The notes below the pieces were generated by a model. That model had not been told where the DNA came from. It saw only the letters and a program-made list of their open reading frames with translations, and ran no database searches. 64,000 nucleotides of DNA, from contig CAZRLN010000003.1 of assembly GCA_964601085.1 (NCBI GenBank), positions 28,192 to 92,191 of the forward strand, given 5' to 3'. The translations under genes were made by a program, and so were the position numbers. The DNA comes from an uncultured Veillonellaceae bacterium. GTDB lineage: Bacteria; Bacillota; Negativicutes; UBA1444. Shown piece after piece: positions 1 through 64,000 of the stretch; within the stretch, counting starts at the first letter, position 1; each line of letters starts with the position of its first letter.

Positions 1-672
1 GGGCGGTGCTGACCAAGCTGGAAAACAACAGGACCAACAACGGAAACGGTTCGAAGGCGCCCGGGAAACTCCAGACGGGATTGAAAAAGAAGCCGGTGAG
101 GAGCAAGCCGACAGAAGCCAGTACATGGCTATATGCCGTTACCACCAACGGCGACAGAAGTGTCGTGCTTTTTTTTACGAACAGCGAACCGATTACAAAC
201 GTTAGGGTGGCAACGAACATGAAAGCATCTCCCAATAAGGTGGATTCCCCTTGGGAGGCGCCGGAAACCACGAGCGCTACACCGCCGAACCCCAGCAAAA
301 TTCCGAGTCCTTTGGACAGAGTAAATGATTCTTTCATCAGAGCGCTGGATAACAGAGCCGTCAGCATCGGGTTCAAAGCCAGGATCAATGACGCGTGATT
401 GCTGCTGGTCAAGGAGATTCCCCAAGACAAAGTGATTTGATGCAGAAAAATGGAGAAGGTCGCAACGCCAATAAGCGACCACACGGTGGAACGCGGCGGT
501 TTGGCATAGCCGTGCTTGTATAAAACGACCGGCAGTAACAAGCAACTGGCAAGGGCGAGACGAATCGGCGCCAGGGCCAGCGGCGGGTAAAATTTCGTCA
601 GATACTTGATCATCACGACATTGATGCCCCAGAGCAGGACGACACTCAGCAGCAGGACAAAAATCATATTGT
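1..672 (-). CDS. EamA/DMT-family transporter, N-terminal part; gene continues past the window start
   Basis: Reverse-complement from ATG at 672-670 reads MIFVLLLSVVLLWGINVVMIKYLTKFYPPLALAPIRLALAS..., hydrophobic and EamA-like. Absent from the ORF track because it has no stop inside the window. Track ORFs 6..398(+) and 129..545(-) are probably spurious. Confidence 0.5.
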
Positions 673-839
673 TGTTTTTTAGTTTACCCAAAGAGACACC
701 GCCATCAACGAGGATTGTTTCTTAACACCTTACAATATTGTATCATCTTTTGTCGGCCAACAGGCAACGAACAACCCCTGCCAACCCGAATGGATCGGCA
801 GGGGTTGAAGAGACCAAAGACGGTTGAGCCTGTATGATA

Positions 840-2132
840 TTAATACCAACCGATATGCAATTTAAAAAGAATCAAGATATAGCAGACACCAAGAACGGCA
901 GCTGTCGGCCAGAATGCATAGCCGATCCAGCGGCCCCAACCAACTTTGGAACCAAATTTCTCCATGCTGCTATAGGCGACAACGTTGGCGGAAGCGCCAA
1001 TCGGTGTGATGTTGCCGCCGATGTCTACACCGAGAGCCAAAGACCAAACCATGATGGGCAATGCGAGCATATTGCTGGTTTGTGAAATATCCTTCAAAAT
1101 GACTCCCATGGTCAGAGCCAATGGAACATTGTCGACGACACCGCTGGTATAGCCGGCGCCAAACAGGAGAAAGGCCAGAAGAATATAGGGGTTCCCGCCG
1201 GACAGGGATACCATGCTGTCAGCCAAAAATTTGATGACATGGGTTTTTTCCAGACCGCCGACGATGACAAACAGACCGATGAAGAACAACAAGACATCGA
1301 GGTCAATTCGATGAATGATATCGTGGGTTTTATGACCACCGAGCAAAATGGTGATTATAGCCGGAATCAAGGCGGCTTCAGCGACAGAAATGTGGATGCC
1401 AAACTGATGTGCAATGAGCGTGTGCGTAGTCAACAGGATAATGGCGACGCCAAAACCAGCCAATCCAATTTTGAGCAAATACCGATCTTTGATCTTATCG
1501 GAAGGCCGCAATCCATCGGAAGCCACGCAGGCCGCGCTCGATGCGGCAATATTTTTCTTTTCTTTAAGATAAAACATGAAAACACAGAGAATGGCGCCGA
1601 TAACGGCGATAGGGGCGGTATGTGTGACGAAATCGTTGAAAGTGAAACCCAGCATTGTGCCGAGAATAACATTGGGAGGATCGCCGACTAGAGTCGCCGA
1701 GCCGCCGATGTTCGCCCCGCAGACCTCCGCGACGACCAGAGGAATCGGATTCATATCGACGCAACGGGAAATCTCGTAGGTCAAGCTGACCAAAAACAAC
1801 ATAACGGTGATGCTATCGATGAAAGCGGCAAGAAAAGCCGCGAGCAGAGGAAAAACGATAAAAATAGCCGCTGCTTTGTAGTTCAATTTTTCAGCAACCC
1901 ATAGGGCGAGAAATTGAAAGAAACCGGCTTCGGACAAGATTGCGACCAGAGAGAACATGCCGAACAACAGCCCAATTGTTTCCCAACTGACGAAAGCCAT
2001 TGCTTCATTGATGTTCATGACGCCAAAAACCAACATGGCAACGGCGCCGGTGAGCGCAACAATGGTACGGGGGATTTTGTCAATGATAAGGACGATAAAG
2101 GTGATCAAGAAAATAGAACCTGATAAAAGCAT
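840..2132 (-). CDS. ArsB/NhaD-superfamily anion permease (membrane transporter)
   Basis: Polytopic hydrophobic 430-aa protein. AGGAGG lies 7 nt before an internal ATG (MLLSGSIF...), so the start is placed at 2132 rather than 2207. Confidence 0.75.
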   Translation of the reverse strand: MLLSGSIFLITFIVLIIDKIPRTIVALTGAVAMLVFGVMNINEAMAFVSWETIGLLFGMFSLVAILSEAGFFQFLALWVAEKLNYKAAAIFIVFPLLAAFLAAFIDSITVMLFLVSLTYEISRCVDMNPIPLVVAEVCGANIGGSATLVGDPPNVILGTMLGFTFNDFVTHTAPIAVIGAILCVFMFYLKEKKNIAASSAACVASDGLRPSDKIKDRYLLKIGLAGFGVAIILLTTHTLIAHQFGIHISVAEAALIPAIITILLGGHKTHDIIHRIDLDVLLFFIGLFVIVGGLEKTHVIKFLADSMVSLSGGNPYILLAFLLFGAGYTSGVVDNVPLALTMGVILKDISQTSNMLALPIMVWSLALGVDIGGNITPIGASANVVAYSSMEKFGSKVGWGRWIGYAFWPTAAVLGVCYILILFKLHIGWY

Positions 2133-2469
2133 GATGATTCCTCCTGACTCGATTTTTCTTGCGTACGGCAAAAAAAAACCGCTGCCGTCCGCCTTAGCTT
2201 GCGGCAATGTGTAGAAGAAGGTCGGTACAGTTGGGCAAACGGGTGTTTGCTTCTACCATTGCACTATCTTTCCGCTTTTCCTCCTTTCCTACGGATTATT
2301 TATAAAACTAGCCGCATGCGGCGTCTCGACGAAAACAAGAACCTCATAAGATAAACCCATTTATTATATTGGATGAATGATGAGAAAATCCTGTCAAGTT
2401 TAAACTTGTCTTACAAATATTTTTTTTGAAATACTGCGTTGCTATGAATGTATACAAAATAATGTATCT

Positions 2470-3348
2470 TCACGTTTGAGCGCCGCCTGACGACTCGGGA
2501 GCCGGGCGAAACATTTCAATAAAATGCAATGCGGCAGTAGAGAGGGGGTACTTTTTGCGCCAAATTACGGCTCCTGTAGTGACGAGAGCCGGAATTAAAA
2601 TTTTTCGTACCAATAAAGGACTGCCCTGTAACAGGTTGATCGCCGACTCGGGGACAATGGCCACACCGAGGCCAAGTCTTGCCCAGATCAACAAAGGGGT
2701 GACATCGTCGCTGATGCAGAGAATGTTCCGGCAGTATTCAATGACAAAAGGTTCATATCGACGGTGAATCAGTAAAGGGATATCGGCCAGGTCGGCGATA
2801 TGGAGTGGGGTTTCTCCTGCCGGTAGATATTTTTCGGGGGCTGAGACAACGACCATGTTCTCGTTTGGCAAGGAAATGAAGTTATACACGGTTTCATTGA
2901 TGGGAAGACGAACCAAGCCGATTTCAATAAGACCGGACTCCAGAAGTTCCAGAATGCGTCGCGTATCTCCTTGCCGCAGATCAAAAGCTACGCGCGGATA
3001 CACTAAATGGTACTTTTGAATATACTCCGGAAGAAGGGAGCGACCGGAAGAAGTGATGGTACCAATCGTCAACTTGCCTCGCAGTCCATCCGCGGCTTCC
3101 TGCACTTCATCGACAGCCGTTTTCATCAGGGACATTATTTGTTCGGCGCGATTTTGCAATGCGCGGCCCGCTTCCGTGAGAACGACCTGTTTTTTGCTTC
3201 TCTGGAACAGTTGGACTCCCAGTTCGTTTTCCAGCAAGATAATCTGTTGACTTAGCGGCGGCTGGGTAATATTCATCCGCTCCGCAGCCTTGGTGATATG
3301 GCCCTCATCAGCTACCGCCAAAAAGTATTTAAGTTGACGAAATTCCAT
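2470..3348 (-). CDS. LysR-family transcriptional regulator
   Basis: N-terminus MEFRQLKYFLAVADEGHITKAAERMNITQPPLSQQI is the canonical LysR HTH; ~290 aa. Confidence 0.9.
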   Translation of the reverse strand: MEFRQLKYFLAVADEGHITKAAERMNITQPPLSQQIILLENELGVQLFQRSKKQVVLTEAGRALQNRAEQIMSLMKTAVDEVQEAADGLRGKLTIGTITSSGRSLLPEYIQKYHLVYPRVAFDLRQGDTRRILELLESGLIEIGLVRLPINETVYNFISLPNENMVVVSAPEKYLPAGETPLHIADLADIPLLIHRRYEPFVIEYCRNILCISDDVTPLLIWARLGLGVAIVPESAINLLQGSPLLVRKILIPALVTTGAVIWRKKYPLSTAALHFIEMFRPAPESSGGAQT

Positions 3349-3960
3349 GAGTACACTCCTTGAAGATACAGTCGAAATTCATATGAAATCAAGTTGAAAG
3401 AGATATTTTCCATATTGATTTGAACTTGCTATAATCAAAATGCAAAAGTATAAGCGAGTCAAGGAAAAAGAAAAAACACTTCGACAAACAAAATTAAAGC
3501 CGAAGCGCTCGGCGATTCCGCACAAAAGGCTTCAACAACAAAATTTAACCATGTTTGGTGCAGTTTCTTTAAATGCTAAAGACACTGCATTTTTTTTGTT
3601 CAATTATTTCCCACTTGATGGTAGCACTTTTTTGCCAAAAGAACAAGTCTTGCACAAAATGTCATAAACTGTTCTCGGATTCCGATCTGTGCGCCACAGC
3701 TAATCCTCAACATTCAAAATGCAGTGGCCATAAGAATAACCCATATATGGCGTTCAAAATAGATGCTCAAGAAAAGAAAAATACATTTTCCTGTTTATTT
3801 ATAAAGGGTTTTTCCGTTCTGTGTCAAATAGATAGAAATTGTGTAAACAAACCATGACGCTGTTTCTTTTGCATCAATGGGGCTCAAAATTGGGAGGTGA
3901 CGGTCGAGGATAAATGGTCTTACCGAGTGTAGTAATGAAGCGTAGGCGAGGGGGAGAAAA

Positions 3961-5136
3961 ATGAAAAACTGTTTTCAGGCAAAGAAATTTCTGCTTTTAC
4001 TATCGCTGACTGTGCTTGTCGCCAGCCTTGCGATTGCCGGTTGCGGTGACAGCGGCGCAAAAAATATTAAAATTGGCATGGTGTATGAACTGACAGGGAA
4101 TACGGCATCGTATGGAACATCCGCTGCAAATGGCGCGAAGCTGGCCTTTAAGGCGATCAATGCCAACGGCGGCGTTCTGGGAAAACAGATTCAGATTGTT
4201 TCGGCCGATAATAAAGGTGAACCGTCCGAATCGGCCAATGCCATGACGAAAGTTATTACTCAGGATAAAGTCGTTGCAGTTACCGGCGTCACAGTCAGCT
4301 CGTGCGGCATTGCCGCATCGGCGGTGGCGGAAGACAACAAAATTCCCTTCGTGGCGGCGGCGGCGGTCAATCCCAAGGTTACCGTCGATGAGCGGACCGG
4401 CAAGGTGAAGAATTACACTTTCCGGGCCTGTTTTATCGATTCCTTTCAGGGGATTGTCGGCGTAAATTTCGCAATGAACAGTTTGAAAGCCAAAAATGTG
4501 GCGATTATGACCGATAGTTCCAGTGACTATAGCAAAGGGCTTACTGGAATTTTCAAAAGCGCCTTTTCCAGCAAAGGCGGCAAGATTGTTGCAGAAGAGG
4601 CCTATTTGCAGAAAGACCAGGATTATAAAGCGGTTCTGACCAAAATTAAAGCCAAAAACCCGGACTTGTTGTATATTCCCGGTTATTATGAAGATGTCGG
4701 CAAAATTATCAAACAGGCGCGCGAACTGGGAATGATGATTCCCGTTCTCGGCGCGGATGCCTGGGATTCTCCGGTGTTGGTAGAATTGGCCGGGCCACAG
4801 GCTCTGAATAATACGTTCTTTACGAACTTTTACTCAACCGAGGACAAGAACCCGATTTCCAATAATTTTGTAGAATCTTATAAGAAAGAATATGGCGCGA
4901 TTCCCGATTCCATGGCGGCCATGGGCTATGATGCGGCGAATCTGCTGGTCGATGCGATCCGTCGGGCCAACAGCACTGAATCGGCAAAAATTCGGGAGGC
5001 ATTGTCCGCAACCAAAAACTTTAAGAGCGTGAGCGGCGAGATGAGCCTGAATGAAACCCACGATGCCGTGCGCGGCGTCGTCATTATTGAGATGAAGAAC
5101 GGGAAACAAGTTTATAAAGAGACAATCAAACCCTAA
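3961..5136 (+). CDS. ABC-transporter substrate-binding lipoprotein, branched-chain amino acid (LivJ/LivK)-like; orphan
   Basis: Signal peptide plus lipobox (LAIAGCGDSG); type-I periplasmic binding fold. RBS GAGGGGGAG upstream. No permease or ATPase genes adjacent. Confidence 0.8.
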   Translation: MKNCFQAKKFLLLLSLTVLVASLAIAGCGDSGAKNIKIGMVYELTGNTASYGTSAANGAKLAFKAINANGGVLGKQIQIVSADNKGEPSESANAMTKVITQDKVVAVTGVTVSSCGIAASAVAEDNKIPFVAAAAVNPKVTVDERTGKVKNYTFRACFIDSFQGIVGVNFAMNSLKAKNVAIMTDSSSDYSKGLTGIFKSAFSSKGGKIVAEEAYLQKDQDYKAVLTKIKAKNPDLLYIPGYYEDVGKIIKQARELGMMIPVLGADAWDSPVLVELAGPQALNNTFFTNFYSTEDKNPISNNFVESYKKEYGAIPDSMAAMGYDAANLLVDAIRRANSTESAKIREALSATKNFKSVSGEMSLNETHDAVRGVVIIEMKNGKQVYKETIKP

Positions 5137-5157
5137 CCTTCCGAATCAGCGAAAATA

Positions 5158-5205
5158 AAAATGCAAGAGATCGTTGCGCGTCAACATTCTCTTGCATTTT
5201 TATTT
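5158..5205. terminator. Bidirectional rho-independent terminator hairpin between the binding-protein gene and the GGDEF gene
   Basis: aaaaatgcaagaga...tctcttgcattttt inverted repeat flanked by A/T runs. Confidence 0.5.
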
Positions 5206-6342
5206 TTCAGCTGTATTTGCGTTGGGGGCATCCGAAGACTTGTGACGCTTTTCTCGATACATTTCCTGATCGACCATCGCCAGAAATTGCTCAGGAGTTT
5301 GGTTCGACTGTGGATCATAGATTGCATGGCCGATGCTTAGGGTCAGGCGGAAAGGTTTGCCGCTGCATTGATTGAATTGTTCAAAGTTCTGGCGGATCCG
5401 ATCTACCAGGTGCTGCAAGGCTTCTTCGGAGCCAATCCGTGTCAATATCAAAAACTCATCACCGCCGTACCGGGCCAGAAAATCCTCATGCCGCAATGCT
5501 TGACGCAGCAGCTGGGCCGTTTGCACCAACGCTTCATCGCCGACCAGATGTCCAAACGTATCGTTGATCCCTTTGAAATTGTTGATGTCGATCATAATGG
5601 CCGAGATTTCGGGATGATCGGAGGATTGGATGCAGGAACGCAGTTGTTGGTCAATCTGCAATCGGTTGAATGCTTTTGTCAGGTAATCAAGCCCAAGTTG
5701 GCGATTTTGTATATAGATATAACAAACCAATAAGGACAGGGACACGCTTGGCCAGGCCAGGCCGGTGCCATAATAGCATACCTGCAATAATCCGCCGATG
5801 AACGGGATGATATGAAAGAACAGCAAAGGGCGGAGAAAAACCGGATCGAGCTGTTGTCGCGCCCGATACGTACGGAGCAGGGCATAGGCAAGGTAGGAAT
5901 AACTCAGCAGCGTGTCCAGCAGAAAAAATGGTTCCCGTTGATATGCCCCGTTGGCATCCAGACTGAAGAAAACCGGAAAAAACAGGTTAACGGCGACTAA
6001 TGTTTCAACCGCCAGTAGCGGCAGCAGACGCAACAGGCGATGCTGTTTCAGCTGTTCCCGCGTGAAGCCCAGCTGATAATCGGTATACAAACTCCAGAGG
6101 TAACCAGGGACTGCGTGTAAAGAAAAACAAGCGGTATTCCAGTAAAATTTCCAATGTCCGGAAGAGTACCAACTCGCCGCCTCGGTTCCCAGCAGCAAGG
6201 TGCATGAAACGATAAGCAAGCGAAACAACCGGAAAGAATACTCCTGCCAGTTGATGCGATTTTTCGTGTCGACATAAATGATCATGCAGACCGACATGGC
6301 AAGCAAATGAACTTGAATGCGGATAAATGCTTCATTTACCAT
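5200..6342 (-). CDS. Membrane-anchored diguanylate cyclase (GGDEF domain)
   Basis: N-terminal multi-TM region; C-terminal RYGGDEFLIL active-site motif. Confidence 0.8.
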   Translation of the reverse strand: MVNEAFIRIQVHLLAMSVCMIIYVDTKNRINWQEYSFRLFRLLIVSCTLLLGTEAASWYSSGHWKFYWNTACFSLHAVPGYLWSLYTDYQLGFTREQLKQHRLLRLLPLLAVETLVAVNLFFPVFFSLDANGAYQREPFFLLDTLLSYSYLAYALLRTYRARQQLDPVFLRPLLFFHIIPFIGGLLQVCYYGTGLAWPSVSLSLLVCYIYIQNRQLGLDYLTKAFNRLQIDQQLRSCIQSSDHPEISAIMIDINNFKGINDTFGHLVGDEALVQTAQLLRQALRHEDFLARYGGDEFLILTRIGSEEALQHLVDRIRQNFEQFNQCSGKPFRLTLSIGHAIYDPQSNQTPEQFLAMVDQEMYREKRHKSSDAPNANTAEK

Positions 6343-6388
6343 GATTGCATTTTACTACCAACTGCTGTCGGTGTAAATTGTGGAATGT

Positions 6389-7225
6389 TTACGGCACTGT
6401 ACGAATGTGAACCGTTGCCGACTTTCCGGCCTGTAGCGCCTCGTTCGCTTCGGCGCCGTCGATTGGAATACGGGCCTGAAAGGCAACTACTTGATTTTCC
6501 TTCAGTTCGGGCAGAATACTGATCACCGCACTCGGAAAAGTTTGTCCCGCTATTTCGATAACAGCCGGCGCACCCAAGGGAACCTTGTACAATTCATCCT
6601 GGGCCAGCGAAACGACTGCTTCCAGCTTATTGCCGCTGCCGATTGAGAGGATTCGTTGATCGGCTTGCACCGCGGCCTCGGCATTGACCGCCAATCCGGC
6701 AACAATGCCGGCGATCGGCGCATTGGCTGTCGCTAAAGTAATGCGCCCGGGCGAAGTTGCCGATGATGGGGACGCGTCTTCGCTTTTTGGGGATGGCGCT
6801 TGGGCGCCGGTGGCGTTTTCCCATTCCCGACGGGATATGATGCCCTGTTCATAGAGCTTTTTGAGCCGTTCGGAATCCACTTTTTTGGTTCCGGTTGGAT
6901 CACTGGCGTTCGCCGCAGGTGTCACGCGATATTCCACTTTGAATAAGGCTTGGCCGGCTTGGACCAGTTGACCGTTTTTCACATAGACTTCGACGATTTT
7001 GCCGGCAAATCCGCTATTGACGGGTAAAAGCGTCGCATTTTCAATGACTCCGGTTCGGATAATTACCAATTTGTCTTGATCCGTGTCGGCCGGGAGCTCG
7101 GACCTGACTGGCGGAATAGTCGGCTCAGGGGAAGACGGATAACGGGTCGTGAACACGAACAAGCCAATCGCAACAAGTGCGACGAAAGCGACAATTTTTT
7201 GGTTTTGGTGTAGCCATTTTTTCAT
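6389..7225 (-). CDS. Membrane-fusion (HlyD/efflux periplasmic adaptor)-like protein, orphan
   Basis: N-terminal TM anchor, biotin-lipoyl-like and beta-barrel-like segments, Pro/Ser-rich linker. No pump partner adjacent. Confidence 0.45.
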   Translation of the reverse strand: MKKWLHQNQKIVAFVALVAIGLFVFTTRYPSSPEPTIPPVRSELPADTDQDKLVIIRTGVIENATLLPVNSGFAGKIVEVYVKNGQLVQAGQALFKVEYRVTPAANASDPTGTKKVDSERLKKLYEQGIISRREWENATGAQAPSPKSEDASPSSATSPGRITLATANAPIAGIVAGLAVNAEAAVQADQRILSIGSGNKLEAVVSLAQDELYKVPLGAPAVIEIAGQTFPSAVISILPELKENQVVAFQARIPIDGAEANEALQAGKSATVHIRTVP

Positions 7226-7317
7226 GCGGGATTCTCCGTTTCATGCAATGCATACATCCTCTCACTTTTTATTTTTGACGTCAAGTGGGGTTGGGTGTAT
7301 GATAAAAGGCATCGGCA

Positions 7318-7998
7318 ATGAAAAACGAATCGAGGAAAAACTGTCGCATGCCAGAATTCAAGAAGTTATCCGGAAAACAGCAAGGAACAGGCGAGAAAAG
7401 AGTTGCAGTGCGGCATTTGCCGACTCTGATTGCAACGATCTTTGCTTTGGCTTTTTTTGCATTGACCTTCGTTCGACCCAACTCCACCTTCGCGGTGTCG
7501 TTCAATCAGCCGACGGCGACTACCATCCCGACGACGGTTACTCCAACACGGAATGAAGCCGGCCCCGTCCGAGTCGACAATCTCGCCAGGACGCCTTCCA
7601 TTTGGCCGGTGACTGGCGTGGTGACATCGACTTTCGGTTGGCGAAAATCGCCATTCGAAGACGGTAAAGAATTGCATGCCGGCATCGATATCGCCGTCCA
7701 CCTAGGCGCACCGGTGGTGGCGACGGCCGATGGGAAGGTCGTGCAGAGCGGGCCAGCCGGCGGGTATGGAAATTTGGTGCAACTGGATCACGGCAATGGC
7801 ATCGCAACCCTCTACGGGCATAATTCGCAATTGGCGGTTCAGGTTGGCCAGATAGTGAAAAAGGGGCAGGTGATTTCCTATGCCGGCAGCACGGGAAAAA
7901 GCACCGGTCCCCATGTGCATTATGAAATCCGGAAAAATGATACCGCGATCGATCCCTGGACCTATTTGATCGTGTACAAAAGCGCCCGAAAGAGCTGA
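7318..7998 (+). CDS. M23 family metallopeptidase (LytM-like peptidoglycan hydrolase)
   Basis: HAGIDIA...GNLVQLDHGNG...GSTGKSTGPHVHYEIR motifs; N-terminal TM segment. Confidence 0.85.
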   Translation: MKNESRKNCRMPEFKKLSGKQQGTGEKRVAVRHLPTLIATIFALAFFALTFVRPNSTFAVSFNQPTATTIPTTVTPTRNEAGPVRVDNLARTPSIWPVTGVVTSTFGWRKSPFEDGKELHAGIDIAVHLGAPVVATADGKVVQSGPAGGYGNLVQLDHGNGIATLYGHNSQLAVQVGQIVKKGQVISYAGSTGKSTGPHVHYEIRKNDTAIDPWTYLIVYKSARKS

Positions 7999-8026
7999 AA
8001 CGATTCTGACAAGAAAATATACTGAA

Positions 8027-8050
8027 ACAAACAGCCCGCGAAAATCGCGG
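8027..8050. terminator. Palindromic terminator cagcccgcgaaaatcgcgggctg, between convergent genes
   Basis: Perfect 9-bp stem with a 5-nt loop. A near-identical copy lies at 10038-10060. Confidence 0.5.
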
Positions 8051-8152
8051 GCTGTAATCATTATGCCGGTTGTCATGGGAGATGCTGACGTTTTATTAAA
8101 GCAGTTCTCAACACAGATTCGAAAAATGCGGCCCATGATATGCCGACATCAT

Positions 8153-9373
8153 CTAACAGGAAGCGTTCTTGTGTCGATGGATCGCATCGCTCATCCGATG
8201 CAACCCTTTTTCGATGATCGCCCGCGGCATTGCCAAATTCAAACGGACAAAGCCCTTCGCGTTGCCGACAAACATGGCATCGCCACCCTCCAGCAAAACA
8301 CCGGCCTGGTTGGCAAAAAACATCGGCAAATCCTCCACATCGGGCAAGCAGCGGTTCAAATCCACCCAGGCGAGATAGGTAGCCTCCGGGGTGCGGCAGA
8401 TGGCGCCCGGAAGGTGGGTGGCGAGATACTCGGTCACCAGCCGGAAATTATCATCCAAGTAGCCTTTGAGTTGCTCCAGCCAATCGCCGCCGCACTCGTA
8501 AGCGGCCTGCGTCGCCGCGAGCGAGAGAGGATTGACCAGCCCGATCAGCCGATCATGCGCAGCCATCTGGTTTCGGACCTCGGCATCACGGACAATGATG
8601 TTGGAAAACATCAGTCCGGCCAGGTTGAAGGTCTTGCTGGCCGCCATGCAGGTGATGAGTTTGGGATAGTCCGGCAGAACCTTGGCGGTGGGAATGTGTT
8701 TTTTGCCCTGCCGAATCAGGTCGCAGTGGATTTCGTCGGAAATCAGCCACAGTCCGTACTTTTGCGCGATAGCGCCTACCCGCTCGGTTTCTTCCTCCGT
8801 CCACATCCTGCCGCTGGGGTTGTGCGGATTGCACCAGAGGAGGAGTTTCGTCTTGGGGTCCGCCGCTTTTCGTTCCAAATCTTCAAAATCAATGGTAAAC
8901 CAACCCTTGTCATAATTCAGGGGGGAACAAACCAATTCCCGGCTGTTGAAAACTGCGGCATGTTTGAAAAAACCGTAAGCTGGAGTGGTGATCAACAACT
9001 TTTCATCCGGCGCCACCAGATCGCCGACCAGTTCGTATAACGCGGGAATGATGCCGGGCGAGAATACCAGTTGTTCTTTGGGGAAGCTCCAGTCATATTG
9101 TTTGCGGCACCAAGCGGAAAATGCCTCGTAATAGCCGTTGTCGAACACTTGGCTATATCCGAAAATCCGTTTATCCACCCGGTCTTTGATGGCTTGGCAG
9201 ACTTCCGGCGGCGTGGCAAAGTCCATATCCGCAACCCACATCCGGATGAATTCATCATCCGGAAAGGGAAATTTCATTTCCGGACCGGCGTGAAAAATGT
9301 AGCTCCGGAATCCATCCGTATTCATTGCGTTTGTCTTTTTGCGGTCAATGATCTCGTCGAAATTGTAATTCAT
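8153..9373 (-). CDS. PLP-dependent C-S lyase / aminotransferase class I-II (MalY/PatB-type cystathionine beta-lyase)
   Basis: 406 aa; N-terminus MNYNFDEIIDRKKTNAMNTDGF typical of the PatB/MalY family. Confidence 0.8.
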   Translation of the reverse strand: MNYNFDEIIDRKKTNAMNTDGFRSYIFHAGPEMKFPFPDDEFIRMWVADMDFATPPEVCQAIKDRVDKRIFGYSQVFDNGYYEAFSAWCRKQYDWSFPKEQLVFSPGIIPALYELVGDLVAPDEKLLITTPAYGFFKHAAVFNSRELVCSPLNYDKGWFTIDFEDLERKAADPKTKLLLWCNPHNPSGRMWTEEETERVGAIAQKYGLWLISDEIHCDLIRQGKKHIPTAKVLPDYPKLITCMAASKTFNLAGLMFSNIIVRDAEVRNQMAAHDRLIGLVNPLSLAATQAAYECGGDWLEQLKGYLDDNFRLVTEYLATHLPGAICRTPEATYLAWVDLNRCLPDVEDLPMFFANQAGVLLEGGDAMFVGNAKGFVRLNLAMPRAIIEKGLHRMSDAIHRHKNASC

Positions 9374-9544
9374 TTTGTTTCTCCCTATCCCGATTTGCTT
9401 TATTCGCTTTCAACTTTGATTTCTCATTTCGCAAATCCTCGATAGCGTAATTATAAGGGCCAAGCGAATTGTGCACAAGCCGATTTGCGGCGTCGATGGT
9501 GAAGACTGGCCGGTTCCGGGCAATAGAAATAATAATGATATAAT

Positions 9545-10018
9545 ATGGCTAAGAGCACTGTGGAGGGCAAAATGAAAATAACTAAAATTGAAGATAATGA
9601 CTATATAAATTTCCTAGAACTGCTGCTCCTTGCCGATGAAGACCTAAAAATGATAGAGAAATATTTATATCGCGGCGAAATGTTTGCATTATATGATGAT
9701 AATTTAAAAAGTGTTTGCGTAGTTACGCACGAAAGCGATGATGTTTGTGAACTAAAAAATATCGCCACTTATGAAAAATGGCAGGGCAAAGGGTATGGAA
9801 GTAAACTTTTAAACCACATATTTTCGCATTACAAGGGCAAGTATACCACAATGCTTGTGGGAACCGGCGACATCTCATGGATAATAGAGTTTTACCAGAA
9901 AAATGGTTTTAGGCTCTCCCACAGGATTCATAACTTTTTTACCGACAACTACGGTCAGCCAATGTTTGAAGAGGGTGTTCAGTTGGTTGATATGGTTTAT
10001 CTACGTAAAATCTTATGA
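9545..10018 (+). CDS. GNAT family N-acetyltransferase
   Basis: 157 aa with the acetyl-CoA-binding signature [10 protein letters not shown]. Embedded in an AT-rich stretch (9400-10080) unlike its neighbours. Confidence 0.75.
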
Positions 10019-10037
10019 GCCAACCCTTCCCATGCAT

Positions 10038-10060
10038 AGCAAAAAGCCCGCGAAATTCGC
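10038..10060. terminator. Palindromic terminator aagcccgcgaaattcgcgggctt
   Basis: Hairpin followed by a T-rich tract. Sister copy of the 8027-8050 hairpin. Confidence 0.5.
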
Positions 10061-10086
10061 GGGCTTTCATCGTGTGTGGATTTGAA

Positions 10087-10101
10087 TGGTGGAGGCGAGG
10101 G
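10087..10101. repeat. 15-nt direct repeat identical to the tmRNA gene 3' terminus (tggtggaggcgaggg), att-like
   Basis: Exact match to 21969-21983, the acceptor/CCA end of ssrA. Confidence 0.55.
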
Positions 10102-10211
10102 ATGCATATTTACAACCACAACCAAAAGAATTACGCTGTATGAACTGTATGGCAGCGGCAAAAGAGGGCGCTTCCGGGAGCTGCCGGACTAGTAGGGCCG
10201 GTATGAAACAG

Positions 10212-10601
10212 TCAAGGCTGCGGTATTCGGGCAGAGACAAAGTCCGCTATCCGTCGGGCGCATTGTATGGCGGTGGAAACATCGACTTCGGTCAGATCCA
10301 GTTGAAACGGATAACGAGCCTGAACTCCATAATCCGTTAGCTCAAGACAGTCTTCTGCAATCAAGGAAAATGCTGGATCGTTTGTGCTACAGCTTTTGTT
10401 CAGCGCGGTCAGATCGTGGGTCTTGGCGATGCCGATTCCGTGCAATGCTAAAAATGCCTTCAGATACTTTTCTGCGCTCTGCTGGCAATGGTAACAAACG
10501 ATTTCCAAGGGTTTCGGCTTCATGGCAAGAAGATATTCTGCGGATGCAAGGTCCTGCTCTGCATATCGTTGCCATTCCCGGGCGACGGTGCTATTGTTCA
10601 T
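10212..10601 (-). CDS. HEPN-domain protein (toxin of a HEPN/MNT pair)
   Basis: ~130 aa; start ATGAACAATAGC overlaps the stop of the upstream MNT gene. HEPN-like helical protein located directly after the MNT partner. Confidence 0.65.
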   Translation of the reverse strand: MNNSTVAREWQRYAEQDLASAEYLLAMKPKPLEIVCYHCQQSAEKYLKAFLALHGIGIAKTHDLTALNKSCSTNDPAFSLIAEDCLELTDYGVQARYPFQLDLTEVDVSTAIQCARRIADFVSARIPQP

Positions 10602-10962
10602 AGAGCACCAAGCCGTCGGCAACAATTCTGTGTTCCATCGTAGAGGGTAGGACGGAGCGGAGTGCGAAGTCGGCATCGTCATAAACGAGCAGATCGACAG
10701 GCAGGTTGACCTCTGAACTCATAGCCCGGCGCATTAAGCGAAGGGCTTCAATTTTTCTCATTCCACCCAGAGCGGTCACGACACACAGATCAATATCGCT
10801 ATCCGGAGTTGCAGATCCAGAAGCTTGTGAGCCGAACAAGTAGATTTTATGGGGTTGCATGCTCTGGGTGATGGCACGCACAGCATTGTTGATTTCCATT
10901 TGAACTGCAGCGTTCATCAGGGGCGACCTCCTTTGCATTAATGATCGACAATATATTATCAT
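10591..10962 (-). CDS. Nucleotidyltransferase (MNT) antitoxin-type protein
   Basis: LFGSQASGSATPDSDIDLCVV is a pol-beta-type NTase motif (GS...DxD). Confidence 0.8.
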   Translation of the reverse strand: MIIYCRSLMQRRSPLMNAAVQMEINNAVRAITQSMQPHKIYLFGSQASGSATPDSDIDLCVVTALGGMRKIEALRLMRRAMSSEVNLPVDLLVYDDADFALRSVLPSTMEHRIVADGLVLYEQ

Positions 10963-11060
10963 TATAGCATAGGCCCAAGCATGTCAAGGGTCCATATCGG
11001 CGGCTCATCCAATAAAGAAAAAAAGTCTTACCAATAAAGGTAAAACTTTCTTCAAAAAAA

Positions 11061-11072
11061 TGGTGGAGGCGA
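11061..11072. repeat. 12-nt direct repeat matching the tmRNA 3' terminus (tggtggaggcga), second att-like remnant
   Basis: Matches 21969-21980. Lies 31 nt beyond the stop of the PP2C-sensor gene. Confidence 0.45.
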
Positions 11073-11102
11073 TGATTCCGTGTAAGCTGCCTCCGGCCAT
11101 TC

Positions 11103-13046
11103 CTACAGAGGCCGGAAGGCCACCATCGTCATGTCGTCCCGCCGCCGCTCGTCGCCGCGGTAGGTCTCCAGATAGTCGCAGACTGCCGTCAACTGATCAT
11201 CGAGTGGCTTGGCGGCATTTTGCACGACCACTTCCGCCAAGCGCTTTCGTCCGAGCAGTTGCCGTCTGGCCCCGCCCATATGATCTGGCGCGCCGTCGGT
11301 AAACAAATAGAACGCCATGCCGGGAACTACTGCTAGCACGTGTTCGGCAAACGCAGCCTCGGAGCGGATGCTGCCGTAACCGAGGATGGACCGGGTCGCC
11401 TTGATCTCGCGAATAGCGCCCTCCTGCATCAACAGCAGGGGAATCCCGGCGCCGGAGTAGGTCAGCGAGGCCGCCTGCGGATCGTAGATGCAGATGGCCG
11501 CCTCCAGTCCGTCGTCCGACTGGCAGTCGGAGCAATCCTGGCGCAGGCGGGTCCGGACTGCGGCATCAATTGCCTCCAGCATCGCTGCCGGTTCGAGCGG
11601 CCGGCATTCCCGGATGATCCGTTCAAGAGCGGTCGACAGCACGGTGGTCAGCAGCGCGCCAGGCACCCCATGTCCAGTACAGTCCGCCACCACGACCACG
11701 CAGCGGCCCTCGATCTGCTGCAGCCAGTAATAATCGCCGCCGACCACCTGCAGCGGCTCCCAGCGGACTGCGATATCAGCCACCGAACCTTGTAGCGCTT
11801 GCGGGTCCGGCAGCAGCGATTCCTGAATCCGGCGGGCGTAGCGGATACTTTCCAGCACCAACTGATTCGACCGTTCCAGTTTAGCATGGGTAACGCTGAG
11901 TTCATCATGGGTGGCAGTCAGTTCTTCGAGGGTCATCTCCACCTTGTTTTTCTCATGGTCTAGCGCCAGCAATGTCTTGCCGAGCCGACGATTGGCACGG
12001 GCCACGAAGACTGTCGCGCCGGCCAGCACCAACACCAACAGCACCGACAGCAGCAGCACCGGCCAGTACCTTTTCAGTACATCCTGCAGACTGAACTTAC
12101 CCATATCGCGATACGGTCCCAGCTTCAGTTCACGGTACAAATCATGCACCGGCGTATAGTCTCCCGGAATAGTCCAACCGGCACTTTTCGCCGCCCTGGC
12201 TGCCGCACTGCCTGCCGGCATGTTCAACAACGCCGCCGCCACCTGATGTGCCAGTTTGTCCTCAGTATGCCGCAGTTTGGCGAAGGGCCATTCCGGATAA
12301 AGTCGGGTGCTGGCCCGATAGGGAAAGTTCCCGATGCTATTCGCGGCGACATCGCTGCGCAAGCGGAGATCGTTGATGATTTTTATCTGCAGCAGATCCA
12401 GTTTTCCATCCTGCGCCATCCGTTCCAAGATATCGGTCCGGACCAGTCCCACATCGGCCTCACCCCGCAGCACCGACCGCACCGCCGCAGGATGCGTGCC
12501 GCTGAACTTCAGTTCGGCAAAATCCGCCGGATCGAGGCCCGCCGCCGTGAATTCCCGCAGATGCACCAGCCAGCCGCCAAAAGAAGTCTGGTCGACCGCC
12601 GCCACCCGCCGTCCGCGCAGATCCTGGAGCGTATTGATCTTCTTATTTTCGGCGCGGGTGAAGACAACGCCGCCGAACTTGGCAAAATCCCCGTCCGGAC
12701 CGCTGGAGTTGATCGTTGCCAGCCGGGTAAGGCCGTACAGCACTTCCATCTCCACATACTGACCGGTGTTGGCGATCACAAAGTCGACATTTCCGGCGGC
12801 AACTGCCGGATACAGAGTTGCAAAATCGAGTACTTCGATCACAAAACGTTTTTTTAGAGTCTGCCCCAGATATTCGGCCAACGGGCTCCAGGTTACCAAG
12901 GCTGCCTCTTTTCCGCTATTACCCAGAACACCGATCTTGATTGGCTGTTCGTTTTGCGCCGCAGCAACGCCGCTCCAGCAGACCAGGCAAAGCAGTATTA
13001 ACGCCAACAAAAGCGCCGTCGGTCCCGTGCCCCGCCGCCGGCTCAT
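11103..13046 (-). CDS. SiaA-like sensor phosphatase: periplasmic PhnD/SsuA-type solute-binding domain, TM helix, coiled coil, PP2C (SpoIIE/RsbU) Ser/Thr phosphatase domain
   Basis: Signal peptide/TM; then KIGVLGNSG...VDFVIANTGQYV, a phosphonate-binding-like fold; second TM (YWPVLLLSVLLVLVLAG). C-terminal GGDYYWL...VVVADCTGHGVPGALLTTV is a PP2C signature. Confidence 0.75.
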   Translation of the reverse strand: MSRRRGTGPTALLLALILLCLVCWSGVAAAQNEQPIKIGVLGNSGKEAALVTWSPLAEYLGQTLKKRFVIEVLDFATLYPAVAAGNVDFVIANTGQYVEMEVLYGLTRLATINSSGPDGDFAKFGGVVFTRAENKKINTLQDLRGRRVAAVDQTSFGGWLVHLREFTAAGLDPADFAELKFSGTHPAAVRSVLRGEADVGLVRTDILERMAQDGKLDLLQIKIINDLRLRSDVAANSIGNFPYRASTRLYPEWPFAKLRHTEDKLAHQVAAALLNMPAGSAAARAAKSAGWTIPGDYTPVHDLYRELKLGPYRDMGKFSLQDVLKRYWPVLLLSVLLVLVLAGATVFVARANRRLGKTLLALDHEKNKVEMTLEELTATHDELSVTHAKLERSNQLVLESIRYARRIQESLLPDPQALQGSVADIAVRWEPLQVVGGDYYWLQQIEGRCVVVVADCTGHGVPGALLTTVLSTALERIIRECRPLEPAAMLEAIDAAVRTRLRQDCSDCQSDDGLEAAICIYDPQAASLTYSGAGIPLLLMQEGAIREIKATRSILGYGSIRSEAAFAEHVLAVVPGMAFYLFTDGAPDHMGGARRQLLGRKRLAEVVVQNAAKPLDDQLTAVCDYLETYRGDERRRDDMTMVAFRPL

Positions 13047-13855
13047 CCACCCACCTCGCTACTCTCCACCCGGTTTCGTCCGTTTTGTTTCGCCGCATAC
13101 ATCGCCTCATCCGCCCGGGCCAACATCGCGTCAAACCCTTCGCGCGCCCTTGCGGCGACTACGCCGATACTGACGGTGACGAAAAAAGCTCCCTCTGGGC
13201 CCGAAATCGGGCAGGCTTCCATCGCGGCACGCACCCTTTCGGCTACTTCCAATGCCTCGGCCAGTCCAGTGTCCGGCAGCAACACGCCAAACTCCTCGCC
13301 CCCCAGCCGCCCCAGGCTGTCGGCCAACCGGATCTGTCCGCTGCAAACCTGGGCGAAACAGCGCAGAGCCTCGTCGCCGGCAGCATGCCCATATCGGTCG
13401 TTGACCGCCTTGAACCGGTCCAAATCCATCATCAGCAAAGAAAGCACGTGACTGCCGCGCTCAAGCTTGGCCGATTCATACTGGCCGAGCTCATAAAACT
13501 TCCGTCGGTTAAAAACGCCGGTCAGGGCGTCCGTCGTCGCCATCCGCCGCAGCTCATTCTCCAGCTTTTTCCGCGCTTCGATCTCGACCTCCAGCGCCTG
13601 GTTCAAAGTCTGCAACTGGACTGTCTTTTCCTGCAATTCCCGGGTGACCTGGCGCAACTGCTCCTGCTGGCGATCACTGACCCGCAACAGTCGCTGTTGC
13701 TCTCGGAAACTTTTCCGGTACGACGTGACCAGGCCATGCAGATTTTCCAATACTTCCTCGCCGGAACGGCTGCAAAAATCCTGTTTGAGAGCCTCGACCA
13801 GAGACTCCGCCTGCTCCACGACCTGTTCTTCGTTAAAATACAGGCTGTGCTTCAT
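13043..13855 (-). CDS. Diguanylate cyclase (GGDEF), SiaD-like, with N-terminal coiled coil
   Basis: GGEEF active site plus RxxD-like region; no sensory domain. Start overlaps the stop of the upstream gene. Confidence 0.8.
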   Translation of the reverse strand: MKHSLYFNEEQVVEQAESLVEALKQDFCSRSGEEVLENLHGLVTSYRKSFREQQRLLRVSDRQQEQLRQVTRELQEKTVQLQTLNQALEVEIEARKKLENELRRMATTDALTGVFNRRKFYELGQYESAKLERGSHVLSLLMMDLDRFKAVNDRYGHAAGDEALRCFAQVCSGQIRLADSLGRLGGEEFGVLLPDTGLAEALEVAERVRAAMEACPISGPEGAFFVTVSIGVVAARAREGFDAMLARADEAMYAAKQNGRNRVESSEVGG

Positions 13856-14238
13856 GGCGCCAGTTTGATGGACTCAAATTCCACCGCTTTCAGGTCTTCT
13901 GAAAAATCTTCGCCAGATTCCTCAATGGTGTCGTCCCCGTCCTGAAAATACCAATGAACCCGGATCTTCGACCCAGTTTCTGCTGCCGATTCGAGCAGCT
14001 GGAAGATATTCATTAGCGCTTTGGCGCTGCTGCTGTTGAAATACGCCAGACGGAAATCCACCTGCAGTGGCTCTTCAGGTTCCTGTTCGACGATGCTTTG
14101 CATCTCTTGGAGAATCGGCCCCCAAAAAGCGGCGGCGTCTTCCGGGTACGCCTCACCGGTAAAAGAAATAGTTCTGTTCGCGACATCCAGCCGCACTTCC
14201 GGCGAACGGTCTGTGGCTGCGATCGTTCTCGATTCCAT
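13852..14238 (-). CDS. DUF1987 / SiaC-like partner-switch phosphoprotein
   Basis: ~128 aa after trimming to the RBS-supported start (MESRTIAAT...). AYFNSSSAKALMNIF resembles the DUF1987 core around the phospho-Thr/Ser site. Acidic C-terminus. Confidence 0.6.
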   Translation of the reverse strand: MESRTIAATDRSPEVRLDVANRTISFTGEAYPEDAAAFWGPILQEMQSIVEQEPEEPLQVDFRLAYFNSSSAKALMNIFQLLESAAETGSKIRVHWYFQDGDDTIEESGEDFSEDLKAVEFESIKLAP

Positions 14239-14249
14239 CTTCTGCCCCC

Positions 14250-14831
14250 CTATATGTAGGCTTTGATACAAAAGAAAGTCTTTTGCTCATCAAGGATCAT
14301 GAAGTCAAATTCAATAGGACTGCTGGACCTACGGGCAATTTCCAGCAATCCTATGCTCGCGCCCTTGCTCTCGGCTTCCGGCGGCTCCTTCAACTTTTCC
14401 TTGTAATAGGCCTTGATGCCTTCTTTATCCAAACTCTGGATCAGCTCCAGGCGTGACCTCAGCTTCACCGCATCCTGCATCGACACCGTATTGCCGCAGA
14501 CCACAAAGAACTGCCCGCCGTCGCTGCCGACAGAGATTACGCCGGAGCTGATCTCCGGTTTCTTCTCTCCATCCGTTTTACCTGCACCCTCCTTCAACCG
14601 CTCCGAAGAATAGCGGATGATGTTTTGCACTTGTTCGACAAAAATGGAGAACACTTTCTTTGTCGTGTTCAAGTCGGTTTCTTCACTGGCCAGCTTCTGC
14701 TTCAACACATCTCCCATCGAAAACAGCAGCCCTTCCGAGATATAGCCGGCAAAGCTAAAAAAAATCTGCTTATCCTTGAGATCCTGCTCAAAGCGATAAT
14801 ATTCGGTTGCTATCATAGGGGTTCCCTCCAT
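14250..14831 (-). CDS. SiaB-like GHKL-type Ser/Thr kinase (anti-sigma-factor RsbW/SpoIIAB-like ATPase fold)
   Basis: N-box-like EQVQNIIRYS, G1-like VGSDGG, G2-like GASIGLLEIARR. 193 aa, first gene of the four-gene unit. Confidence 0.5.
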   Translation of the reverse strand: MEGTPMIATEYYRFEQDLKDKQIFFSFAGYISEGLLFSMGDVLKQKLASEETDLNTTKKVFSIFVEQVQNIIRYSSERLKEGAGKTDGEKKPEISSGVISVGSDGGQFFVVCGNTVSMQDAVKLRSRLELIQSLDKEGIKAYYKEKLKEPPEAESKGASIGLLEIARRSSSPIEFDFMILDEQKTFFCIKAYI

Positions 14832-14908
14832 CGTTGTTAAATCGTTGTTGAATCAGCTAATTCTATTCATTTCGGCAATTGGCGAAAATATTCCTGCTGC
14901 TGCTATTA

Positions 14909-15982
14909 TCACGGAGTAGCTGAACGCTGATTCGCAAAGGACGGAAACGGATGTTCAATAGCTCCCATCCGCCAGGCGGCGGGAATCACTACCAGATGCT
15001 GCCTGACCTGAGCGAGTCTGCGCAGCAGCCTAAGAACCTGCGTGTTGCTAAACTGCACAGAACGCCGTTGTTTGGCAAAATGGAGCGATATTGGCGCGCC
15101 TTGTAGCCATTTTGCTTGCGCCGCAACAATCCCACCTTCCACTTCGACAGCTTTGAGCAGATTCAGGATGTCCGCTTTGGTTCGCCGTTGCAGCTGATCA
15201 TTTCGGTTGATTTGTGACGCCGCCTTGCGGTAGGAAACATATCCAAAGGAACCAAAGATGCGGCGGGACTGACGGGCCAGTTCGTCATGACCGATGCATG
15301 GAGTGGTCATGAAATGTTGCAGGCTTCGGTCCGGAAAGCCATGTTTTCGTGCAAGACTGGACAGCCTGCCCTTTTTGCATTGCACTTCCAGCCGTAGTAG
15401 TGTATCTGCCTGTTGATAGATTTCTTCATCCAGTCCTGTGAATCGGGATCGTAGTGCTGGACCACGGTGATACAACTGGACTGAACCACTCTTGTTGCCT
15501 GCCTTAAAACTGATCCAGCCTGCTTGGGACTGATTATTGGCACCGACAGGCAGATAGCCGCGCCGCGCCAAATCAATATAGCGGTCAGCTGAAGGACGGG
15601 CTGGTGAATTGCCGACGCAGGCATCGGAAGCATAATCGATTCTGCAAGCCAGCCAATATGGCAGCGATGGAAGCTCTACGTTAGTGATGGTGCGCAATAG
15701 TTCGTCGAATTCGGGGATAAGTTCCGCGAAGTCTGCAGGATTAAACAGCGCCATGGGATCTGCAGATTGACTCATGACGTGGAGCGGGTTCATGGCAATT
15801 CGAATAAAGTGACCGGTAAAACGTTGCGTGGTAATATGGTAGAGCGATATTCTGGTCAAGCCGGATGAAGAATAGTCGTTTGTGCTCCATGATGCGTGAT
15901 CAGGCGGCGCGCCTAGTTCCCGCTGGAGTTCTTCGTATGTAAAAGAAGTCAGTTGTGTGCTGACATCGGTCGTATGAATCAA
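14909..15982 (-). CDS. Hypothetical protein, possibly a replication-initiation protein of the island
   Basis: 357 aa, basic C-terminal half, no recognisable enzyme motif. Divergent from an AT-rich 760-bp non-coding region. Confidence 0.35.
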   Translation of the reverse strand: MIHTTDVSTQLTSFTYEELQRELGAPPDHASWSTNDYSSSGLTRISLYHITTQRFTGHFIRIAMNPLHVMSQSADPMALFNPADFAELIPEFDELLRTITNVELPSLPYWLACRIDYASDACVGNSPARPSADRYIDLARRGYLPVGANNQSQAGWISFKAGNKSGSVQLYHRGPALRSRFTGLDEEIYQQADTLLRLEVQCKKGRLSSLARKHGFPDRSLQHFMTTPCIGHDELARQSRRIFGSFGYVSYRKAASQINRNDQLQRRTKADILNLLKAVEVEGGIVAAQAKWLQGAPISLHFAKQRRSVQFSNTQVLRLLRRLAQVRQHLVVIPAAWRMGAIEHPFPSFANQRSATP

Positions 15983-16415
15983 GACAAAAGCCCCCTGTTT
16001 GTCATCTTCTATAATCGATATAATAGCATATATTTAAAGGATTAAACAATGTTTTTATACTCAAAAATAGAAACAGTGCTATAGCTTCACTCTTTTTTAC
16101 TTCAAATGATGTTCTATATAACTGGACATGTTCCGAGTTCCTGTTTGGAAAGTGAACTGAACCGGATGCGGCTATGGGACATATATATAGTTACTGCCAT
16201 AATCCGCGCTTTTCAAGAGGTAATGGCTTAGCGACAATAAAGCAAACGCGATGCAACCTGCTGCGATATGCGTTGTTGTCATCTTCCTCGACTTTTAGAG
16301 GCGCGAATTAGTGTTAAAACCTGCCGAAATGGCCCGTTTTCTCGTTATTCAATAACTGTATATTATTTTCCTGTATAAACCTATTGCTTTCGTGAAATTT
16401 CATTTTCAATCCGTA

Positions 16416-16445
16416 AAACGCCCTATAGGCGTTATTTTTTTTGCA
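16416..16445 (+). terminator. Perfect palindrome aacgccctataggcgtt followed by a T8 run, inside the AT-rich intergenic region
   Basis: Stem-loop plus U-tract in + orientation with no annotated upstream gene. Confidence 0.4.
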
Positions 16446-16746
16446 ATATTTCCCGCCCGGAAATAGGTTAGACACTGGTTAGTGCTACTAGGGGAAAACG
16501 GCCCTGGGTATCCAGTTGAAGAAGGAAATAGGGATGGGTGTCATCTTCGCTGCCGGCCAGTCGGCAGTGGCAATGAAAATGAAGGAGGGAACCGGCAGAT
16601 GCATTGTAAAGTTAGAAAAACACAGAGGTCGCGATCACCGCCGTCAAAGGAGGCACGGCAACTCAAGATTGAGCCTGTTTCGTTCAAACAAGGACGGATC
16701 AGGCTCTTTTTTATTTTTTAAGCAAAAGCAAAAGGAGCGATTCAAG

Positions 16747-17589
16747 ATGGAAAAAGATCTCGTAAAAACAGCGATTCAAAATTTGCTTGACCAGTTCGCC
16801 CAGCAGGATTTCCCGGCTGAAATAGGTTGGCAGATTATCCGAAGACGGTCTGGCCTGCATGCTGTGCCTTCAGATTCCTGGAGTCCCGGCAACCGTTGGA
16901 TCATGCTGGCTTGCGGTACGACGGATGCAAGAGGCTTCGGTCAGTGGCATCAGGTAGGCAGAAGGGTCAAGTCCGGTAGCAAGTCGCTTTACATTTCCGC
17001 ACCAAACACCAGAAAGATCAGTTCAGATGACGAAGACGACCCGGAAACGGCAAGGACAATCGTGACCGGATTTCGCTGGATTCCTGTGTTTCGGATTGAA
17101 GATACATCCGGGCATCCAGTCTGTACTGCCGACTACACACCTCAGATATTGCCGCCTTTGTTTGATGTGGCTGCAAAGCTTGGCGCTTCAGTGAAGTGGC
17201 AACCGTTTGACGGCAAGGCGCTAGGGCGATACAGACCATCCAGCAAAGAAATCGTTTTGTCGGATCAGACGGCGCTGACTTATTATCACGAAATCATGCA
17301 CCATTTGGATTCACAGATTGAACCGATCCGACCCGGGCGCTTAGCGGAAGCAGAAATGATTGCCGAATTCGGCGGATCGGTCCTTTGCTCGATTCAGGGA
17401 ATTTCCGGCTACGAATCCGGCAGCTACCGCTACCTGCAATCCTATGCGGTCGGAAAAGAGCCGGAAGCAGTTCTTCGCGGCATCATGGCGATTGCTGCCA
17501 GGGTGGAAAAGTTGGTCGGAATCGTACTGGACGCAGCGGAACGACCTGTAGGAAGAGCAGAAACATTACCGACTTCGATCTCAGCATAA
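16747..17589 (+). CDS. ArdC-like antirestriction protein (N-terminal ssDNA-binding DUF1738-like domain plus C-terminal zincin HExxH metallopeptidase)
   Basis: N-domain pattern GNRWIMLACGTTDARGFGQWHQVGRRVKSGSKSLYI resembles ArdC. C-terminal YYHEIMHHLD is an HExxH motif. Start set at MEKDLVK; the track ORF begins upstream at 16516. Confidence 0.5.
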   Translation: MEKDLVKTAIQNLLDQFAQQDFPAEIGWQIIRRRSGLHAVPSDSWSPGNRWIMLACGTTDARGFGQWHQVGRRVKSGSKSLYISAPNTRKISSDDEDDPETARTIVTGFRWIPVFRIEDTSGHPVCTADYTPQILPPLFDVAAKLGASVKWQPFDGKALGRYRPSSKEIVLSDQTALTYYHEIMHHLDSQIEPIRPGRLAEAEMIAEFGGSVLCSIQGISGYESGSYRYLQSYAVGKEPEAVLRGIMAIAARVEKLVGIVLDAAERPVGRAETLPTSISA

Positions 17590-17618
17590 GCAGATAAAAA
17601 GAGAGGGAGGCAAAATCC

Positions 17619-18059
17619 ATGAAATACATTCCTCGTTACGACATCCGGCTCATCCGCGACGGCAGAATCTCCGTCAATGCCACGCCGATCGTGCGGACGC
17701 CGCAGGATACGCTGCCTGTATTGGAGCCTGAGTTGTCCGAACTCGCCTATGAAAAATTCGTTGCTCTGGCGCTTTCGACGAAAAATCATGTTATCGCCGT
17801 CCTGCCTGTCAGCAGTGGCAGCTTGAATGCGTCCGTCGTGCACCCGCGCGAAGTGTTTCAACGAGCCATTCTGGCCAACTGTGCCAGCCTGATTTTGGCG
17901 CACAACCATCCGTCAGGCGATCCATCGCCAAGTCCAGAAGACATTGCTCTGACCCGCAAGTTGATCGACGCAGGTCGGTTTCTGGATATTCCTGTGATCG
18001 ATCACATTGTGCTTGGCTACGGTCGGTATGTCAGTTTCAAAGAATGCGGTCTATTATGA
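17619..18059 (+). CDS. RadC-like JAB/MPN-domain protein (DUF2466)
   Basis: LILAHNHPSGDPSPSPEDIALTRKL is the canonical RadC motif; RBS GAGGGAGG. Confidence 0.85.
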   Translation: MKYIPRYDIRLIRDGRISVNATPIVRTPQDTLPVLEPELSELAYEKFVALALSTKNHVIAVLPVSSGSLNASVVHPREVFQRAILANCASLILAHNHPSGDPSPSPEDIALTRKLIDAGRFLDIPVIDHIVLGYGRYVSFKECGLL

Positions 18060-18070
18060 AGGAGGAGAAG

Positions 18071-19036
18071 ATGATCATGTTAAACAGCAAAGTAATCGTT
18101 CCAGACATCGACAAACTATCCTATAAAGATTGGCTTCAGGTTCGTCGGAGCGGCATCGGCGGATCAGACGCAGCGGCGGCGCTGGGACTTTCGACATGGA
18201 AATCCGCATTGGAAATTTGGCAAGAGAAGGTTTCGGGCCAAAGCCAGCCAAGTCAGGAAAACGAATCGATGATCTGGGGCCGGATTATGGAGCCGATCAT
18301 CACCAGGGAGTTTATCCGGCGCACAGGAAAAAACATCAAGCCCATGCGATCAATGCTGCAGGCAACAAACTGGCCTTGGATGCTGGCCGATCTCGATGGG
18401 CTGATTGAAGACCCGCAGCGTGGAATAGGAGTCTTCGAAGTCAAGACGGCATCGGCTTTCAAACAGGGCGAATGGGCCGAAGATCGTTGCCCGGATGCTT
18501 ACATGCTGCAACTAGCTCATTATATGGCGGTTACAGGTCTATCCTATGCAGTGATCTGTGTTCTGATCGGCGGCAACAAGCTGCAATGGATCACTGTGGA
18601 CAGGGATGAAGAACTCATTACCAGCTTGGTTCAGTTGGAAAAGCGTTTCTGGCAATATGTTCTGATTCAGACACCACCGCCCGTGGACGGCAGCGTGGCT
18701 TGCGCAGAACTGCTGTCTCGCAAGTATCCGTTGTCATCCAATGCCGCGCCGATGATCCTGCCTATGGACGCGGACAGCTGGATACAGGAGTACCTGCAGG
18801 CAAAGGCGGAGGAGGAAACCGCTGTTGAACGCAAACGGTTGGCCGAAAACCGGATAAAGGAGGTGATGAAAGAGCATGAAAAAGCAACCAGTCCAAGCGG
18901 CAGGCAGGCCAATTGGAAAACGGTTCAGTCCACCCGGATTGATTCGGCGAGGCTGAAAAAAGAAGAACCGGCGCTGTTCGAGAAGTTCTCTACAACTTCA
19001 TCGACGCGCCGGTTTTCCATTTCCGAATGCAAATAG
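18071..19036 (+). CDS. YqaJ-like viral recombinase-domain exonuclease (lambda Exo / PD-(D/E)xK family)
   Basis: SYKDWLQVRRSGIGGSDAAAALGLSTWKSALEIWQEK is the YqaJ N-terminal signature; start after AGGAGG. Confidence 0.75.
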   Translation: MIMLNSKVIVPDIDKLSYKDWLQVRRSGIGGSDAAAALGLSTWKSALEIWQEKVSGQSQPSQENESMIWGRIMEPIITREFIRRTGKNIKPMRSMLQATNWPWMLADLDGLIEDPQRGIGVFEVKTASAFKQGEWAEDRCPDAYMLQLAHYMAVTGLSYAVICVLIGGNKLQWITVDRDEELITSLVQLEKRFWQYVLIQTPPPVDGSVACAELLSRKYPLSSNAAPMILPMDADSWIQEYLQAKAEEETAVERKRLAENRIKEVMKEHEKATSPSGRQANWKTVQSTRIDSARLKKEEPALFEKFSTTSSTRRFSISECK

Positions 19037-19104
19037 CTTCACAAATATTATATCAAATTGCAAAGGAGGATGGGCGGCTTTGATCATAGGCCGCCCAAAT
19101 TTTT

Positions 19105-19620
19105 ATGTTGAACAACGCAAAATTGAAAGACACTCTGTCGCAAATAATGACAGCCAAAACAGCCGAACCTATTCAACTTCATCCAATGGCGGCTGCAGAA
19201 CGGACTGGTACCGAGTTGACCTTACCGTCGCTGACGGTCGTTCTGTCTTTCTCGCTATCGTTTGACGAGGCTCAATCCCAGATGAAACGAATACAGGAGA
19301 TGGTCAGAGACTTGGGGATTCAACCAACTATTCAGCATCAACCTGCACCGGCGCTAGCAGGTCTGCCACAGGCGGCATCAAAACCGGGATCATTGGCAAC
19401 AAGTGCTCCGGTGCGTATTCAGACTCCATTTAAGCATGCCGCGTCGCCTGCGCCGATGACAGACAAACAGAAGAGAATGATTTTCGCGTTGACTGCAAAA
19501 AAGGCGTTGGAGGCAGAACAAGTTGAAGAATTATTAATAAAACAAGTCGGACATAAGCGCGGCAGCGATCTGACCAAAACGGAAGCAAGTTCGCTCATCA
19601 GCACGCTACTCGCCATGTAA
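19105..19620 (+). CDS. Hypothetical protein; candidate annealing/accessory protein partner of YqaJ
   Basis: 171 aa, Pro/Ala-rich linker, conserved-looking C-terminal helical segment. No motif recognised. Confidence 0.35.
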   Translation: MLNNAKLKDTLSQIMTAKTAEPIQLHPMAAAERTGTELTLPSLTVVLSFSLSFDEAQSQMKRIQEMVRDLGIQPTIQHQPAPALAGLPQAASKPGSLATSAPVRIQTPFKHAASPAPMTDKQKRMIFALTAKKALEAEQVEELLIKQVGHKRGSDLTKTEASSLISTLLAM

Positions 19621-19726
19621 AGAACTTTACCTTGTCCTGCCGAGCAATTACGACTAAAAGTAAAATGGTTTGACATAGTGATTGGTGTTGTGATATGCTT
19701 GGCAGGACAGAAGGAGGTGAAAGGCT

Positions 19727-20131
19727 ATGGGCAATACCCCGGGAAAAAGAGATGATGCGATGTTACGATCCCTGCAGCAAAACTTGCCAGTCATTCGCAA
19801 GGCGGCGAAACTGAGTCAAAAGGATCTGGCATCGACGCTGGGCGTATCTCGCCAGACGGTTAACAACTGGGAAACCGAGAAGACTTTCCTGAATCCAACG
19901 CAGGGATTGGCCCTTATGGCAATAATCCAGTCATTCAGCAGTGTTTATCCCGGCGTGAAAAAAATCGCCGAAGCTTTTTTTGAACTGCAGGATGATGCAA
20001 TGGTGAAAGCCGCTAAGTTACGGAGCCCGCTGGAAGGAATAATCGCTATGTATATCGCAGGACGAATTGCCGCGAATCCAAAAGAGGACGATCACGACGA
20101 AGAAGACAAGGAAGAATTGTCAGTAGGCTAA
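19727..20131 (+). CDS. XRE-family helix-turn-helix transcriptional regulator
   Basis: LSQKDLASTLGVSRQTVNNWE is an HTH_3 motif; strong RBS AGGAGGTGA. Confidence 0.75.
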   Translation: MGNTPGKRDDAMLRSLQQNLPVIRKAAKLSQKDLASTLGVSRQTVNNWETEKTFLNPTQGLALMAIIQSFSSVYPGVKKIAEAFFELQDDAMVKAAKLRSPLEGIIAMYIAGRIAANPKEDDHDEEDKEELSVG

Positions 20132-20155
20132 TCGCAGAACGATTCAAAGGAGAGA

Positions 20156-20455
20156 TTGTATTTGGTATCAGAGACATCGTCGCAGCAACATATCAACGAC
20201 AAGGAAGCACAGATCAATAAAGCGACCAAGGATTCAGGAAGTACTGTTTGTGTCGCCGTATCCATCGAACGGCTGGATCTTCGGGCAAAGAATTATGCCA
20301 AGCAAGAAAAGGTGTTCATGGTGGCTGATGATTGTGGCGAAACAGCAGCAAGTTGCAGAGTTGGATTGGAGCCGTATGTGAACCTGTTGGCTCGGATATG
20401 TGAAAATGGGCTGGCAGAGGCTGAGTCTTCCGGGAAGGAGATGTTCGTATCGTGA
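20156..20455 (+). CDS. Hypothetical small protein, overlaps the recombinase start by 4 nt
   Basis: 99 aa; GTGA start/stop overlap with the downstream recombinase gene. Confidence 0.3.
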   Translation: MYLVSETSSQQHINDKEAQINKATKDSGSTVCVAVSIERLDLRAKNYAKQEKVFMVADDCGETAASCRVGLEPYVNLLARICENGLAEAESSGKEMFVS

Positions 20456-22041
20456 GCAACACGACTGCTGTCATCTATGCAAGGTTTTCGTCCGATAACC
20501 AGCGCGAGGAGTCGATTGATGGCCAAGTCCGTGCCTGCCGTAACTTTGCCAATCAGCACGGATATAATATTATCGAAATCTATGCCGACCACGCCAAAAC
20601 CGGAACAAATGATAGGCGCCCTGAATTTCAGCGCATGATTCAGGATGCGAAGGCCAAAAAGTTTGCAGTTCTGCTCGTCCACAAGTTCGACCGATTTAGC
20701 CGTGATAAATGTGATTCAGCCCTTTACAAGCGCGAGTTGAAGCGAGCAGGGGCTCGCATCATTAGTGTTTGTGAACCTTTAGGCGATTCGCCGTCTGATG
20801 CATTAATGGAAACCGTGATTGAAGGCGTTGCTCAGTTTTTTTCGGAGAATTTGTCGTTGGAAGTTATGAAGGGTATGCTAGAAAACGCTCACAAATGCAT
20901 GCATACTGGAGGTAAACCACCGCTCGGCTACGATGTCGATCCGGCGACAAAAAAATATGTCATCAATCAACGTGAGGCAGAAGCTGTCACGTTGATTTTC
21001 ACTCGGTATTTGTCAGGCGCTGGGTATGATGCTATCATTCGTGAGCTTAATGCCTCGAATTATAGGACAAAGCTTGGTAAGGTCTTTGGAAAAAACTCGA
21101 TCCATGATATTCTGGCAAATGAAAAATATACGGGAACTTACATTTTTAACAGGGCAGCGGCAAAAGATGCCGACGGCAAACGCAATAACCGGCGGGCAAA
21201 GTCGGTGGAGTCAATCATGCGGATTCCGGGCGGGATGCCAACTATTATTGATCAAGAAAAGTTTGAAGAGGTCCAGAAAAAAGTCGCTGGCAACAAACGC
21301 CTTCCCGGTAGCTATACAGCTAAAGAAAACTATTTATTGAGCGGCCTTGTTGTTTGTGGTGAATGCTTGAAGAACGGATTATCACACACGATGGTAGGGA
21401 ACCGGGTATTTTCCGGCAGAAATAAGAGGCTCTATGTGACATATAGGTGTTCGAACAAAGATAGAACCAACTCCTGCATTAACCGTGACGTTCGAAAAGA
21501 ATATCTAGAAGACTATGTGATCCATTCTCTTACAGACGTCTTTTTTGACGAAGGAACGATTTCCTCTGTAGTCGCAAGCGTTAACCAACGTATTGCCAGT
21601 TCGTGCGACCAGCTGAATTGTCAGTTGGAAACTGCCAAGCTTGAACAAATCGATGTTTTGAAGCAGATGGACCATATTGTTGATGCCATTGCCAATGGCT
21701 TCAAGCATGAAACGATGCTGAAAAAGTTCACTTCGCTTGAACAAGCGAAAGCGATGGTAGACGCAAGAATTAAAGAGATCGCAGAAAAACAGCAACAAAA
21801 AACTGTCTCAGAAGCTGATCTGAAACAGTTAGTCATTGCTGCAAAGTCGCAGCTAATGTGGTTGAGTGGACCGGAGCTGAAGGACTTCATCAAGGCATAC
21901 GTCAAGAGGATAGTCGCATACCAAGAAAAAATAGTAGTCGAGTTTCAGTTTCCGGTTGTGGTTTTGAGTGGTGGAGGCGAGGGGAATCGAACCCCTGTCC
22001 AAAAGCATCGCCACATGGCTTTCTCCGAGCGCAGTCGGTAA
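20452..22041 (+). CDS. Large serine recombinase (resolvase/invertase catalytic domain, recombinase domain, zinc ribbon, coiled coil)
   Basis: N-terminus AVIYARFSSDNQREESIDGQ carries the catalytic Ser; Cys-rich ribbon (CGEC...C...C). The last ~24 codons are encoded by the 3' end of the tmRNA gene. Confidence 0.85.
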   Translation: MSNTTAVIYARFSSDNQREESIDGQVRACRNFANQHGYNIIEIYADHAKTGTNDRRPEFQRMIQDAKAKKFAVLLVHKFDRFSRDKCDSALYKRELKRAGARIISVCEPLGDSPSDALMETVIEGVAQFFSENLSLEVMKGMLENAHKCMHTGGKPPLGYDVDPATKKYVINQREAEAVTLIFTRYLSGAGYDAIIRELNASNYRTKLGKVFGKNSIHDILANEKYTGTYIFNRAAAKDADGKRNNRRAKSVESIMRIPGGMPTIIDQEKFEEVQKKVAGNKRLPGSYTAKENYLLSGLVVCGECLKNGLSHTMVGNRVFSGRNKRLYVTYRCSNKDRTNSCINRDVRKEYLEDYVIHSLTDVFFDEGTISSVVASVNQRIASSCDQLNCQLETAKLEQIDVLKQMDHIVDAIANGFKHETMLKKFTSLEQAKAMVDARIKEIAEKQQQKTVSEADLKQLVIAAKSQLMWLSGPELKDFIKAYVKRIVAYQEKIVVEFQFPVVVLSGGGEGNRTPVQKHRHMAFSERSR

Positions 22042-22317
22042 TTTGTATTTCGCAGTTCCGACGCCCACCGACAGGCTCCGGTTCCGCTATCCCAGAAAAG
22101 TTTCCCTATCAGCCCTCCGGGAGTCAGGCTTTAAGGTATCTCGCATTGCGGCGCCCAGATCCCCTGCCGCGAGAAGGGCGGGGGCTGAACGTTAGCAGGT
22201 TAAGCTGCTAAAGCGTATTCGTTGTTTGCAGTTAGCTGTTTCCACCGTATTTCGGGCTGGTGGGATCCCGGCTCGCTTACCATGCCACAACTGCCCCTGT
22301 CGAAACCAGTACGCCCC
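21969..22317 (-). ncRNA. ssrA: tmRNA (ssrA)
   Basis: Reverse complement begins GGGGGCGUACUGGUUUCGACAGGGGC and ends GGACAGGGGUUCGAUUCCCCUCGCCUCCACCA (T-arm plus acceptor/CCA). Internal tag reading frame GCA AAC AAC GAA UAC GCU UUA GCA GCU UAA (ANNEYALAA) at 22200-22229. smpB lies upstream on the same strand. Confidence 0.9.
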
Positions 22318-22425
22318 CGTATAGGGTCGTAGGTTGGCAAAAACGAATCGCAACATGTTTACAAAATTATTATAGCATAGCTGACGCCGAAGGAGAAGGG
22401 GAGGTGTGGAGCACATTTGCCAGAG

Positions 22426-22896
22426 CTAAATCTTTTCATCCATGCAGATTTGCTTTGGTTTGAGCGAATAGGCCAAAGCGACTTCCTGCGGCGGTTTTTC
22501 GATCATGATTCCAGGATGGTCTCCTTCATCTTTCCGCAGAGGGGCTGCATTGCTCTGTGAAGCGCGGGCCGGAAAAGCAGCCAGGGCAGCTGCGGTGGAA
22601 TCGAAAATTTGAAACAGCCCGGTTAATCCGGTCATGTCGAAGATTTCCATGACGCCGGGGTTGAGACAGCAAAGGCTTAACTGACCGCCAGTCTTAACGG
22701 TTCGTTTTAGCGTCGAAAGAAATACCCGCAGCCCCATGCTGGATATGTACCCGGTTTTGGAAAAATCACAGAGAATGGCGTCTTGTCCGTTATCCAGCAG
22801 TTGACGGAACAGTTGCTCCAGTTCCGGCGAGGACGAAACATCGATTCGGTCCGCCAGTTCGACAACGCAAATGTTATCCAGTTCTTTTACCTGCAT
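22426..22896 (-). CDS. STAS-domain protein (anti-sigma-factor antagonist SpoIIAA-like)
   Basis: ILCDFSKTGYISSMGLRVFLSTLKRTVKTGGQLSLCCLNPGVMEIFDMTGL is a STAS fold signature; C-terminal unstructured tail. Confidence 0.7.
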   Translation of the reverse strand: MQVKELDNICVVELADRIDVSSSPELEQLFRQLLDNGQDAILCDFSKTGYISSMGLRVFLSTLKRTVKTGGQLSLCCLNPGVMEIFDMTGLTGLFQIFDSTAAALAAFPARASQSNAAPLRKDEGDHPGIMIEKPPQEVALAYSLKPKQICMDEKI

Positions 22897-22912
22897 CTCC
22901 TGTGTTCTCCTT

Positions 22913-23551
22913 CTATGCCGATTCGGGTTTTCTTGTCGCCGGAACGATTAAAACTTCGCTGCAGTTGATCCGTGTTTCCAAATTGTTCTTGATTTTGTCG
23001 ATGCTCTGTTGAACTTGTTGCATTTTTGCGGCGCCATCGAACTCGAGAAAAATTTCGATGTAGGTTTTTCCGGTGTCCCGACGCAGACGAATCGCGTGGC
23101 AGTCTACGTAGTCGGCGAAATGGGAGGAAAGTTCGCGTAAAACCTGAGCCTGTAATGCTTCATCCGGTTCGTAGTAATGATAAACACTGGTCAGACCGGC
23201 TGCAGCGAATCGGTCCCGCACTCCCGGTTTTAACATGCAAAAAGCCATCTGCCCCTGCAGACGGTGAAAGTCTTTGAGGACCGCGACAAACATCGACAAT
23301 CCGTCATCGGAGACAAATTCGGTTTGCGAAAAGTTGCAGAGGATCATCTTCGTTCCGTCGTCAATAAGCCGCCGTATGCGAGATTCCACCGCCGGGACTG
23401 CTTCGCCTTCCATTTGCGCGGGCACCAGGATAGCCTTTGTCGCACCATGTGTATTGACTTCGATTTCCAATAGCTCGACCCTCCAGAACTCTGATGCGAC
23501 ATATTTCCATAATGAGTCCTTGAAATCCTGCTGAAAGAAATGGATTGACAT
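22913..23551 (-). CDS. STAS-domain protein fused to a cation-diffusion-facilitator C-terminal-like (ZT_dimer) domain
   Basis: N-terminal MILCNFSQTEFVSDDGLSMFVAVLKDFHRLQGQMAFCMLKPGVRDRFAAAGL is STAS-like. C-terminal HAIRLRRDTGKTYIEIFLEFDG...IDKIK resembles the CDF cytoplasmic domain. Confidence 0.5.
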   Translation of the reverse strand: MSIHFFQQDFKDSLWKYVASEFWRVELLEIEVNTHGATKAILVPAQMEGEAVPAVESRIRRLIDDGTKMILCNFSQTEFVSDDGLSMFVAVLKDFHRLQGQMAFCMLKPGVRDRFAAAGLTSVYHYYEPDEALQAQVLRELSSHFADYVDCHAIRLRRDTGKTYIEIFLEFDGAAKMQQVQQSIDKIKNNLETRINCSEVLIVPATRKPESA

Positions 23552-23630
23552 TTATAAGAGAAGCCCATGCTGAATTCCTTCTGGCATGAGCTGCTTTACT
23601 ATTTATTGAAATCAAAGGGGGAGAATCATA

Positions 23631-24104
23631 TTATTGCCGCTGCCGGTCCCGCAGTGTTCGTTCGACTTCGCGCTTGGCGTCCTTTTCCGCAGCGGACTGG
23701 CGTTTGTCATACAGGTCTTTGCCGCTGGCCAGCGCCAGTTCCACTTTGGCCAGACCGTGCGACAGATAAATTTTCAGCGGCACCAAAGTGTAGCCTTTCT
23801 CGCGGGTCTTGCCCAGCAAGCGCAGGATTTCCGATTTGTGCATCAGCAGTTTGCGATTGCGGCGGGGTTCATGATTGAATCGATTGCCCTGGTCATAGGG
23901 ACTGATGTGGGCGCTGATCAAATAAAGTTCGCCATTTTCGATGCGGGCGTAGGAATCGGTCAGGTTGGCCCGGCCGCCCCGGAGCGATTTGATTTCGGTG
24001 CCGGTCAACACGATGCCGGCCTCGAAAGTTTCATGTATGTGATAATCGTGCCGCGCTCTACGATTTTCGGCGACGATCTTTATGCTTTGATTTTTTGCCG
24101 GCAC
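23631..24104 (-). CDS. smpB: SsrA-binding protein SmpB
   Basis: [32 protein letters not shown] is the canonical SmpB sequence. Confidence 0.9.
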
Positions 24105-26115
24105 TGGGTTTCACCTCTGTCTTCTTTCTGCGGTTTTTTGATTCGTCGGTAACGGGTTGGCGGGTTGGTTTGCGTTGAGCCTTCTTAGTGACCGGTGCGG
24201 TCGCCAGCGTAAAATCCAGCGACCGATCGGCGGGATTGGCGCGAATCAGGCGTACATTCACGGCATCGCCAAGGCGGTACCGTTTTTTCAGCCGTTCACC
24301 GAGCAGACAGTGCTGCTCTTCCACGTAGCGGTAATAATCATCTTCCAGCGTGGTGACATGCACCAGTCCTTCCACGCCGTTTTCCAGTTCGACGAAGAAG
24401 CCGAACGCGGTAACGCCGGCGATCACAGCCGGGAATTCCTCACCGATATACTGTACCATATATTCGGCGGTTTTCATATCGACCGAATCCCGTTCGGCTT
24501 CCGTCGCCACGCGTTCCCGGTCGGAGGAGTCGGCGGCGATTTTCGGCAGCAGATTCATCAATAGCTCCCGCCGTTCCGGCGACAATGGCCCGCGGAAGGT
24601 TTCATGCAAAAGTCGATGGACGATTAAGTCGGGGTAGCGTCGGATGGGAGAGGTGAAATGCGTGTAATATTTGGCGGCCAGTCCGAAATGGCCGGCGTTT
24701 TCCGCTTCGTAGCGAGCCTGTTTCAACGAGCGGAGCATCAGGGTCGATACCATTTTTTCCTCCGGCCGTCCTTCCATCCAGGCCAGGGCCTTTTGCAGGT
24801 CCATGGGGCGAACTTCCGTCCAGGCGCCGAGATGTTGGCCGAAGCTGCGGAGTAGTTCGGCAAGCTTGATCATTTTTTCCGGGTCGGGGTCAGCATGAAC
24901 GCGATAAACAAAGGGGATTTCCCGGTGATCCATGTGCTCGGCGACCGTTTCATTGGCAGCAAGCATAAATTCTTCGATGATGGACTCGGCGACTGTTCGC
25001 AGCCTTTTTTCAAGTCCAACGGTTCGCCCCTGCTCATCCAGGAGAACTTTGATTTCCGGCAGGTCAAAATCAATCGCGCCACGACGTTGGCGCTTGCGGC
25101 GCAGGATGTCGGCGAGTTGTTCCATGGATTCCAGCATGGGAACCAGCGGCGCATATTGCTCACGCAGGGCAGGGTCTTTGCCGGCAAGAATCCCGCGGAC
25201 AATGGTGTAGCTGAGGCGGGTGCGGACTTGAATGACACTGGGATAGATCTCGTAACGCTTGATTCGGCCGGATGAGTCGATATCCATCGATACCGAGAGT
25301 GTCAAGCGGTCTTCTCCCTGATTCAGGCTGCAGATTCCGTTGGAGAGTCGATGGGGGAGCATGGGAATGACCCGGTCGACAAGGTAGACGCTGGTGCCGC
25401 GCTGACGGGCTTCCAAGTCCAGCGGACTATTTTCGCTCACATAATGGCTGACATCGGCAATATGAACGCCAAGACGAAACAGGCCATTGTCCAGTTGTTC
25501 CACGTGAACCGCGTCGTCCAGGTCTTTGGCGTCTTCTGAGTCGATGGTGACGATGGAGAGATCCCGCAAATCGCGGCGACCACTCAACTCCGCCGGTGAT
25601 ATGATTGCCGGTACGCGTTCGGCGGCGTGGGCGACATTCGGCGGAAAATCTCGCGGAAGCTGATGGGAGGCAATCACAGTCAGGACATCTACGCCAGGTT
25701 CACCGACATGCCCCAATATTTCCGTGATCTTCCCTTCGGCAGGGCTCCCGTGCTTCGGCCAACGGGTGATTTCGACGATGACTTGGTCGCCGGCGCGGGC
25801 GGCGGATTTTTTGGGGACAAGAATTTCGATGCCGATTTTTACATCGGCAGGTTTTACAAACGAAGAGCTTCGGTTGCTTTCATACGTTCCCACGATCTGT
25901 GTATTGGCGCGTTGCAGTACCTTGATGATCCAGCCTTCGGGCTTGCGACCGTAAATTTCCGCCCGCTCGGCCAGGCGGACGACGACTTGGTCGCCATGCA
26001 TCGCGTCGTTCATGTTGGCGCGCGGAATATAGATATCGGGTTCCGCCGGATCGGCAGGAATTACAAAGCCAAAGCCCCGTCCCGATACTTGGAGGCGTCC
26101 TTCGATCGTTTTCAT
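24058..26115 (-). CDS. rnr: Ribonuclease R (RNB family 3'-5' exoribonuclease) with basic C-terminal tail
   Basis: 685 aa, cold-shock and RNB domains, S1 domain, Lys/Arg-rich tail. 3' end overlaps smpB by ~47 nt. Confidence 0.9.
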
Positions 26116-26531
26116 GTCGGATCCGTGACGAAGACTTTGGCAGTGCCTTCGGCGGTGATTGTTCCGTCCGGCAGTTCGATGGAGCCGGACGTTTCGTATA
26201 CACGGCCCCGATTCTTGGTGATATGTCCTTTGATGAGGAGCGGAACGCCGATTGGAGTCGGCTTCAGAAAGCGTACCTCCAAACGGGCGGTAACGGCGTT
26301 GAGTCCTTTGGCATAGATATGGCGGGCCATGATTTCATCGAGCAGAGTACTGATAATCCCACCATGCAGTATGCCATCGTAACCCTGGTGTTGGGCGGAG
26401 CCGGTAAAATGGGAAAGATAAGTCCCATCGTGTTCTTCAAATTCCAGTTTGAGACCGCAGGGGTTGAGTCGCCCGCAGGCAAAACACCACTGGTTTTGCT
26501 CGTCGTTCATATTTTCCATAATATTGTTCAA
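26112..26531 (-). CDS. PaaI-family hotdog-fold acyl-CoA thioesterase
   Basis: GILHGGIISTLLDE motif; 139 aa. Confidence 0.7.
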   Translation of the reverse strand: MNNIMENMNDEQNQWCFACGRLNPCGLKLEFEEHDGTYLSHFTGSAQHQGYDGILHGGIISTLLDEIMARHIYAKGLNAVTARLEVRFLKPTPIGVPLLIKGHITKNRGRVYETSGSIELPDGTITAEGTAKVFVTDPT

Positions 26532-26542
26532 TCCTTTTCCGT

Positions 26543-27604
26543 TTATTTTTTTTTGACAGCGGTTGAGCCATTAAGGGGAGGCTTCAGCCATAAAACGGGA
26601 TCGTCCGGGAGCGGCTGTAATCCAGTGAGCGTATATTGTCCGGGGTTGCTCAGATATTCAGGTGAAAACCCCATGGGGAATTCATAGACTTCGCCGGTTG
26701 CGGGCAGATAAAGCCGCTCCACGTTCCGCAACCCGTCAGCTTTTTTTTCCGCCGCCATGTCTTCGACAGGCTGCCGTTTTTCCCAGAGGATCGCCATGGC
26801 GTTCAATACAGGAGTGAGGGAGGCGCCATCCGGCAACAACGTCGGCATATCTTCGGCCCGAGCTTTGCGGCATTTCTTCTCATATTCAGCGCCAAGTTTG
26901 AATGAACGACCAGCAGCCAGCAAGGCTGGTAATCTGGCGGTAAGTTCGCCTTTGGGGGCGGTCAGGCCATACAGTAAATATCCCATACCGATGCCGCCGC
27001 CGGGAGCATTGCGGTATTCTGGCGATGGAACGGTCGTGATGGCGATCAAGCCTTCGCCCAGGCGGTTGTTTTGCACAAACAGGATTCGAATGATTGCCGT
27101 CTGCGTATCCAGATATTCCAGGGCTTTTTTCTGCGGGGTGACCACAATCGGTTCCACGATTTTTATTCCAGGCCGTTCCGCCATAAAATCACGCATCGTT
27201 TGCATTTGCAGCACCTGGGGAATAAATCGGGCAAAATTTTCGGGATTCAGGGGCTGGATTACCGGCATATCCAGGCGATGCAAAGACTGACCGCTGATGG
27301 TTTCGTACTGCATGTCGCTGGATTTTTGTTCCTGGGTCATGTAAACCGGGCCAAATCGCGGGAAAAAGAACAATTGTTGCAACGGTTCCGCCGGGTTTTG
27401 AAGGAACAGGGTCAAGGTATCGCACTCGCCACTCTGGGAGAGCATCCAGTTTGCTGGTTTCTCGAACGTGAACGGGACAGCCGGCGCCGCGGGAGTGGTT
27501 GGTTTTGGCGGTTTTTTCGCTGCGGCGCATAGGGGAAACGACATGCTCAGGAGGAGCAGCAATCCCATCAGGCAAGCTGATTTTCGAAAAATTTGTTTTT
27601 TCAT
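26543..27604 (-). CDS. Secreted hypothetical protein
   Basis: Signal peptide MKKQIFRKSACLMGLLLLLSMSFPLCAAA; no recognisable domain. Confidence 0.5.
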   Translation of the reverse strand: MKKQIFRKSACLMGLLLLLSMSFPLCAAAKKPPKPTTPAAPAVPFTFEKPANWMLSQSGECDTLTLFLQNPAEPLQQLFFFPRFGPVYMTQEQKSSDMQYETISGQSLHRLDMPVIQPLNPENFARFIPQVLQMQTMRDFMAERPGIKIVEPIVVTPQKKALEYLDTQTAIIRILFVQNNRLGEGLIAITTVPSPEYRNAPGGGIGMGYLLYGLTAPKGELTARLPALLAAGRSFKLGAEYEKKCRKARAEDMPTLLPDGASLTPVLNAMAILWEKRQPVEDMAAEKKADGLRNVERLYLPATGEVYEFPMGFSPEYLSNPGQYTLTGLQPLPDDPVLWLKPPLNGSTAVKKK

Positions 27605-27613
27605 TCGAATAGT

Positions 27614-28369
27614 TCACTCCTTGGCAGTGGTTTGATCGAGAAATTCGGCGACTTTATCAAAAACAATTTGTCGTTCAATATCCACGGTGATAACGTGACC
27701 GGATTTTTGCAGCCAGAACAGTTCCTTATCCTTGGCGCCCAAATGATCCAAAATATAGGATGCACTTTCCGGTCTTACCGTGTGTTCGTGACGGGATTGA
27801 ATCAGCAGGGTCGGACAATGAATAACTGGCAAATCGGCCTGGACGGATTGGATGAGTTCCATGAGGCTGGCAAGACAGCTCAACGGGGTGTGGTCATAGC
27901 CAACATAATATTGCGGGTCGATATCATAGTCCCGGCGCCTTTTGGGGATAAACCGGCGAAAAGCCCGATAGAGGGGCAATAGGGGCAAACGTCGGGCGGT
28001 CAGAAAGATGGGTGTGCTTAGCGCCGCTACCCGGTCGACCGGATATTCGGCGGCTAGCTTTAAGGATAATAACCCACCCATGGAAAGTCCAACCACGCTG
28101 ATTTTCGTGCATAAGCCGTTGAGAAGGTGGAGGCCGTCGACTGCGGCGCCATACCAGTGACGCCAGTTGGTCGACTCCATATCTTCTACGCAGGTGCCGT
28201 GTCCCGGCAGGCGAACGGCTAATACTGTATGTCCTTTATGATGAAGCGATTCACCCAGCAGACGCATTTCTGCAGGGGTTCCGGTGAACCCATGAAGCAA
28301 AAGGACTCCGGATAAACTGCCCTTAAGCAAAAAAGGTTCGGCGCCCGGCATGATTTGCAGGGATTTCAT
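27614..28369 (-). CDS. Alpha/beta-hydrolase carboxylesterase
   Basis: HGFTGTP...GLSMGG nucleophile elbow. Start set at the internal MKSLQIMPG. Confidence 0.65.
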   Translation of the reverse strand: MKSLQIMPGAEPFLLKGSLSGVLLLHGFTGTPAEMRLLGESLHHKGHTVLAVRLPGHGTCVEDMESTNWRHWYGAAVDGLHLLNGLCTKISVVGLSMGGLLSLKLAAEYPVDRVAALSTPIFLTARRLPLLPLYRAFRRFIPKRRRDYDIDPQYYVGYDHTPLSCLASLMELIQSVQADLPVIHCPTLLIQSRHEHTVRPESASYILDHLGAKDKELFWLQKSGHVITVDIERQIVFDKVAEFLDQTTAKE

Positions 28370-28514
28370 GCGATAAGTCTCCTCATTGTATTCCCTATTT
28401 AGAATTCCACAGGATTGGGCGCAAACCCTGCCTAGAATATAGTATAATACATTCACTGCAGTTTAGTATCATTTATCCTGAGTGCCATAGTGCAAATGAA
28501 AACAGGAGGATCAA

Positions 28515-30161
28515 ATGGCAAGGCCGTTATATGTAATAGGACATCGAAATCCGGATACAGATTCGATTTGTTCGGCAATCGGCTATGCACACCTGAAGCA
28601 GGCCTTGGGCGAACCCGCCGTACCCGCCCGGGCCGGCAAGCTGAATGCGGAAACCCGATTTGTGTTGGACCGGTTTGGCGTGGACTCGCCGGTATTGATT
28701 TCTGATTTGTATCCGCGGGCGCGCGATATTATGGCGCCGGTGCTGGTAACGATTCTGCCGGATCAGACGTTGCGGGAATTGGGGCGTATGATGCGTGAAA
28801 ACGATGGAAAATCGGCGGCCGTGATCGATGAAAAGGGAAGCCTATTGGGAATTGTGTCATTGGGTGATTTAGCCCGCCGTTATTTTGAAGAATTGGAGAT
28901 GCCTGATCTGGCCTCGGCCGGAGTGACCTTCCGCGGCATACTGGCGGTATTGGACGGGAAAATCGCCGTGGCGGGCGATATGGACCGTGGGGTAAGGGGA
29001 AAAATCTGGATCGCTGCTGCCAAGGCGGAAACATTCCAGAGTTTGATCGGCGAAGGCGATATTGCTTTGGCCGGCGATCGGGAAGAAGCCCAGCTCAAAT
29101 TGCTGGATTGCGGGATTGATGCTTTGGTTCTCACAGGTAATGCGCCAGCGGGCAATGAGTTGCGTGAAAAGGCTGCAAGCAAAGGGATTCTCGTATTTCA
29201 GACACAATTTGACACTTACACGGCAGCCCGTTTGATCAATCAAAGCATTCCGGTTCGAGTGATCATGCAAAAGAATGTTGTATCCTTCCGCCCTGCAGAC
29301 TTAGTCAGCGATATTCGGGAAACGACGGTCCGAACCCGTTTCCGGAACTATCCGGTGACTGAAAATGGCCGGATCATCGGCATGATCAACCGGGAACGGT
29401 TAATTGCGCCGGAACGCGAAAAAGTGATTCTGGTCGACCACAATGAGAAAACGCAGGCTGTGGCGGGAATTGAGGAAGCGCATATTATCGAAATCATCGA
29501 TCACCATCGATTGGGGGGACTGGAAACAGGAGAACCCATTTTCATTCGCCATGATCCTGTGGGGTCGACTTCGACGATCGTTGCCAACATGCACTGGCAT
29601 CGAAATGTTGAAATTCCGGTAAATATTGCCGGACTACTATTGGCCGGGGTTCTATCGGACACATTATTGTTCAAATCACCGACATCCACGCCGCAGGATC
29701 GGGAGGCGGCAAAGCGTCTCGCCGAAATCGCCGGCATTGATTTATCAGAGTTTGGAATGGCTGTTTTGAGGGCCGGATCGCGATTTAATGGATTGGAACC
29801 GGAAGAAATCATTCGGTATGATTTGAAGGAATTTCAAATCGCCGATTATCGGGTTTCGATCAGTCAGATCAATGTCATGGACGCAGCGGATATTTTAGCC
29901 AAGCGATCTGAAGGGCTGGGAGGGGCGCTGTCGATGGTCCGCCAGAAAGAAGGGTACGATATATCCCTCTTGATGGTGACGGATATTTTGCAGGAAACAA
30001 CCCATCTTCTTCACGCCGGGCGTCCGGTCAGCTTGTTGCGCCGCGCTTTTGGCGAAGAAAGCACCGATACGACCTTTGTGTTGCCGGGAACCATGTCGAG
30101 GAAAAAGCAAGTGGTGCCGCCGCTTGTTAACGCAGCGCGTGAGGAAGAACGTTTGGGATAA
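28515..30161 (+). CDS. CBS-domain-containing family II (DHH-DHHA2, Mn-dependent) inorganic pyrophosphatase
   Basis: N-terminal LYVIGHRNPDTDSICSAIGYA is a DHH motif. Internal CBS pair with DRTGG-like insertion; C-terminal DHHA2. Confidence 0.85.
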   Translation: MARPLYVIGHRNPDTDSICSAIGYAHLKQALGEPAVPARAGKLNAETRFVLDRFGVDSPVLISDLYPRARDIMAPVLVTILPDQTLRELGRMMRENDGKSAAVIDEKGSLLGIVSLGDLARRYFEELEMPDLASAGVTFRGILAVLDGKIAVAGDMDRGVRGKIWIAAAKAETFQSLIGEGDIALAGDREEAQLKLLDCGIDALVLTGNAPAGNELREKAASKGILVFQTQFDTYTAARLINQSIPVRVIMQKNVVSFRPADLVSDIRETTVRTRFRNYPVTENGRIIGMINRERLIAPEREKVILVDHNEKTQAVAGIEEAHIIEIIDHHRLGGLETGEPIFIRHDPVGSTSTIVANMHWHRNVEIPVNIAGLLLAGVLSDTLLFKSPTSTPQDREAAKRLAEIAGIDLSEFGMAVLRAGSRFNGLEPEEIIRYDLKEFQIADYRVSISQINVMDAADILAKRSEGLGGALSMVRQKEGYDISLLMVTDILQETTHLLHAGRPVSLLRRAFGEESTDTTFVLPGTMSRKKQVVPPLVNAAREEERLG

Positions 30162-30164
30162 ATG

Positions 30165-30205
30165 ATAAAACCCCGGTTTCGCGATGAAACCGGGGTTTTA
30201 TCATT
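30165..30205. terminator. Bidirectional terminator aaaaccccggtttc...gaaaccggggtttt
   Basis: 12-bp perfect stem between convergent PPase genes. Confidence 0.55.
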
Positions 30206-30221
30206 CCTGTTATTGAGGAGC

Positions 30222-32273
30222 TTATTTTATGAACTTGACTAATACCCCACCATATTGATAAATGACGGGAGCAAAAACCAGCGATACAATCGTCATCAGC
30301 TTGATCAGGATGTTCATTGCCGGCGAAGAGGTGTCTTTGAACGGGTCACCGACAGTATCGCCGACGACCGCGGACTTATGGGCTTGACTTCCCTTGCCGC
30401 CAAATTGGCCACCTTCAATGTATTTCTTGGCATTATCCCAAGCACCGCCAGCGTTCGCCATGAACAAAGCCATCAAGACGCCGGTGACGAGTGCGCCGGC
30501 GATGAATCCGGCCAGTGCGGCAGCGCCAAGAGCAAAGCCCATGACGAGAGGAAGGATGACGGCCAGAGAACCGGGAAGCAACATTTTTTTCAGGGCTGCT
30601 GCTGTCGAAATATCTACACACTTGGCATAATCCGGTTTTCCTTTCCCTTCCATGATGCCGGGAATGGAGCGGAATTGACGACGAACTTCTTCGATCATCT
30701 CATTGGCGGCATCGCCGACCGCTTCCATGGTCAATGCAGCAAACAGGAACGGAATCATGGCGCCGATGAGTAACCCGGTCAGGGTTAACGGATTCAGCAA
30801 GTCGATGGTGCTCAGCTTAACGGCTTGTGCATAAGACGCGAACAAGGCCAGAGCCGTGAGTGCGGCTGAACCGATTGCAAAACCTTTGGCGATGGCGGCG
30901 GTGGTATTTCCTACAGCATCCAGCTTATCGGTAATTTCGCGAACACTATGAGGCAGTTCCGACATTTCGGCAATGCCGCCGGCATTATCGGAGATTGGGC
31001 CGTAAGCGTCAACGGCGACAGTGATGCCTGTTGTCGACAGCATTCCAACCGCGGCCAACGAAATGCCATACAGTCCGAGCAAGGCGTTTTCTGCTCCACC
31101 CATGGCATAGTAAGAAACTAACATGCCTACGCTGATGCAAATCATTGGCCACATAGTGGAATACATGCCGACGGCCATGCCGGAAATCAGCGTAGTAGCG
31201 GCTCCGGTTTGAGATTGATAGGCAATGGTTTTTACCGATTGGAAATCAGCGGAAGTGTAAATTTCCGTAATTTTGCCGATGGCCAAACCGGAAGCCAAAC
31301 CGGCGGAAAGCGCGGCAAAGGCCTTCAAATTGCCGAAAATTGTTTGACTTAAAACGGCTGCCGCTACGATGGTGATGCCGCCAGCGACATAGGTGCCGAG
31401 GTTGAGAGCGGCTTGCGGGTTGTTGCCCTTGCTTTCCCGACCGATCATAATGCCGATGATGCAGGCCACAATGCCGAGTCCGCATAGCGCAAAGGCGAAC
31501 AGGACGCCTTCGCCATTTTTGTATAGAAGGGCTCCCAGGGTAAATGCACCGACAATCGAACCGACATAGGATTCAAAAAGGTCGGCGCCCATTCCGGCGA
31601 CGTCGCCGACGTTGTCACCGACGTTGTCGGCAATGACCGCCGGATTGCGTGGATCATCTTCAGGAATTCCGGCTTCCACCTTGCCGACCAAATCCGCGCC
31701 GACATCGGCTGCCTTGGTATAAATACCGCCGCCAACACGGGCAAAGAGGGCGATTGAACTGGCGCCAAGACTAAACCCGGTTATATACTCGATGTTTTGG
31801 TTGAATAACAGGAAAAATGCACCCAAGCCCAATGTGCCTAAGCCAACGACGCACATTCCCATAACGGACCCGCCGGAAAAAGCAATTTTCAGTGCTGGGC
31901 TGATCCCATGCTGGGCAGCGGCGGCAGTGCGAACGTTCGCTTTAGTAGCAACCTGCATGCCGAAGTAACCGGCAAGAATCGAGCAGAAAGCGCCGCCAAG
32001 AAAGCAGATTGCAGTTTGCCAGCTGATAAAGAGTGCGAGAATTGCGGCTACGATAGCGACAAAAATAGCCAGATAACGGTACTCGCGATACAAAAATGCC
32101 ATGGCGCCTTCGTGGATATAACCGGCGATTTCCTTCATGCGAGCGTTGCCGGGCTCTGCGCTGCTGATGCCGGCGCTGAGGTAGAAAGCGAATGCAAGCG
32201 CCAACGCTCCGGTCAGGGTGGAGAGGATGAGGTACATTTCCAAAATAATTGCCTCCTTTGTAATGTTGAACAA
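30222..32273 (-). CDS. hppA: Membrane-integral K+-stimulated H+/Na+-translocating pyrophosphatase
   Basis: 683 aa, ~16 TM segments, conserved GGAWDNAKK and DxxGDxxGD-type motifs. Confidence 0.9.
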
Positions 32274-32412
32274 TTAATAAAAATCTGCCAATTCTATTAG
32301 CGTAATTGGAATGAATAGGATATGCCAAACGGCGGTTTAGTGGAAATGTGCAGCCTTATATTTCGGCAAAAAAGCAGCGGCACGTATGTACCGCCACTTA
32401 TGACTCCCCCAA

Positions 32413-32643
32413 TTACTGCATCAAGCGAACCAAGGCCATGGTAACAATTCCAAACACTACTCCTAGTACCATCGTGGTCCTTGCCAATAGTTCATCCAAT
32501 CCTTTTTTCTTTCCACCAAAAAGTGTTTCGGCCCCTCCGGCGATCGACCCTGACAAACCGGCGCTTTTTCCTGACTGAAGGACAACTGCGGCAATCAATG
32601 CAATCGAGATGATCGCTTCCAAGATCATCAATGCGGTTATCAA
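32413..32643 (-). CDS. secG: Preprotein translocase subunit SecG
   Basis: 76 aa, two TM helices with a Gly-rich loop (LSGSIAGGAETLFGGKKKG). Confidence 0.85.
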   Translation of the reverse strand: MITALMILEAIISIALIAAVVLQSGKSAGLSGSIAGGAETLFGGKKKGLDELLARTTMVLGVVFGIVTMALVRLMQ

Positions 32644-32816
32644 AATTACGGCACCCCCTAACTTTACTTGTACATTTTATCACAAGCAGTTTCGCATTGA
32701 CAATCGGTTTTGTGACAATTCTTTCATGATTTGTGGAGGAAATAATGGAAAAGGCCAGGCGCTCCGGCCTAGCCTTTGTAAATCAAAAATATCAGTTGGT
32801 TTTATTTGCGGGGAAA

Positions 32817-35659
<2,843 letters not shown>

Positions 35660-35701
35660 AATAGTTTCTCCCTTGTTTCAATAGTATCTGTTGGACTTCG
35701 T

Positions 35702-36484
<783 letters not shown>

Positions 36485-36493
36485 TTCCTGTTC

Positions 36494-37678
36494 TTATTTG
36501 TCGGCCAGGGCAGCTACTCCCGGCAAGATTTTACCTTCCAGATACTCCAGTGAGGCGCCGCCGCCAGTCGAAATATGGGTGATGGATTCGGCCAGCCCGA
36601 CTTTCTCCAGGGCTGCGACCGAGTCGCCGCCGCCGACAATGCTGACTGCGGGAGACTTTGCCACGGCCTTGGCAACCGCTTCCGTGCCTTTGGCAAAGGC
36701 GTCCATTTCGAAGACGCCCATGGGGCCGTTCCAGACAATGGTTTTGGCGTTGGCTAAAGCGGCGGTAAATGCGGCGCATGTCGCCGGACCAATATCCAGC
36801 GCCATTTCGTTTTCACCAATGCCATCTACCGCTGTTATGCGACAGTGGGCGTCGGCGGCGAATTTGTCGGCTGCGACCAGGTCGGATGGCAACAACAGCT
36901 TGACGCCGCTCTGTTGCGCCTGGGCGATCAAGTCTTTAGCCAATGATATTTTATCGGGTTCAACTAAAGATTTGCCGACGGCATAGCCTTGGGCGGCAAA
37001 AAACGTATTGGCCATGCCGCCGCCAATGAGCAATACATTAACTTTTGTCAGAAGGTTCGCGATCACACCGATTTTATCGGAAACTTTCGCGCCACCGATG
37101 ATTGCGGCATAGGGGCGTTCAGGATCGGTTACGGCGCGACCAAGAAAGTCCAGTTCTTTTTCCATAAGGAAGCCGGCGACAGTAGGAATATACTTCGTGA
37201 TTCCTTCGACGGAAGCATGCGCCCGATGCGATACGCCAAACGCGTCGTTGACGGCAATATCCGCCAAACTGGCAAGTCCTTTGGCAAAAGAGGGATCGTT
37301 TTTTTCCTCTTCCGGGTGAAAACGGAGGTTCTCGAGCATCAATACTTCGCCGGGATTCAGCCTGCTCGCAGCCATTTCCGCTGACGCGCCGACACAATCG
37401 ATGGCGAACTGTACTTCGCGTCCCAATAGCGAGGACAGATGCGTTGCTACCGGTTTAAGCGAGAACTCGGGCGCCGGACCGCCTTTTGGACGGCCCAGGT
37501 GAGCGGCGAGTACGAGCGAAGCGCCCTGTTCCAACAAATACTTCAAGGTGGGCAACGTAGCCCGGATGCGGGTATCATCCGTGATATTGCCGGCCTTGTC
37601 CATGGGAACGTTATAGTCAACACGGACAAAGACACGTTTTCCTTTGAAATCGACATCACGGACGGTTTTTTTATTCAC
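36494..37678 (-). CDS. pgk: Phosphoglycerate kinase
   Basis: [23 protein letters not shown]... Start trimmed to a GTG 24 nt after the gap stop; the track ORF extends into gap. Confidence 0.95.
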
Positions 37679-37701
37679 GGTCGGATTCCTCCTCAATCGG
37701 G

Positions 37702-38724
<1,023 letters not shown>

Positions 38725-39020
38725 TCATTTTTTGTTCTTGTCTGACAAATTTCTTCAGAGTAATATCATTCGACGAAGCTGTATGTTCTCCTGCTGGGTT
38801 TGGAAAAGGAACTCAAAATTCTTAAAGTTTTTAATTCCACTTAATCGGCTGGATTCCTGCATGAGGATGAAAGGGGTAAAAAAGCATTGAACATAAAAAA
38901 TGGAAGTTTTGACTGTTGGAATTCTTATCCTGATGAATGGGCTATTTGCAGGAATCTTCCCATGCGGTGACGAAGGATAAAACTATAGATGAATTTTTAT
39001 CATGGAAGGAGCTGCATTAG

Positions 39021-39671
39021 GTGGGCGACCATTTTCAGTTTACCCGGAACTATGATGATCTCAGCACGAACAAAGGATTTCAGTTTGAGTTCTGCTGTGA
39101 CCGATGTGGTACCGGGTATCGGACGCGTTTTCAATCATCGGCTTCAGGTCTTGTGACTGAAGCATTGGAAACGGCGGGAAGCTTATTCGGCGGGTTGTTT
39201 GGACAGGCGGCGGACGTGAGCGAGAGGGTCCGGTCCGCCGGTTGGCAAAAAGCTCACGATGAAGCCTTTGTCAAGGCGATTGAAGAATTGCGTCCGGATT
39301 TTATTCAGTGTCCAAGGTGTTCGTCCTGGGTCTGCCGCAAAAGTTGCTGGAATAACAAGAAAGGGCTGTGCAAGGAATGTGCCCCGGACCTGGGCGTCGA
39401 AATGGCAGCGGCGCAGGCGAGCAAATCGGTGGAAGAGGTTTGGGCGCACGCCCAGATGGCGGAAGAAGATAAGCACCTGTCGGAAAAAGATTGGCGGGAA
39501 GGAATTCGGGCGACCTGTCCCCAATGTGAGGCGCCATTGGCCAATAACGCCAAGTTTTGCCCGGAATGCGGCGCGAAAATTAAACAGACGACGTTTTGTT
39601 CCCAATGTGGAGCAAAAATGGCTTCCGGCACAAAGTTTTGTCCGGAGTGTGGGGCCAAAGCAGGAGGATAA
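39021..39671 (+). CDS. Zinc-ribbon repeat protein
   Basis: Four CxxC pairs, including two tandem C-terminal ribbons (CPQCEAPL...CPECGAK; CSQCGAK...CPECGAK). Confidence 0.55.
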   Translation: MGDHFQFTRNYDDLSTNKGFQFEFCCDRCGTGYRTRFQSSASGLVTEALETAGSLFGGLFGQAADVSERVRSAGWQKAHDEAFVKAIEELRPDFIQCPRCSSWVCRKSCWNNKKGLCKECAPDLGVEMAAAQASKSVEEVWAHAQMAEEDKHLSEKDWREGIRATCPQCEAPLANNAKFCPECGAKIKQTTFCSQCGAKMASGTKFCPECGAKAGG

Positions 39672-39673
39672 CG

Positions 39674-40507
39674 ATGGAACTTTGGTTAACAGAAAAGGAA
39701 ACAGATAATTTGGGGTTGACCTGCCGGGTAAAGGAAACGCTGTTTTCCGGAAAATCCGACTTTCAAAGCGTTGAAGTGGTCGATTCCTACGAGTTTGGTA
39801 GAATGCTGATCTTGGACGGTGTTTTCCAGACTTCAATTTTTGAGGAATATATTTATCACGAGATGATTGTGCATGTTCCGTTGTTTACGCATCCCAAACC
39901 ACGAAAAATTCTTGTGATTGGCGGTGGGGACGGCGGGACGGTGCGTGAAGTTGTTCGCCATGAAGCGGTCGAGCAGGTGGAAATGGTTGAGATCGATGGC
40001 ATGGTGGTTGAGGTCAGCAAAAAATATCTACCGGAGATCAGTTCTGCGATGTTGGCCGGTCATCCCAAATTAAAAGTGGAGATTGGCGACGGGATTGCCA
40101 GGATGAAAGAAGCCAAAAACTACTATGATGTGATCATCGTAGACTGTTCGGATCCGATCGGTCCCGGCGTGGGCTTGTTCAGCCGGGAGTTCTATCAGGA
40201 TGTGCACCGGGCGCTGAAACCGGACGGATTGTTTGTTCAACAGACCGAGTCGCCGTTTTATCATCGTTCGCTTATTTCCCGAATTTTTCATGACATCGCC
40301 GACTTTTTCCCTATAACGAGTCTATATCTAGCGAATATTCCTCTGTATCCGGGCGGATTGCATAGTTTTACCCTCGGTTCAAAACAGTATGACCCCTTGC
40401 AGGCGACGGCGCCGGATCCATTGCCGTTTTCAACTCGGTATTATAATCCGGCTCTGCACAAAAGCTGTTTTACCCTGCCTAGTTTTGTTCAAGAGTTGAT
40501 AAAATAA
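39674..40507 (+). CDS. speE: Polyamine aminopropyltransferase (spermidine synthase)
   Basis: MELWLTEKETDNLGL...ILVIGGGDGGTVREV...IIVDCSDPIGP. Start set at MELW; the track ORF starts 78 nt upstream. Confidence 0.85.
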   Translation: MELWLTEKETDNLGLTCRVKETLFSGKSDFQSVEVVDSYEFGRMLILDGVFQTSIFEEYIYHEMIVHVPLFTHPKPRKILVIGGGDGGTVREVVRHEAVEQVEMVEIDGMVVEVSKKYLPEISSAMLAGHPKLKVEIGDGIARMKEAKNYYDVIIVDCSDPIGPGVGLFSREFYQDVHRALKPDGLFVQQTESPFYHRSLISRIFHDIADFFPITSLYLANIPLYPGGLHSFTLGSKQYDPLQATAPDPLPFSTRYYNPALHKSCFTLPSFVQELIK

Positions 40508-40573
40508 CAGAGTCCAGACCCCAAAACTGCAGAAGTTGAAAAAAGGACGTCACGGCGACGCCCTTTTTTGCAG

Positions 40574-41713
40574 CTATTTCAGGTTTTCCGGATTCAAACC
40601 GAACAGTTCCGGCAGGACAAAGCGACCGTCTTTACGAATCAACCGATCATCAAACCAGATTTCGCCGCCGCCCCACTCGGGAGACTGGATGCAGACCAGA
40701 TCCCAATGGATGGCGGAACGGTTGCCGTTATCCGCTTCCTCGTATGCGTTGCCTGGTGTGAAGTGGAAACTGCCCTGGATTTTTTCATCGAAGAGGGTGT
40801 CTTTCATCGGTTTGGTGATGAAGGGATTCACCCCCACCGCGAATTCACCGATATAGCGAGACCCTTCATCCGTGTCGAAGACTTCAGTGATGCGGTCGGA
40901 GAGATTGGCGGTAGCCTGAATGATACGACCGTTCTCGAACGTCAGCTGAACATTTTCATAAGTGGTTCCCTGATAAATGGAAGGGGTATTATAAGCAAGA
41001 GTTCCGTTGACCGAGTCCCGCACTGGTGCGGTATACACTTCGCCGTCAGGAATGTTTCGCAATCCGGAGCATTTGACAACTGGAATATTTTTTATGGAAA
41101 AAGCAAGGTCCGTACCCGGCCCGATAATTTTTACACGATCGGTTTTTTCCATTAGCTCGACTAAAGGTGTCATTGCCAAGTCCATTTTGGCATAATCCAG
41201 ATTGCAGACGTTATAATAAAAATCTTCAAACGCCTCGCTGCTCAATCCGGCTAACTGCGCCATGGCCGAATTGGGCCAGCGCAAAACGCACCATTTGGTG
41301 TTTTTGACGCGGATTTCGGAGTGGACAGGCTTGGACCAATATTGCTGGTAGAGTTTCAGTTTTTCCGAAGGGACATCGGACAACTCGCTGATATTGTGAC
41401 TGGCGCGTACGCCAATATAGGCCTGCATGGCCCGCATCCTTTCGGATTCCCAACCCGCGATTGCCTGCATTTGTTCCAGGGAGGCGCCGGACAGCAATTT
41501 GCGCTGCAAGCGATTGTTTTTCAACGATAAAAAGGGAATGCCGCCGGCCTGGTAAGTTTCTGCGATGAGAGCTTGTGCGAGTGGTTCCGCATCATCAAAC
41601 ATTTCAATCAAAATGTTTTCGCCGGGTTGCAGATCGGTAGAATACCGAATCAAATTTCGGGCCAGAGTAGTCGTTCGTGGATCCATGAACATCTTCCTTT
41701 CCTTTGCTTGCAA
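40574..41713 (-). CDS. M29-family aminopeptidase (AmpS/aminopeptidase T-like)
   Basis: 379 aa, thermophilic-aminopeptidase family features. Confidence 0.8.
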   Translation of the reverse strand: MQAKERKMFMDPRTTTLARNLIRYSTDLQPGENILIEMFDDAEPLAQALIAETYQAGGIPFLSLKNNRLQRKLLSGASLEQMQAIAGWESERMRAMQAYIGVRASHNISELSDVPSEKLKLYQQYWSKPVHSEIRVKNTKWCVLRWPNSAMAQLAGLSSEAFEDFYYNVCNLDYAKMDLAMTPLVELMEKTDRVKIIGPGTDLAFSIKNIPVVKCSGLRNIPDGEVYTAPVRDSVNGTLAYNTPSIYQGTTYENVQLTFENGRIIQATANLSDRITEVFDTDEGSRYIGEFAVGVNPFITKPMKDTLFDEKIQGSFHFTPGNAYEEADNGNRSAIHWDLVCIQSPEWGGGEIWFDDRLIRKDGRFVLPELFGLNPENLK

Positions 41714-41778
41714 GGGGCTTTATTTTTTATTATACCACGGGGACGGAAAACTTATTTTTTTGTTTTGCGAATATGGCA

Positions 41779-41807
41779 TTGATTTTTTATTAACCGTCCT
41801 TTATAAT
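41779..41807 (+). promoter_or_regulatory. Sigma-70-type promoter (TTGATT-17-TATAAT) upstream of the tRNA pair
   Basis: Consensus-like hexamers 15 nt upstream of tRNA-Glu. Confidence 0.4.
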
Positions 41808-41822
41808 AAAAAAGCAATTTGA

Positions 41823-41897
41823 GGCCCGTTGGTCAAGCGGTTAAGACACCGCCCTTTCACGGCGGTATCGGGGGTTCGATTCCCCCACGGGTCACCA
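41823..41897 (+). tRNA. tRNA-Glu (UUC)
   Basis: Cloverleaf; anticodon arm ACACCGCCCUUUCACGGCGG identical to bacterial tRNA-Glu; CCA encoded. Confidence 0.9.
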
Positions 41898-41902
41898 ATC
41901 CC

Positions 41903-41978
<76 letters not shown>

Positions 41979-42114
41979 ATGAAATTTGAAGCTTCTGAAG
42001 CATTTCAGAAGCTTTTTTCATGTCCACAGATTTGGAAGGAATCCGGCAAGATTTATGGAAGTACTCATCCGAACCCAATTGCGGGTTTAATAATGAATTA
42101 AGGAAGGAAAGAGG

Positions 42115-42786
42115 GTGGGCGATTTGATGCTTCAAACCAGATTCGGAAAGTTAATGGTTTTGGTTGTGTTGTTGGCGTTTTGTCTGAGTTCGGCTTCGGC
42201 GGCAGCGGCGGTAATGGTTCCAGAACGAACGATTGTTGATGAGTGGGATTTCGTGAGGATTCCGGCGGCGCCGGAGTTGAAACCGGTCAATTTGGACGCG
42301 GCGACAACCGCCTATCTCATTCTTGACATCCAAGACCCGCTGTGCTCGAAAGAGCGACCACGATGTGCGGCTTCCGCTCCCAAAATCGCCGCGTTCCTGA
42401 CACTGGCTCGTGAGAAGGGGATGACGGTAGCTTACAGTCTTACTCCGACAGGCAAGCCGGAAAACATTCTGCCAATGATAGCGCCTTGGCCGGGTGATGC
42501 GATCGTAAAATCCAGTGTGGACAAATTTTATAATACGGAATTAGAGAAAGTTCTCAAAGAAAAAGGAATCAAAACGGTGGTTATCGTGGGGACCGCTGCC
42601 AATGGAGCAGTGTTGCACACGGCGGTAGGCGCCGCCATGCGTGGCATGCAGGTGGTCATTCCGGTTGACGGGATGTCAGCTATTGATCCCTATGCGGAGC
42701 AATATACGGCTTGGCACATGATGAACGGGCCCGGGACGAGAAACCGGGCCACCATTACCCGATTTTCCCTTATCAGCTTCCGGTAG
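42115..42786 (+). CDS. Isochorismatase-family cysteine hydrolase with signal peptide
   Basis: Signal sequence, then AYLILDIQD...VVIVGTAANGAV pattern of the isochorismatase-like fold. Confidence 0.65.
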   Translation: MGDLMLQTRFGKLMVLVVLLAFCLSSASAAAAVMVPERTIVDEWDFVRIPAAPELKPVNLDAATTAYLILDIQDPLCSKERPRCAASAPKIAAFLTLAREKGMTVAYSLTPTGKPENILPMIAPWPGDAIVKSSVDKFYNTELEKVLKEKGIKTVVIVGTAANGAVLHTAVGAAMRGMQVVIPVDGMSAIDPYAEQYTAWHMMNGPGTRNRATITRFSLISFR

Positions 42787-42841
42787 AAGCAAAGAGTACC
42801 TCAATTAAATGCAATGTGATAAGGTTTTCATACTAGCAAAA

Positions 42842-42872
42842 AGGGCTCCCGCAGTGTGCGGGAGCCCCTTCA
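42842..42872. terminator. Bidirectional terminator aaaagggctcccgcagtgtgcgggagcccctt
   Basis: 10-bp GC stem between convergent genes. Confidence 0.5.
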
Positions 42873-42888
42873 ATTTTGGCAGGCGCGT

Positions 42889-43781
42889 TTAGCAAAGGCG
42901 TTTGCCGTTTTGTTTTTTAACGAATCGGTCGATGAGTTTTCTGGCAATGCTGTCCGTGCCAGGCAGATGGGGAAATGCGTCAACCGAATACCAACCGGCA
43001 TCGACGATTTCTTCGCCGTCGATTTGGATCTCGCCGCTGTCCCAGCAGGCGGTAAAGCCAACCATCAATGAATCGGGGAAAGGCCAGGGTTGTGAAGCAA
43101 TATAGTGGATTCCGCGCACATGGATTCCGACTTCTTCCATGACTTCACGTTTCACACAGTCTTCAAATGTTTCTCCTGGTTCGACGAATCCGGCCAACAC
43201 GCTGTACATTCCACTGACAAAACGGCTGGAACGAGCCAGCAGAAGCTGGTTTTCCCTTTCAATGGCTACGATGATGGCGGGAGAAATCCGTGGAAATACC
43301 AAGTTGCCGCAGGATTGACAGTGGACAGCCAGTTCCTTGACCGAAAGAGCGGCGGGATTGCCGCAGCGACCGCAGAAACGATGTGTATTCCGCCAATTAT
43401 TTAGGTGATAGGCGCGCAGGGCAAACTCATATTGTGCGGCCGGAAGACGACTATGAAGCGGCCGGATTTTCTCAACACTAAATTCATCGGGGAAAGATCC
43501 GGAAGGAAGAGATGCCGCAAAACAAGGGGTTCCATCCAAAGCGCCGATTGGTAGTACTTCAGTGACACAGCTGAGAAGCGACGTTGCTTTTTGGGTTGAC
43601 GGTAAACGAATCCATTCTGTTTCTTCATGGAAAATAAGTTCATCATTTTGAAAGAGAAACCAAAGTGCATCAGGCGGATATTTCGTGAAAATGGTATCAG
43701 AACCTTTCCTGGCGGAATTTTTATGTCTTTACTATACGCTTCCTTGCCTGACGAATCAAGTTGGATATCCATATAGAACAC
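42889..43781 (-). pseudogene. nudC: NAD+ diphosphatase NudC, reading frame split at an A5/T5 homopolymer (43718-43722)
   Basis: C-terminal part (42889-43539) has the Zn ribbon CGRCGNPA...CQSCGN and Nudix box GFVEPGETFEDCVKREVMEEVGI. The NudC N-domain continues upstream in the same frame without a start codon. An ATG/GTG-started ORF (MFYMDIQLD...) lies in the -1 frame, joined at the homopolymer. Confidence 0.6.
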
Positions 43782-44014
43782 AGCAATTTCAGCAGTTGAA
43801 TCATGGAAGCTGGGGATTCATCTCTCACACCAAGATGATGTCGAAAAAGGGGGTAGTGACGATGAATCTGGATGATTGTTGTATTGGCATAATATATCAT
43901 CGTTATTTATAGCATTCGTTATTCCAAACCTCGAATGTCATCTCGACAATACTTCTATAAAATTATATACACAATCGGAGTAATGTTCATTTGTTGCGTC
44001 GAGGAGGGGTTTAA

Positions 44015-45682
44015 ATGAAGACGGCGGGTTGGGCTGGATTATTCATAGCCAGTTTTTTGGTGGGACACTTTGTTGCCAACCCCTGGCTGTACCCGGTGGG
44101 AAAAATTTTGCTGTTTATTGAAATCTATATTTCTGCGTTAGCGGCATTTATTATTTTACATGAAGTTATTCCTTATATTTGGCGAACCCTAACCAAGTGC
44201 GAAGTGGATTTTCAACAGAGCACCGGCATGAAAGAACAAAACCTTTCCGGGGGGATGCGTCTTTCATTTGCCGCTGCCGGTTTGTCCTCCGCGATGGAAC
44301 GAGGAAAGGAAGAAGCAAATCAACAGCCGAAACCAATGCCTCGAATTTTGGCTGCCAGTGCCGATGGCACCGCCTCAACTGCTGCGATCTTGTTGAATGC
44401 CACTGCTACGGCGACCGGTAAGAAGGAGGAACATGGTAAAAAACCGGATCCCTCACGCAAATTGTTTTTGCTGCCACCTATTATGGTGAATCCTGAAGAA
44501 AAAACCGAACAGATCTCCGACGACACTGCGGTAGATCCTGGTAAACCAGCTGCGACGTGCGAAGCAGTGACTGAGGATAAAGCAAAGGGTGAGGCTGCAA
44601 TCGTTGTTGAAGAAATGGCCGCGGTGATTATTCTCGAAAACCGAGTGGAAACTGATTCAATAGCTGCATGCGAAGCAGTATCTGAGCCGTATGAAGTTGT
44701 TGTGCAAGAAACGCAAGAAACGTCGGCAGAGCTGGTGGACGGGTTCGAACAAGCTTTCATCGCAAGTGTAACAAATGCGCGCGAAGCGGCGGCGGGAACG
44801 ACGGAACTTTTACCAGTGGAAACCGCTGAAGAACAAGAAACCGAAGAGCTGGAATTCGAAGAAATTTTAACTCTTGTTGTTGAGGCTGATACTCCTGTGG
44901 AATTCGTTCCGATTGCAGGGATTGTTCCATTAGCACTCCTGTGCCCGGAAAGCGAATCGTTGGGGCGAGTCTTGGCGGCGGATGCGACTGGAATCACTAC
45001 GGAGATAATGGACAGTCCGGCAGAGAATCAGTTGGATGCGATTCACTCTGAAGCTGAGTATGAAGATTATGCAGCAGAGGGAATGGACTTTTCGGTCTTC
45101 GCTGAAATGATCTTACAAGGAGGCGTGGCGGATGGAAGCCTTGATCAAGTCGCTGTTGCAAATGAGAAATTTGCAGAAATCATCGAAATTGCCGAGGCTG
45201 TCGGAGTCGGAGAAAAGATTATGGCGGCGGAAGAATTTGTTGGTCCGTGCCGTGCGGAGCAGGATTCTCTCGGCAATGCATCCATGGAGCAACAATATCA
45301 GGACCTTGAGTTATTCCGAGAACAGAGCGATGAAAATTTGGCAATGGACGATACGCCTGAATCCGAATGCGAGCGCGTTTCTGTGGAAGAATCAAGTGAA
45401 AATTCAGGATTTGTTATCGACGAGACCGTGGAATTAGCTCGAACGGAAGCAATAGCCGATATATCGACCGAGAGCCTTTCTCTTGAACCTGCTGGATGTG
45501 TTGATGCGCAAACGATTGAGGCGGATCTTTCAATTCAAAATACCGGGAAAGTTGAAGAAAGATTTGTACCCATATCACACTCGTATTCCTGCCGGTTACG
45601 TTGCCAGAAACCCGGCGGATTTTTCCAAGGGCCTGTTCTTAGCTTTTATTGCAGATTTATCTGTCAGCACGGAAATTATTGA
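44015..45682 (+). CDS. Membrane-anchored, highly acidic low-complexity protein
   Basis: Two N-terminal TM helices, then ~450 aa rich in Glu/Ala/Thr/Val with loose repeats. C-terminal 40 aa look like read-through; end uncertain. Confidence 0.45.
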   Translation: MKTAGWAGLFIASFLVGHFVANPWLYPVGKILLFIEIYISALAAFIILHEVIPYIWRTLTKCEVDFQQSTGMKEQNLSGGMRLSFAAAGLSSAMERGKEEANQQPKPMPRILAASADGTASTAAILLNATATATGKKEEHGKKPDPSRKLFLLPPIMVNPEEKTEQISDDTAVDPGKPAATCEAVTEDKAKGEAAIVVEEMAAVIILENRVETDSIAACEAVSEPYEVVVQETQETSAELVDGFEQAFIASVTNAREAAAGTTELLPVETAEEQETEELEFEEILTLVVEADTPVEFVPIAGIVPLALLCPESESLGRVLAADATGITTEIMDSPAENQLDAIHSEAEYEDYAAEGMDFSVFAEMILQGGVADGSLDQVAVANEKFAEIIEIAEAVGVGEKIMAAEEFVGPCRAEQDSLGNASMEQQYQDLELFREQSDENLAMDDTPESECERVSVEESSENSGFVIDETVELARTEAIADISTESLSLEPAGCVDAQTIEADLSIQNTGKVEERFVPISHSYSCRLRCQKPGGFFQGPVLSFYCRFICQHGNY

Positions 45683-45735
45683 CCGTTTACTTATGCTTCT
45701 CCGTGGTTGTTCCGATAAAAATAATGTAAGAGTCG

Positions 45736-46254
45736 TTGAAAAAGAACGGAATAATCACAGGGAGGGAAGACTCAGATATGTTGCCATTTATTTTAGCTGC
45801 AGTCGCCGGTGGAGCACTTGTTAAAAATATGACAGATTATCCGTCTGAAATAAAAAGTTTGCGGAGACAGATTCCCAAAGAAGACCGCGGCGAATTCATA
45901 CGGGAATATAAGAATCTTCCCAATGAAACCAAAACACGGTTTAAGCAATTTTTGCGTGAAGCGAATATGGTCGAAGCAGGGAAACTTATTGGCAGGGATC
46001 TATCCGGGTATACCATGAATGCCAAGGGGAAAGTGAAAACAAAAACGGAAACACCGGCGCAGATCGCGCAGTTAACAGATCCCGCCGTCGAAACGGGTAT
46101 TAATGAACGGATCAAGAACATCCTTAATTCTTACCAGTTGGACAGTGATCCGCAGTTGGTGGCGGAAGCAGCAAAACGATATGAATCGATCTCTGGGTAC
46201 AATCAGATGAATATTGTTGACAAAACCCGTAAACTGCTGGATGTATCCCAGTAA
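45736..46254 (+). CDS. Hypothetical protein
   Basis: 172 aa, Lys-rich, no motif. Followed by terminator hairpin aaagcgcgtttggat...atccaaacgcgcttt at 46262-46300. Confidence 0.4.
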   Translation: MKKNGIITGREDSDMLPFILAAVAGGALVKNMTDYPSEIKSLRRQIPKEDRGEFIREYKNLPNETKTRFKQFLREANMVEAGKLIGRDLSGYTMNAKGKVKTKTETPAQIAQLTDPAVETGINERIKNILNSYQLDSDPQLVAEAAKRYESISGYNQMNIVDKTRKLLDVSQ

Positions 46255-46335
46255 TATCGATAAAAAAGCGCGTTTGGATTGAGCAATCCAAACGCGCTTT
46301 TTTTATCGGCGTAGCCATTTCTCCTGGCCGTTCTG

Positions 46336-46977
46336 CTAAAATCCGAGTTCCTCACCAACGACGATAACATGAAAATCAATGGCTGGTGGACGTTTATGCA
46401 GGATGCTGGTTATGTTGCAAATGCGCGTCGAACCCTGGCAGTCCATGCACATTCCGGTAATCGTACAGGGGTTGGGACGATCCAGCCGTTTGTTGTTGAT
46501 GGGTGCGGCAACTGTTTCGATGCGTTCCATGGCCGCATCCAGATCGGATACAATTTTATTCACGCCGACAATGACAATAACTTTTTTCGGCCCAAAACTC
46601 ATGGCGGCTACCCGGTTGCCTGATCCATCGGTGTTAACCAGTTGTCCATCAAGGGTGATGGCGTTGGCGCCGGACAGAAAAACATCACTCAGCAGTTCCT
46701 TGCGTCGTAACGCCAAGGATTCTTCCATGGTCAGGCCCGGAATATTGTGGTCATATACGGTATGGCCGTTTTTCGCCAGTTGTTCGGGAATTCCCAGTTC
46801 TTTCAGCGTCCATGATCCTCCGACACCAATGGTTGCACCGGCGGGAATGAGCGACAGAGCTTTTTCAATCGCTACAGTTCGGTTAACAGCGTAGTGCGCT
46901 TGGAAATTGTTCTTTTCCAACGCTTTGACAACTTTTTCACCGAAGGTATCATTGTGCCATTGGATGAACTGTTTCAT
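46336..46977 (-). CDS. LUD-domain (LutC/YkgG-like) protein
   Basis: IGVGGSWTLKELGI... lactate-utilisation-like fold. Start set at MKQFIQ, 8 nt after AGGAGG. Confidence 0.6.
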   Translation of the reverse strand: MKQFIQWHNDTFGEKVVKALEKNNFQAHYAVNRTVAIEKALSLIPAGATIGVGGSWTLKELGIPEQLAKNGHTVYDHNIPGLTMEESLALRRKELLSDVFLSGANAITLDGQLVNTDGSGNRVAAMSFGPKKVIVIVGVNKIVSDLDAAMERIETVAAPINNKRLDRPNPCTITGMCMDCQGSTRICNITSILHKRPPAIDFHVIVVGEELGF

Positions 46978-47082
46978 TGGCATGTCCTCCTCTTTAGTAT
47001 GAAGATTTTTTTGAACAAAATTTAATTGCTGGCAGTAATAAATTTGACACAAACGAAAAAAATCCTCTTCAATCCTGTGAAT

Positions 47083-48264
47083 TTACACGTCCCGGCGCAA
47101 TAGACGCCCGGGGAGCAAGGAAGAAAGCAAAAGCCCGATTAATGGCAATAGCGGCATGATGCGAAATACAGCGGGTACCCCATACAGATCGGCGATATAA
47201 CCCAACACGGTTACGCCAACGCCGCCCAAACCAATGGTCAGGCCGATTGTCAATCCTGAGGCCATCCCTTCATAACCGGGCATCATTTCCTGCGATAATA
47301 CCAAGGTGGTGGCAAAAGAAGAAATCAGGGAAAAGCCGGTAAAGACCAGAAGAATCATTGTTATCACGCCGCTGGTAAATGGAATTGCGGCGACCATTGG
47401 CAGGACAATGACCATGGAAAACGTTAAAATGGTCTTTCGTCCAAATTTGTCGGATAACATGGCACCGACAAAAGTGCCAAGAACACCGCCAATTAAAAAC
47501 AGGGACAAGAGATAGCCGGCATAAATTGGACTGCCGTTCAGATAGTTGACGTAATAGATTGGGATATAAGTGGACAATCCGGCATGGAGTGTGGAACGGA
47601 AAAAAATAAATGTCAATAGGATCAGCAGGGGGCGAAGACGAATGAATTTCGGTTTTGCGGACTCCAATTTGCCATCGCGATGAAAGGAATGGGGCGATAC
47701 CTTATCGAGAAAACGCCAGATCAATAGCGCCGTTATCGAACTAGGAATGACAAACCAGATGGAATTATACAGGCCACCCGGTAATGTTGTAAGAAACATC
47801 ATAAAGGAAGCGCCAACTGCCATCCCAAAGTTTCCGCCGACAGAAAACAAGCCCATGCTCCGACCGCGAAGAGCGTCTGAACTGACGAAATGAACGGATT
47901 TGGAAGCTTGCGGGTGAAAGCCGGCGACGCCCAGACCGCCGATAACGACCGAAAGCAGCAACGCTGTATAGGAAGTCATGAAGCCGGTGATGGACAACCC
48001 CAGACCCGAGAGGAAGATACTGATGGGAAGCAGCCAGGGCAAAGAAACTTTATCGGTTATCATGCCAAACAACGGTTGGATTATGGACGATGTTAAATTT
48101 TGAACGAGGACGATTACGCCGATTTGTGTATAGGAGAGGTCAAGTGCTGTCTTTAGCGACGGGAGAAGAACCGGCAGGGCGCCTTGGCTAAGGTCAGTGA
48201 CCATGTGGCTGAGTGACAGTAATAGTAATGGCTGTGGCAACCAAGAGGTTCGTATGTTCAGCAA
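47083..48264 (-). CDS. MFS transporter
   Basis: 12 predicted TM helices; 393 aa. Confidence 0.85.
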   Translation of the reverse strand: MLNIRTSWLPQPLLLLSLSHMVTDLSQGALPVLLPSLKTALDLSYTQIGVIVLVQNLTSSIIQPLFGMITDKVSLPWLLPISIFLSGLGLSITGFMTSYTALLLSVVIGGLGVAGFHPQASKSVHFVSSDALRGRSMGLFSVGGNFGMAVGASFMMFLTTLPGGLYNSIWFVIPSSITALLIWRFLDKVSPHSFHRDGKLESAKPKFIRLRPLLILLTFIFFRSTLHAGLSTYIPIYYVNYLNGSPIYAGYLLSLFLIGGVLGTFVGAMLSDKFGRKTILTFSMVIVLPMVAAIPFTSGVITMILLVFTGFSLISSFATTLVLSQEMMPGYEGMASGLTIGLTIGLGGVGVTVLGYIADLYGVPAVFRIMPLLPLIGLLLSSLLPGRLLRRDV

Positions 48265-48360
48265 AATCGTTGTTCCTCCAGACCATTGATGTTTTATTAT
48301 TATATCATGGCTAGGTTTGAGAATTGACTTTTATCATCGATCATATCGCGAAATTCAATG

Positions 48361-48389
48361 TGGACAGCTTGGATTTCCTATGCTATAAT
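48361..48389 (+). promoter_or_regulatory. Sigma-70-type promoter TGGACA-17-TATAAT for tRNA-Arg
   Basis: tggacagcttggatttcctatgctataat; -10 element 30 nt upstream of the tRNA. Confidence 0.45.
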
Positions 48390-48418
48390 TACTCCCGGCA
48401 ACAGACAACTTTATGAAT

Positions 48419-48493
48419 GCGCCCGTAGCTCAGGGGATAGAGCACCGGCCTCCGGAGCCGGGAGCGCAGGTTCGATTCCTGCCGGGCGCGCCA
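48419..48493 (+). tRNA. tRNA-Arg (CCG)
   Basis: GCGCCCGUAGCUCAGGGGAUAGAGC...anticodon loop CUCCGGA...UUCGAUUCC...GGGCGCGCCA. Followed by a short hairpin plus T7 terminator at 48506-48531. Confidence 0.9.
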
Positions 48494-48600
48494 ATGATTA
48501 TTCGTGCATGCGGAAGCGTGCTTTTTTTACATGTACGGAAAATGATTCTGACTGATTGAAAAAAATGCGGGAATTTTGAGGAATCTGGAGGAATCCAAGC

Positions 48601-49023
48601 ATGCTTATTGTTGTGATTGACGGCATGGGCGGCGGCATTGGCACCCAATTGGTTGCGCAACTTTGCGGTCAAGTCACTGCGGGAGCAGAGATTGTGTGTG
48701 TGGGAGCGAATGCCTGGGCTACTCAGTCAATGCTCAAAGCGGGAGCCTCTCGCGGCGCTACCGGTGAAAATGCTGTGCGGGTGACGGTTCAAACTGCCGA
48801 TATCGTGACTGGTCCGATTGGAATTATTATCCCGAATGCCCTGATGGGGGAAATTACGCCAAACATGGCGGAATCAATCGCTTCTTCTGCGGCTCGCAAG
48901 GTGTTGGTTCCGGTTAGTCAGGGGCATTTTGAAATTGTCGGAATGGACAATCGGCCGCTGGTTGCCAACATTCGCGAGGCTGCGGCCCGAATTCTGGAAA
49001 TTGTGTCGGGAATGAAAGGGTAA
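48601..49023 (+). CDS. DUF3842-like hypothetical protein
   Basis: MLIVVIDGMGGGIGTQLV... Gly-rich N-terminus; 140 aa. Confidence 0.45.
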   Translation: MLIVVIDGMGGGIGTQLVAQLCGQVTAGAEIVCVGANAWATQSMLKAGASRGATGENAVRVTVQTADIVTGPIGIIIPNALMGEITPNMAESIASSAARKVLVPVSQGHFEIVGMDNRPLVANIREAAARILEIVSGMKG

Positions 49024-49027
49024 CAGG

Positions 49028-49450
49028 ATGATTGCTGTACGTGACAAAGTCCGGTTCGTCGAAACCGATCTGATGGGGGTCGTTCATCATTCCAATTATT
49101 TGCGTTGGTTTGAGATGGCGCGTGTGGAATATCTGCGGGCGGCGAATGTATTGCTGCCGGAATTGATCGCCAGTGGAATCGTTTTTCCGATTACCGAGGT
49201 TCAATGCAAATACAGGCAACCGGCTCATTTTGACGAGATCATTCGCGTCGAAGCGAGGCTGGACGATTTTTCCCGGGCGAAGTTATGCTTCTCTTATCGC
49301 GTTCTGCGGGACGCGGATGATGTGTTGTTGGCTGAGGGGTATACTCAGAATCTTTTCACCGATACAAACGGTCGGATTATCCGGTTGCCGCAACTCTATT
49401 TTGACAGGATTAATTCCTTGCGGCAGGCTGAAGATGGAGGGGTGGCGTAG
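49028..49450 (+). CDS. YbgC/4HBT-type acyl-CoA thioesterase
   Basis: VRFVETDLMGVVHHSNYLRWFEMARVEYL is a hotdog-thioesterase signature. Confidence 0.75.
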   Translation: MIAVRDKVRFVETDLMGVVHHSNYLRWFEMARVEYLRAANVLLPELIASGIVFPITEVQCKYRQPAHFDEIIRVEARLDDFSRAKLCFSYRVLRDADDVLLAEGYTQNLFTDTNGRIIRLPQLYFDRINSLRQAEDGGVA

Positions 49451-50004
49451 TGCTGGTGTTTTTAGGTTACTTTTTAGCATTCCTGGGACTCGTAATGTTG
49501 GCCGTGGCCCTGTTTATCTGGAAACAAGGCGATGCGGATTTTCACTTCGATGTGGAGAAGCGATCAAAACTGGTTCTGGATTCGGCAACTGCCGATTCGA
49601 TGACATTTTCTTTTCGGTTGCCATTTCGTAATCGCGGTTCTCAGCAAGGAACAATGATGGATGTTTTTGCGCGTCCTTGGTTGCCGTGTGAACAGTATTC
49701 GGCGGCGGAGCTGACCACTAAGGTTACTGCTGCGTCAAGTCCGCGCGATGATGGGTACTGGGAAGCCGCTTTGTTTCCAGACGAGAAGATTGACAACGAC
49801 GTGGCGATTGTTTCCCTGCATTTCAACGCTCAGGGAAAGGATATCCGCCAAGCCATGGCTCAGATGGTCGATTTACCGCTGAATATCGTGTATCAGGTGA
49901 TTGGCCGGACCGATTGGTATATGGCAAAAGTGTTGTTGGAACTGCCGTTGGAAGAATTTCAGCAAGCAATACTGAACTCCGATGCGCAGAAGTTGGAGGC
50001 GTAA
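49450..50004 (+). CDS. Hypothetical membrane-anchored protein
   Basis: N-terminal TM helix; GTG start sharing one nucleotide with the upstream stop. Confidence 0.4.
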   Translation: MLVFLGYFLAFLGLVMLAVALFIWKQGDADFHFDVEKRSKLVLDSATADSMTFSFRLPFRNRGSQQGTMMDVFARPWLPCEQYSAAELTTKVTAASSPRDDGYWEAALFPDEKIDNDVAIVSLHFNAQGKDIRQAMAQMVDLPLNIVYQVIGRTDWYMAKVLLELPLEEFQQAILNSDAQKLEA

Positions 50005-50005
50005 A

Positions 50006-50675
50006 AGTGGGACAAGGAAAAGTTGAACTAATACCGGTAAAAACACATATCGTTACTAAAAGAGATGATATTGCGGATGTGATCGAAAAGTATGCCGGTC
50101 CGCAAATGGGACCCGACGATGTGGTTTCCGTGGCCGAAAGTGTACTGGCCATTACTCAGGGACGCTACCGGCGGCCGGAAGAAATGAATCCCAGCTTGCT
50201 GGCAATGGTCCTGAGCCGTTTCATCCATGTTGATTCTAGTTGTTCCAGCCCTTGCGGAATGCAATCCACGATGGACGAGGGCGGAACATTGCGGGTGCTC
50301 ATGGCGTTCATTGTCGGCGGAATTGCGAAAGTGTTCGGAAATTCAGGGGTGTTTTATAAATTGGCCGGTGAGCAGGCGGCGTTGATTGATGATGTCACGG
50401 GTACTATGCCGCCATTTGACAAAGTGTTGGTTTTTGGTCCCAAAGAACCGGTCAAGGTGGCGGAAAGAATCAAGATGAGAATGGGTTGCTTTGGCGCAGC
50501 GGTAGCGGATGTAAATGATTTGAAACGAGCGGCGGTGCTGGGGGTGTCCGAGGGACTCGATCCGCATGAATTATCAAGGATCCTTATTGATAACCCGTTC
50601 GGCAATGCCAATCAGCAGACACCGATCGTTATCATTAAAAATTATGCGGCGGCAGTCGCCGCAATTCGAGGATAG
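50006..50675 (+). CDS. CofE-like (F420-0:gamma-glutamyl ligase fold) protein
   Basis: GTG start 2 nt after the upstream stop; IPVKTHIVTKRDDIADVI... pattern of the CofE/FbiB N-domain family. Assignment tentative. Confidence 0.45.
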
Positions 50676-50739
50676 CGCGGCTATCCTTTTTTTGTCTATG
50701 CCGGGCATACTATTTTAGATTTTTGGGGAGGTTGGCGGA

Positions 50740-51717
50740 TTGGCTCGAATTGGCATGACAACAACCATACCGGTTGAAATCATTCTGGCGGCGGGACATG
50801 TGCCGGTAGATTTGAATAATGTGTTTATTACCGGCGCAGAGCCGGTTCGCCGGGTGGAAGCGGCGGAAGACGCCGGTTATCCCCGCAATATTTGCGGCTG
50901 GATCAAAGGGTTATATGCCACAGTGGTCGGAACGGATTGCGTGGATGCGGTCATTGCCGTGACACAGGGCGACTGCAGCAATACGCATGCACTGATGGAA
51001 ACTTGGGAGATGGCGGGGGTCCGGGTGATTCCGTTTGCTTATCCCTTCGATCGTGATCCTGACTTGTTGCGTCTACAGATGCAAAAACTGGCGGACGCTT
51101 TGGGGGCTGAATGGGGTACGGTGCTGAAGGTCAAAGAAAATACAGACCGGGTGCGCCGCAAGGTTGCGGAAATTGATCGATTGACCTGGCAGGAAAACCA
51201 GGTGAACGGAGCGGATAACCACCTGTTCCAGGTGAGCTGTAGCGACTTTAACAGTGATTTGGACCGTTTTGAAACGGATGTTGATATTTTTCTGCAAAAA
51301 GCAGCCCAAGCATCGAGCCGAAAAAAAGAACTCCGTTTAGGCTATATTGGAGTACCGCCAATCTTTACCGATTTATACTCCTATGTCGAAAGCCTTGGGG
51401 CCCGAGTGGTTTTTAATGAGGTGCAGCGTCAGTTTGCCATGCCGTATGATGAATCGGATCTTATTGAGCAATATCGTCGATATACCTATCCCTATGGTAT
51501 TTTCGGCCGACTTGAAGATATTCAGGCGGAAGTGGAACGCCGTCAGTTGGACGGAGTGATTCACTATGTCCAGAGTTTCTGTTATCGTCAGATTGAGGAC
51601 ATGATTGTGCGGAAAAAAATGAAGACGCCTATTTTGACGATCGAGGGAGACAAGCCGGGATGCATGGATGCCCGAACTCGCTTGCGCGTTGATGGGTTTA
51701 TCGAAATGTTGAAGTGA
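50740..51717 (+). CDS. 2-hydroxyacyl-CoA dehydratase-family protein (HgdB/D-component-like)
   Basis: Conserved Cys in CGWIKG, QGDCSNT and FCYRQ; ~325 aa. Confidence 0.6.
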   Translation: MARIGMTTTIPVEIILAAGHVPVDLNNVFITGAEPVRRVEAAEDAGYPRNICGWIKGLYATVVGTDCVDAVIAVTQGDCSNTHALMETWEMAGVRVIPFAYPFDRDPDLLRLQMQKLADALGAEWGTVLKVKENTDRVRRKVAEIDRLTWQENQVNGADNHLFQVSCSDFNSDLDRFETDVDIFLQKAAQASSRKKELRLGYIGVPPIFTDLYSYVESLGARVVFNEVQRQFAMPYDESDLIEQYRRYTYPYGIFGRLEDIQAEVERRQLDGVIHYVQSFCYRQIEDMIVRKKMKTPILTIEGDKPGCMDARTRLRVDGFIEMLK

Positions 51718-52496
51718 GGGGTAGTAAAGTGTTCTGCGGAATGGACTTGGGGAGTCGCGCCGTAAAAATTGTGTTGTTTGATGGGCAAGACCTTCGGGAA
51801 GAACGGGTGATCGAAACTGCCCATTTTTATAAAAAATGCGGCGAGCGCTCAAAAGAAGGATTTACCGTCGATTTTAGTTCATTGCTGTCGAAAATGCCGA
51901 CAACAATTACCGTGACGGGGTATGGACGCAATTCGCTCAACATTGTTGGCGCGGATATCATTTCCGAGCTTAAGGCCCATATGCTGGGAGCCTTGTGGCA
52001 AACCGGACTGACAGACTTTACGTTGCTCGACCTTGGCGGACAGGATAGTAAAGTGATTCGGGTCCGTGGCAGCCGGATGGATGATTTTTTATTGAATGAC
52101 AAGTGCGCGGCCAGTACCGGCCGGTATTTGGAAAATATGGCGGCTGTTTTGGGGATTTCATTGGCTGAACTAAGCCTGCATTACGATAACCCAACGGACC
52201 TTTCCGCCACATGCGCCATATTCGGTGAATCCGAACTGATTGGAAAGATCGTGGAAGGAGTACCGACTTCGGATCTTGCCGCGGGAGTGAACTATTCGAT
52301 CTTTCGCCGTATCAAGCCGATGTTGCTGTCGTTGGCGAGCGATGTGATTGTATTTACCGGTGGCGTTGCCCTTGGGCCGGCGGTAGCGCATTGGCTCAAG
52401 AAAGAAATCGGCGCTCGGGTCGTCGTACCACAACACCCGCAGTTGAATGGCGCCATTGGCTGCGCAATATACGCATGGAAACAGCAGGAGAAATAG
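51714..52496 (+). CDS. CoA-substrate-specific enzyme activase (BadF/BadG/BcrA/BcrD-type ATPase, HgdC-like)
   Basis: GMDLGSRAVKIVLFDG N-terminal acetate/sugar-kinase fold; C-terminus ends GAIGCAIYA. 4-nt overlap with the upstream gene. Confidence 0.75.
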   Translation: MRGSKVFCGMDLGSRAVKIVLFDGQDLREERVIETAHFYKKCGERSKEGFTVDFSSLLSKMPTTITVTGYGRNSLNIVGADIISELKAHMLGALWQTGLTDFTLLDLGGQDSKVIRVRGSRMDDFLLNDKCAASTGRYLENMAAVLGISLAELSLHYDNPTDLSATCAIFGESELIGKIVEGVPTSDLAAGVNYSIFRRIKPMLLSLASDVIVFTGGVALGPAVAHWLKKEIGARVVVPQHPQLNGAIGCAIYAWKQQEK

Positions 52497-52554
52497 GGGA
52501 AATAACTTTAAAATAAGTAGTCAAAGAATATAAGTTGAAGGCAGGGAATGGAAG

Positions 52555-53292
52555 ATGCAGAGAGTGGATGGACGGACCGCCGATATGTTGCGCCCGGTGA
52601 ACATGACCCGGAATTATTTGAAGTTTGCGGAAGGCTCCGTAATGATCGAGGTGGGAGATACACGAGTGTTATGCAGCGCTAGTGTGGAGGAAAAAGTGCC
52701 GCCCTTTCTTAAAGGCAGCGGCAGTGGCTGGGTGACAGCCGAGTATTCGTTGTTGCCCCGATCTACCGGCACGCGAAATCAACGGGAAGCCGCGAAAGGA
52801 AAACAGACTGGCCGGACTCATGAAATTCAGCGATTGATCGGCCGGTCGCTGCGCAGCGTGGTCGACTTATCGGCGCTCGGCGAACGAACCATTTGGATTG
52901 ATTGCGATGTGATCCAGGCGGATGGCGGGACGCGAACAGCCTCAATTACAGGAGCATTTGTAGCACTGGTGGATGCGCTGAATAAAATTGGCTTTGATGA
53001 TGCCAAGCCTTTTCCGGTTCGCGACTTTTTAGCGGCTGTGAGTGTTGGCGTGCTGCCGGACGGTCCGGCGCTTGACCTATGCTATGTCGAAGACTCTTCG
53101 GCCATTGTCGATATGAACCTGGTGATGACTGGCGCCGGAAATTTTGTGGAAGTACAGGGAACGGGAGAAAAAGCCCCTTTTAATAAACAGGAGCTGGCGG
53201 AATTGCTGCGGCTTGGGGAAAGCGGGATCGAACGTCTTATGCAGATTCAACGGGAAGCCCTGGGTTCTTTGGCGGAACGGGTTGGGAGATAG
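52555..53292 (+). CDS. rph: Ribonuclease PH
   Basis: [13 protein letters not shown]...[13 protein letters not shown]...; 245 aa. Confidence 0.9.
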
Positions 53293-53294
53293 AT

Positions 53295-53894
53295 ATGCAG
53301 AGGATTGTGGTGGGAAGTCGGAATGCTGGAAAAATCCGTGAGATTCAGGCGGTATTGGCCGATCTACCCTATGAAATAGTGGGGTTGCCGGATGAGGGGG
53401 TTTCTGACGCTGAAGAAACAGGGGAAACGTTTCAGGAAAATGCGGTGATCAAAGCCAGATATTATTGTCAGCATACCGGCGAATATTGTCTGGCGGATGA
53501 TTCGGGTCTTGAGGTCGATGCTTTGCAGGGAGCGCCTGGAGTATATTCAGCGCGCTTTGCCGGCGCACACGCCAGCGATTCGGAGAATAACCGAAAACTC
53601 TTGGAAGAGTTGGCGGAGGTTCCGGGAAATCAGCGAACGGCAAGATTCCGGAGTGTATTGGCGCTAGTCGGCCCGGACGGAAACGTATTGTTGTCGGAAG
53701 GCGTGTGCGAAGGGATTATTTTGTTTGAACCCCGTGGAAGCGGTGGCTTTGGCTATGATCCTTTATTTTTTGTGACAGGGCAGGGTAAAACGATGGCGGA
53801 GATGAAATTGGAAGAGAAAAATCAAATCAGTCATCGTGGCAATGCGCTTCGAGCTTTTAAAGAAAAACTGCTTCAGGAAAGCAACCGGAGTTAA
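53295..53894 (+). CDS. rdgB: Non-canonical purine NTP pyrophosphatase (dITP/XTP, Ham1/RdgB)
   Basis: IVVGSRNAGKIREI...FGYDPLF motifs. Confidence 0.9.
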   Translation: MQRIVVGSRNAGKIREIQAVLADLPYEIVGLPDEGVSDAEETGETFQENAVIKARYYCQHTGEYCLADDSGLEVDALQGAPGVYSARFAGAHASDSENNRKLLEELAEVPGNQRTARFRSVLALVGPDGNVLLSEGVCEGIILFEPRGSGGFGYDPLFFVTGQGKTMAEMKLEEKNQISHRGNALRAFKEKLLQESNRS

Positions 53895-53899
53895 TTACT

Positions 53900-54391
53900 A
53901 TGCGGATCGGGATCATGGGAGATACCCATGGTGATGTTTTCTCAATGCAACAAGCCGTTGCGGTGGCAGGGCCGGTGGAATTCTGGCTCCATACCGGTGA
54001 CTTTTACCGGGATAGTTTGTTGCTGGCGGCTATTGCTTCTGTCCCGGTTACAGCGGTGGCGGGAAACTGCGACGGGCGAGCGGAGGCAAAACCGGACGAA
54101 TTTATTGAAGTTGCCGGGTTTCGATTGTGGTTGACTCATGGTCATCGATACGGAGTAAAGAATGATTTGTCAGAGCTCAGGGAGTGGGCGTTGCTCTACG
54201 AAGCGGATGTGGTTGTTTTTGGACATACCCACCAGCCCTTCGTTGGGAATGAGTCGGGGTTGCTGTTTTTCAATCCCGGTAGCCCAGCTATGCCAAGACG
54301 TGGTCGGTCTAGGACTTGTGGCGTTTTGGAGTTAATTTCGGAGCGATCAGGCCAAATTGAATTTATCCCCCGCTTAATTAGCATATGCTGA
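53900..54391 (+). CDS. YfcE/MJ0936-type metallophosphoesterase
   Basis: MRIGIMGDTHGD...GHTHQP motifs. Confidence 0.8.
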   Translation: MRIGIMGDTHGDVFSMQQAVAVAGPVEFWLHTGDFYRDSLLLAAIASVPVTAVAGNCDGRAEAKPDEFIEVAGFRLWLTHGHRYGVKNDLSELREWALLYEADVVVFGHTHQPFVGNESGLLFFNPGSPAMPRRGRSRTCGVLELISERSGQIEFIPRLISIC

Positions 54392-54479
54392 AGGAGTTTA
54401 TTTGCCGATGTAGAATATGTTAAATTGACGTTTGATGTGTAATTGCGACAAATCAAACGAATATGATGAAGGCTGGGGG

Positions 54480-55709
54480 ATGAAGATGGATATTCGTGAA
54501 GAAGCTCTAAAACTGAGACGGAAGTATCATGGATTACTGGAAGTTCACTCAAAAGCACCGCTAACCACAAGGGATGAACTTAGCATCGTTTATACCCCAG
54601 GCGTAGCTGAACCTTGTAAAGACATTAAGGAAACCCAAGATCTATCCTTCGAACTGACATGTCGCGGCAATATGGTGGGAATTGTAACTGATGGTACGCG
54701 AGTCCTTGGTCTCGGTGACATTGGTCCGTTCGCCGCAATGCCGGTCATGGAAGGGAAAGCGTTGTTGTTCAAGACGTTTGGCGATGTTGATGCGATCCCC
54801 ATCTGTATCGACGCGAAGGATCCGGAAAAATTTATTGAAATGGTGAAAAGGTTGGAACCGACTTTTGGCGGGATCAATCTGGAGGATATTTCTTCCCCGA
54901 AGTGTTATGACATTGAAGACGCATTAATCGAACAGATGAATATTCCAGTATTCCACGATGATCAGCATGGGACGGCCATTGCCGCGGTGGCTGCAGTTTT
55001 GGGCGGATTACGGTTTGTGCAGAAGGATTTGCAGACGGCCCGGTTTGTAATTAATGGTGCAGGCGCCGCGGGCACAGCGATTGCCCGTTTATTGGTCTAT
55101 GCCGGGGTAAAAAACTTAATAATGATTGATTCACATGGAGCATTGCATGCGGACCGTTCCGATCTGAACAGGGTTCAAGCCCAACTTGTCAAACACACCA
55201 ATCTTGAGAAGCGTAGGGGCAATCTCGCGGAAATCGCCAAAGGGGCGGATGTATTGCTTGGAGTGTCTGGGCCGAGATTGTTCACAAAGGAAATAATCGG
55301 TAATCTGGCCAAAGATTCACTTGTTTTTGCAATGGCAAATCCTGTACCGGAAGTTATGTACGCAGAGGCTAAGGAAGCCGGAGCCCGTGTAGTGGGAACC
55401 GGACGTTCCGATGCTCCCAACCAGGCTAACAACGTCACGGTGTTTCCGGGAGTATTCCGAGGCGCGTTGGACGTTCGGGCGCGACGTATTACAGAAGACA
55501 TGAAATTGGCTGCCGCTCGCGCGATAGCGGGATTGTTGCCTGAAAAAGACCTGCGTGAAGATTTTGTCGTAGTTGACGCCTTTGATCCTCGCGTGGCGCC
55601 AGCAGTAGCGGCTGCTGTGGCGAAAGTGGCCATCGAAACCGATGTGGCGCGGGTCAAGATCGATCCGGAAGTAATCCGGGAACGAGCTGCCGCACGAATC
55701 GGCCGCTAA
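54480..55709 (+). CDS. NAD(P)-dependent malic enzyme (short form)
   Basis: LSIVYTPGVA...FNDDQHGTAI...GAGAAG. Start set at MKMDIRE, 48 nt inside the track ORF. Confidence 0.9.
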   Translation: MKMDIREEALKLRRKYHGLLEVHSKAPLTTRDELSIVYTPGVAEPCKDIKETQDLSFELTCRGNMVGIVTDGTRVLGLGDIGPFAAMPVMEGKALLFKTFGDVDAIPICIDAKDPEKFIEMVKRLEPTFGGINLEDISSPKCYDIEDALIEQMNIPVFHDDQHGTAIAAVAAVLGGLRFVQKDLQTARFVINGAGAAGTAIARLLVYAGVKNLIMIDSHGALHADRSDLNRVQAQLVKHTNLEKRRGNLAEIAKGADVLLGVSGPRLFTKEIIGNLAKDSLVFAMANPVPEVMYAEAKEAGARVVGTGRSDAPNQANNVTVFPGVFRGALDVRARRITEDMKLAAARAIAGLLPEKDLREDFVVVDAFDPRVAPAVAAAVAKVAIETDVARVKIDPEVIRERAAARIGR

Positions 55710-55799
55710 TCATGCGGAAATAGTCTGCTGCGATTGGCTCAAACTGCGTTTGTGCTTGACATCCACAAACATTATGTAGTACAATAACTTTCGCATCGA

Positions 55800-55876
55800 C
55801 GGGGCGTGGCTCAGTTTGGTAGAGCACCTGCCTTGGGAGCAGGGGGTCGCAGGTTCAAATCCTGCCGCTCCGACCA
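55800..55876 (+). tRNA. tRNA-Pro (UGG)
   Basis: CGGGGCG acceptor pairs with CGCUCCG; anticodon loop CUUGGGA. Confidence 0.85.
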
Positions 55877-55885
55877 TACACAGGT

Positions 55886-55959
55886 GCGGGTGTAACTCAA
55901 TGGTAGAGTGTCAGCCTTCCAAGCTGATTACGAGGGTTCGATTCCCTTCACCCGCTCCA
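55886..55959 (+). tRNA. tRNA-Gly (UCC)
   Basis: GCGGGUGUAACUCAAUGGUAGAG...CCUUCCAAG...CACCCGCUCCA. Confidence 0.9.
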
Positions 55960-55990
55960 TATTTTTTTGTCTGGACAGTGGCAACCCAGT

Positions 55991-56066
55991 GTCCCAGTAG
56001 CTCAGGGGATAGAGCAATGGACTTCTAATCCATTGGTCGGGGGTTCGATTCCCTCCTGGGACGCCA
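55991..56066 (+). tRNA. tRNA-Arg (UCU)
   Basis: GUCCCAGUAGCUCAGGGGAUAGAGC...ACUUCUAAU...CUGGGACGCCA. Confidence 0.9.
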
Positions 56067-56462
56067 AGAAAATAAACCCTTCCGAGATTCACTCTTGGAA
56101 GGGTTTCCTTTTTTCGTACAATAAATATACTAATTGTTTTCTTTTGTTGGCTTATTTGGGGATGTAACAATGGTCGTTCTTTATATTTGATCGTTCTTGT
56201 TCAAATCAAAGTATTTTTTACAGTTTTTTTTAACAGCAATCGGAAAAAAATTGGGCAACATGGCGAAAATCGGCAAAATTCAAAGCTATTTCTCATTTTT
56301 TTGGGATTTTGCGCTATATTTTAATGATAATTCCAGTATTGAGGAATATATGGGCAATATATGTAGCTTTTTTAAGTTTGCTAATTGGTCATATGGCGAT
56401 ATACTTATAAATGCCGGCTGCTTATTGCGGTCGGTATTTTTTTTTTAGGGAGGGATCTTACT

Positions 56463-56660
56463 ATGGTTGGAAAGGTGAAGTGGTTTAATGCAGAAAGGGG
56501 GTATGGCTTTATTAAACAGGCAACGGGCGGCGATCTTTTTGTGCATTATTCTGCAATCGATGCGAAGGGCTTTCGATGTCTGGAAACGGGTCAATCGGTG
56601 GAATATGAAGTGGTGTCGGTGAACAATCGACAAGAAGCCGCTCATGTCACAAAATTATAA
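56463..56660 (+). CDS. Cold-shock protein (CspA family)
   Basis: MVGKVKWFNAERGYGFIKQATGGDLFVHYSAI; 65 aa; preceded by a ~350-nt AT-rich leader. Confidence 0.9.
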   Translation: MVGKVKWFNAERGYGFIKQATGGDLFVHYSAIDAKGFRCLETGQSVEYEVVSVNNRQEAAHVTKL

Positions 56661-56761
56661 AAATTTTGGCAACATGCGTATATTTCTGTGGAATCCTATT
56701 ATTTCCGCAGGAATTTTCGAGGATGACGCCGAATAATAATAGCATAGATCAGGAAAGGAGC

Positions 56762-57316
56762 ATGGATCTTATGGCTATTACTGTACGCGGCAAAAATCTC
56801 GACATTACGCCTCCGTTGAAAGAATACGTGGAAAAGCGCGTCAAAAAGGTTACCAAGTATTTTGACAAGACGGGTGACATTACAGTCATTCTCTCCGTAG
56901 AAAAAGGTCGTCACCAGACCGGAAATTTTCATCATGTTGAAGTTACCGTGCCTGTTAATGGGCTGCTGATCCGGGGAGAAGAACGCACTGCCGACATGTA
57001 TGCATCGATTGATCAAGTCATGGACAAAATCGAAAAACAAATTGGCAAGTATAAGACGAAACTGGAGAAAAAATTCCGGGGCAGCGGGTTCCGGGCTGAT
57101 GTAGCTTCCTCGGTGACGATTCCAGAAGTGGAGGAGGATGCTATCGTTCGAACCAAACGGTTCGCGGTGAAACCAATGGATCCGGAAGAAGCGATTCTGC
57201 AAATGAATTTGCTGAACCATGATTTTTTCATGTTCCTGAACATCGAATCGGAACAGGTGAATGTGGTATATCGTCGAAAGGACGGATACTATGGCTTACT
57301 GGAACCTGAATTTTGA
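56762..57316 (+). CDS. hpf: Ribosome hibernation-promoting factor, long form
   Basis: MAITVRGKNLDITPPLKEYVEKRV... plus C-terminal dimerisation domain. Start set at the RBS-supported ATG. Confidence 0.85.
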   Translation: MDLMAITVRGKNLDITPPLKEYVEKRVKKVTKYFDKTGDITVILSVEKGRHQTGNFHHVEVTVPVNGLLIRGEERTADMYASIDQVMDKIEKQIGKYKTKLEKKFRGSGFRADVASSVTIPEVEEDAIVRTKRFAVKPMDPEEAILQMNLLNHDFFMFLNIESEQVNVVYRRKDGYYGLLEPEF

Positions 57317-57346
57317 TTTGGAGACATTAGGATAATTGTTGCTTCC

Positions 57347-57385
57347 AGGGATCGCGCCGATAACGAAAGTATCGGCGCGATCCTT
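57347..57385 (+). terminator. Rho-independent terminator after hpf (ggatcgcgccgata...tatcggcgcgatcc plus T tract)
   Basis: 14-bp stem plus TTTTGT. Confidence 0.55.
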
Positions 57386-57496
57386 TTGTCGTTTTCTTGC
57401 GCAATTGATCCTGACGAGTGCTTGTTCGCGCTATTTTTTGCACTTTATAAAGGACTCTGATAAAATATCTTAGATAGGCAAAAGGAGTGATCTGTT

Positions 57497-59998
57497 TTGT
57501 TAGGTTTTTTGAAAAAATTGTTTGGTGACGATAATGAAAATGAAATCCGTCGCATGGAGGAATACGTTGAGCGAATTAATTCGCTTGAGCCCTCAATGCA
57601 GAAATTAAGCGACGCCTCTTTGGCCGCCAAGACGGTTGAGTTTCGTCAACGTCTTGAAAATGGCGAAACGTTGGACTTGTTGCTTCCGGAAGCTTTTGCA
57701 GCCGTTCGCGAGGCCTCCTTGCGAACAACGGGAATGCGGCATTTTGATGTGCAGCTTCTTGGCGGCGTGACCCTGCATGAGGGGAAGATCGCCGAAATGA
57801 AAACTGGTGAAGGCAAGACGTTGGTGGCCACACTGCCGGTGTACCTCAATGCATTGGACGGCAAGGGCGTTCATCTGGTCACGGTCAATGATTATCTTGC
57901 AAAACGTGACAGTGAATGGATGGGGAAAATTTATAAATTCATGGGATTATCGGTGGGATTGATTTCTCATGGCTTGGATTTTGACGAGCGCAAGGCCGCT
58001 TACGCGGCGGACATTACCTATGGAACAAACAATGAGTTTGGTTTTGATTATCTGCGCGATAATATGGTCATCTATTCGGAGCAAATGGTGCAACGGCCAT
58101 TGAATTACGCGATCGTGGACGAAGTGGACTCGATTTTGATTGATGAAGCGAGGACGCCGTTGATTATTTCCGGACCGGGGGAAAAATCGACGGATCTTTA
58201 CTATGTGTTGGCTAAAGTGGTGCCCAAGTTAAGAGAAGGCGAAGATTATACCGTCGATGAGAAGCTGCATACGGTGGCGCCGACGGAAGCCGGCGTCGCC
58301 AAGGCTGAGAAGGCGCTCAATGTCCGGAATCTATATGATAATGAAAATATGGAGCTTTCCCATCACTTTAATCAAGCGTTGCGGGCGCATGCACTGATGC
58401 ATCGGGACAAGGACTATGTGGTGAAAGACGGCGAAGTCATTATCGTTGACGAATTTACCGGACGGCTGATGTTTGGGCGTCGTTATTCCGACGGATTGCA
58501 CCAGGCGATTGAGGCTAAGGAAGGCGTCAAGATTGAGCGGGAAAGTCAGACGTTGGCAACCATCACGTTTCAGAACTATTTCCGGATGTACAATAAGCTA
58601 TCCGGCATGACCGGAACGGCCAAAACGGAAGAGCAGGAATTCCGGAAGATCTACGGACTGGACGTTATTGTTATTCCGACCCATCGGCCGATGGTTCGAC
58701 TTGATCACCCGGATGTGATTTACAAGACGAAGCGAGGCAAGTATAAAGCCGCAGTGTCGGAGATTGCGGAATTGTACACCAAAGGGCAACCGGTCTTGGT
58801 GGGCACCACTTCCATTGCCCAGTCGGAAGATTTATCGGCGATGCTGAAACGGCAAGGGGTTCCCCATAATGTGCTGAACGCGAAGTTCCATGAGATGGAG
58901 GCCCAGATTATTTCCCAGGCCGGTCAGCGTGCGGCGGTTACGATCGCCACCAACATGGCGGGTCGTGGTACGGATATCGTCTTGGGAGAAGGGGTTCCGG
59001 AGCTGGGTGGTTTGCATATTATCGGTACGGAACGGCACGAGAGTCGACGAATTGACAATCAGCTGCGCGGTCGCTCGGGACGTCAGGGAGATCCTGGTTC
59101 TTCCCGTTTTTACTTGTCGCTGGAAGACGATTTGATGCGGTTGTTCGGTGCGGAAAATATTTCTTCTTTGATGGATAAACTCGGTATGGAAGAAGACGAA
59201 CCCATTGAGCATTCGTTGATTACTAGGTCGATCGAACAGGCGCAGAAAAAGGTCGAAGCGCAACATTTCAATACCCGGAAACACGTTCTGGAATACGATG
59301 ATGTTATGAACCAGCAACGGGAAGTGATCTATGGGCAGCGCCGACAGATTTTACACGGTGAGAAGCTGCGCGAAAACATTTTCTTCATGATCGAAAAATT
59401 AATCGACCATGGCATGGATTTGTTCGCAAACGAAAAAACCCATCCAGAGGAATGGGATCTGGATGGGTTGATTGAATACGCGGAGGATTTGTTCGCGGCG
59501 GAAGGCGATCTGAAGAAATCCGAGCTGGAAAGCATGAGCCGGGAAGAGGTTCGTGAAGACTTGCTGGAGGCGGCTAATGAAAATTATGACCGCCGTGAAG
59601 TTCTGTTCGGCGTCGAAAATATGCGTGAACTCGAAAAGGTTGTCATGCTGAAGGTGGTTGACGCCAAATGGATGGATCATCTCGATGCGATGGACATGCT
59701 GCGGCAGGGGATCGGCCTGCGGGCTTACGGCCAGAAAGACCCACTGATCGAGTATAAGATTGAGGCTTTTGATATGTTTGGCCAGATGATCGAACATATT
59801 CAGGAAGACATTGTCCGGTACATTTATCGGGTCAACATCGTGACGCAGGCGGAAGACCGTTTGGCGCAAGCCACGACAAGCCATGGCGATGAAGCTGCGC
59901 CGAATGAGCCGATACGAGCCAAGGAAACGGTGGGACGCAACGAGTTGTGCCCATGCGGCAGTGGTAAGAAATATAAGAAATGCTGCGGCGCAAAATAA
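57497..59998 (+). CDS. secA: Preprotein translocase ATPase SecA
   Basis: 833 aa; [10 protein letters not shown]...; DEAD-like motor; C-terminal [14 protein letters not shown] zinc finger. Confidence 0.95.
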
Positions 59999-60013
59999 AA
60001 CGAGCTTGGGGGC

Positions 60014-60775
60014 TTGAAGATGCTAAAGATCGAGAACTTGGCAGTAGCAGTAGGAGATAAGCCTATTTTGCATGATGTCAATCTTGAAATTAAGCCGGGG
60101 CAGGTGCATGTTCTGTTCGGTCCCAATGGAACGGGAAAATCAACATTGATTGGCGCAATTATGGGATTTCCCCGCTATCGGATCACAGCAGGAAAGATCT
60201 GGTTCAAAGATGTCGATATCACGGAAACGCCTGTTTACGAAAGAGCTCGCGCCGGGATTGGCGTCATGATCCAACGACCGCCGACAGTCCGGGGATTATC
60301 GGTTCGCCAGATGGTTGGGATTTGTTCACGGCAACAAGCGGATGCCGATGAACTTGCCGCGAAGCTCAATATGACCGACTTTTTGGAGCGTAATGTCAAT
60401 GAAGGATTTTCCGGCGGCGAGATCAAGCGTTCGGAACTGTTGCAATTGACGGCGCAAAAGCCGGATCTATTATTACTCGATGAACCGGAATCCGGGGTTG
60501 ATATCGAAAATATCGCTTTGGTTGGTGAAGCGGCCAATCGGATTTTGTTCCGCGGCCACGCCGATGGACAGGAAGCTTCCCTGCGGAAGCAAAGGGCTGA
60601 ACGAACCAAGTCCGGCCTTATCATTACTCATACTGGCCATATTCTTCAATATGTGCCGGCGGACGTTGCCCATGTGATGTATAAGGGAACGCTTTCTTGC
60701 AGCGGCAACGCGCAGGAAATGTTGCAATGCATTCAACACAAGGGTTATGAAGAATGCATCCGCTGTGCGATGTGA
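60014..60775 (+). CDS. sufC: Fe-S cluster assembly ATPase SufC
   Basis: LFGPNGTGKSTL Walker A; SGGEIKRSELL signature; LLLLDEPESGVD Walker B. Confidence 0.8.
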   Translation: MKMLKIENLAVAVGDKPILHDVNLEIKPGQVHVLFGPNGTGKSTLIGAIMGFPRYRITAGKIWFKDVDITETPVYERARAGIGVMIQRPPTVRGLSVRQMVGICSRQQADADELAAKLNMTDFLERNVNEGFSGGEIKRSELLQLTAQKPDLLLLDEPESGVDIENIALVGEAANRILFRGHADGQEASLRKQRAERTKSGLIITHTGHILQYVPADVAHVMYKGTLSCSGNAQEMLQCIQHKGYEECIRCAM

Positions 60776-60789
60776 GGGAGGGGTTGGCG

Positions 60790-62016
60790 ATGAACAAACA
60801 AGATGTTCTGAATGAAAAGGCCCGATCGGCGATTGATAAGAAAGCGGTATATGGCGCCGATGTCGACTTGGATAGTTTTGTTGAACATGGCCGCGAAGAT
60901 GATCCCGTGCCTGATTTGAGGGCATTGCCGGCGGAGAGACGGCGACAGTTGGAAACGATTGGTTTGGATACTTCCGGAACGGGACGGGCCGGAACCTATA
61001 TGCAGATGGATCATTCAGTGTCGCATTGCGACATTGCCGCCGATGGAGTGGAGATTATGTCTACTGACGCGGCGCTGAAGTGTCACGATTGGCTGACGGA
61101 TTATTGGTGGCGTGCGGTTGCGCCGGATGCCGACAAATATACGGCCAGGGCCGCGTTGCATCAGGAACACGGCTATTTTATCCGGGCTTTGTCCGGACGG
61201 AAAATTCCGGAACCGGTGCAGGCTTGCCTTTATATTGGTCAAGAGGGCCTGATCCAGGATGTTCATAACATGATCATCGTGGAAGAAGGCGCGGAACTGC
61301 ATGTCATCACTGGTTGCGCAACAGATCCGAATGTAAAACGCGGAGCGCACATCGGGATCAGCGAGTTTTATATCAAGAAGGGCGGGAAATTGACTTTCAC
61401 CATGATTCACCGTTGGGGCGAGGAAATCACGGTTCGCCCCCGTACCGGCGTGATTGTGGAGGAAAATGGTCTGTTCATTTCCAACTATGTATGTATGCAA
61501 AAAGTGAAGGATATCCAAATGTATCCAAGTACCCGACTTACCGCGCCCGGCGCAGTGGCCCGGGTAAATTCCATTTTGGTGGCGCCGCCAGGTTCGCACA
61601 TGGATGTGGGCGGACGGGTGGTGTTGGAATCGCCGGGAACCAAGGCGGAGATCGTCGCCCGGACGATTTCGACCGGTGGAGTAATTATTAACCGCGGCCA
61701 TTTAGTCGGAGGAGCCTCTGAGTCCAAGGCGCATTTGGAATGCCATGGATTGCTGCTGTCTCCGGGCGGAGTAATTCATGCCGTCCCGGAATTGGAAGCA
61801 CGCGCCGATAATGCGGAATTGAGCCATGAAGCGGCAGTCGGCAAAATTGCTCCAGAAGAGATTGAGTATTTAATGGCTCGCGGGCTGGATGAAGAAGAAG
61901 CGGTGGCAACAATCGTCAGAGGATTTCTGAACGTAAATATCGAAGGGATTCCGGCGTCATTGGCGCAAGAGATTAATCGCGCGGTTGGCGAATTCGCGCT
62001 GAATAAGGGAGCATAA
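60790..62016 (+). CDS. sufB: Fe-S cluster assembly scaffold SufB/SufD-family protein
   Basis: ~408 aa beta-helix family, translationally linked to sufC. Start set at the RBS-supported ATG (MNKQDVL). Confidence 0.7.
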   Translation: MNKQDVLNEKARSAIDKKAVYGADVDLDSFVEHGREDDPVPDLRALPAERRRQLETIGLDTSGTGRAGTYMQMDHSVSHCDIAADGVEIMSTDAALKCHDWLTDYWWRAVAPDADKYTARAALHQEHGYFIRALSGRKIPEPVQACLYIGQEGLIQDVHNMIIVEEGAELHVITGCATDPNVKRGAHIGISEFYIKKGGKLTFTMIHRWGEEITVRPRTGVIVEENGLFISNYVCMQKVKDIQMYPSTRLTAPGAVARVNSILVAPPGSHMDVGGRVVLESPGTKAEIVARTISTGGVIINRGHLVGGASESKAHLECHGLLLSPGGVIHAVPELEARADNAELSHEAAVGKIAPEEIEYLMARGLDEEEAVATIVRGFLNVNIEGIPASLAQEINRAVGEFALNKGA

Positions 62017-62094
62017 CTCTTAGTATCTGCTGTTATGCCCGGAATGTAATGATAAAAAAGGGGACTGCCCCATTTTTGTAGGAGTGAAGAAGAA

Positions 62095-63196
62095 GTGCTA
62101 TTGTCGGAATGGAAAGGGACTATCGAAGAGCTGGGGCGCAAGGTTGAAGAACTTAGGGGGTCTCTTTGACGTCGCTGAAAAAGAGATTCAAATAGCCCGT
62201 CTCGAACGAGTGGCAGGATCCCATGATCTTTGGGACGATCCGCAGGCGGCGCAAAAGGTGATGCAGGATCTTACCGCGCTGAAAGCGCCGGTGGAACAAT
62301 ATTACGGATTGAAGAATCGGCGGGAAGATGTTCTGGCGCTTTGGGAATTAGGCATGGAAGAAAATGATGACAGTGTCCAGGCGGAGTTGGAGGAACAGAT
62401 TAAAGAACTGGAACACGATCTCGAACAAATTCAGCTTTCATTGATGCTCTCAGGCGAGTATGATGCGAACAACGCGATCCTGACCTTACATGCCGGCGCT
62501 GGCGGCACGGAAGCGCAGGACTGGGCGCAAATGCTATTGCGCATGTATGTGCGCTGGGCAGAACGAAATCGCTATAAAGTGGAAACAATGGATTTCCAAG
62601 ATGGGGACGAGGCTGGAGTCAAGAGCGCCACGTTGCTGATTTCTGGGCGGAATGTTTACGGGTATCTGAAGGCGGAAAAAGGAGTGCACCGGTTGGTGCG
62701 GATTTCTCCTTTTGATGCCAATGCCCGGCGTCATACTTCTTTTGCAGCGATTGACGTGATGCCGGAAGTCGATGACAATGTTGAGATTGAGATTCGACCG
62801 GAAGATTTGAAGGTTGACACTTTCAGGGCAGGCGGAGCTGGCGGTCAGCATATTAATAAGACGGATTCGGCCGTACGGATGACGCACCTGCCAACGGGTG
62901 TTATTGTCCAGTGTCAGAATGAACGATCCCAAATTCAAAACCGTGAACAATGCATGCGATTGCTGAGGGCGCGTCTATTTGAACTGGAACGGGAACGGCA
63001 AGCGGCGGAAAAAGCTGAAATTGCCGGCGACTATCAAAAAATCGAATGGGGAAGTCAGATTCGGTCGTATGTTTTCCATCCCTATAGCATGGTGAAGGAT
63101 CATCGGACCAGTTTTGAGACCGGCAATGTGCAGGCTGTCATGGATGGCGAGCTGGATGGCTTTATTGAGGCATATCTGAAACAAAAACTTCTGTAG
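62095..63196 (+). CDS. prfB: Peptide chain release factor 2 with programmed +1 frameshift at CTT TGA C (62164-62170)
   Basis: Frame 0 from GTG 62095 reads VLLSEWKGTIEELGRKVEELRGSL then UGA. The +1 frame continues DVAEKEIQ... with SPF and GGQ motifs. SD-like AGGGGG sits 3 nt upstream of CUU. Confidence 0.9.
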
Positions 63197-63205
63197 GAGG
63201 GCGCC

Positions 63206-63883
63206 ATGTCAAAGAAGACGGTTGCGATTGGACTGGTTGCCGCTCTTGTCATTTTTAGCGAATTCATCACCCCGTTATTGGCTTCCTATTGGTTGGACAG
63301 TTCTCTTGTAAAAGTCATGCCGGCGAAGGAACATAATGTATCGGCGCGCTCCTTTCCCGGAGTTATGCTTTGGCAGGGTCGTTTCGACAATGTCCAGGCG
63401 GCATCGGCTGATGCCCGACTGGATGGTCTGAAACTGCAAGAAGTGGGGATAAAGATCGGCGACGCGCGGCTCGATATGTCGGATTTGATGAACAATAAGC
63501 GCGTTACGGTTCGACATGTCCGTGACCTGAACGTTATGATCAAGGTGAATGAAAAAGATTTAGCCGAATATCTGGCTTCAAAGGTGAAAGAGGTTAAAAA
63601 TCCAACGGTGAAGATTTTAACCGATAAGATTCAGATCCGGAGCGATGTGGATCTGGGAATTCTTAAGCTGTCGGTGGGCGTGGATGGCAAAGTCGTTGGC
63701 GATGCACAGTCGATTCGGTTCCGCAGTGACCGACTGGAAGTCAAGAATACTGGTGGTATCAACTTTGGCGCATTGCTGGCGGAAATTTCCTTGGTGGATT
63801 TAACGCGTTTGCCATTTAAGGTGGCAGTTCGCAAGGTTGTCATGGAACCTGGGTTTCTCGTTATTTTTGCGGACAATCATTGA
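63206..63883 (+). CDS. DUF2993/LmeA-like membrane-anchored protein
   Basis: N-terminal TM helix followed by a beta-rich domain; 225 aa. Confidence 0.45.
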   Translation: MSKKTVAIGLVAALVIFSEFITPLLASYWLDSSLVKVMPAKEHNVSARSFPGVMLWQGRFDNVQAASADARLDGLKLQEVGIKIGDARLDMSDLMNNKRVTVRHVRDLNVMIKVNEKDLAEYLASKVKEVKNPTVKILTDKIQIRSDVDLGILKLSVGVDGKVVGDAQSIRFRSDRLEVKNTGGINFGALLAEISLVDLTRLPFKVAVRKVVMEPGFLVIFADNH

Positions 63884-64000
63884 GTAGCCGATTTTTAAGG
63901 TGGAATGAATTTTGCTGGTATTTCGATATAATCGGATTCTCATCATCCTGATTGCCATTGGCTTGGCGGCAGCCTTGCTGGTGAATTGGCAACGGTATAA

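Follow-up and report, generated by a model that had tools for sequence, protein, structure and literature searches.

A genomic island at the ssrA gene of a Negativicutes bacterium and the large serine recombinase that most likely inserted it

Among the described systems closest to the element reported here are the ssrA islands of Dehalococcoides, whose serine recombinase is DsiB (McMurdie et al, 2011; PMC3146451). Multi-repeat arrays occur among them, including units without an integrase, and their recombinase ORF 'always' extends past the att site and reaches into ssrA or the adjacent island, a tail for which the paper infers no function (PMC3146451). SCC, SCCmec and ACME composites (CcrAB/CcrC) likewise target the 3' terminus of a conserved housekeeping gene and spare it. 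SCC elements have 15-bp direct repeats, and composites with at least three repeats carry integrase-less modules (PMC7029739).

In the 64,000-nt stretch of DNA analysed here (the window), positions 10099-21980 very probably represent a single integrative genomic island of ~11.9 kb, inserted into a Negativicutes chromosome at the 3' end of ssrA by its own large serine recombinase (LSR; 20452-22041). As in Dehalococcoides, the island lies directly downstream of ssrA, is bounded by the gene and by direct repeats of its 3' end, and has a CcrB-like serine recombinase (~540 aa there; a likeness by published description) adjoining the att site. The Dehalococcoides repeat is 20 bp long, with an inferred insertion in the T-loop (ssrA 333/334), whereas the crossover proposed here lies where T-stem meets acceptor stem, 11-12 nt before the 3' terminus, with an obligatory repeat of 12 nt. 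CcrB of the SCC elements is the closest NCBIfam model to the recombinase (185 bits), but this score is far below the equivalog cutoff of 900, and the protein is thus not a Ccr orthologue; moreover, SCC targets rlmH/orfX and encodes a ccrA/ccrB pair, whereas here the target is ssrA and there is a single recombinase gene.

Phage LSRs (Listeria A118/LI, TP901-1, SPbeta SprA, phiC31, Bxb1) share with this recombinase a catalytic domain, a recombinase domain and a zinc ribbon with a coiled-coil insertion, as well as pseudo-palindromic att sites of ~50 bp in which half-sites of ~25 bp flank a central dinucleotide (PMC3783163), but those listed target protein-coding or intergenic sites rather than ssrA. 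Also comparable are Moorella phage MCACPph1 (GenBank OR602863) and the IMG/VR proviruses L084-L086, whose recombinases are 42-45% identical, with the same junction and an ORF running into ssrA. All are 20-65 kb in size, either phage genomes or predicted proviruses. The two ends of the MCACPph1 record share a 13-nt repeat, TGGTGGAGGCGGG, and its annotation includes tail and head-decoration genes, whereas the window element carries no structural, packaging or conjugation genes. Finally, in tmRNA and tRNA islands and prophages of tyrosine integrases (Williams; Islander, PMC4383910), the same logic as here applies: insertion restores the gene from a copy of the tDNA 3' portion carried by the element, and the fragment that is pushed out marks the distal end. 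Recombinase family and chemistry differ, and the present system needs no identity outside the 2-nt crossover.

Repeat copies and the extent of the mobile unit

The following features describe the site, with ssrA assigned by ARAGORN and Rfam (195 bits, full length):

10043-10067: native ssrA terminator hairpin (host DNA), a perfect 12-nt inverted repeat AAAGCCCGCGAA/TTCGCGGGCTTT
10070-10125: predicted attL, left end of the mobile unit; host arm 10070-10096, GA 10097-10098, element P' arm 10099-10125
11018-11072, minus strand: putative inner relic; 12 nt matching the 3' end of ssrA (11061-11072), then a T-run plus a hairpin resembling a terminator (from 11053 down to 11018)
20452-22041, plus strand: large serine recombinase, 529 aa, the element's integrase (Pfam Resolvase, Recombinase, Zn_ribbon_recom)
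21952-22007: predicted attR; P arm 21952-21978, GA 21979-21980, B' arm (tmRNA T-arm) 21981-22007
21969-22318, minus strand: ssrA (tmRNA), intact; tag peptide ANNEYALAA; terminal 10-12 nt now element-supplied

As reported in the first-pass annotation, the 15-mer TGGTGGAGGCGAGGG, the reverse complement of the tmRNA 3' end CCCUCGCCUCCACCA, is present exactly at 10087-10101 (outer copy) and 21969-21983, and 12 nt of it recur at 11061-11072 (inner copy; two mismatches over 11061-11075). The window contains no further copy with two or fewer mismatches, and its two three-mismatch matches are within chance expectation (mean 1.77); the dispersal over many unrelated loci that the annotation had regarded as contrary evidence is not seen in the window. 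The outer pair extends 12 nt past the ssrA end, to 27 nt with two mismatches (10075-10101 versus 21957-21983), and the inner and outer copies have 14 nt in common, AATGGTGGAGGCGA.

With the island between them, ssrA and its native terminator are now 11.9 kb apart. Trailer and terminator follow ssrA directly in the relative L003 and likewise in three conspecific metagenome contigs (L252, L253 and L259), which encode an identical STAS protein and in which ssrA is joined straight to the trailer, the terminator and the GNAT end. This empty-site junction equals the predicted attB base for base across the compared region. Such polymorphism among relatives, which the first-pass annotation had proposed to look for, bears out its reading of a site-specific insertion at ssrA.

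The mobile unit spans the outer copy to ssrA (~10099-21980) and includes the HEPN/MNT genes. Ten contigs match the window from 20601 down to ~10099 at 99.9-100% identity; past the outer copy, their flank is of the window type, diverged or unrelated, with a SIMPL gene there instead in L236-L241. In agreement, both SNP density and the homology with other contigs shift between 10075 and 10099. At the right end, the sister element L081, which is 90.5% identical, ceases to be homologous exactly after TGGTGGAGGCGA, at 21980. The host arm of attL holds the displaced terminal 10 nt of ssrA, and the P arm of attR, which scores 11.2 on the half-site matrix of the recombinase family, holds TTGTGG at 21956-21961 plus the replacement terminal 10 nt. 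The outer P' arm, TTTACAACCACAACCAA, scores 8.26 in the predicted register, a value that ranks in the top 0.08% of 17-mers in the window; 12 of 14 positions agree with the P arm of the same element, and the window-specific variant AACCACAACC is common to both.

The first-pass annotation had instead placed the boundary of a newest, ~10.9-kb element at the inner copy and taken the outer copy for the mark of a ~1-kb HEPN/MNT remnant. Two successive insertions would make the inner copy (11061) the live left boundary of the recombinase-bearing element and 10087-11060 a dead earlier remnant or, in a softer form, leave both sub-units separately movable, as in SCC composites. The inner copy does resemble a true crossover junction in that its ssrA identity stops exactly after GA, a terminator follows it on the minus strand like a displaced native ssrA end, it falls at a GC step (0.44-0.50 to 0.60), and tandem or composite arrays are known for Dehalococcoides ssrA islands (PMC3146451) and SCC elements (PMC7029739). 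However, no family half-site flanks the inner copy on either arm at offsets -6 to +3 (matrix right -17, left -8.5), and P matches the inner P' at only 4 of 14 positions. The HEPN/MNT genes travel with the rest of the near-identical unit into different flanks, with the SNP-density break at the outer copy, and the contexts read include neither the 10.9-kb part without HEPN/MNT nor HEPN/MNT alone at ssrA. Neither assignment is upheld, and we consider two separate insertions improbable. In the single-island reading, the inner copy, unchanged in L231 and in 10 of 10 contigs read, appears to be an internal relic of the mobile unit rather than a recombinase site. It may be a fossil junction, in which the ssrA end and terminator derive from a previous host or an adjacent unit and became engulfed during a proposed accretion of modules.

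Traffic at the ssrA site

The element in L234 differs from the window by 1 mismatch in 8437 nt versus 48 in 9887 nt of the flank (Fisher p = 4e-12), and is thus 40-fold less diverged. The recombinase-to-ssrA junction recurs in L155, where the element is 96.7% identical and ssrA just 90.2%, and in L255 the ssrA of the same species holds a different LSR element. The ten near-identical contigs could partly represent one clonal population. Nevertheless, the near-zero divergence of the element, its unrelated flanks, the L155 variant and the L255 occupant point to repeated recent site-specific traffic, and the island is probably active at present. The search recovered neither a circle nor an attP junction for the element, and its P arm was absent from 66 of 66 loci examined.

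This last result would also fit old chromosomal DNA that is now immobile, with the 'empty' contigs arising by homologous-recombination deletion between the 27-nt repeats, which, with two mismatches, could allow rare RecA-dependent or slippage deletion. Such immobility is very improbable, as it is at odds with the low divergence in L234, with the occurrence of the element beside unrelated flanks, with a 97%-identical variant at a 90%-identical ssrA and with the second LSR element in the same site of the same species.

The recombinase, its family and the predicted crossover

The recombinase features all three LSR domains, matches the phrog_95 integrase (1.3e-114) and retains the catalytic serine, with Ser13 aligning with Ser12 of the TP901-1 integrase. 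Its ORF extends 62 nt beyond the crossover into ssrA, so that the last 24 codons lie within ssrA on the opposite strand. Members of its clade are located mostly at the 3' ends of tmRNA or tRNA genes: homologues with 40-51% identity adjoin ssrA in L082, L083, L047, L067, L084-L086 and the MCACPph1 record, and another adjoins tRNA-Arg in L087. This tDNA specificity is not uniform, as the ORF end adjoins no tDNA in the Pelosinus homologue, which has 51% identity, or in four homologues from viral contigs. The geometry of the site is family-wide: attP-type junctions, such as TTGTGGATTTGCA-TGGTGGAGGCGA-accgtggtataGCAAATCCACAA in L181, are inverted repeats whose symmetry centres on dinucleotide 11-12. 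Because identity to the tDNA ends exactly 12 nt in at several independent junctions, long direct identity appears unnecessary for recombination.

These findings alter two earlier assumptions. Long direct identity had been read as a sign of tyrosine-integrase att sites, but the repeat reflects the replacement tmRNA terminus. The first-pass annotation had further proposed either the loss of an earlier integrase or a serine enzyme with an unusual site; the serine recombinase is indeed the integrase, but its site is not unusual, given relatives at ssrA and tRNA 3' ends with the same geometry, and nothing suggests a lost tyrosine integrase. It is hardly credible that such an enzyme was responsible, as it is for classical tmRNA islands, and that the serine recombinase came along as a passenger or serves another role: although t(m)RNA genes are targets of 44.5% of Y-Int versus 4.9% of S-Int elements (PMC7192596) and Islander reported no serine integrases known to target tDNAs (PMC4383910), every island ORF lacks a tyrosine-recombinase domain, the gaps are too small to hide one, the serine recombinase gene adjoins the att site and reaches into it, its relatives lie at ssrA or tRNA genes in many unrelated contigs, and the att arms are inverted repeats about one dinucleotide, the LSR signature.

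Insertion by the large serine recombinase is thus most likely. Judging from half-site symmetry and the point where identity ends, we place the crossover at GA, 11-12 nt from the ssrA end. The attP and attB sites were predicted from attL and attR, and the predicted attB is present as such in L252. We propose that the recombinase would pair a ~50-bp attP on the circular element (P arm ...TTGTGGTTTTGAG-TGGTGGAGGC, GA, P' arm GGGATGCATATTTACAACCACAACC) with attB (ssrA trailer and terminal 10 nt of ssrA, GA, T-arm). A 2-nt staggered cut is typical of serine recombinases; here it would fall at GA, at the T-stem/acceptor-stem junction, after which the half-sites would be swapped. The displaced original ssrA terminus would persist as the 'direct repeat' on the distal side of the island, and ssrA would remain intact because the P arm brings a copy of the tmRNA terminus. 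The long repeat would accordingly exist because the element must rebuild this terminus, and not because of a homology requirement.

A further observation counts against this explanation. The host-side arm of attB scores 16.6 on the matrix and resembles a P-type half-site, and under the standard LSR model attB would then resemble attR, a poor integration substrate (PMC3783163). In phage LSR attB sites, the zinc-ribbon motif lies 5 bp inward, whereas the host-side arm here is in the attP register; the ssrA side alone is weakly compatible with a shifted register.

Cargo and recombination module

The island carries the following further genes:

10212-10601, minus strand: HEPN-domain protein, 129 aa as called, toxin-like partner of MNT (Pfam HEPN 1.8e-26)
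10591-10917, minus strand: MNT-type nucleotidyltransferase, 108 aa as called, antitoxin-like partner (Pfam NTP_transf_2, Polbeta; PADLOC PDC-S09)
11103-13046, minus strand: SiaA-like protein, periplasmic binding domain and PP2C phosphatase (Pfam Phosphonate-bd, SpoIIE)
13043-13855, minus strand: SiaD-like GGDEF diguanylate cyclase (Pfam GGDEF 1.3e-42)
13852-14238, minus strand: SiaC-family regulatory phosphoprotein (Pfam SiaC 1.5e-39)
14250-14816, minus strand: SiaB-family protein kinase, DUF6272 (NCBIfam SiaB_fam_kinase, 199 bits, cutoff 85)
14909-15982, minus strand: function-unassigned protein, 357 aa
16747-17589, plus strand: possible anti-restriction protein ('ArdC'), 280 aa as called, ORF from 16516 (phrog_7245)
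17619-18059, plus strand: RadC-like JAB-domain protein (Pfam RadC 1.4e-41)
18071-19036, plus strand: YqaJ/RecE-like recombination exonuclease (Pfam YqaJ 4.5e-37; phrog_434 1.1e-97)
19105-19620, plus strand: 171-aa protein, conserved in the element's relatives (syntenic in L081, L232)
19727-20131, plus strand: XRE-type helix-turn-helix regulator (Pfam HTH_3; PHROG repressor families)
20162-20455, plus strand: 97-aa ORF overlapping the recombinase start codon, conserved position

The HEPN/MNT pair and the SiaABCD-like c-di-GMP module are cargo of the mobile unit. An identical HEPN protein is listed on 332 contigs and was linked to the Sia-to-recombinase unit in all 10 contexts read. The MNT protein scores 50 bits against NCBIfam MntA_antitoxin (cutoff 60), and the SiaA-like (190 bits) and SiaD-like (182 bits) proteins are also below the cutoffs of the SiaA and SiaD models. 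The Sia operon (11102-14817) has 88.3% nucleotide identity to a chromosomal operon in L227, and the homology ends at the operon ends. The mosaic GC content described earlier holds, with a range of 0.35-0.66 by section (GNAT flank 0.35-0.43, HEPN/MNT ~0.50, Sia genes 0.57-0.66, remainder 0.37-0.53), as does most of the gene content: HEPN, MNT, the SiaABCD-like module, RadC, YqaJ, XRE and the serine recombinase. The exception is 'ArdC', a weakly supported designation: its sole family match is phrog_7245 'anti-restriction protein' (1.7e-10, residues 140-215), with no Pfam match and a structure model of pLDDT 36. The 357-aa protein matches no family in Pfam, PHROGs, NCBIfam or PADLOC, and its single-sequence structure model is unusable (pLDDT 33); the 171-aa protein has no match in Pfam, PHROGs or NCBIfam.

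The XRE regulator is a candidate repressor of the recombination module. The 97-aa ORF, for which Pfam, PHROGs, NCBIfam and PADLOC give no family match, also immediately precedes the recombinase in L081, L155, L156 and the P0005 contig (the last by gene calls alone), and is a candidate directionality or accessory factor. These genes, with YqaJ and RadC, differ from the Dehalococcoides module (DsiA small recombinase and RecF-, ParB- and Mom-like genes), which is absent here; phylum and cargo differ as well. With the Dehalococcoides ssrA islands (DsiB) and the SCC composite islands as precedent, the island is a well-supported example of a rare, already described type of element.

Structure and boundaries of the element at ssrA

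The tmRNA gene ssrA is intact and encodes the tag ANNEYALAA (ARAGORN and Rfam, 195 bits). The plus-strand 15-mer TGGTGGAGGCGAGGG, complementary to the last 15 nt of tmRNA (ACCA, the 7-nt strand of the acceptor stem and 4 nt of the T-stem), occurs exactly at two sites in the window (10087–10101 and 21969–21983), and a third copy at 11061 is exact over 12 nt; the repeats seen at first pass are confirmed. The pair formed by the outer copy (10087) and the ssrA end is longer, comprising 27 nt with 2 mismatches (10075–10101/21957–21983) and reaching 12 nt past the ssrA end, and the inner copy (11061) has 14 nt in common with the outer one. The features of the locus are as follows:

10070–10125 (approximate), predicted attL, containing the outer copy at 10087–10101
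11061–11072, inner copy
11102–14817, SiaABCD-like operon
20452–22041, plus strand, large serine recombinase (LSR) gene
21952–22007 (approximate), predicted attR
21969–22318, minus strand, ssrA
22426–23551, two genes for STAS-domain proteins, one of which also has a ZT_dimer domain
23631–24104, smpB

Pfam, PHROGs and NCBIfam support the gene content initially assigned to the island, except for 'ArdC', which has a weak PHROG match only. PHROGs matches in the island are limited to integrase, repressor-type, RecE-like, RadC-like and weak anti-restriction functions, with no capsid, terminase, portal or tail genes. Likewise, relaxase, coupling protein and type IV secretion genes were not detected with Pfam, NCBIfam or PHROGs, and the ORFs at 14909–15982, 19105–19620 and 20162–20455 received no assignment. 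Single-sequence AlphaFold models of the proteins encoded at 14909–15982 and 16747–17589 reached pLDDT values of 33 and 36, too low for use. On the host side, the SmpB protein matches its counterparts in MAGs of uncultured Veillonellaceae and Negativicutes at 88–92% identity. The STAS-domain genes lie between smpB and ssrA, and the usual direct adjacency of these two genes is broken in the window lineage; a single 464-aa ORF takes the place of the STAS-domain genes in the relative L003.

In L003, the closest 'empty' relative, the DNA immediately after ssrA corresponds to 10036–10086 of the window, a short trailer (TTCAAATCCACACACGATG) and a terminator hairpin, and the DNA between 10.1 and 21.97 kb therefore parts ssrA from its native terminator. 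Same-species contigs were retrieved with the exact STAS protein adjoining ssrA (22426–22896) as query, and three of them (L252, L253 and L259) are empty, with ssrA running straight into the trailer and terminator and on to the GNAT gene end. Their junction equals the attB predicted from the attL and attR of the window at every base over the region compared. The first-pass annotation had read the region as an island and pointed to empty-site polymorphism as a check on this reading; such polymorphism exists and bears the reading out. The exact GNAT protein as query returned occupied sites only, the empty ones being found from the STAS side.

The ssrA site is a busy hotspot. In L255, another contig of the same species, the same ssrA (1197 nt, 100% identical) holds a different element with a recombinase 46.8% identical to that of the window, L261 shows yet another flank, and several contigs end exactly at the ssrA 3′ end (L002, L254 and L260). 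The L255 element (L255:955–6740) encodes a 530-aa recombinase, whose ORF stops ~190 nt short of ssrA, a terminator of its own lying in between, and upstream of it 81-, 141- and 827-aa ORFs whose function is not known. A ~970-bp insertion with one 174-aa ORF lies right after ssrA in L003 (L003:12269–13317) and has the ssrA trailer and terminator, duplicated over ~57 nt, on both sides. Its distal copy retains only TGGTGG-CGA of ssrA (3 nt deleted), identity stopping at GA, and the insertion contains neither a recombinase nor a good P′ arm (P and P′ denoting the element arms, B and B′ the host arms).

The extent of the mobile unit follows from comparison of its carriers. The exact HEPN protein was found on 332 contigs listed, and the contexts of ten were read. 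All ten are 99.9–100% identical to the window from 20601 down to ~10099, including the inner copy, MNT and HEPN. Beyond the outer copy, L232, L233, L235 and L238 continue into the GNAT and aminotransferase flank of the window, L234 into a diverged form of it, and L236 and L240, as well as L237, L239 and L241, into unrelated DNA, the first gene being of the SIMPL family. L234 differs at 1 of 8437 nt in the element versus 48 of 9887 nt in the flank (Fisher p = 4e-12), with zero mismatches across 10069–14242, while in L237, L239 and L241 the mismatches cluster at 10046–10075 and the next one lies at 12221. The left end of the common unit must therefore lie between 10076 and 10099, that is, at the outer copy. 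At the right end, homology with the sister element L081 (recombinase 83% identical, DNA 90.5% identical over 6.1 kb) stops exactly after TGGTGGAGGCGA at 21980 and gives way to unrelated DNA, and L155 carries an element end 96.7% identical on an ssrA 90.2% identical. From these two breaks, the mobile unit spans ~10099–21980 (11.9 kb) with HEPN/MNT inside, and the inner copy, initially proposed as the boundary of the newest element, lies within it. Sequence comparison thus confirms the predicted boundaries of an element positioned directly downstream of ssrA, between the gene and a repeat of its 3′ end.

Short relics of the ssrA end seem common: L237, L239 and L241 carry a further GCCTCCACCA relic in their SIMPL-gene flank, ~100 nt past the terminator that follows the outer copy, and the L077 locus has a 16-nt ssrA-end repeat just 50 nt downstream of the gene. 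In L246, L247 and L248, MNT is called but no HEPN gene is called between GNAT and MNT, and the toxin gene may be frameshifted in some carriers.

Attachment sites and the origin of the long repeat

The motif TTGTGG(A)TTTG, located 13 nt before the tDNA end, is kept in the element-side arm of all ssrA and tRNA-Arg homologue loci compared. An exact-pattern metagenome scan with the P arm and core yielded 66 loci, about half of which run on into ssrA. In the others, the second arm is an inverted repeat of the first and ssrA identity stops exactly after position 12, as exemplified by L181 (recombinase gene upstream), whose junction reads TTGTGGATTTGCA-TGGTGGAGGC-GA-ACCGTGGTATA-GCAAATCCACAA. Symmetry is perfect in relatives such as L181, L168 and L196, and is centered on a dinucleotide 11–12 nt from the tDNA end. 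In the window this is the GA at 21979–80 and 10097–98, at the junction of the T-stem and acceptor stem of tmRNA. Identity to the tDNA also stops 12 nt from its 3′ end in five independent junctions, namely L081, L088, the inner copy, the distal L003 copy (with its 3-nt deletion) and many scan loci. Such a geometry is expected of a serine recombinase, with its 2-nt crossover and half-sites of ~25 bp (PMC3783163), and the att sites resemble those of phage serine integrases in being pseudo-palindromic, ~40–50 bp long, with a central crossover dinucleotide.

A half-site position matrix trained on loci other than the window (12 P and 4 P′ arms) separates the two copies. In exactly the predicted register, the right arm of the outer copy (10109–10125) scores 8.26, which places it among the top 0.08% of all 17-mers in the window and inside the range obtained when training arms are left out one at a time, whereas that of the inner copy scores −17 and matches at no offset; its left arm fails as well. 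Compared with the element's own P arm over positions 12–25, the outer P′ arm agrees at 12/14 positions and has the private variant AACCACAACC in common, versus 4/14 for the inner one. By these arm sequences, the outer copy is the predicted attL of the recombinase, in agreement with the comparative boundaries. The excised circle is predicted to carry the attP junction ...GGTTTTGAGTGGTGGAGGC-GA-GGGATGCATATTTACAACC and to leave behind the restored attB ...TGTGGATTTGAATGGTGGAGGC-GA-GGGGAATCGAACC. An exact search of IMG/VR for the attP junction gave no match, and the P arm of this element is absent from all 66 metagenome P-arm loci. The tmRNA T-arm as a B-type half-site was assessed following PMC3783163, according to which the zinc-ribbon motif lies 5 bp nearer the center than in attP; its score at offset −5 is 2.5 (top 1%), lower than the 5.6 obtained at the unrelated offset +1, which leaves a weak suggestion that it may act as such.

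In the proposed mechanism, crossover would take place inside ssrA, and the element side would become the new end of the gene. Because of this, the P arm would have to hold the last 10 nt of ssrA, which together with the 2-nt crossover gives an obligatory repeat of 12 nt; beyond this minimum, the outer copy has three more Gs, and the trailer similarity extends over 12 nt. The first-pass annotation, considering long repeats typical of tyrosine integrases, had suggested either that an earlier integrase was lost or that the serine enzyme uses an unusual site. This dilemma dissolves, as the repeat most likely reflects a rebuilt ssrA end: as a by-product of gene repair, it requires no lost integrase. 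Consistently with this account, the island contains no tyrosine-recombinase domain or space for one, and the locus differs from tyrosine-integrase tmRNA islands in that no ORF between 10.1 and 22.0 kb has a Phage_integrase-family domain.

The recombinase, its relatives and directionality

The LSR (529 aa) comprises Resolvase (PF00239, 1.1e-29), Recombinase (PF07508, 9.9e-21) and zinc-ribbon (PF13408, 1.7e-9) domains, and its catalytic Ser13, in the motif YARFSSDNQ, aligns with Ser12 of the TP901-1 integrase. Its best NCBIfam model is CcrB, at 185 bits versus a cutoff of 900, and the other Ccr models also stay below their cutoffs (CcrC, 105 versus 900 bits; CcrA, 82 versus 700 bits). A feature absent from the first-pass annotation is that the ORF continues into ssrA without a stop, overlapping its opposite strand by 73 nt and ending 62 nt beyond the crossover.

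Homologues 40–51% identical are similarly convergent with ssrA, their ORFs extending into the gene. Those in L082 and L083 adjoin secG-rnr-smpB-ssrA, and the same arrangement is found in L047 and L067 and in the IMG/VR proviruses L084–L086. The GenBank record of Moorella phage MCACPph1, for which a literature search found no paper, has a 13-nt repeat at each end and ssrA at its right end. In L087 the target in this arrangement is a tRNA-Arg gene, and the related L088 has a matching attP-type junction. Among homologues collected by protein similarity alone, about two thirds carry an ssrA-end core at the ORF end and two a tRNA-Arg, while the remainder, including a Pelosinus protein (51% identity), have no tDNA there. 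We therefore reject the idea that all close homologues are ssrA-specific, with the Pelosinus protein and L091–L093 and L095 as exceptions. The ORF passes the crossover by 29–152 nt in 17 homologues and stops 118 nt before it in six others at 47% identity; overlap of ORF and att site is thus common but not obligatory, as also seen from the terminator between ORF and ssrA in L255.

Two further arrangements were noted. In L156 (2240–2320), a recombinase 77% identical to that of the window is followed by a P arm and a 32-nt ssrA 3′-end fragment with one mismatch, and the 3′ end of a convergent rlmH gene (SPOUT, PF02590), the target of SCCmec, lies 28 nt after the fragment. A target may thus need no more than ~20 nt on the T-arm side, or the fragment may be part of a composite array. 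A 49.5-kb IMG/VR contig (L089:3091, L094:7485) contains two recombinase genes, 41% and 38% identical to the LSR of the window, each followed by an ssrA-end core and identical P′-type sequence, which points either to a terminal repeat or to two elements in tandem.

The host-side arm of attB in this lineage (TTCAAATCCAC... after ssrA; window 10070–10086) reads in the attP register, with a matrix score of 16.6, and is nearly identical to the P arm. A similar nTCAAATCCAC trailer, with no recombinase gene, follows ssrA in ~10 of 55 SmpB-anchored loci showing a flank and recurs in many Negativicutes and Bacillota (L005, L006, L007, L009, L020, L028 and L031), while L008, L014 and L016 have an unrelated trailer. 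Recombinase C-terminal remnants are kept at some such trailers (L011, L163 and L188). The trailers were probably left by former serine-recombinase elements as scars and now provide the host arm of attB. By the standard LSR model (PMC3783163), one P-type arm makes an attB similar to attR. In half-site composition, attB would therefore equal attR, and attL would equal attP. If the arm is functional, this clade of LSRs that read tRNA and tmRNA genes might lack the built-in asymmetry between attP × attB and attL × attR by which phage serine integrases are defined, a prospect we consider rather unlikely. Were it true, integration and excision would be one reaction, controlled only by expression, via the XRE regulator and perhaps the 3′ end of the recombinase mRNA, and the P-type ssrA scars of many Negativicutes would be reusable landing pads left by earlier elements. 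Intrinsic bidirectionality has been reported for Ccr recombinases. In the integrated state, the 3′ end of the recombinase mRNA is antisense to the abundant tmRNA, and on excision the predicted protein tail changes, from 529 to 540 aa; a regulatory role of this complementarity is speculative.

Cargo history, known systems and significance

On the minus strand, the inner copy reads TCGCCTCCACCA followed by TTTTTTT, a 15-pair hairpin and a T-run, and it resembles an ssrA end moved from its place together with a native-type terminator. Behind this terminator lies a promoter for MNT-HEPN, a perfect TTGACA-N17-TATAAT, and the copy itself lies 30 nt past the stop codon of the SiaA-like gene, at a GC step from ~0.47 to 0.60–0.66. 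A chance origin is rejected, given 12–14 exact nucleotides in direct orientation within a 12-kb island, the terminator and the GC step. The adjoining operon (SiaB-SiaC-SiaD-SiaA-like, 11102–14817, GC 0.57–0.66) is 88.3% identical to a chromosomal operon of another metagenome bacterium (L227:5024–8739), which lies between a response-regulator gene and pstB/phoU; homology stops at the operon ends, and these flanks are housekeeping genes. The operon thus looks like cargo captured from a chromosome. The most economical reading of the inner copy is accretion, in which an older junction, consisting of an ssrA end, a terminator and an adjacent HEPN/MNT unit with a good P′ arm, would have been taken in, and the element would now use the outer P′ arm. 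Similar accretion of integrase-less units has been proposed for Dehalococcoides arrays (PMC3146451) and SCC composite islands (PMC7029739). In L081 (6255–8084), the genes next to the left arm encode a ParA-like ATPase and a 264-aa protein with PF00905 (Transpeptidase), by size and family a candidate class-D beta-lactamase. Left-end cargo modules appear to be swapped among otherwise 90–100% identical elements.

The closest published counterpart is found in Dehalococcoides, where tandem islands downstream of ssrA are delimited by a 20-bp repeat of the gene's 3′ end, a CcrB-like serine recombinase gene (~540 aa) 'always' overlaps the att site or ssrA with its 3′ end, and integrase-less units may be mobilized in cis (McMurdie et al, 2011; PMC3146451). 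The window island shares the position directly downstream of ssrA and the bounding by ssrA and a direct 3′-end repeat, and its 529-aa, CcrB-like, ssrA-proximal LSR, with an ORF across att, resembles the recombinase described there (DsiB). It differs in phylum and accompanying genes, lacking by Pfam, PHROGs and NCBIfam the domains of the six-gene integration module, with its second small serine recombinase (DsiA) and RecF-, ParB- and Mom-like genes, and in inserting 12 nt from the ssrA end rather than in the T-loop (ssrA 333/334, 20-bp repeat). Unlike SCC elements, which use the rlmH/orfX 3′ end, the element targets ssrA and its recombinase does not reach the CcrB, CcrC or CcrA equivalog cutoffs; the 77%-identical relative in L156 lies near rlmH via its ssrA fragment. 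Serine integrases at tRNA and tmRNA genes have been taken as unknown, rare or unproven (Islander, PMC4383910; Mageeney et al, 2020, PMC7192596), the latter study counting 14/297 and noting that 'experimental proof will be required'. In the tycheposon preprint, 27 of 937 elements have a large serine recombinase, and the islands mostly adjoin tRNA genes and the tmRNA gene. The element type is thus already known but little studied, and the window locus is unusually well documented.

Of secondary interest is the cargo biology, with HEPN/MNT and an apparently captured SiaABCD-like c-di-GMP switch. The locus offers an explanation for a 'tyrosine-like' repeat produced by a serine recombinase, and within a single species the site is found occupied, empty and filled by another element, a sister element with a different left arm occurring as well. 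This makes it a clean natural test case, for which a testable attP/attB pair of 50 bp and the crossover dinucleotide are predicted. The in-gene part of the target, the tmRNA T-arm and acceptor end, is highly conserved across the Bacillota sampled, and such enzymes could therefore be useful as broad-host, landing-pad-free integration tools.

What the first reader, a model, noticed from the sequence alone, without database searches (positions are those of the whole stretch)
11103..14831. SiaABCD-like partner-switch c-di-GMP module carried as island cargo, with a PhnD/SsuA-type periplasmic sensor on the PP2C phosphatase
Four translationally coupled genes with 4-nt overlaps, in order: a GHKL/RsbW-like kinase (193 aa); a DUF1987-like protein with a FNSSSAK phospho-site-like motif; a GGEEF diguanylate cyclase with only a coiled coil; and a membrane PP2C phosphatase.

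This matches the Pseudomonas SiaA phosphatase / SiaB kinase / SiaC switch / SiaD cyclase logic. Here the gene order is BCDA and the host is Gram-positive-like.

The phosphatase input domain is a solute-binding fold of the phosphonate/sulfonate/bicarbonate-binding class. This implies a small-molecule ligand gates c-di-GMP synthesis.

Its location on a mobile island next to a toxin-antitoxin pair and anti-restriction genes is unusual.
Basis: partly seen in the sequence, partly recalled or inferred. Interest (0 to 1): 0.75.

Follow-up and report, generated by a model that had tools for sequence, protein, structure and literature searches.

The report
Mobile Sia-type c-di-GMP switch operon
A small mobile DNA island in a Veillonellaceae-like bacterium carries a complete four-gene kinase/phosphatase switch that turns on synthesis of the biofilm signal c-di-GMP. 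Its membrane phosphatase carries a periplasmic ligand-binding sensor whose relatives sit next to thiosulfate-oxidation genes.

Summary
Window 11103-14831 (minus strand) encodes SiaB-, SiaC-, SiaD- and SiaA-like proteins, in that order. All catalytic motifs are intact, and so is the phospho-site (S69, equivalent to P. aeruginosa SiaC T68).

Corrections:
- Only two of the three gene junctions are ATGA overlaps.
- SiaB probably starts at 14816, giving 188 aa.
- The host is a Negativicutes/Veillonellaceae-like organism. It is a Firmicute by descent but has two membranes, so the sensor is truly periplasmic.
- The BCDA gene order and the PhnD-fold-plus-PP2C architecture recur in other phyla.
- c-di-GMP genes on mobile elements are already well documented.

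New findings:
- The operon is cargo of an 11.9-kb serine-integrase island at ssrA. The island is 99.6-99.96% identical in unrelated flanks, so transfer was recent.
- The sensor belongs to a large TtrS-like family, about 50% identical whatever the output domain.
- Five independent kinase versions of that family lie beside sox/TsdA/rhodanese genes. This makes thiosulfate-type sulfur oxyanions the best ligand candidate, by inference only.
- The closest sister operon carries a PilJ-type sensor instead, swapped exactly at TM2.

Verdict: a new variant of a known kind, of moderate interest.

The parts
14250..14816 (-). siaB-like gene: GHKL-fold Ser/Thr protein kinase, 188 aa (the longest ORF runs to 14831, 193 aa). 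It carries catalytic E61 and N65 and the G-box SKGASIGLLEIARR.
   Evidence: Pfam DUF6272 E 4.8e-43. NCBIfam SiaB_fam_kinase 198.9 bits, above the cut-off of 85. PDB 6KKO_A E 3.7e-20. AF2 model pLDDT 89.4; Foldseek gives 6kko TM 0.86-0.89, then SpoIIAB and RsbW. RBS GGAGGG lies before the ATG at 14816.
13852..14238 (-). siaC-like gene: 128-aa switch phosphoprotein of the DUF1987/SiaC family. The predicted phospho-site is S69, in FNSSS (14026-14040).
   Evidence: Pfam SiaC E 1.5e-39. PDB 6KKO_C/6K4F E 2.6e-16, with S69 aligned to T68 of LLYLNTSSIK. The N-[ST]-x-S motif is kept in 30 of 32 homologues, and FNSSS is the commonest form.
13043..13855 (-). siaD-like gene: 270-aa diguanylate cyclase. 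It has an N-terminal helical stalk and no sensor domain, with GGEEF (13289-13303) and an RLAD I-site (13319-13330).
   Evidence: Pfam GGDEF E 1.3e-42. The NCBIfam SiaD equivalog is the best hit, 182 bits over model 13-252, below the cut-off of 290.
13652..13690 (-). SiaD stalk motif LLRVSDRQQEQLR (residues 56-68), the putative SiaC docking site.
   Evidence: It matches the P. aeruginosa SiaD contact residues V78/I81/S82/D83/R84/Q86/R90 described in PMC8457831. It is the only stalk motif conserved across nine SiaD-like proteins.
11103..13046 (-). siaA-like gene: 647-aa membrane PP2C phosphatase with a periplasmic sensor.
   Evidence: Pfam Phosphonate-bd plus SpoIIE. PDB 6K4E E 4.6e-37. AF2 model pLDDT 78.7. 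Foldseek results.
12102..12941 (-). Periplasmic PhnD-fold (type II binding-protein) sensor domain, residues 36-315. Family-invariant motifs are TSFGGW (151-159) and STRLYPEWP (246-254).
   Evidence: Foldseek matches PtxB, HtxB, ArrX, PhnD, AioX and XAC2383 at TM 0.7-0.84. The NCBIfam TtrS model matches residues 36-375 at E 2.7e-43. The domain is 44-63% identical to sensors fused to other outputs.
11994..12065 (-). Second transmembrane helix (residues 328-351). The first hydrophobic helix or signal anchor is residues 10-31 (12954-13019).
   Evidence: Helices in the AF2 model and hydrophobic sequence. The sensor swap in sister operon L111 begins at residue 331.
11814..11921 (-). Long linker helix (residues 376-411) joining TM2 to the PP2C domain. 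No HAMP domain is detected.
   Evidence: AF2 secondary structure. No HAMP hit in Pfam. The coiled-coil linker control of PPM phosphatases is described in PMC12143880.
11106..11813 (-). PP2C/SpoIIE phosphatase domain (residues 412-647). Metal-binding motifs are present: D438, D455-x-x-GHG, TD584G and D637/D638.
   Evidence: 6k4e TM 0.91, rmsd 2.2. Invariant columns are and motif positions.
11018..11053 (-). 15-bp hairpin with a T-run, a likely terminator of the operon.
   Evidence: Terminator scan and the sequence itself.
21957..21983 (.). Island/chromosome junction inside the 3' end of ssrA (tmRNA gene 21969-22318, minus strand).
   Evidence: Direct repeat D2. tmRNA found by ARAGORN and Rfam. 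Similarity to other contexts ends at 21976.
10075..10101 (.). Distal copy of the ssrA 3'-end repeat, marking the far end of the 11.9-kb island.
   Evidence: 27-nt repeat, 93% identical. Similarity to other contexts ends at 10031-10038.
11059..11072 (.). Third, internal copy of the ssrA 3' end (TGGTGGAGGCGA), directly downstream of siaA.
   Evidence: I estimate about 1e-4 exact 14-nt matches expected by chance in 12 kb.
20452..22041 (+). Large serine recombinase, the island's integrase.
   Evidence: Pfam Resolvase, Recombinase and Zn_ribbon_recom. PHROG integrase E 1.3e-114.
10212..10962 (-). HEPN / MNT-type nucleotidyltransferase pair with its own TTGACA-17-TATAAT promoter. It lies between the internal and distal att copies.
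   Evidence: Pfam HEPN E 1.8e-26 and NTP_transf_2 E 1.2e-11. Promoter.
14909..15982 (-). 357-aa protein of unknown family, same strand, ending 92 nt upstream of the preferred siaB start (14816) and 77 nt upstream of the longest-ORF start (14831). It travels with the island.
   Evidence: No hit in Pfam, NCBIfam, PHROGs or PADLOC. It is present in every copy of the island seen.

Best explanation
This is a functional Sia-type partner-switch operon, in the order siaB-siaC-siaD-siaA, that sets c-di-GMP synthesis.

Proposed mechanism:
1. SiaB, a GHKL-fold kinase, phosphorylates SiaC on S69.
2. Phospho-SiaC cannot bind the cyclase.
3. The membrane phosphatase SiaA removes that phosphate.
4. Free SiaC docks on the SDRxQ motif of the SiaD stalk and stabilises the active cyclase dimer.
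5. c-di-GMP rises until the RxxD I-site gives product inhibition.

The input differs from the Pseudomonas prototype. SiaA carries a periplasmic Venus-flytrap (PhnD-fold) domain between two membrane helices. This domain would pass ligand occupancy through TM2 and a long linker helix to the PP2C dimer. The most likely ligand is a small oxyanion of the thiosulfate/tetrathionate type.

The operon is cargo of an 11.9-kb serine-integrase island inserted in ssrA. The island is moving between Veillonellaceae-like (two-membrane Firmicute) hosts, and it plugs into their existing c-di-GMP network.

What is shown here: the gene content, folds, motifs, island borders and recent transfer. What is inferred from the P. 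aeruginosa work or from context: the reaction steps, the direction of ligand control and the ligand's identity.
For: Family assignments:
- SiaB family above the curated cut-off.
- SiaC Pfam 134.8 bits against a cut-off of 24.5.
- SiaA-PP2C crystal match E 4.6e-37 and TM 0.91. The next PP2C, RssB, reaches only E 1.9e-8.
- SiaB model matches crystal SiaB and then SpoIIAB/RsbW.

Residues:
- S69 aligns to the phosphorylated T68.
- SiaB keeps E61 and N65, invariant in 28 homologues.
- PP2C metal ligands are invariant in 23 homologues.
- GGEEF, RxxD and the SDRxQ stalk motif are present.

Operon structure:
- Two ATGA overlaps, an RBS-spaced third junction and a terminator hairpin.

Conservation:
- The same BCDA operon with a PhnD-type SiaA occurs at 51-57% identity in other genomes.

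Sensor:
- PBP fold.
- Flanked by hydrophobic helices.
- About 50% identical to sensors on kinases, cyclases and HD-GYP proteins, with about 55 shared near-invariant residues.
- Five independent kinase versions lie beside soxB, soxYZAX, a TsdA-like cytochrome or rhodanese.
- PhnD-like sensors are thought to sense tetrathionate in TtrS and have been validated as thiosulfate and tetrathionate sensors in Shewanella ThsS/TtrS (PMC5408782).

Island:
- att repeats.
- 99.6-99.96% identity inside the island against unrelated or 84%-identical flanks.

Host:
- The host already has a GGDEF protein at 5200-6342.
Against: - There is no biochemical or expression evidence for any step in this organism.
- The curated 'equivalog' models for SiaA, SiaB, SiaC and SiaD are all below their cut-offs, so these are not orthologues of the Pseudomonas proteins.
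- Only one SiaC-binding stalk motif is recognisable, whereas P. aeruginosa SiaD has two. The stoichiometry and activation details may therefore differ.
- No c-di-GMP receptor or riboswitch was found on the island or in the 64-kb window.
- The ligand inference rests on the gene neighbourhood of homologues that are only 41-52% identical.
- One cyclase-fused homologue (Sulfuricaulis) has no sulfur genes nearby.
- The S-T-S oxyanion motif of PtxB is replaced by S-F-G, so the pocket chemistry is uncertain.
- In P. aeruginosa the SiaA input appears to be membrane perturbation rather than a ligand (PMC12834913).
Confidence: 0.8

Rival explanations
1. The wiring is the same, but the sensor binds a phosphorus oxyanion (phosphonate, phosphite or hypophosphite) or another anion such as arsenate, as the fold's transport relatives do. 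It would not bind a sulfur oxyanion.
For: The closest solved structures are PtxB, HtxB, PhnD, ArrX and AioX. Pfam assigns the domain to Phosphonate-bd.
Against: The PhnD and phosphate/phosphonate SBP models score only 66-85 bits, well below their cut-offs, while the TtrS sensor region scores 148 bits. The PtxB S-T-S motif is not conserved. No phn, ptx or ABC transporter genes are nearby. Kinase-fused homologues sit beside sox/TsdA/rhodanese genes, not phosphorus genes.
Confidence: 0.15
2. The periplasmic domain binds no free ligand. SiaA would report envelope or membrane stress, as proposed for P. aeruginosa SiaA, or would dock a partner protein.
For: The P. aeruginosa Sia input maps to the membrane-spanning N-terminal region and to membrane perturbation (PMC12834913). 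No ligand has been shown for this sensor family.
Against: The domain is a complete two-lobe binding-protein fold modelled at pLDDT 80-94. About 55 residues are near-invariant whatever the output domain, which fits a conserved pocket. Related PhnD-like sensors are validated small-molecule sensors.
Confidence: 0.1
3. The module serves the island rather than host behaviour. It might couple a signal to island transfer or maintenance, or act with the neighbouring HEPN/MNT pair as an anti-phage system. SiaC might have a target other than SiaD.
For: The operon is always linked to the island genes. SiaABC modules occur with non-cyclase outputs, for example a PAS-histidine kinase in Methanospirillum, and many loci have SiaABC without a GGDEF gene. 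Plasmid-borne GGDEF proteins are reported to raise conjugation rates.
Against: The four proteins have no PADLOC defence-model hits beyond a weak coiled-coil match. The island has no conjugation genes. The HEPN/MNT pair has its own promoter and is separated from siaA by a terminator and an att remnant. SiaD keeps the SiaC-docking motif. Chromosomal, non-island relatives keep the same four-gene operon.
Confidence: 0.07
4. The operon is an inert passenger that is not expressed, or is decaying, in these hosts.
For: Its G+C content (57.7%) is above that of the rest of the island (48.7%) and of the window (50.1%), which suggests a foreign origin.
Against: All four ORFs are intact with complete catalytic motifs. 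The identical SiaA protein is on 124 contigs. Full-length variants at 84-91% identity exist. Ribosome-binding sites and coupled junctions are preserved.
Confidence: 0.04

Closest known systems
SiaABCD partner-switch system of Pseudomonas aeruginosa (PA0172-PA0169; PDB 6K4E, 6K4F, 6KKO, 7E6G)
   Same: It has the same four protein families and the same inferred logic: PP2C phosphatase, GHKL-like kinase, DUF1987 phosphoprotein and a stalked GGDEF cyclase. The phospho-site position, kinase E61/N65, PP2C metal ligands, the SDRxQ stalk motif, GGEEF and the I-site are all conserved.
   Different: - The gene order is BCDA, not ABCD.
- SiaA has a periplasmic PhnD-fold sensor and no HAMP domain, whereas the Pseudomonas protein has two TM helices plus HAMP.
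- The phospho-residue is Ser, not Thr.
- One recognisable SiaC-docking motif is present, not two.
- Sequence identity is only about 28-31%, and all equivalog models are below their cut-offs.
- The host is a two-membrane Firmicute.
- The operon is carried on a mobile island.
TtrS/ThsS-type sensor kinases with PhnD-like periplasmic domains (Salmonella TtrS; Shewanella ThsS/TtrS; PMC5408782)
   Same: Both have a PhnD-fold periplasmic sensor between two membrane helices. The NCBIfam TtrS model matches the sensor region at E 2.7e-43. Homologous sensor-kinases lie beside sulfur-oxyanion genes.
   Different: The output is a PP2C phosphatase feeding a partner switch, not a histidine kinase with a response regulator. 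The TtrS match (148 bits) is far below the equivalog cut-off (750). The ligand here has not been tested.
XAC2383 of Xanthomonas citri, a PhnD-like periplasmic protein (PDB 5UB3/5UB7)
   Same: A PhnD-fold periplasmic protein structurally similar to this sensor (Foldseek TM 0.71-0.73).
   Different: As I recall it, the receptor there is a separate protein acting on a membrane cyclase directly. Here the binding domain is fused to a phosphatase, and the cyclase is controlled two steps downstream through SiaC.
RsbU/RsbV/RsbW and HsbR/HsbA/HsbD-type partner switches
   Same: A PP2C phosphatase and a GHKL anti-sigma-type kinase act on one small phosphoprotein. The SiaB model matches SpoIIAB and RsbW. 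Coiled-coil linker control of PPM phosphatases is an established model (PMC12143880). HsbA and BgrV likewise activate cyclases.
   Different: The switch protein is of the DUF1987/SiaC family, not a Pfam STAS protein. No sigma factor is involved. The phosphatase is a membrane sensor.
c-di-GMP turnover genes carried on mobile elements (SXT/R391 ICEs, tLST, PAPI-1, plasmids; review PMC10333796)
   Same: A diguanylate cyclase is carried as accessory cargo of an integrative element.
   Different: Here a whole sensor-to-cyclase partner switch is mobilised, on a small non-conjugative serine-integrase island at ssrA in Negativicutes.

Membership tests
Sia partner-switch module (SiaA/B/C/D) | SiaB-family GHKL-like protein kinase | tested here: met
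   NCBIfam NF038262 198.9 bits against a cut-off of 85. PDB 6KKO_A E 3.7e-20. Model TM 0.86-0.89 to SiaB, then SpoIIAB and RsbW. E61 and N65 are invariant.
Sia partner-switch module (SiaA/B/C/D) | SiaC (DUF1987) protein with a phosphorylatable Ser/Thr at the position of T68 | tested here: met
   Pfam PF09345 134.8 bits against a cut-off of 24.5. S69 aligns to T68. The motif is conserved in 30 of 32 homologues.
Sia partner-switch module (SiaA/B/C/D) | SiaA-type PP2C phosphatase domain with metal-binding residues | tested here: met
   6K4E E 4.6e-37. TM 0.91, rmsd 2.2. D438, D455, GHG, D584, D637 and D638 are invariant.
Sia partner-switch module (SiaA/B/C/D) | GGDEF cyclase whose only N-terminal feature is a helical stalk carrying SiaC-binding motifs | tested here: inconclusive
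   GGEEF, the RxxD site and one motif (LLRVSDRQQEQLR) matching the published contact residues are present. The second motif of P. aeruginosa SiaD is not recognisable. No complex was modelled.
Sia partner-switch module (SiaA/B/C/D) | Orthology to the P. aeruginosa proteins (NCBIfam equivalog cut-offs) | tested here: not met
   SiaA 190 against 700, SiaB 109 against 225, SiaC 87 against 150, SiaD 182 against 290 bits. These are family members, not equivalogs.
Sia partner-switch module (SiaA/B/C/D) | SiaA input region of two TM helices plus HAMP, and ABCD gene order | tested here: not met
   No HAMP hit; a PhnD-fold domain takes its place. The order is BCDA. Both orders occur among relatives.
Sia partner-switch module (SiaA/B/C/D) | Kinase, phosphatase and cyclase-activation activities | not testable with these tools
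   This needs purified proteins or c-di-GMP measurement.
TtrS/ThsS-like PhnD-fold periplasmic sensor domains | Type II binding-protein fold of the Phosphonate-bd family placed between two membrane helices | tested here: met
   PF12974 E 2.2e-45. Foldseek TM about 0.8 to PtxB, HtxB and ArrX. Helices at residues 10-31 and 328-351.
TtrS/ThsS-like PhnD-fold periplasmic sensor domains | Histidine-kinase output and the TtrS equivalog score | tested here: not met
   The output is PP2C. NF040750 scores 148 bits against a cut-off of 750 and matches the sensor region only.
TtrS/ThsS-like PhnD-fold periplasmic sensor domains | Binds tetrathionate or thiosulfate | not testable with these tools
   Context only: five homologous sensor-kinase loci lie beside sox, TsdA or rhodanese genes.
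ABC-transport binding proteins PhnD/PtxB/HtxB | Free periplasmic or lipoprotein binding protein encoded with an ABC permease and ATPase, passing the family cut-offs | tested here: not met
   The domain is fused to PP2C. No ABC genes lie in the island. TIGR03431 scores 65.8 against 261 and TIGR01098 scores 84.7 against 112. The PtxB S-T-S motif is changed to S-F-G.
Integrative island at ssrA with a large serine recombinase | Recombinase gene, direct repeats derived from the tmRNA 3' end, and the same element in different flanks | tested here: met
   Identity is 99.6-99.96% over 10031-21976 with unrelated or 84%-identical flanks. A tandem arrangement with a second island is seen in L094.
Known anti-phage defence systems (PADLOC) | Match of the four proteins to a defence-system model | tested here: not met
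   No hits apart from a weak coiled-coil match of SiaD to PbeC (E 7e-5). Only the neighbouring nucleotidyltransferase hits candidate models.

The most novel reading that the evidence does not exclude
The periplasmic domain is a thiosulfate-type sulfur-oxyanion receptor. The same unrecognised sensor family would control sox genes in sulfur oxidisers through kinase fusions. The island would then spread, between species of two-membrane Firmicutes, a self-contained 'sulfur oxyanion in, c-di-GMP out' behaviour switch. This would be the first Sia system with a defined chemical input, and a ready-made transferable biofilm trigger.
Probability: 0.25. Interest if true: 0.65.

Novelty: new variant of a known kind. 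Interest (0 to 1): 0.45.

Why it matters
The signal that drives the Sia switch is still unclear in its only studied host. SDS, tellurite, carbon supply and membrane perturbation have all been proposed. A natural Sia variant whose phosphatase carries a discrete ligand-binding domain, with a concrete candidate ligand class, makes the input-to-c-di-GMP path directly testable in vitro or in E. coli.

It also gives a clear case of modular sensor exchange on PP2C phosphatases. The same sensor is found on kinases, cyclases, HD-GYP proteins and PP2C, and a sister operon has the sensor swapped exactly at TM2.

Finally, it shows that a whole sensory partner switch, not just a lone cyclase, can be moved between species by a small ssrA island. 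The sensor-kinase/sox association seen on the way may point to an undescribed regulator of thiosulfate oxidation.

Tried and rejected
- Megablast of the whole island against the plasmid and phage collections found nothing.
- Scans of IMG/VR for SiaA and for the 357-aa protein found no relatives. The island is therefore not a recognisable phage or plasmid.
It did not return the host genome and gave only one full-architecture relative, Ca. Magnetobacterium.
- Exact-sequence cluster look-ups gave no organism names. Host identity came from SecA homologues instead.
- I could not display a residue-level alignment of the SiaD stalk to PDB 7E6G. Two searches gave alignments in different registers, offset by about 33 residues, as expected for a repeated or coiled-coil motif. 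I used the published contact residues and a family alignment instead.
- The EMBO J paper on SiaB-SiaC is not held in the library.
- No empty attachment site was found in this host lineage: all eight contexts that share the GNAT flank carry the island.
- The 357-, 280-, 171- and 98-aa island proteins had no Pfam, NCBIfam or PADLOC hits; in PHROGs the 357-aa ORF containing the 280-aa protein hit phrog_7245, anti-restriction protein, E 1.7e-10.
- Rfam found no c-di-GMP riboswitch in the window.
- Literature searches found no paper describing a PhnD-fold PP2C or a thiosulfate-gated cyclase. The library does not cover subscription journals.

Full report
**What is there**

Window 11103-14831 holds four co-directional minus-strand genes. 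Profile searches identify them as follows.
- A DUF6272 protein that passes NCBIfam's curated 'SiaB family protein kinase' cut-off (198.9 bits against 85).
- A SiaC/DUF1987 protein (Pfam E 1.5e-39).
- A GGDEF protein whose first 105 residues match no domain.
- A 647-aa protein with a Phosphonate-bd domain (residues 47-291) and a SpoIIE/PP2C domain (residues 446-645).

The siaC/siaD and siaD/siaA junctions are ATGA overlaps. The siaB/siaC junction is an 11-nt spacer with a GGGGG ribosome-binding site. The siaB start that has a ribosome-binding site is at 14816, giving 188 aa rather than 193. A 15-bp hairpin with a T-run follows siaA.

All three were run and all three were passed.
1. The 128-aa protein matches DUF1987/SiaC. 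It aligns to crystal SiaC at E 2.6e-16, with S69 opposite T68, the residue shown by mass spectrometry to be phosphorylated by SiaB and dephosphorylated by SiaA. Among 32 SiaC homologues from fetched loci, 30 keep the N-[ST]-x-S motif (14 read FNSSS). Ser at this position is therefore the common state, and the Pseudomonas Thr is the minority.
2. An AlphaFold model of the kinase (pLDDT 89.4, 28-sequence alignment) matches crystal SiaB at TM 0.86-0.89. The next matches are SpoIIAB, UsfX and RsbW, followed by histidine-kinase ATP-binding domains. This is a GHKL-type fold. E61 and N65 are invariant.
3. A model of SiaA (pLDDT 78.7) places the C-terminal domain on crystal SiaA-PP2C (TM 0.91, rmsd 2.2). 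The periplasmic domain falls on PtxB, HtxB, PhnD, ArrX, AioX and XAC2383 (TM 0.7-0.84).

The PP2C metal ligands are invariant across 23 homologues. SiaD has GGEEF and an RxxD I-site five residues upstream of it. Its stalk segment LLRVSDRQQEQLR reproduces the published SiaC contact residues (V78, I81, S82, D83, R84, Q86, R90). It is the only stalk motif conserved in nine SiaD-like proteins. Only one such motif is recognisable here, whereas P. aeruginosa has two.

**Host**

Downstream of the island, the window carries eno, pgm, pgk and gap on the minus strand (32817-38709), then rnr, smpB and ssrA. SecA is 95% identical to a 'Veillonellaceae bacterium' MAG and 92-93% identical to 'Negativicutes bacterium' MAGs. 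The host is therefore a Firmicute by descent. From general knowledge, Negativicutes have an outer membrane, so the sensor domain would sit in a true periplasm. The host chromosome next to the island already encodes another GGDEF protein (5200-6342).

**Island**

- A large serine recombinase gene (20452-22041) abuts the tmRNA gene (21969-22318, minus strand).
- The tmRNA 3' end is repeated at 10075-10101, and again as a 14-nt copy at 11059-11072, directly after siaA.
- Contigs that carry the identical SiaA protein show 99.96% DNA identity over window 10031-21976 with unrelated flanks (L005, L006).
- In L008 the island is 99.6% identical while the adjacent smpB is only 84% identical.
- In L094 the island lies in tandem with a second serine-integrase element.

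This is strong evidence for recent transfer between species. The remaining cargo is a HEPN/nucleotidyltransferase pair with its own consensus promoter, an anti-restriction-like protein, RadC, a YqaJ/RecE-like exonuclease, an HTH protein and three proteins of unknown family. The sia operon has 57.7% G+C, against 48.7% for the rest of the island. No match was found in plasmid, phage or IMG/VR collections.

**How unusual is the architecture?**

- A word-indexed search found about 57 clusters (at 90% identity) with Phosphonate-bd plus SpoIIE. The names attached come from Sulfuricurvum, Magnetococcales, a Clostridia MAG and Methanospirillum.
- An exhaustive search of 1.84 billion representatives found about seven full-length clusters (at 50% identity) among the best 150. 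The remainder were almost all the same sensor fused to other outputs.
- Relatives at 51-57% identity keep the BCDA operon in ordinary chromosomal settings.
- BCDA order also occurs in Thioalkalivibrio and Methylobacterium, with other SiaA inputs. ABCD order occurs in Ca. Magnetobacterium, an Anaerovoracaceae MAG and others.
- Many loci have SiaABC without a cyclase. In Methanospirillum the module is followed by a PAS-histidine kinase.
- The closest distinct operon (L111) is 74% (SiaB), 67% (SiaC) and 61% (SiaD) identical, and 70% identical in SiaA from residue 331 onward. Its periplasmic domain, however, is PilJ-type. That is a sensor swap exactly at TM2.

**The sensor and its likely ligand**

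- Over residues 36-315 the domain is 44-63% identical to homologues. The figure is about 50% whether the partner domain is PP2C, PAS-kinase, GGDEF, GGDEF-EAL or HD-GYP.
- About 55 residues are near-invariant in both groups, and only three are PP2C-specific.
- NCBIfam's TtrS model matches the sensor region (148 bits) better than the PhnD models do (66-85 bits).
- The S-T-S oxyanion motif of PtxB aligns to S-F-G here.
- Looking up three non-PP2C homologues gave an unexpected pattern. Two kinase fusions, each with a GerE-type response regulator, sit directly beside sulfur genes: soxYZ-soxAX-soxB in one case, and a TsdA-like cytochrome with rhodanese in the other.
- A scan of all fetched loci with those proteins found soxB, soxAX or rhodanese beside three more independent sensor-kinase loci: Ca. 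Thiodiazotropha, a gammaproteobacterial MAG and Halochromatium.
- A cyclase fusion in Sulfuricaulis had no such neighbours.
- PhnD-like sensors are thought to sense tetrathionate in TtrS, and have been validated as thiosulfate and tetrathionate sensors in Shewanella (PMC5408782).

I therefore rank thiosulfate-type sulfur oxyanions above phosphonate, phosphite, sulfonate or bicarbonate as candidates. This is inference from context, not a demonstration.

**Mechanism**

By homology to the experimentally dissected P. aeruginosa system, the proposed sequence is:
1. SiaB phosphorylates SiaC-S69.
2. SiaA removes the phosphate.
3. Unphosphorylated SiaC binds the SiaD stalk and stabilises the active dimer.
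4. c-di-GMP feeds back through the I-site.

Signal entry would run from the flytrap domain through TM2 and the helix at residues 376-411 to the PP2C dimer. This agrees with the coiled-coil linker model for PPM phosphatases and with its prediction that sensor modules are exchangeable between phosphatases, kinases and cyclases (PMC12143880). Whether ligand switches the phosphatase on or off is unknown. No c-di-GMP receptor or riboswitch was found on the island or in the window, so the output must depend on host effectors.

**Comparison and novelty**

This is a member of the Sia partner-switch family in the broad sense. The SiaB-family and SiaC-family thresholds are met, and the SiaA-PP2C and SiaD features are present. 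It is not an orthologue of the Pseudomonas operon, because all four equivalog scores are below their cut-offs. It also fails the prototype's input architecture (two TM helices plus HAMP) and its gene order.

c-di-GMP genes on mobile elements are well documented (PMC10333796). The four proteins match no known defence-system model. I found no paper describing this sensor-phosphatase fusion or its ligand, though the library is incomplete.

I class the finding as a new variant of a known kind, of moderate interest. The wiring is unsurprising. What raises it above routine is a Sia system with a discrete ligand-binding input and a plausible ligand class, a cleanly documented sensor swap, and recent inter-species mobility.

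Noticed in passing
window 11059-11072, 10075-10101, 21957-21983: There are three copies of the tmRNA 3' end, not two. The internal copy sits directly after siaA, so the HEPN/MNT pair (10212-10962) lies in its own att-bounded 1-kb unit. This looks like a tandem array of two elements that now travel together in every context seen.
   Followed up: partly
window 20452-22041 versus 21969-22318; L005, L094: The 3' end of the serine recombinase ORF runs across the att junction into the tmRNA gene. The product is 529 aa here but 549 aa where the island abuts a second island. The integrase C-terminus therefore depends on what lies across the junction.
   Followed up: partly
L011, L013, L022, L099/L100, L101/L102: Sensor kinases carrying this PhnD-fold sensor plus PAS domains are paired with a GerE/NarL-type response regulator. 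They sit directly beside soxB, soxYZAX, a TsdA-like cytochrome or rhodanese in five independent loci of sulfur-oxidising bacteria. They may be an undescribed thiosulfate-responsive regulator of sox genes.
   Followed up: partly
L093 (Methanospirillum hungatei contig JAIWNS010000200.1) 1681-5790: An archaeal locus encodes a PhnD-fold SiaA, SiaB and SiaC followed by a PAS-histidine kinase instead of a cyclase. This would be a Sia-type switch with a different output, in a methanogen.
   Followed up: no
L111 3156-6433: The closest sister operon (SiaB 74% identical; SiaA cytoplasmic half 70% identical) has a PilJ-type periplasmic domain in place of the PhnD fold. The breakpoint is at the start of TM2.
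   Followed up: yes
P0480 (3279 aa), P0483, P0488, P0522: Giant proteins contain four to eight tandem copies of this same sensor domain.
   Followed up: no
window 14909-15982 (-): A 357-aa protein matches no family in Pfam, NCBIfam, PHROGs or PADLOC. It lies on the same strand as siaB, ends 92 nt upstream of the preferred siaB start at 14816 (77 nt upstream of the 14831 ORF start), and is present in every copy of the island.
   Followed up: partly
window 22426-22896 and 22913-23551 (-): Two STAS-domain (anti-sigma antagonist-like) genes lie between ssrA and smpB in this host, one of them fused to a cation-efflux dimerisation domain. In two other hosts of the island (L008, L094), no STAS gene lies on the smpB side of the element.
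   Followed up: no
window 9545-10018 (+): A GNAT acetyltransferase gene with only 36.7% G+C lies immediately outside the island border, followed by a strong hairpin at about 10043-10068. It may be a separate foreign insertion.
   Followed up: no
window 5200-6342 (-): The host chromosome encodes a 380-aa GGDEF protein about 4 kb from the island. The host therefore already uses c-di-GMP signalling.
   Followed up: no
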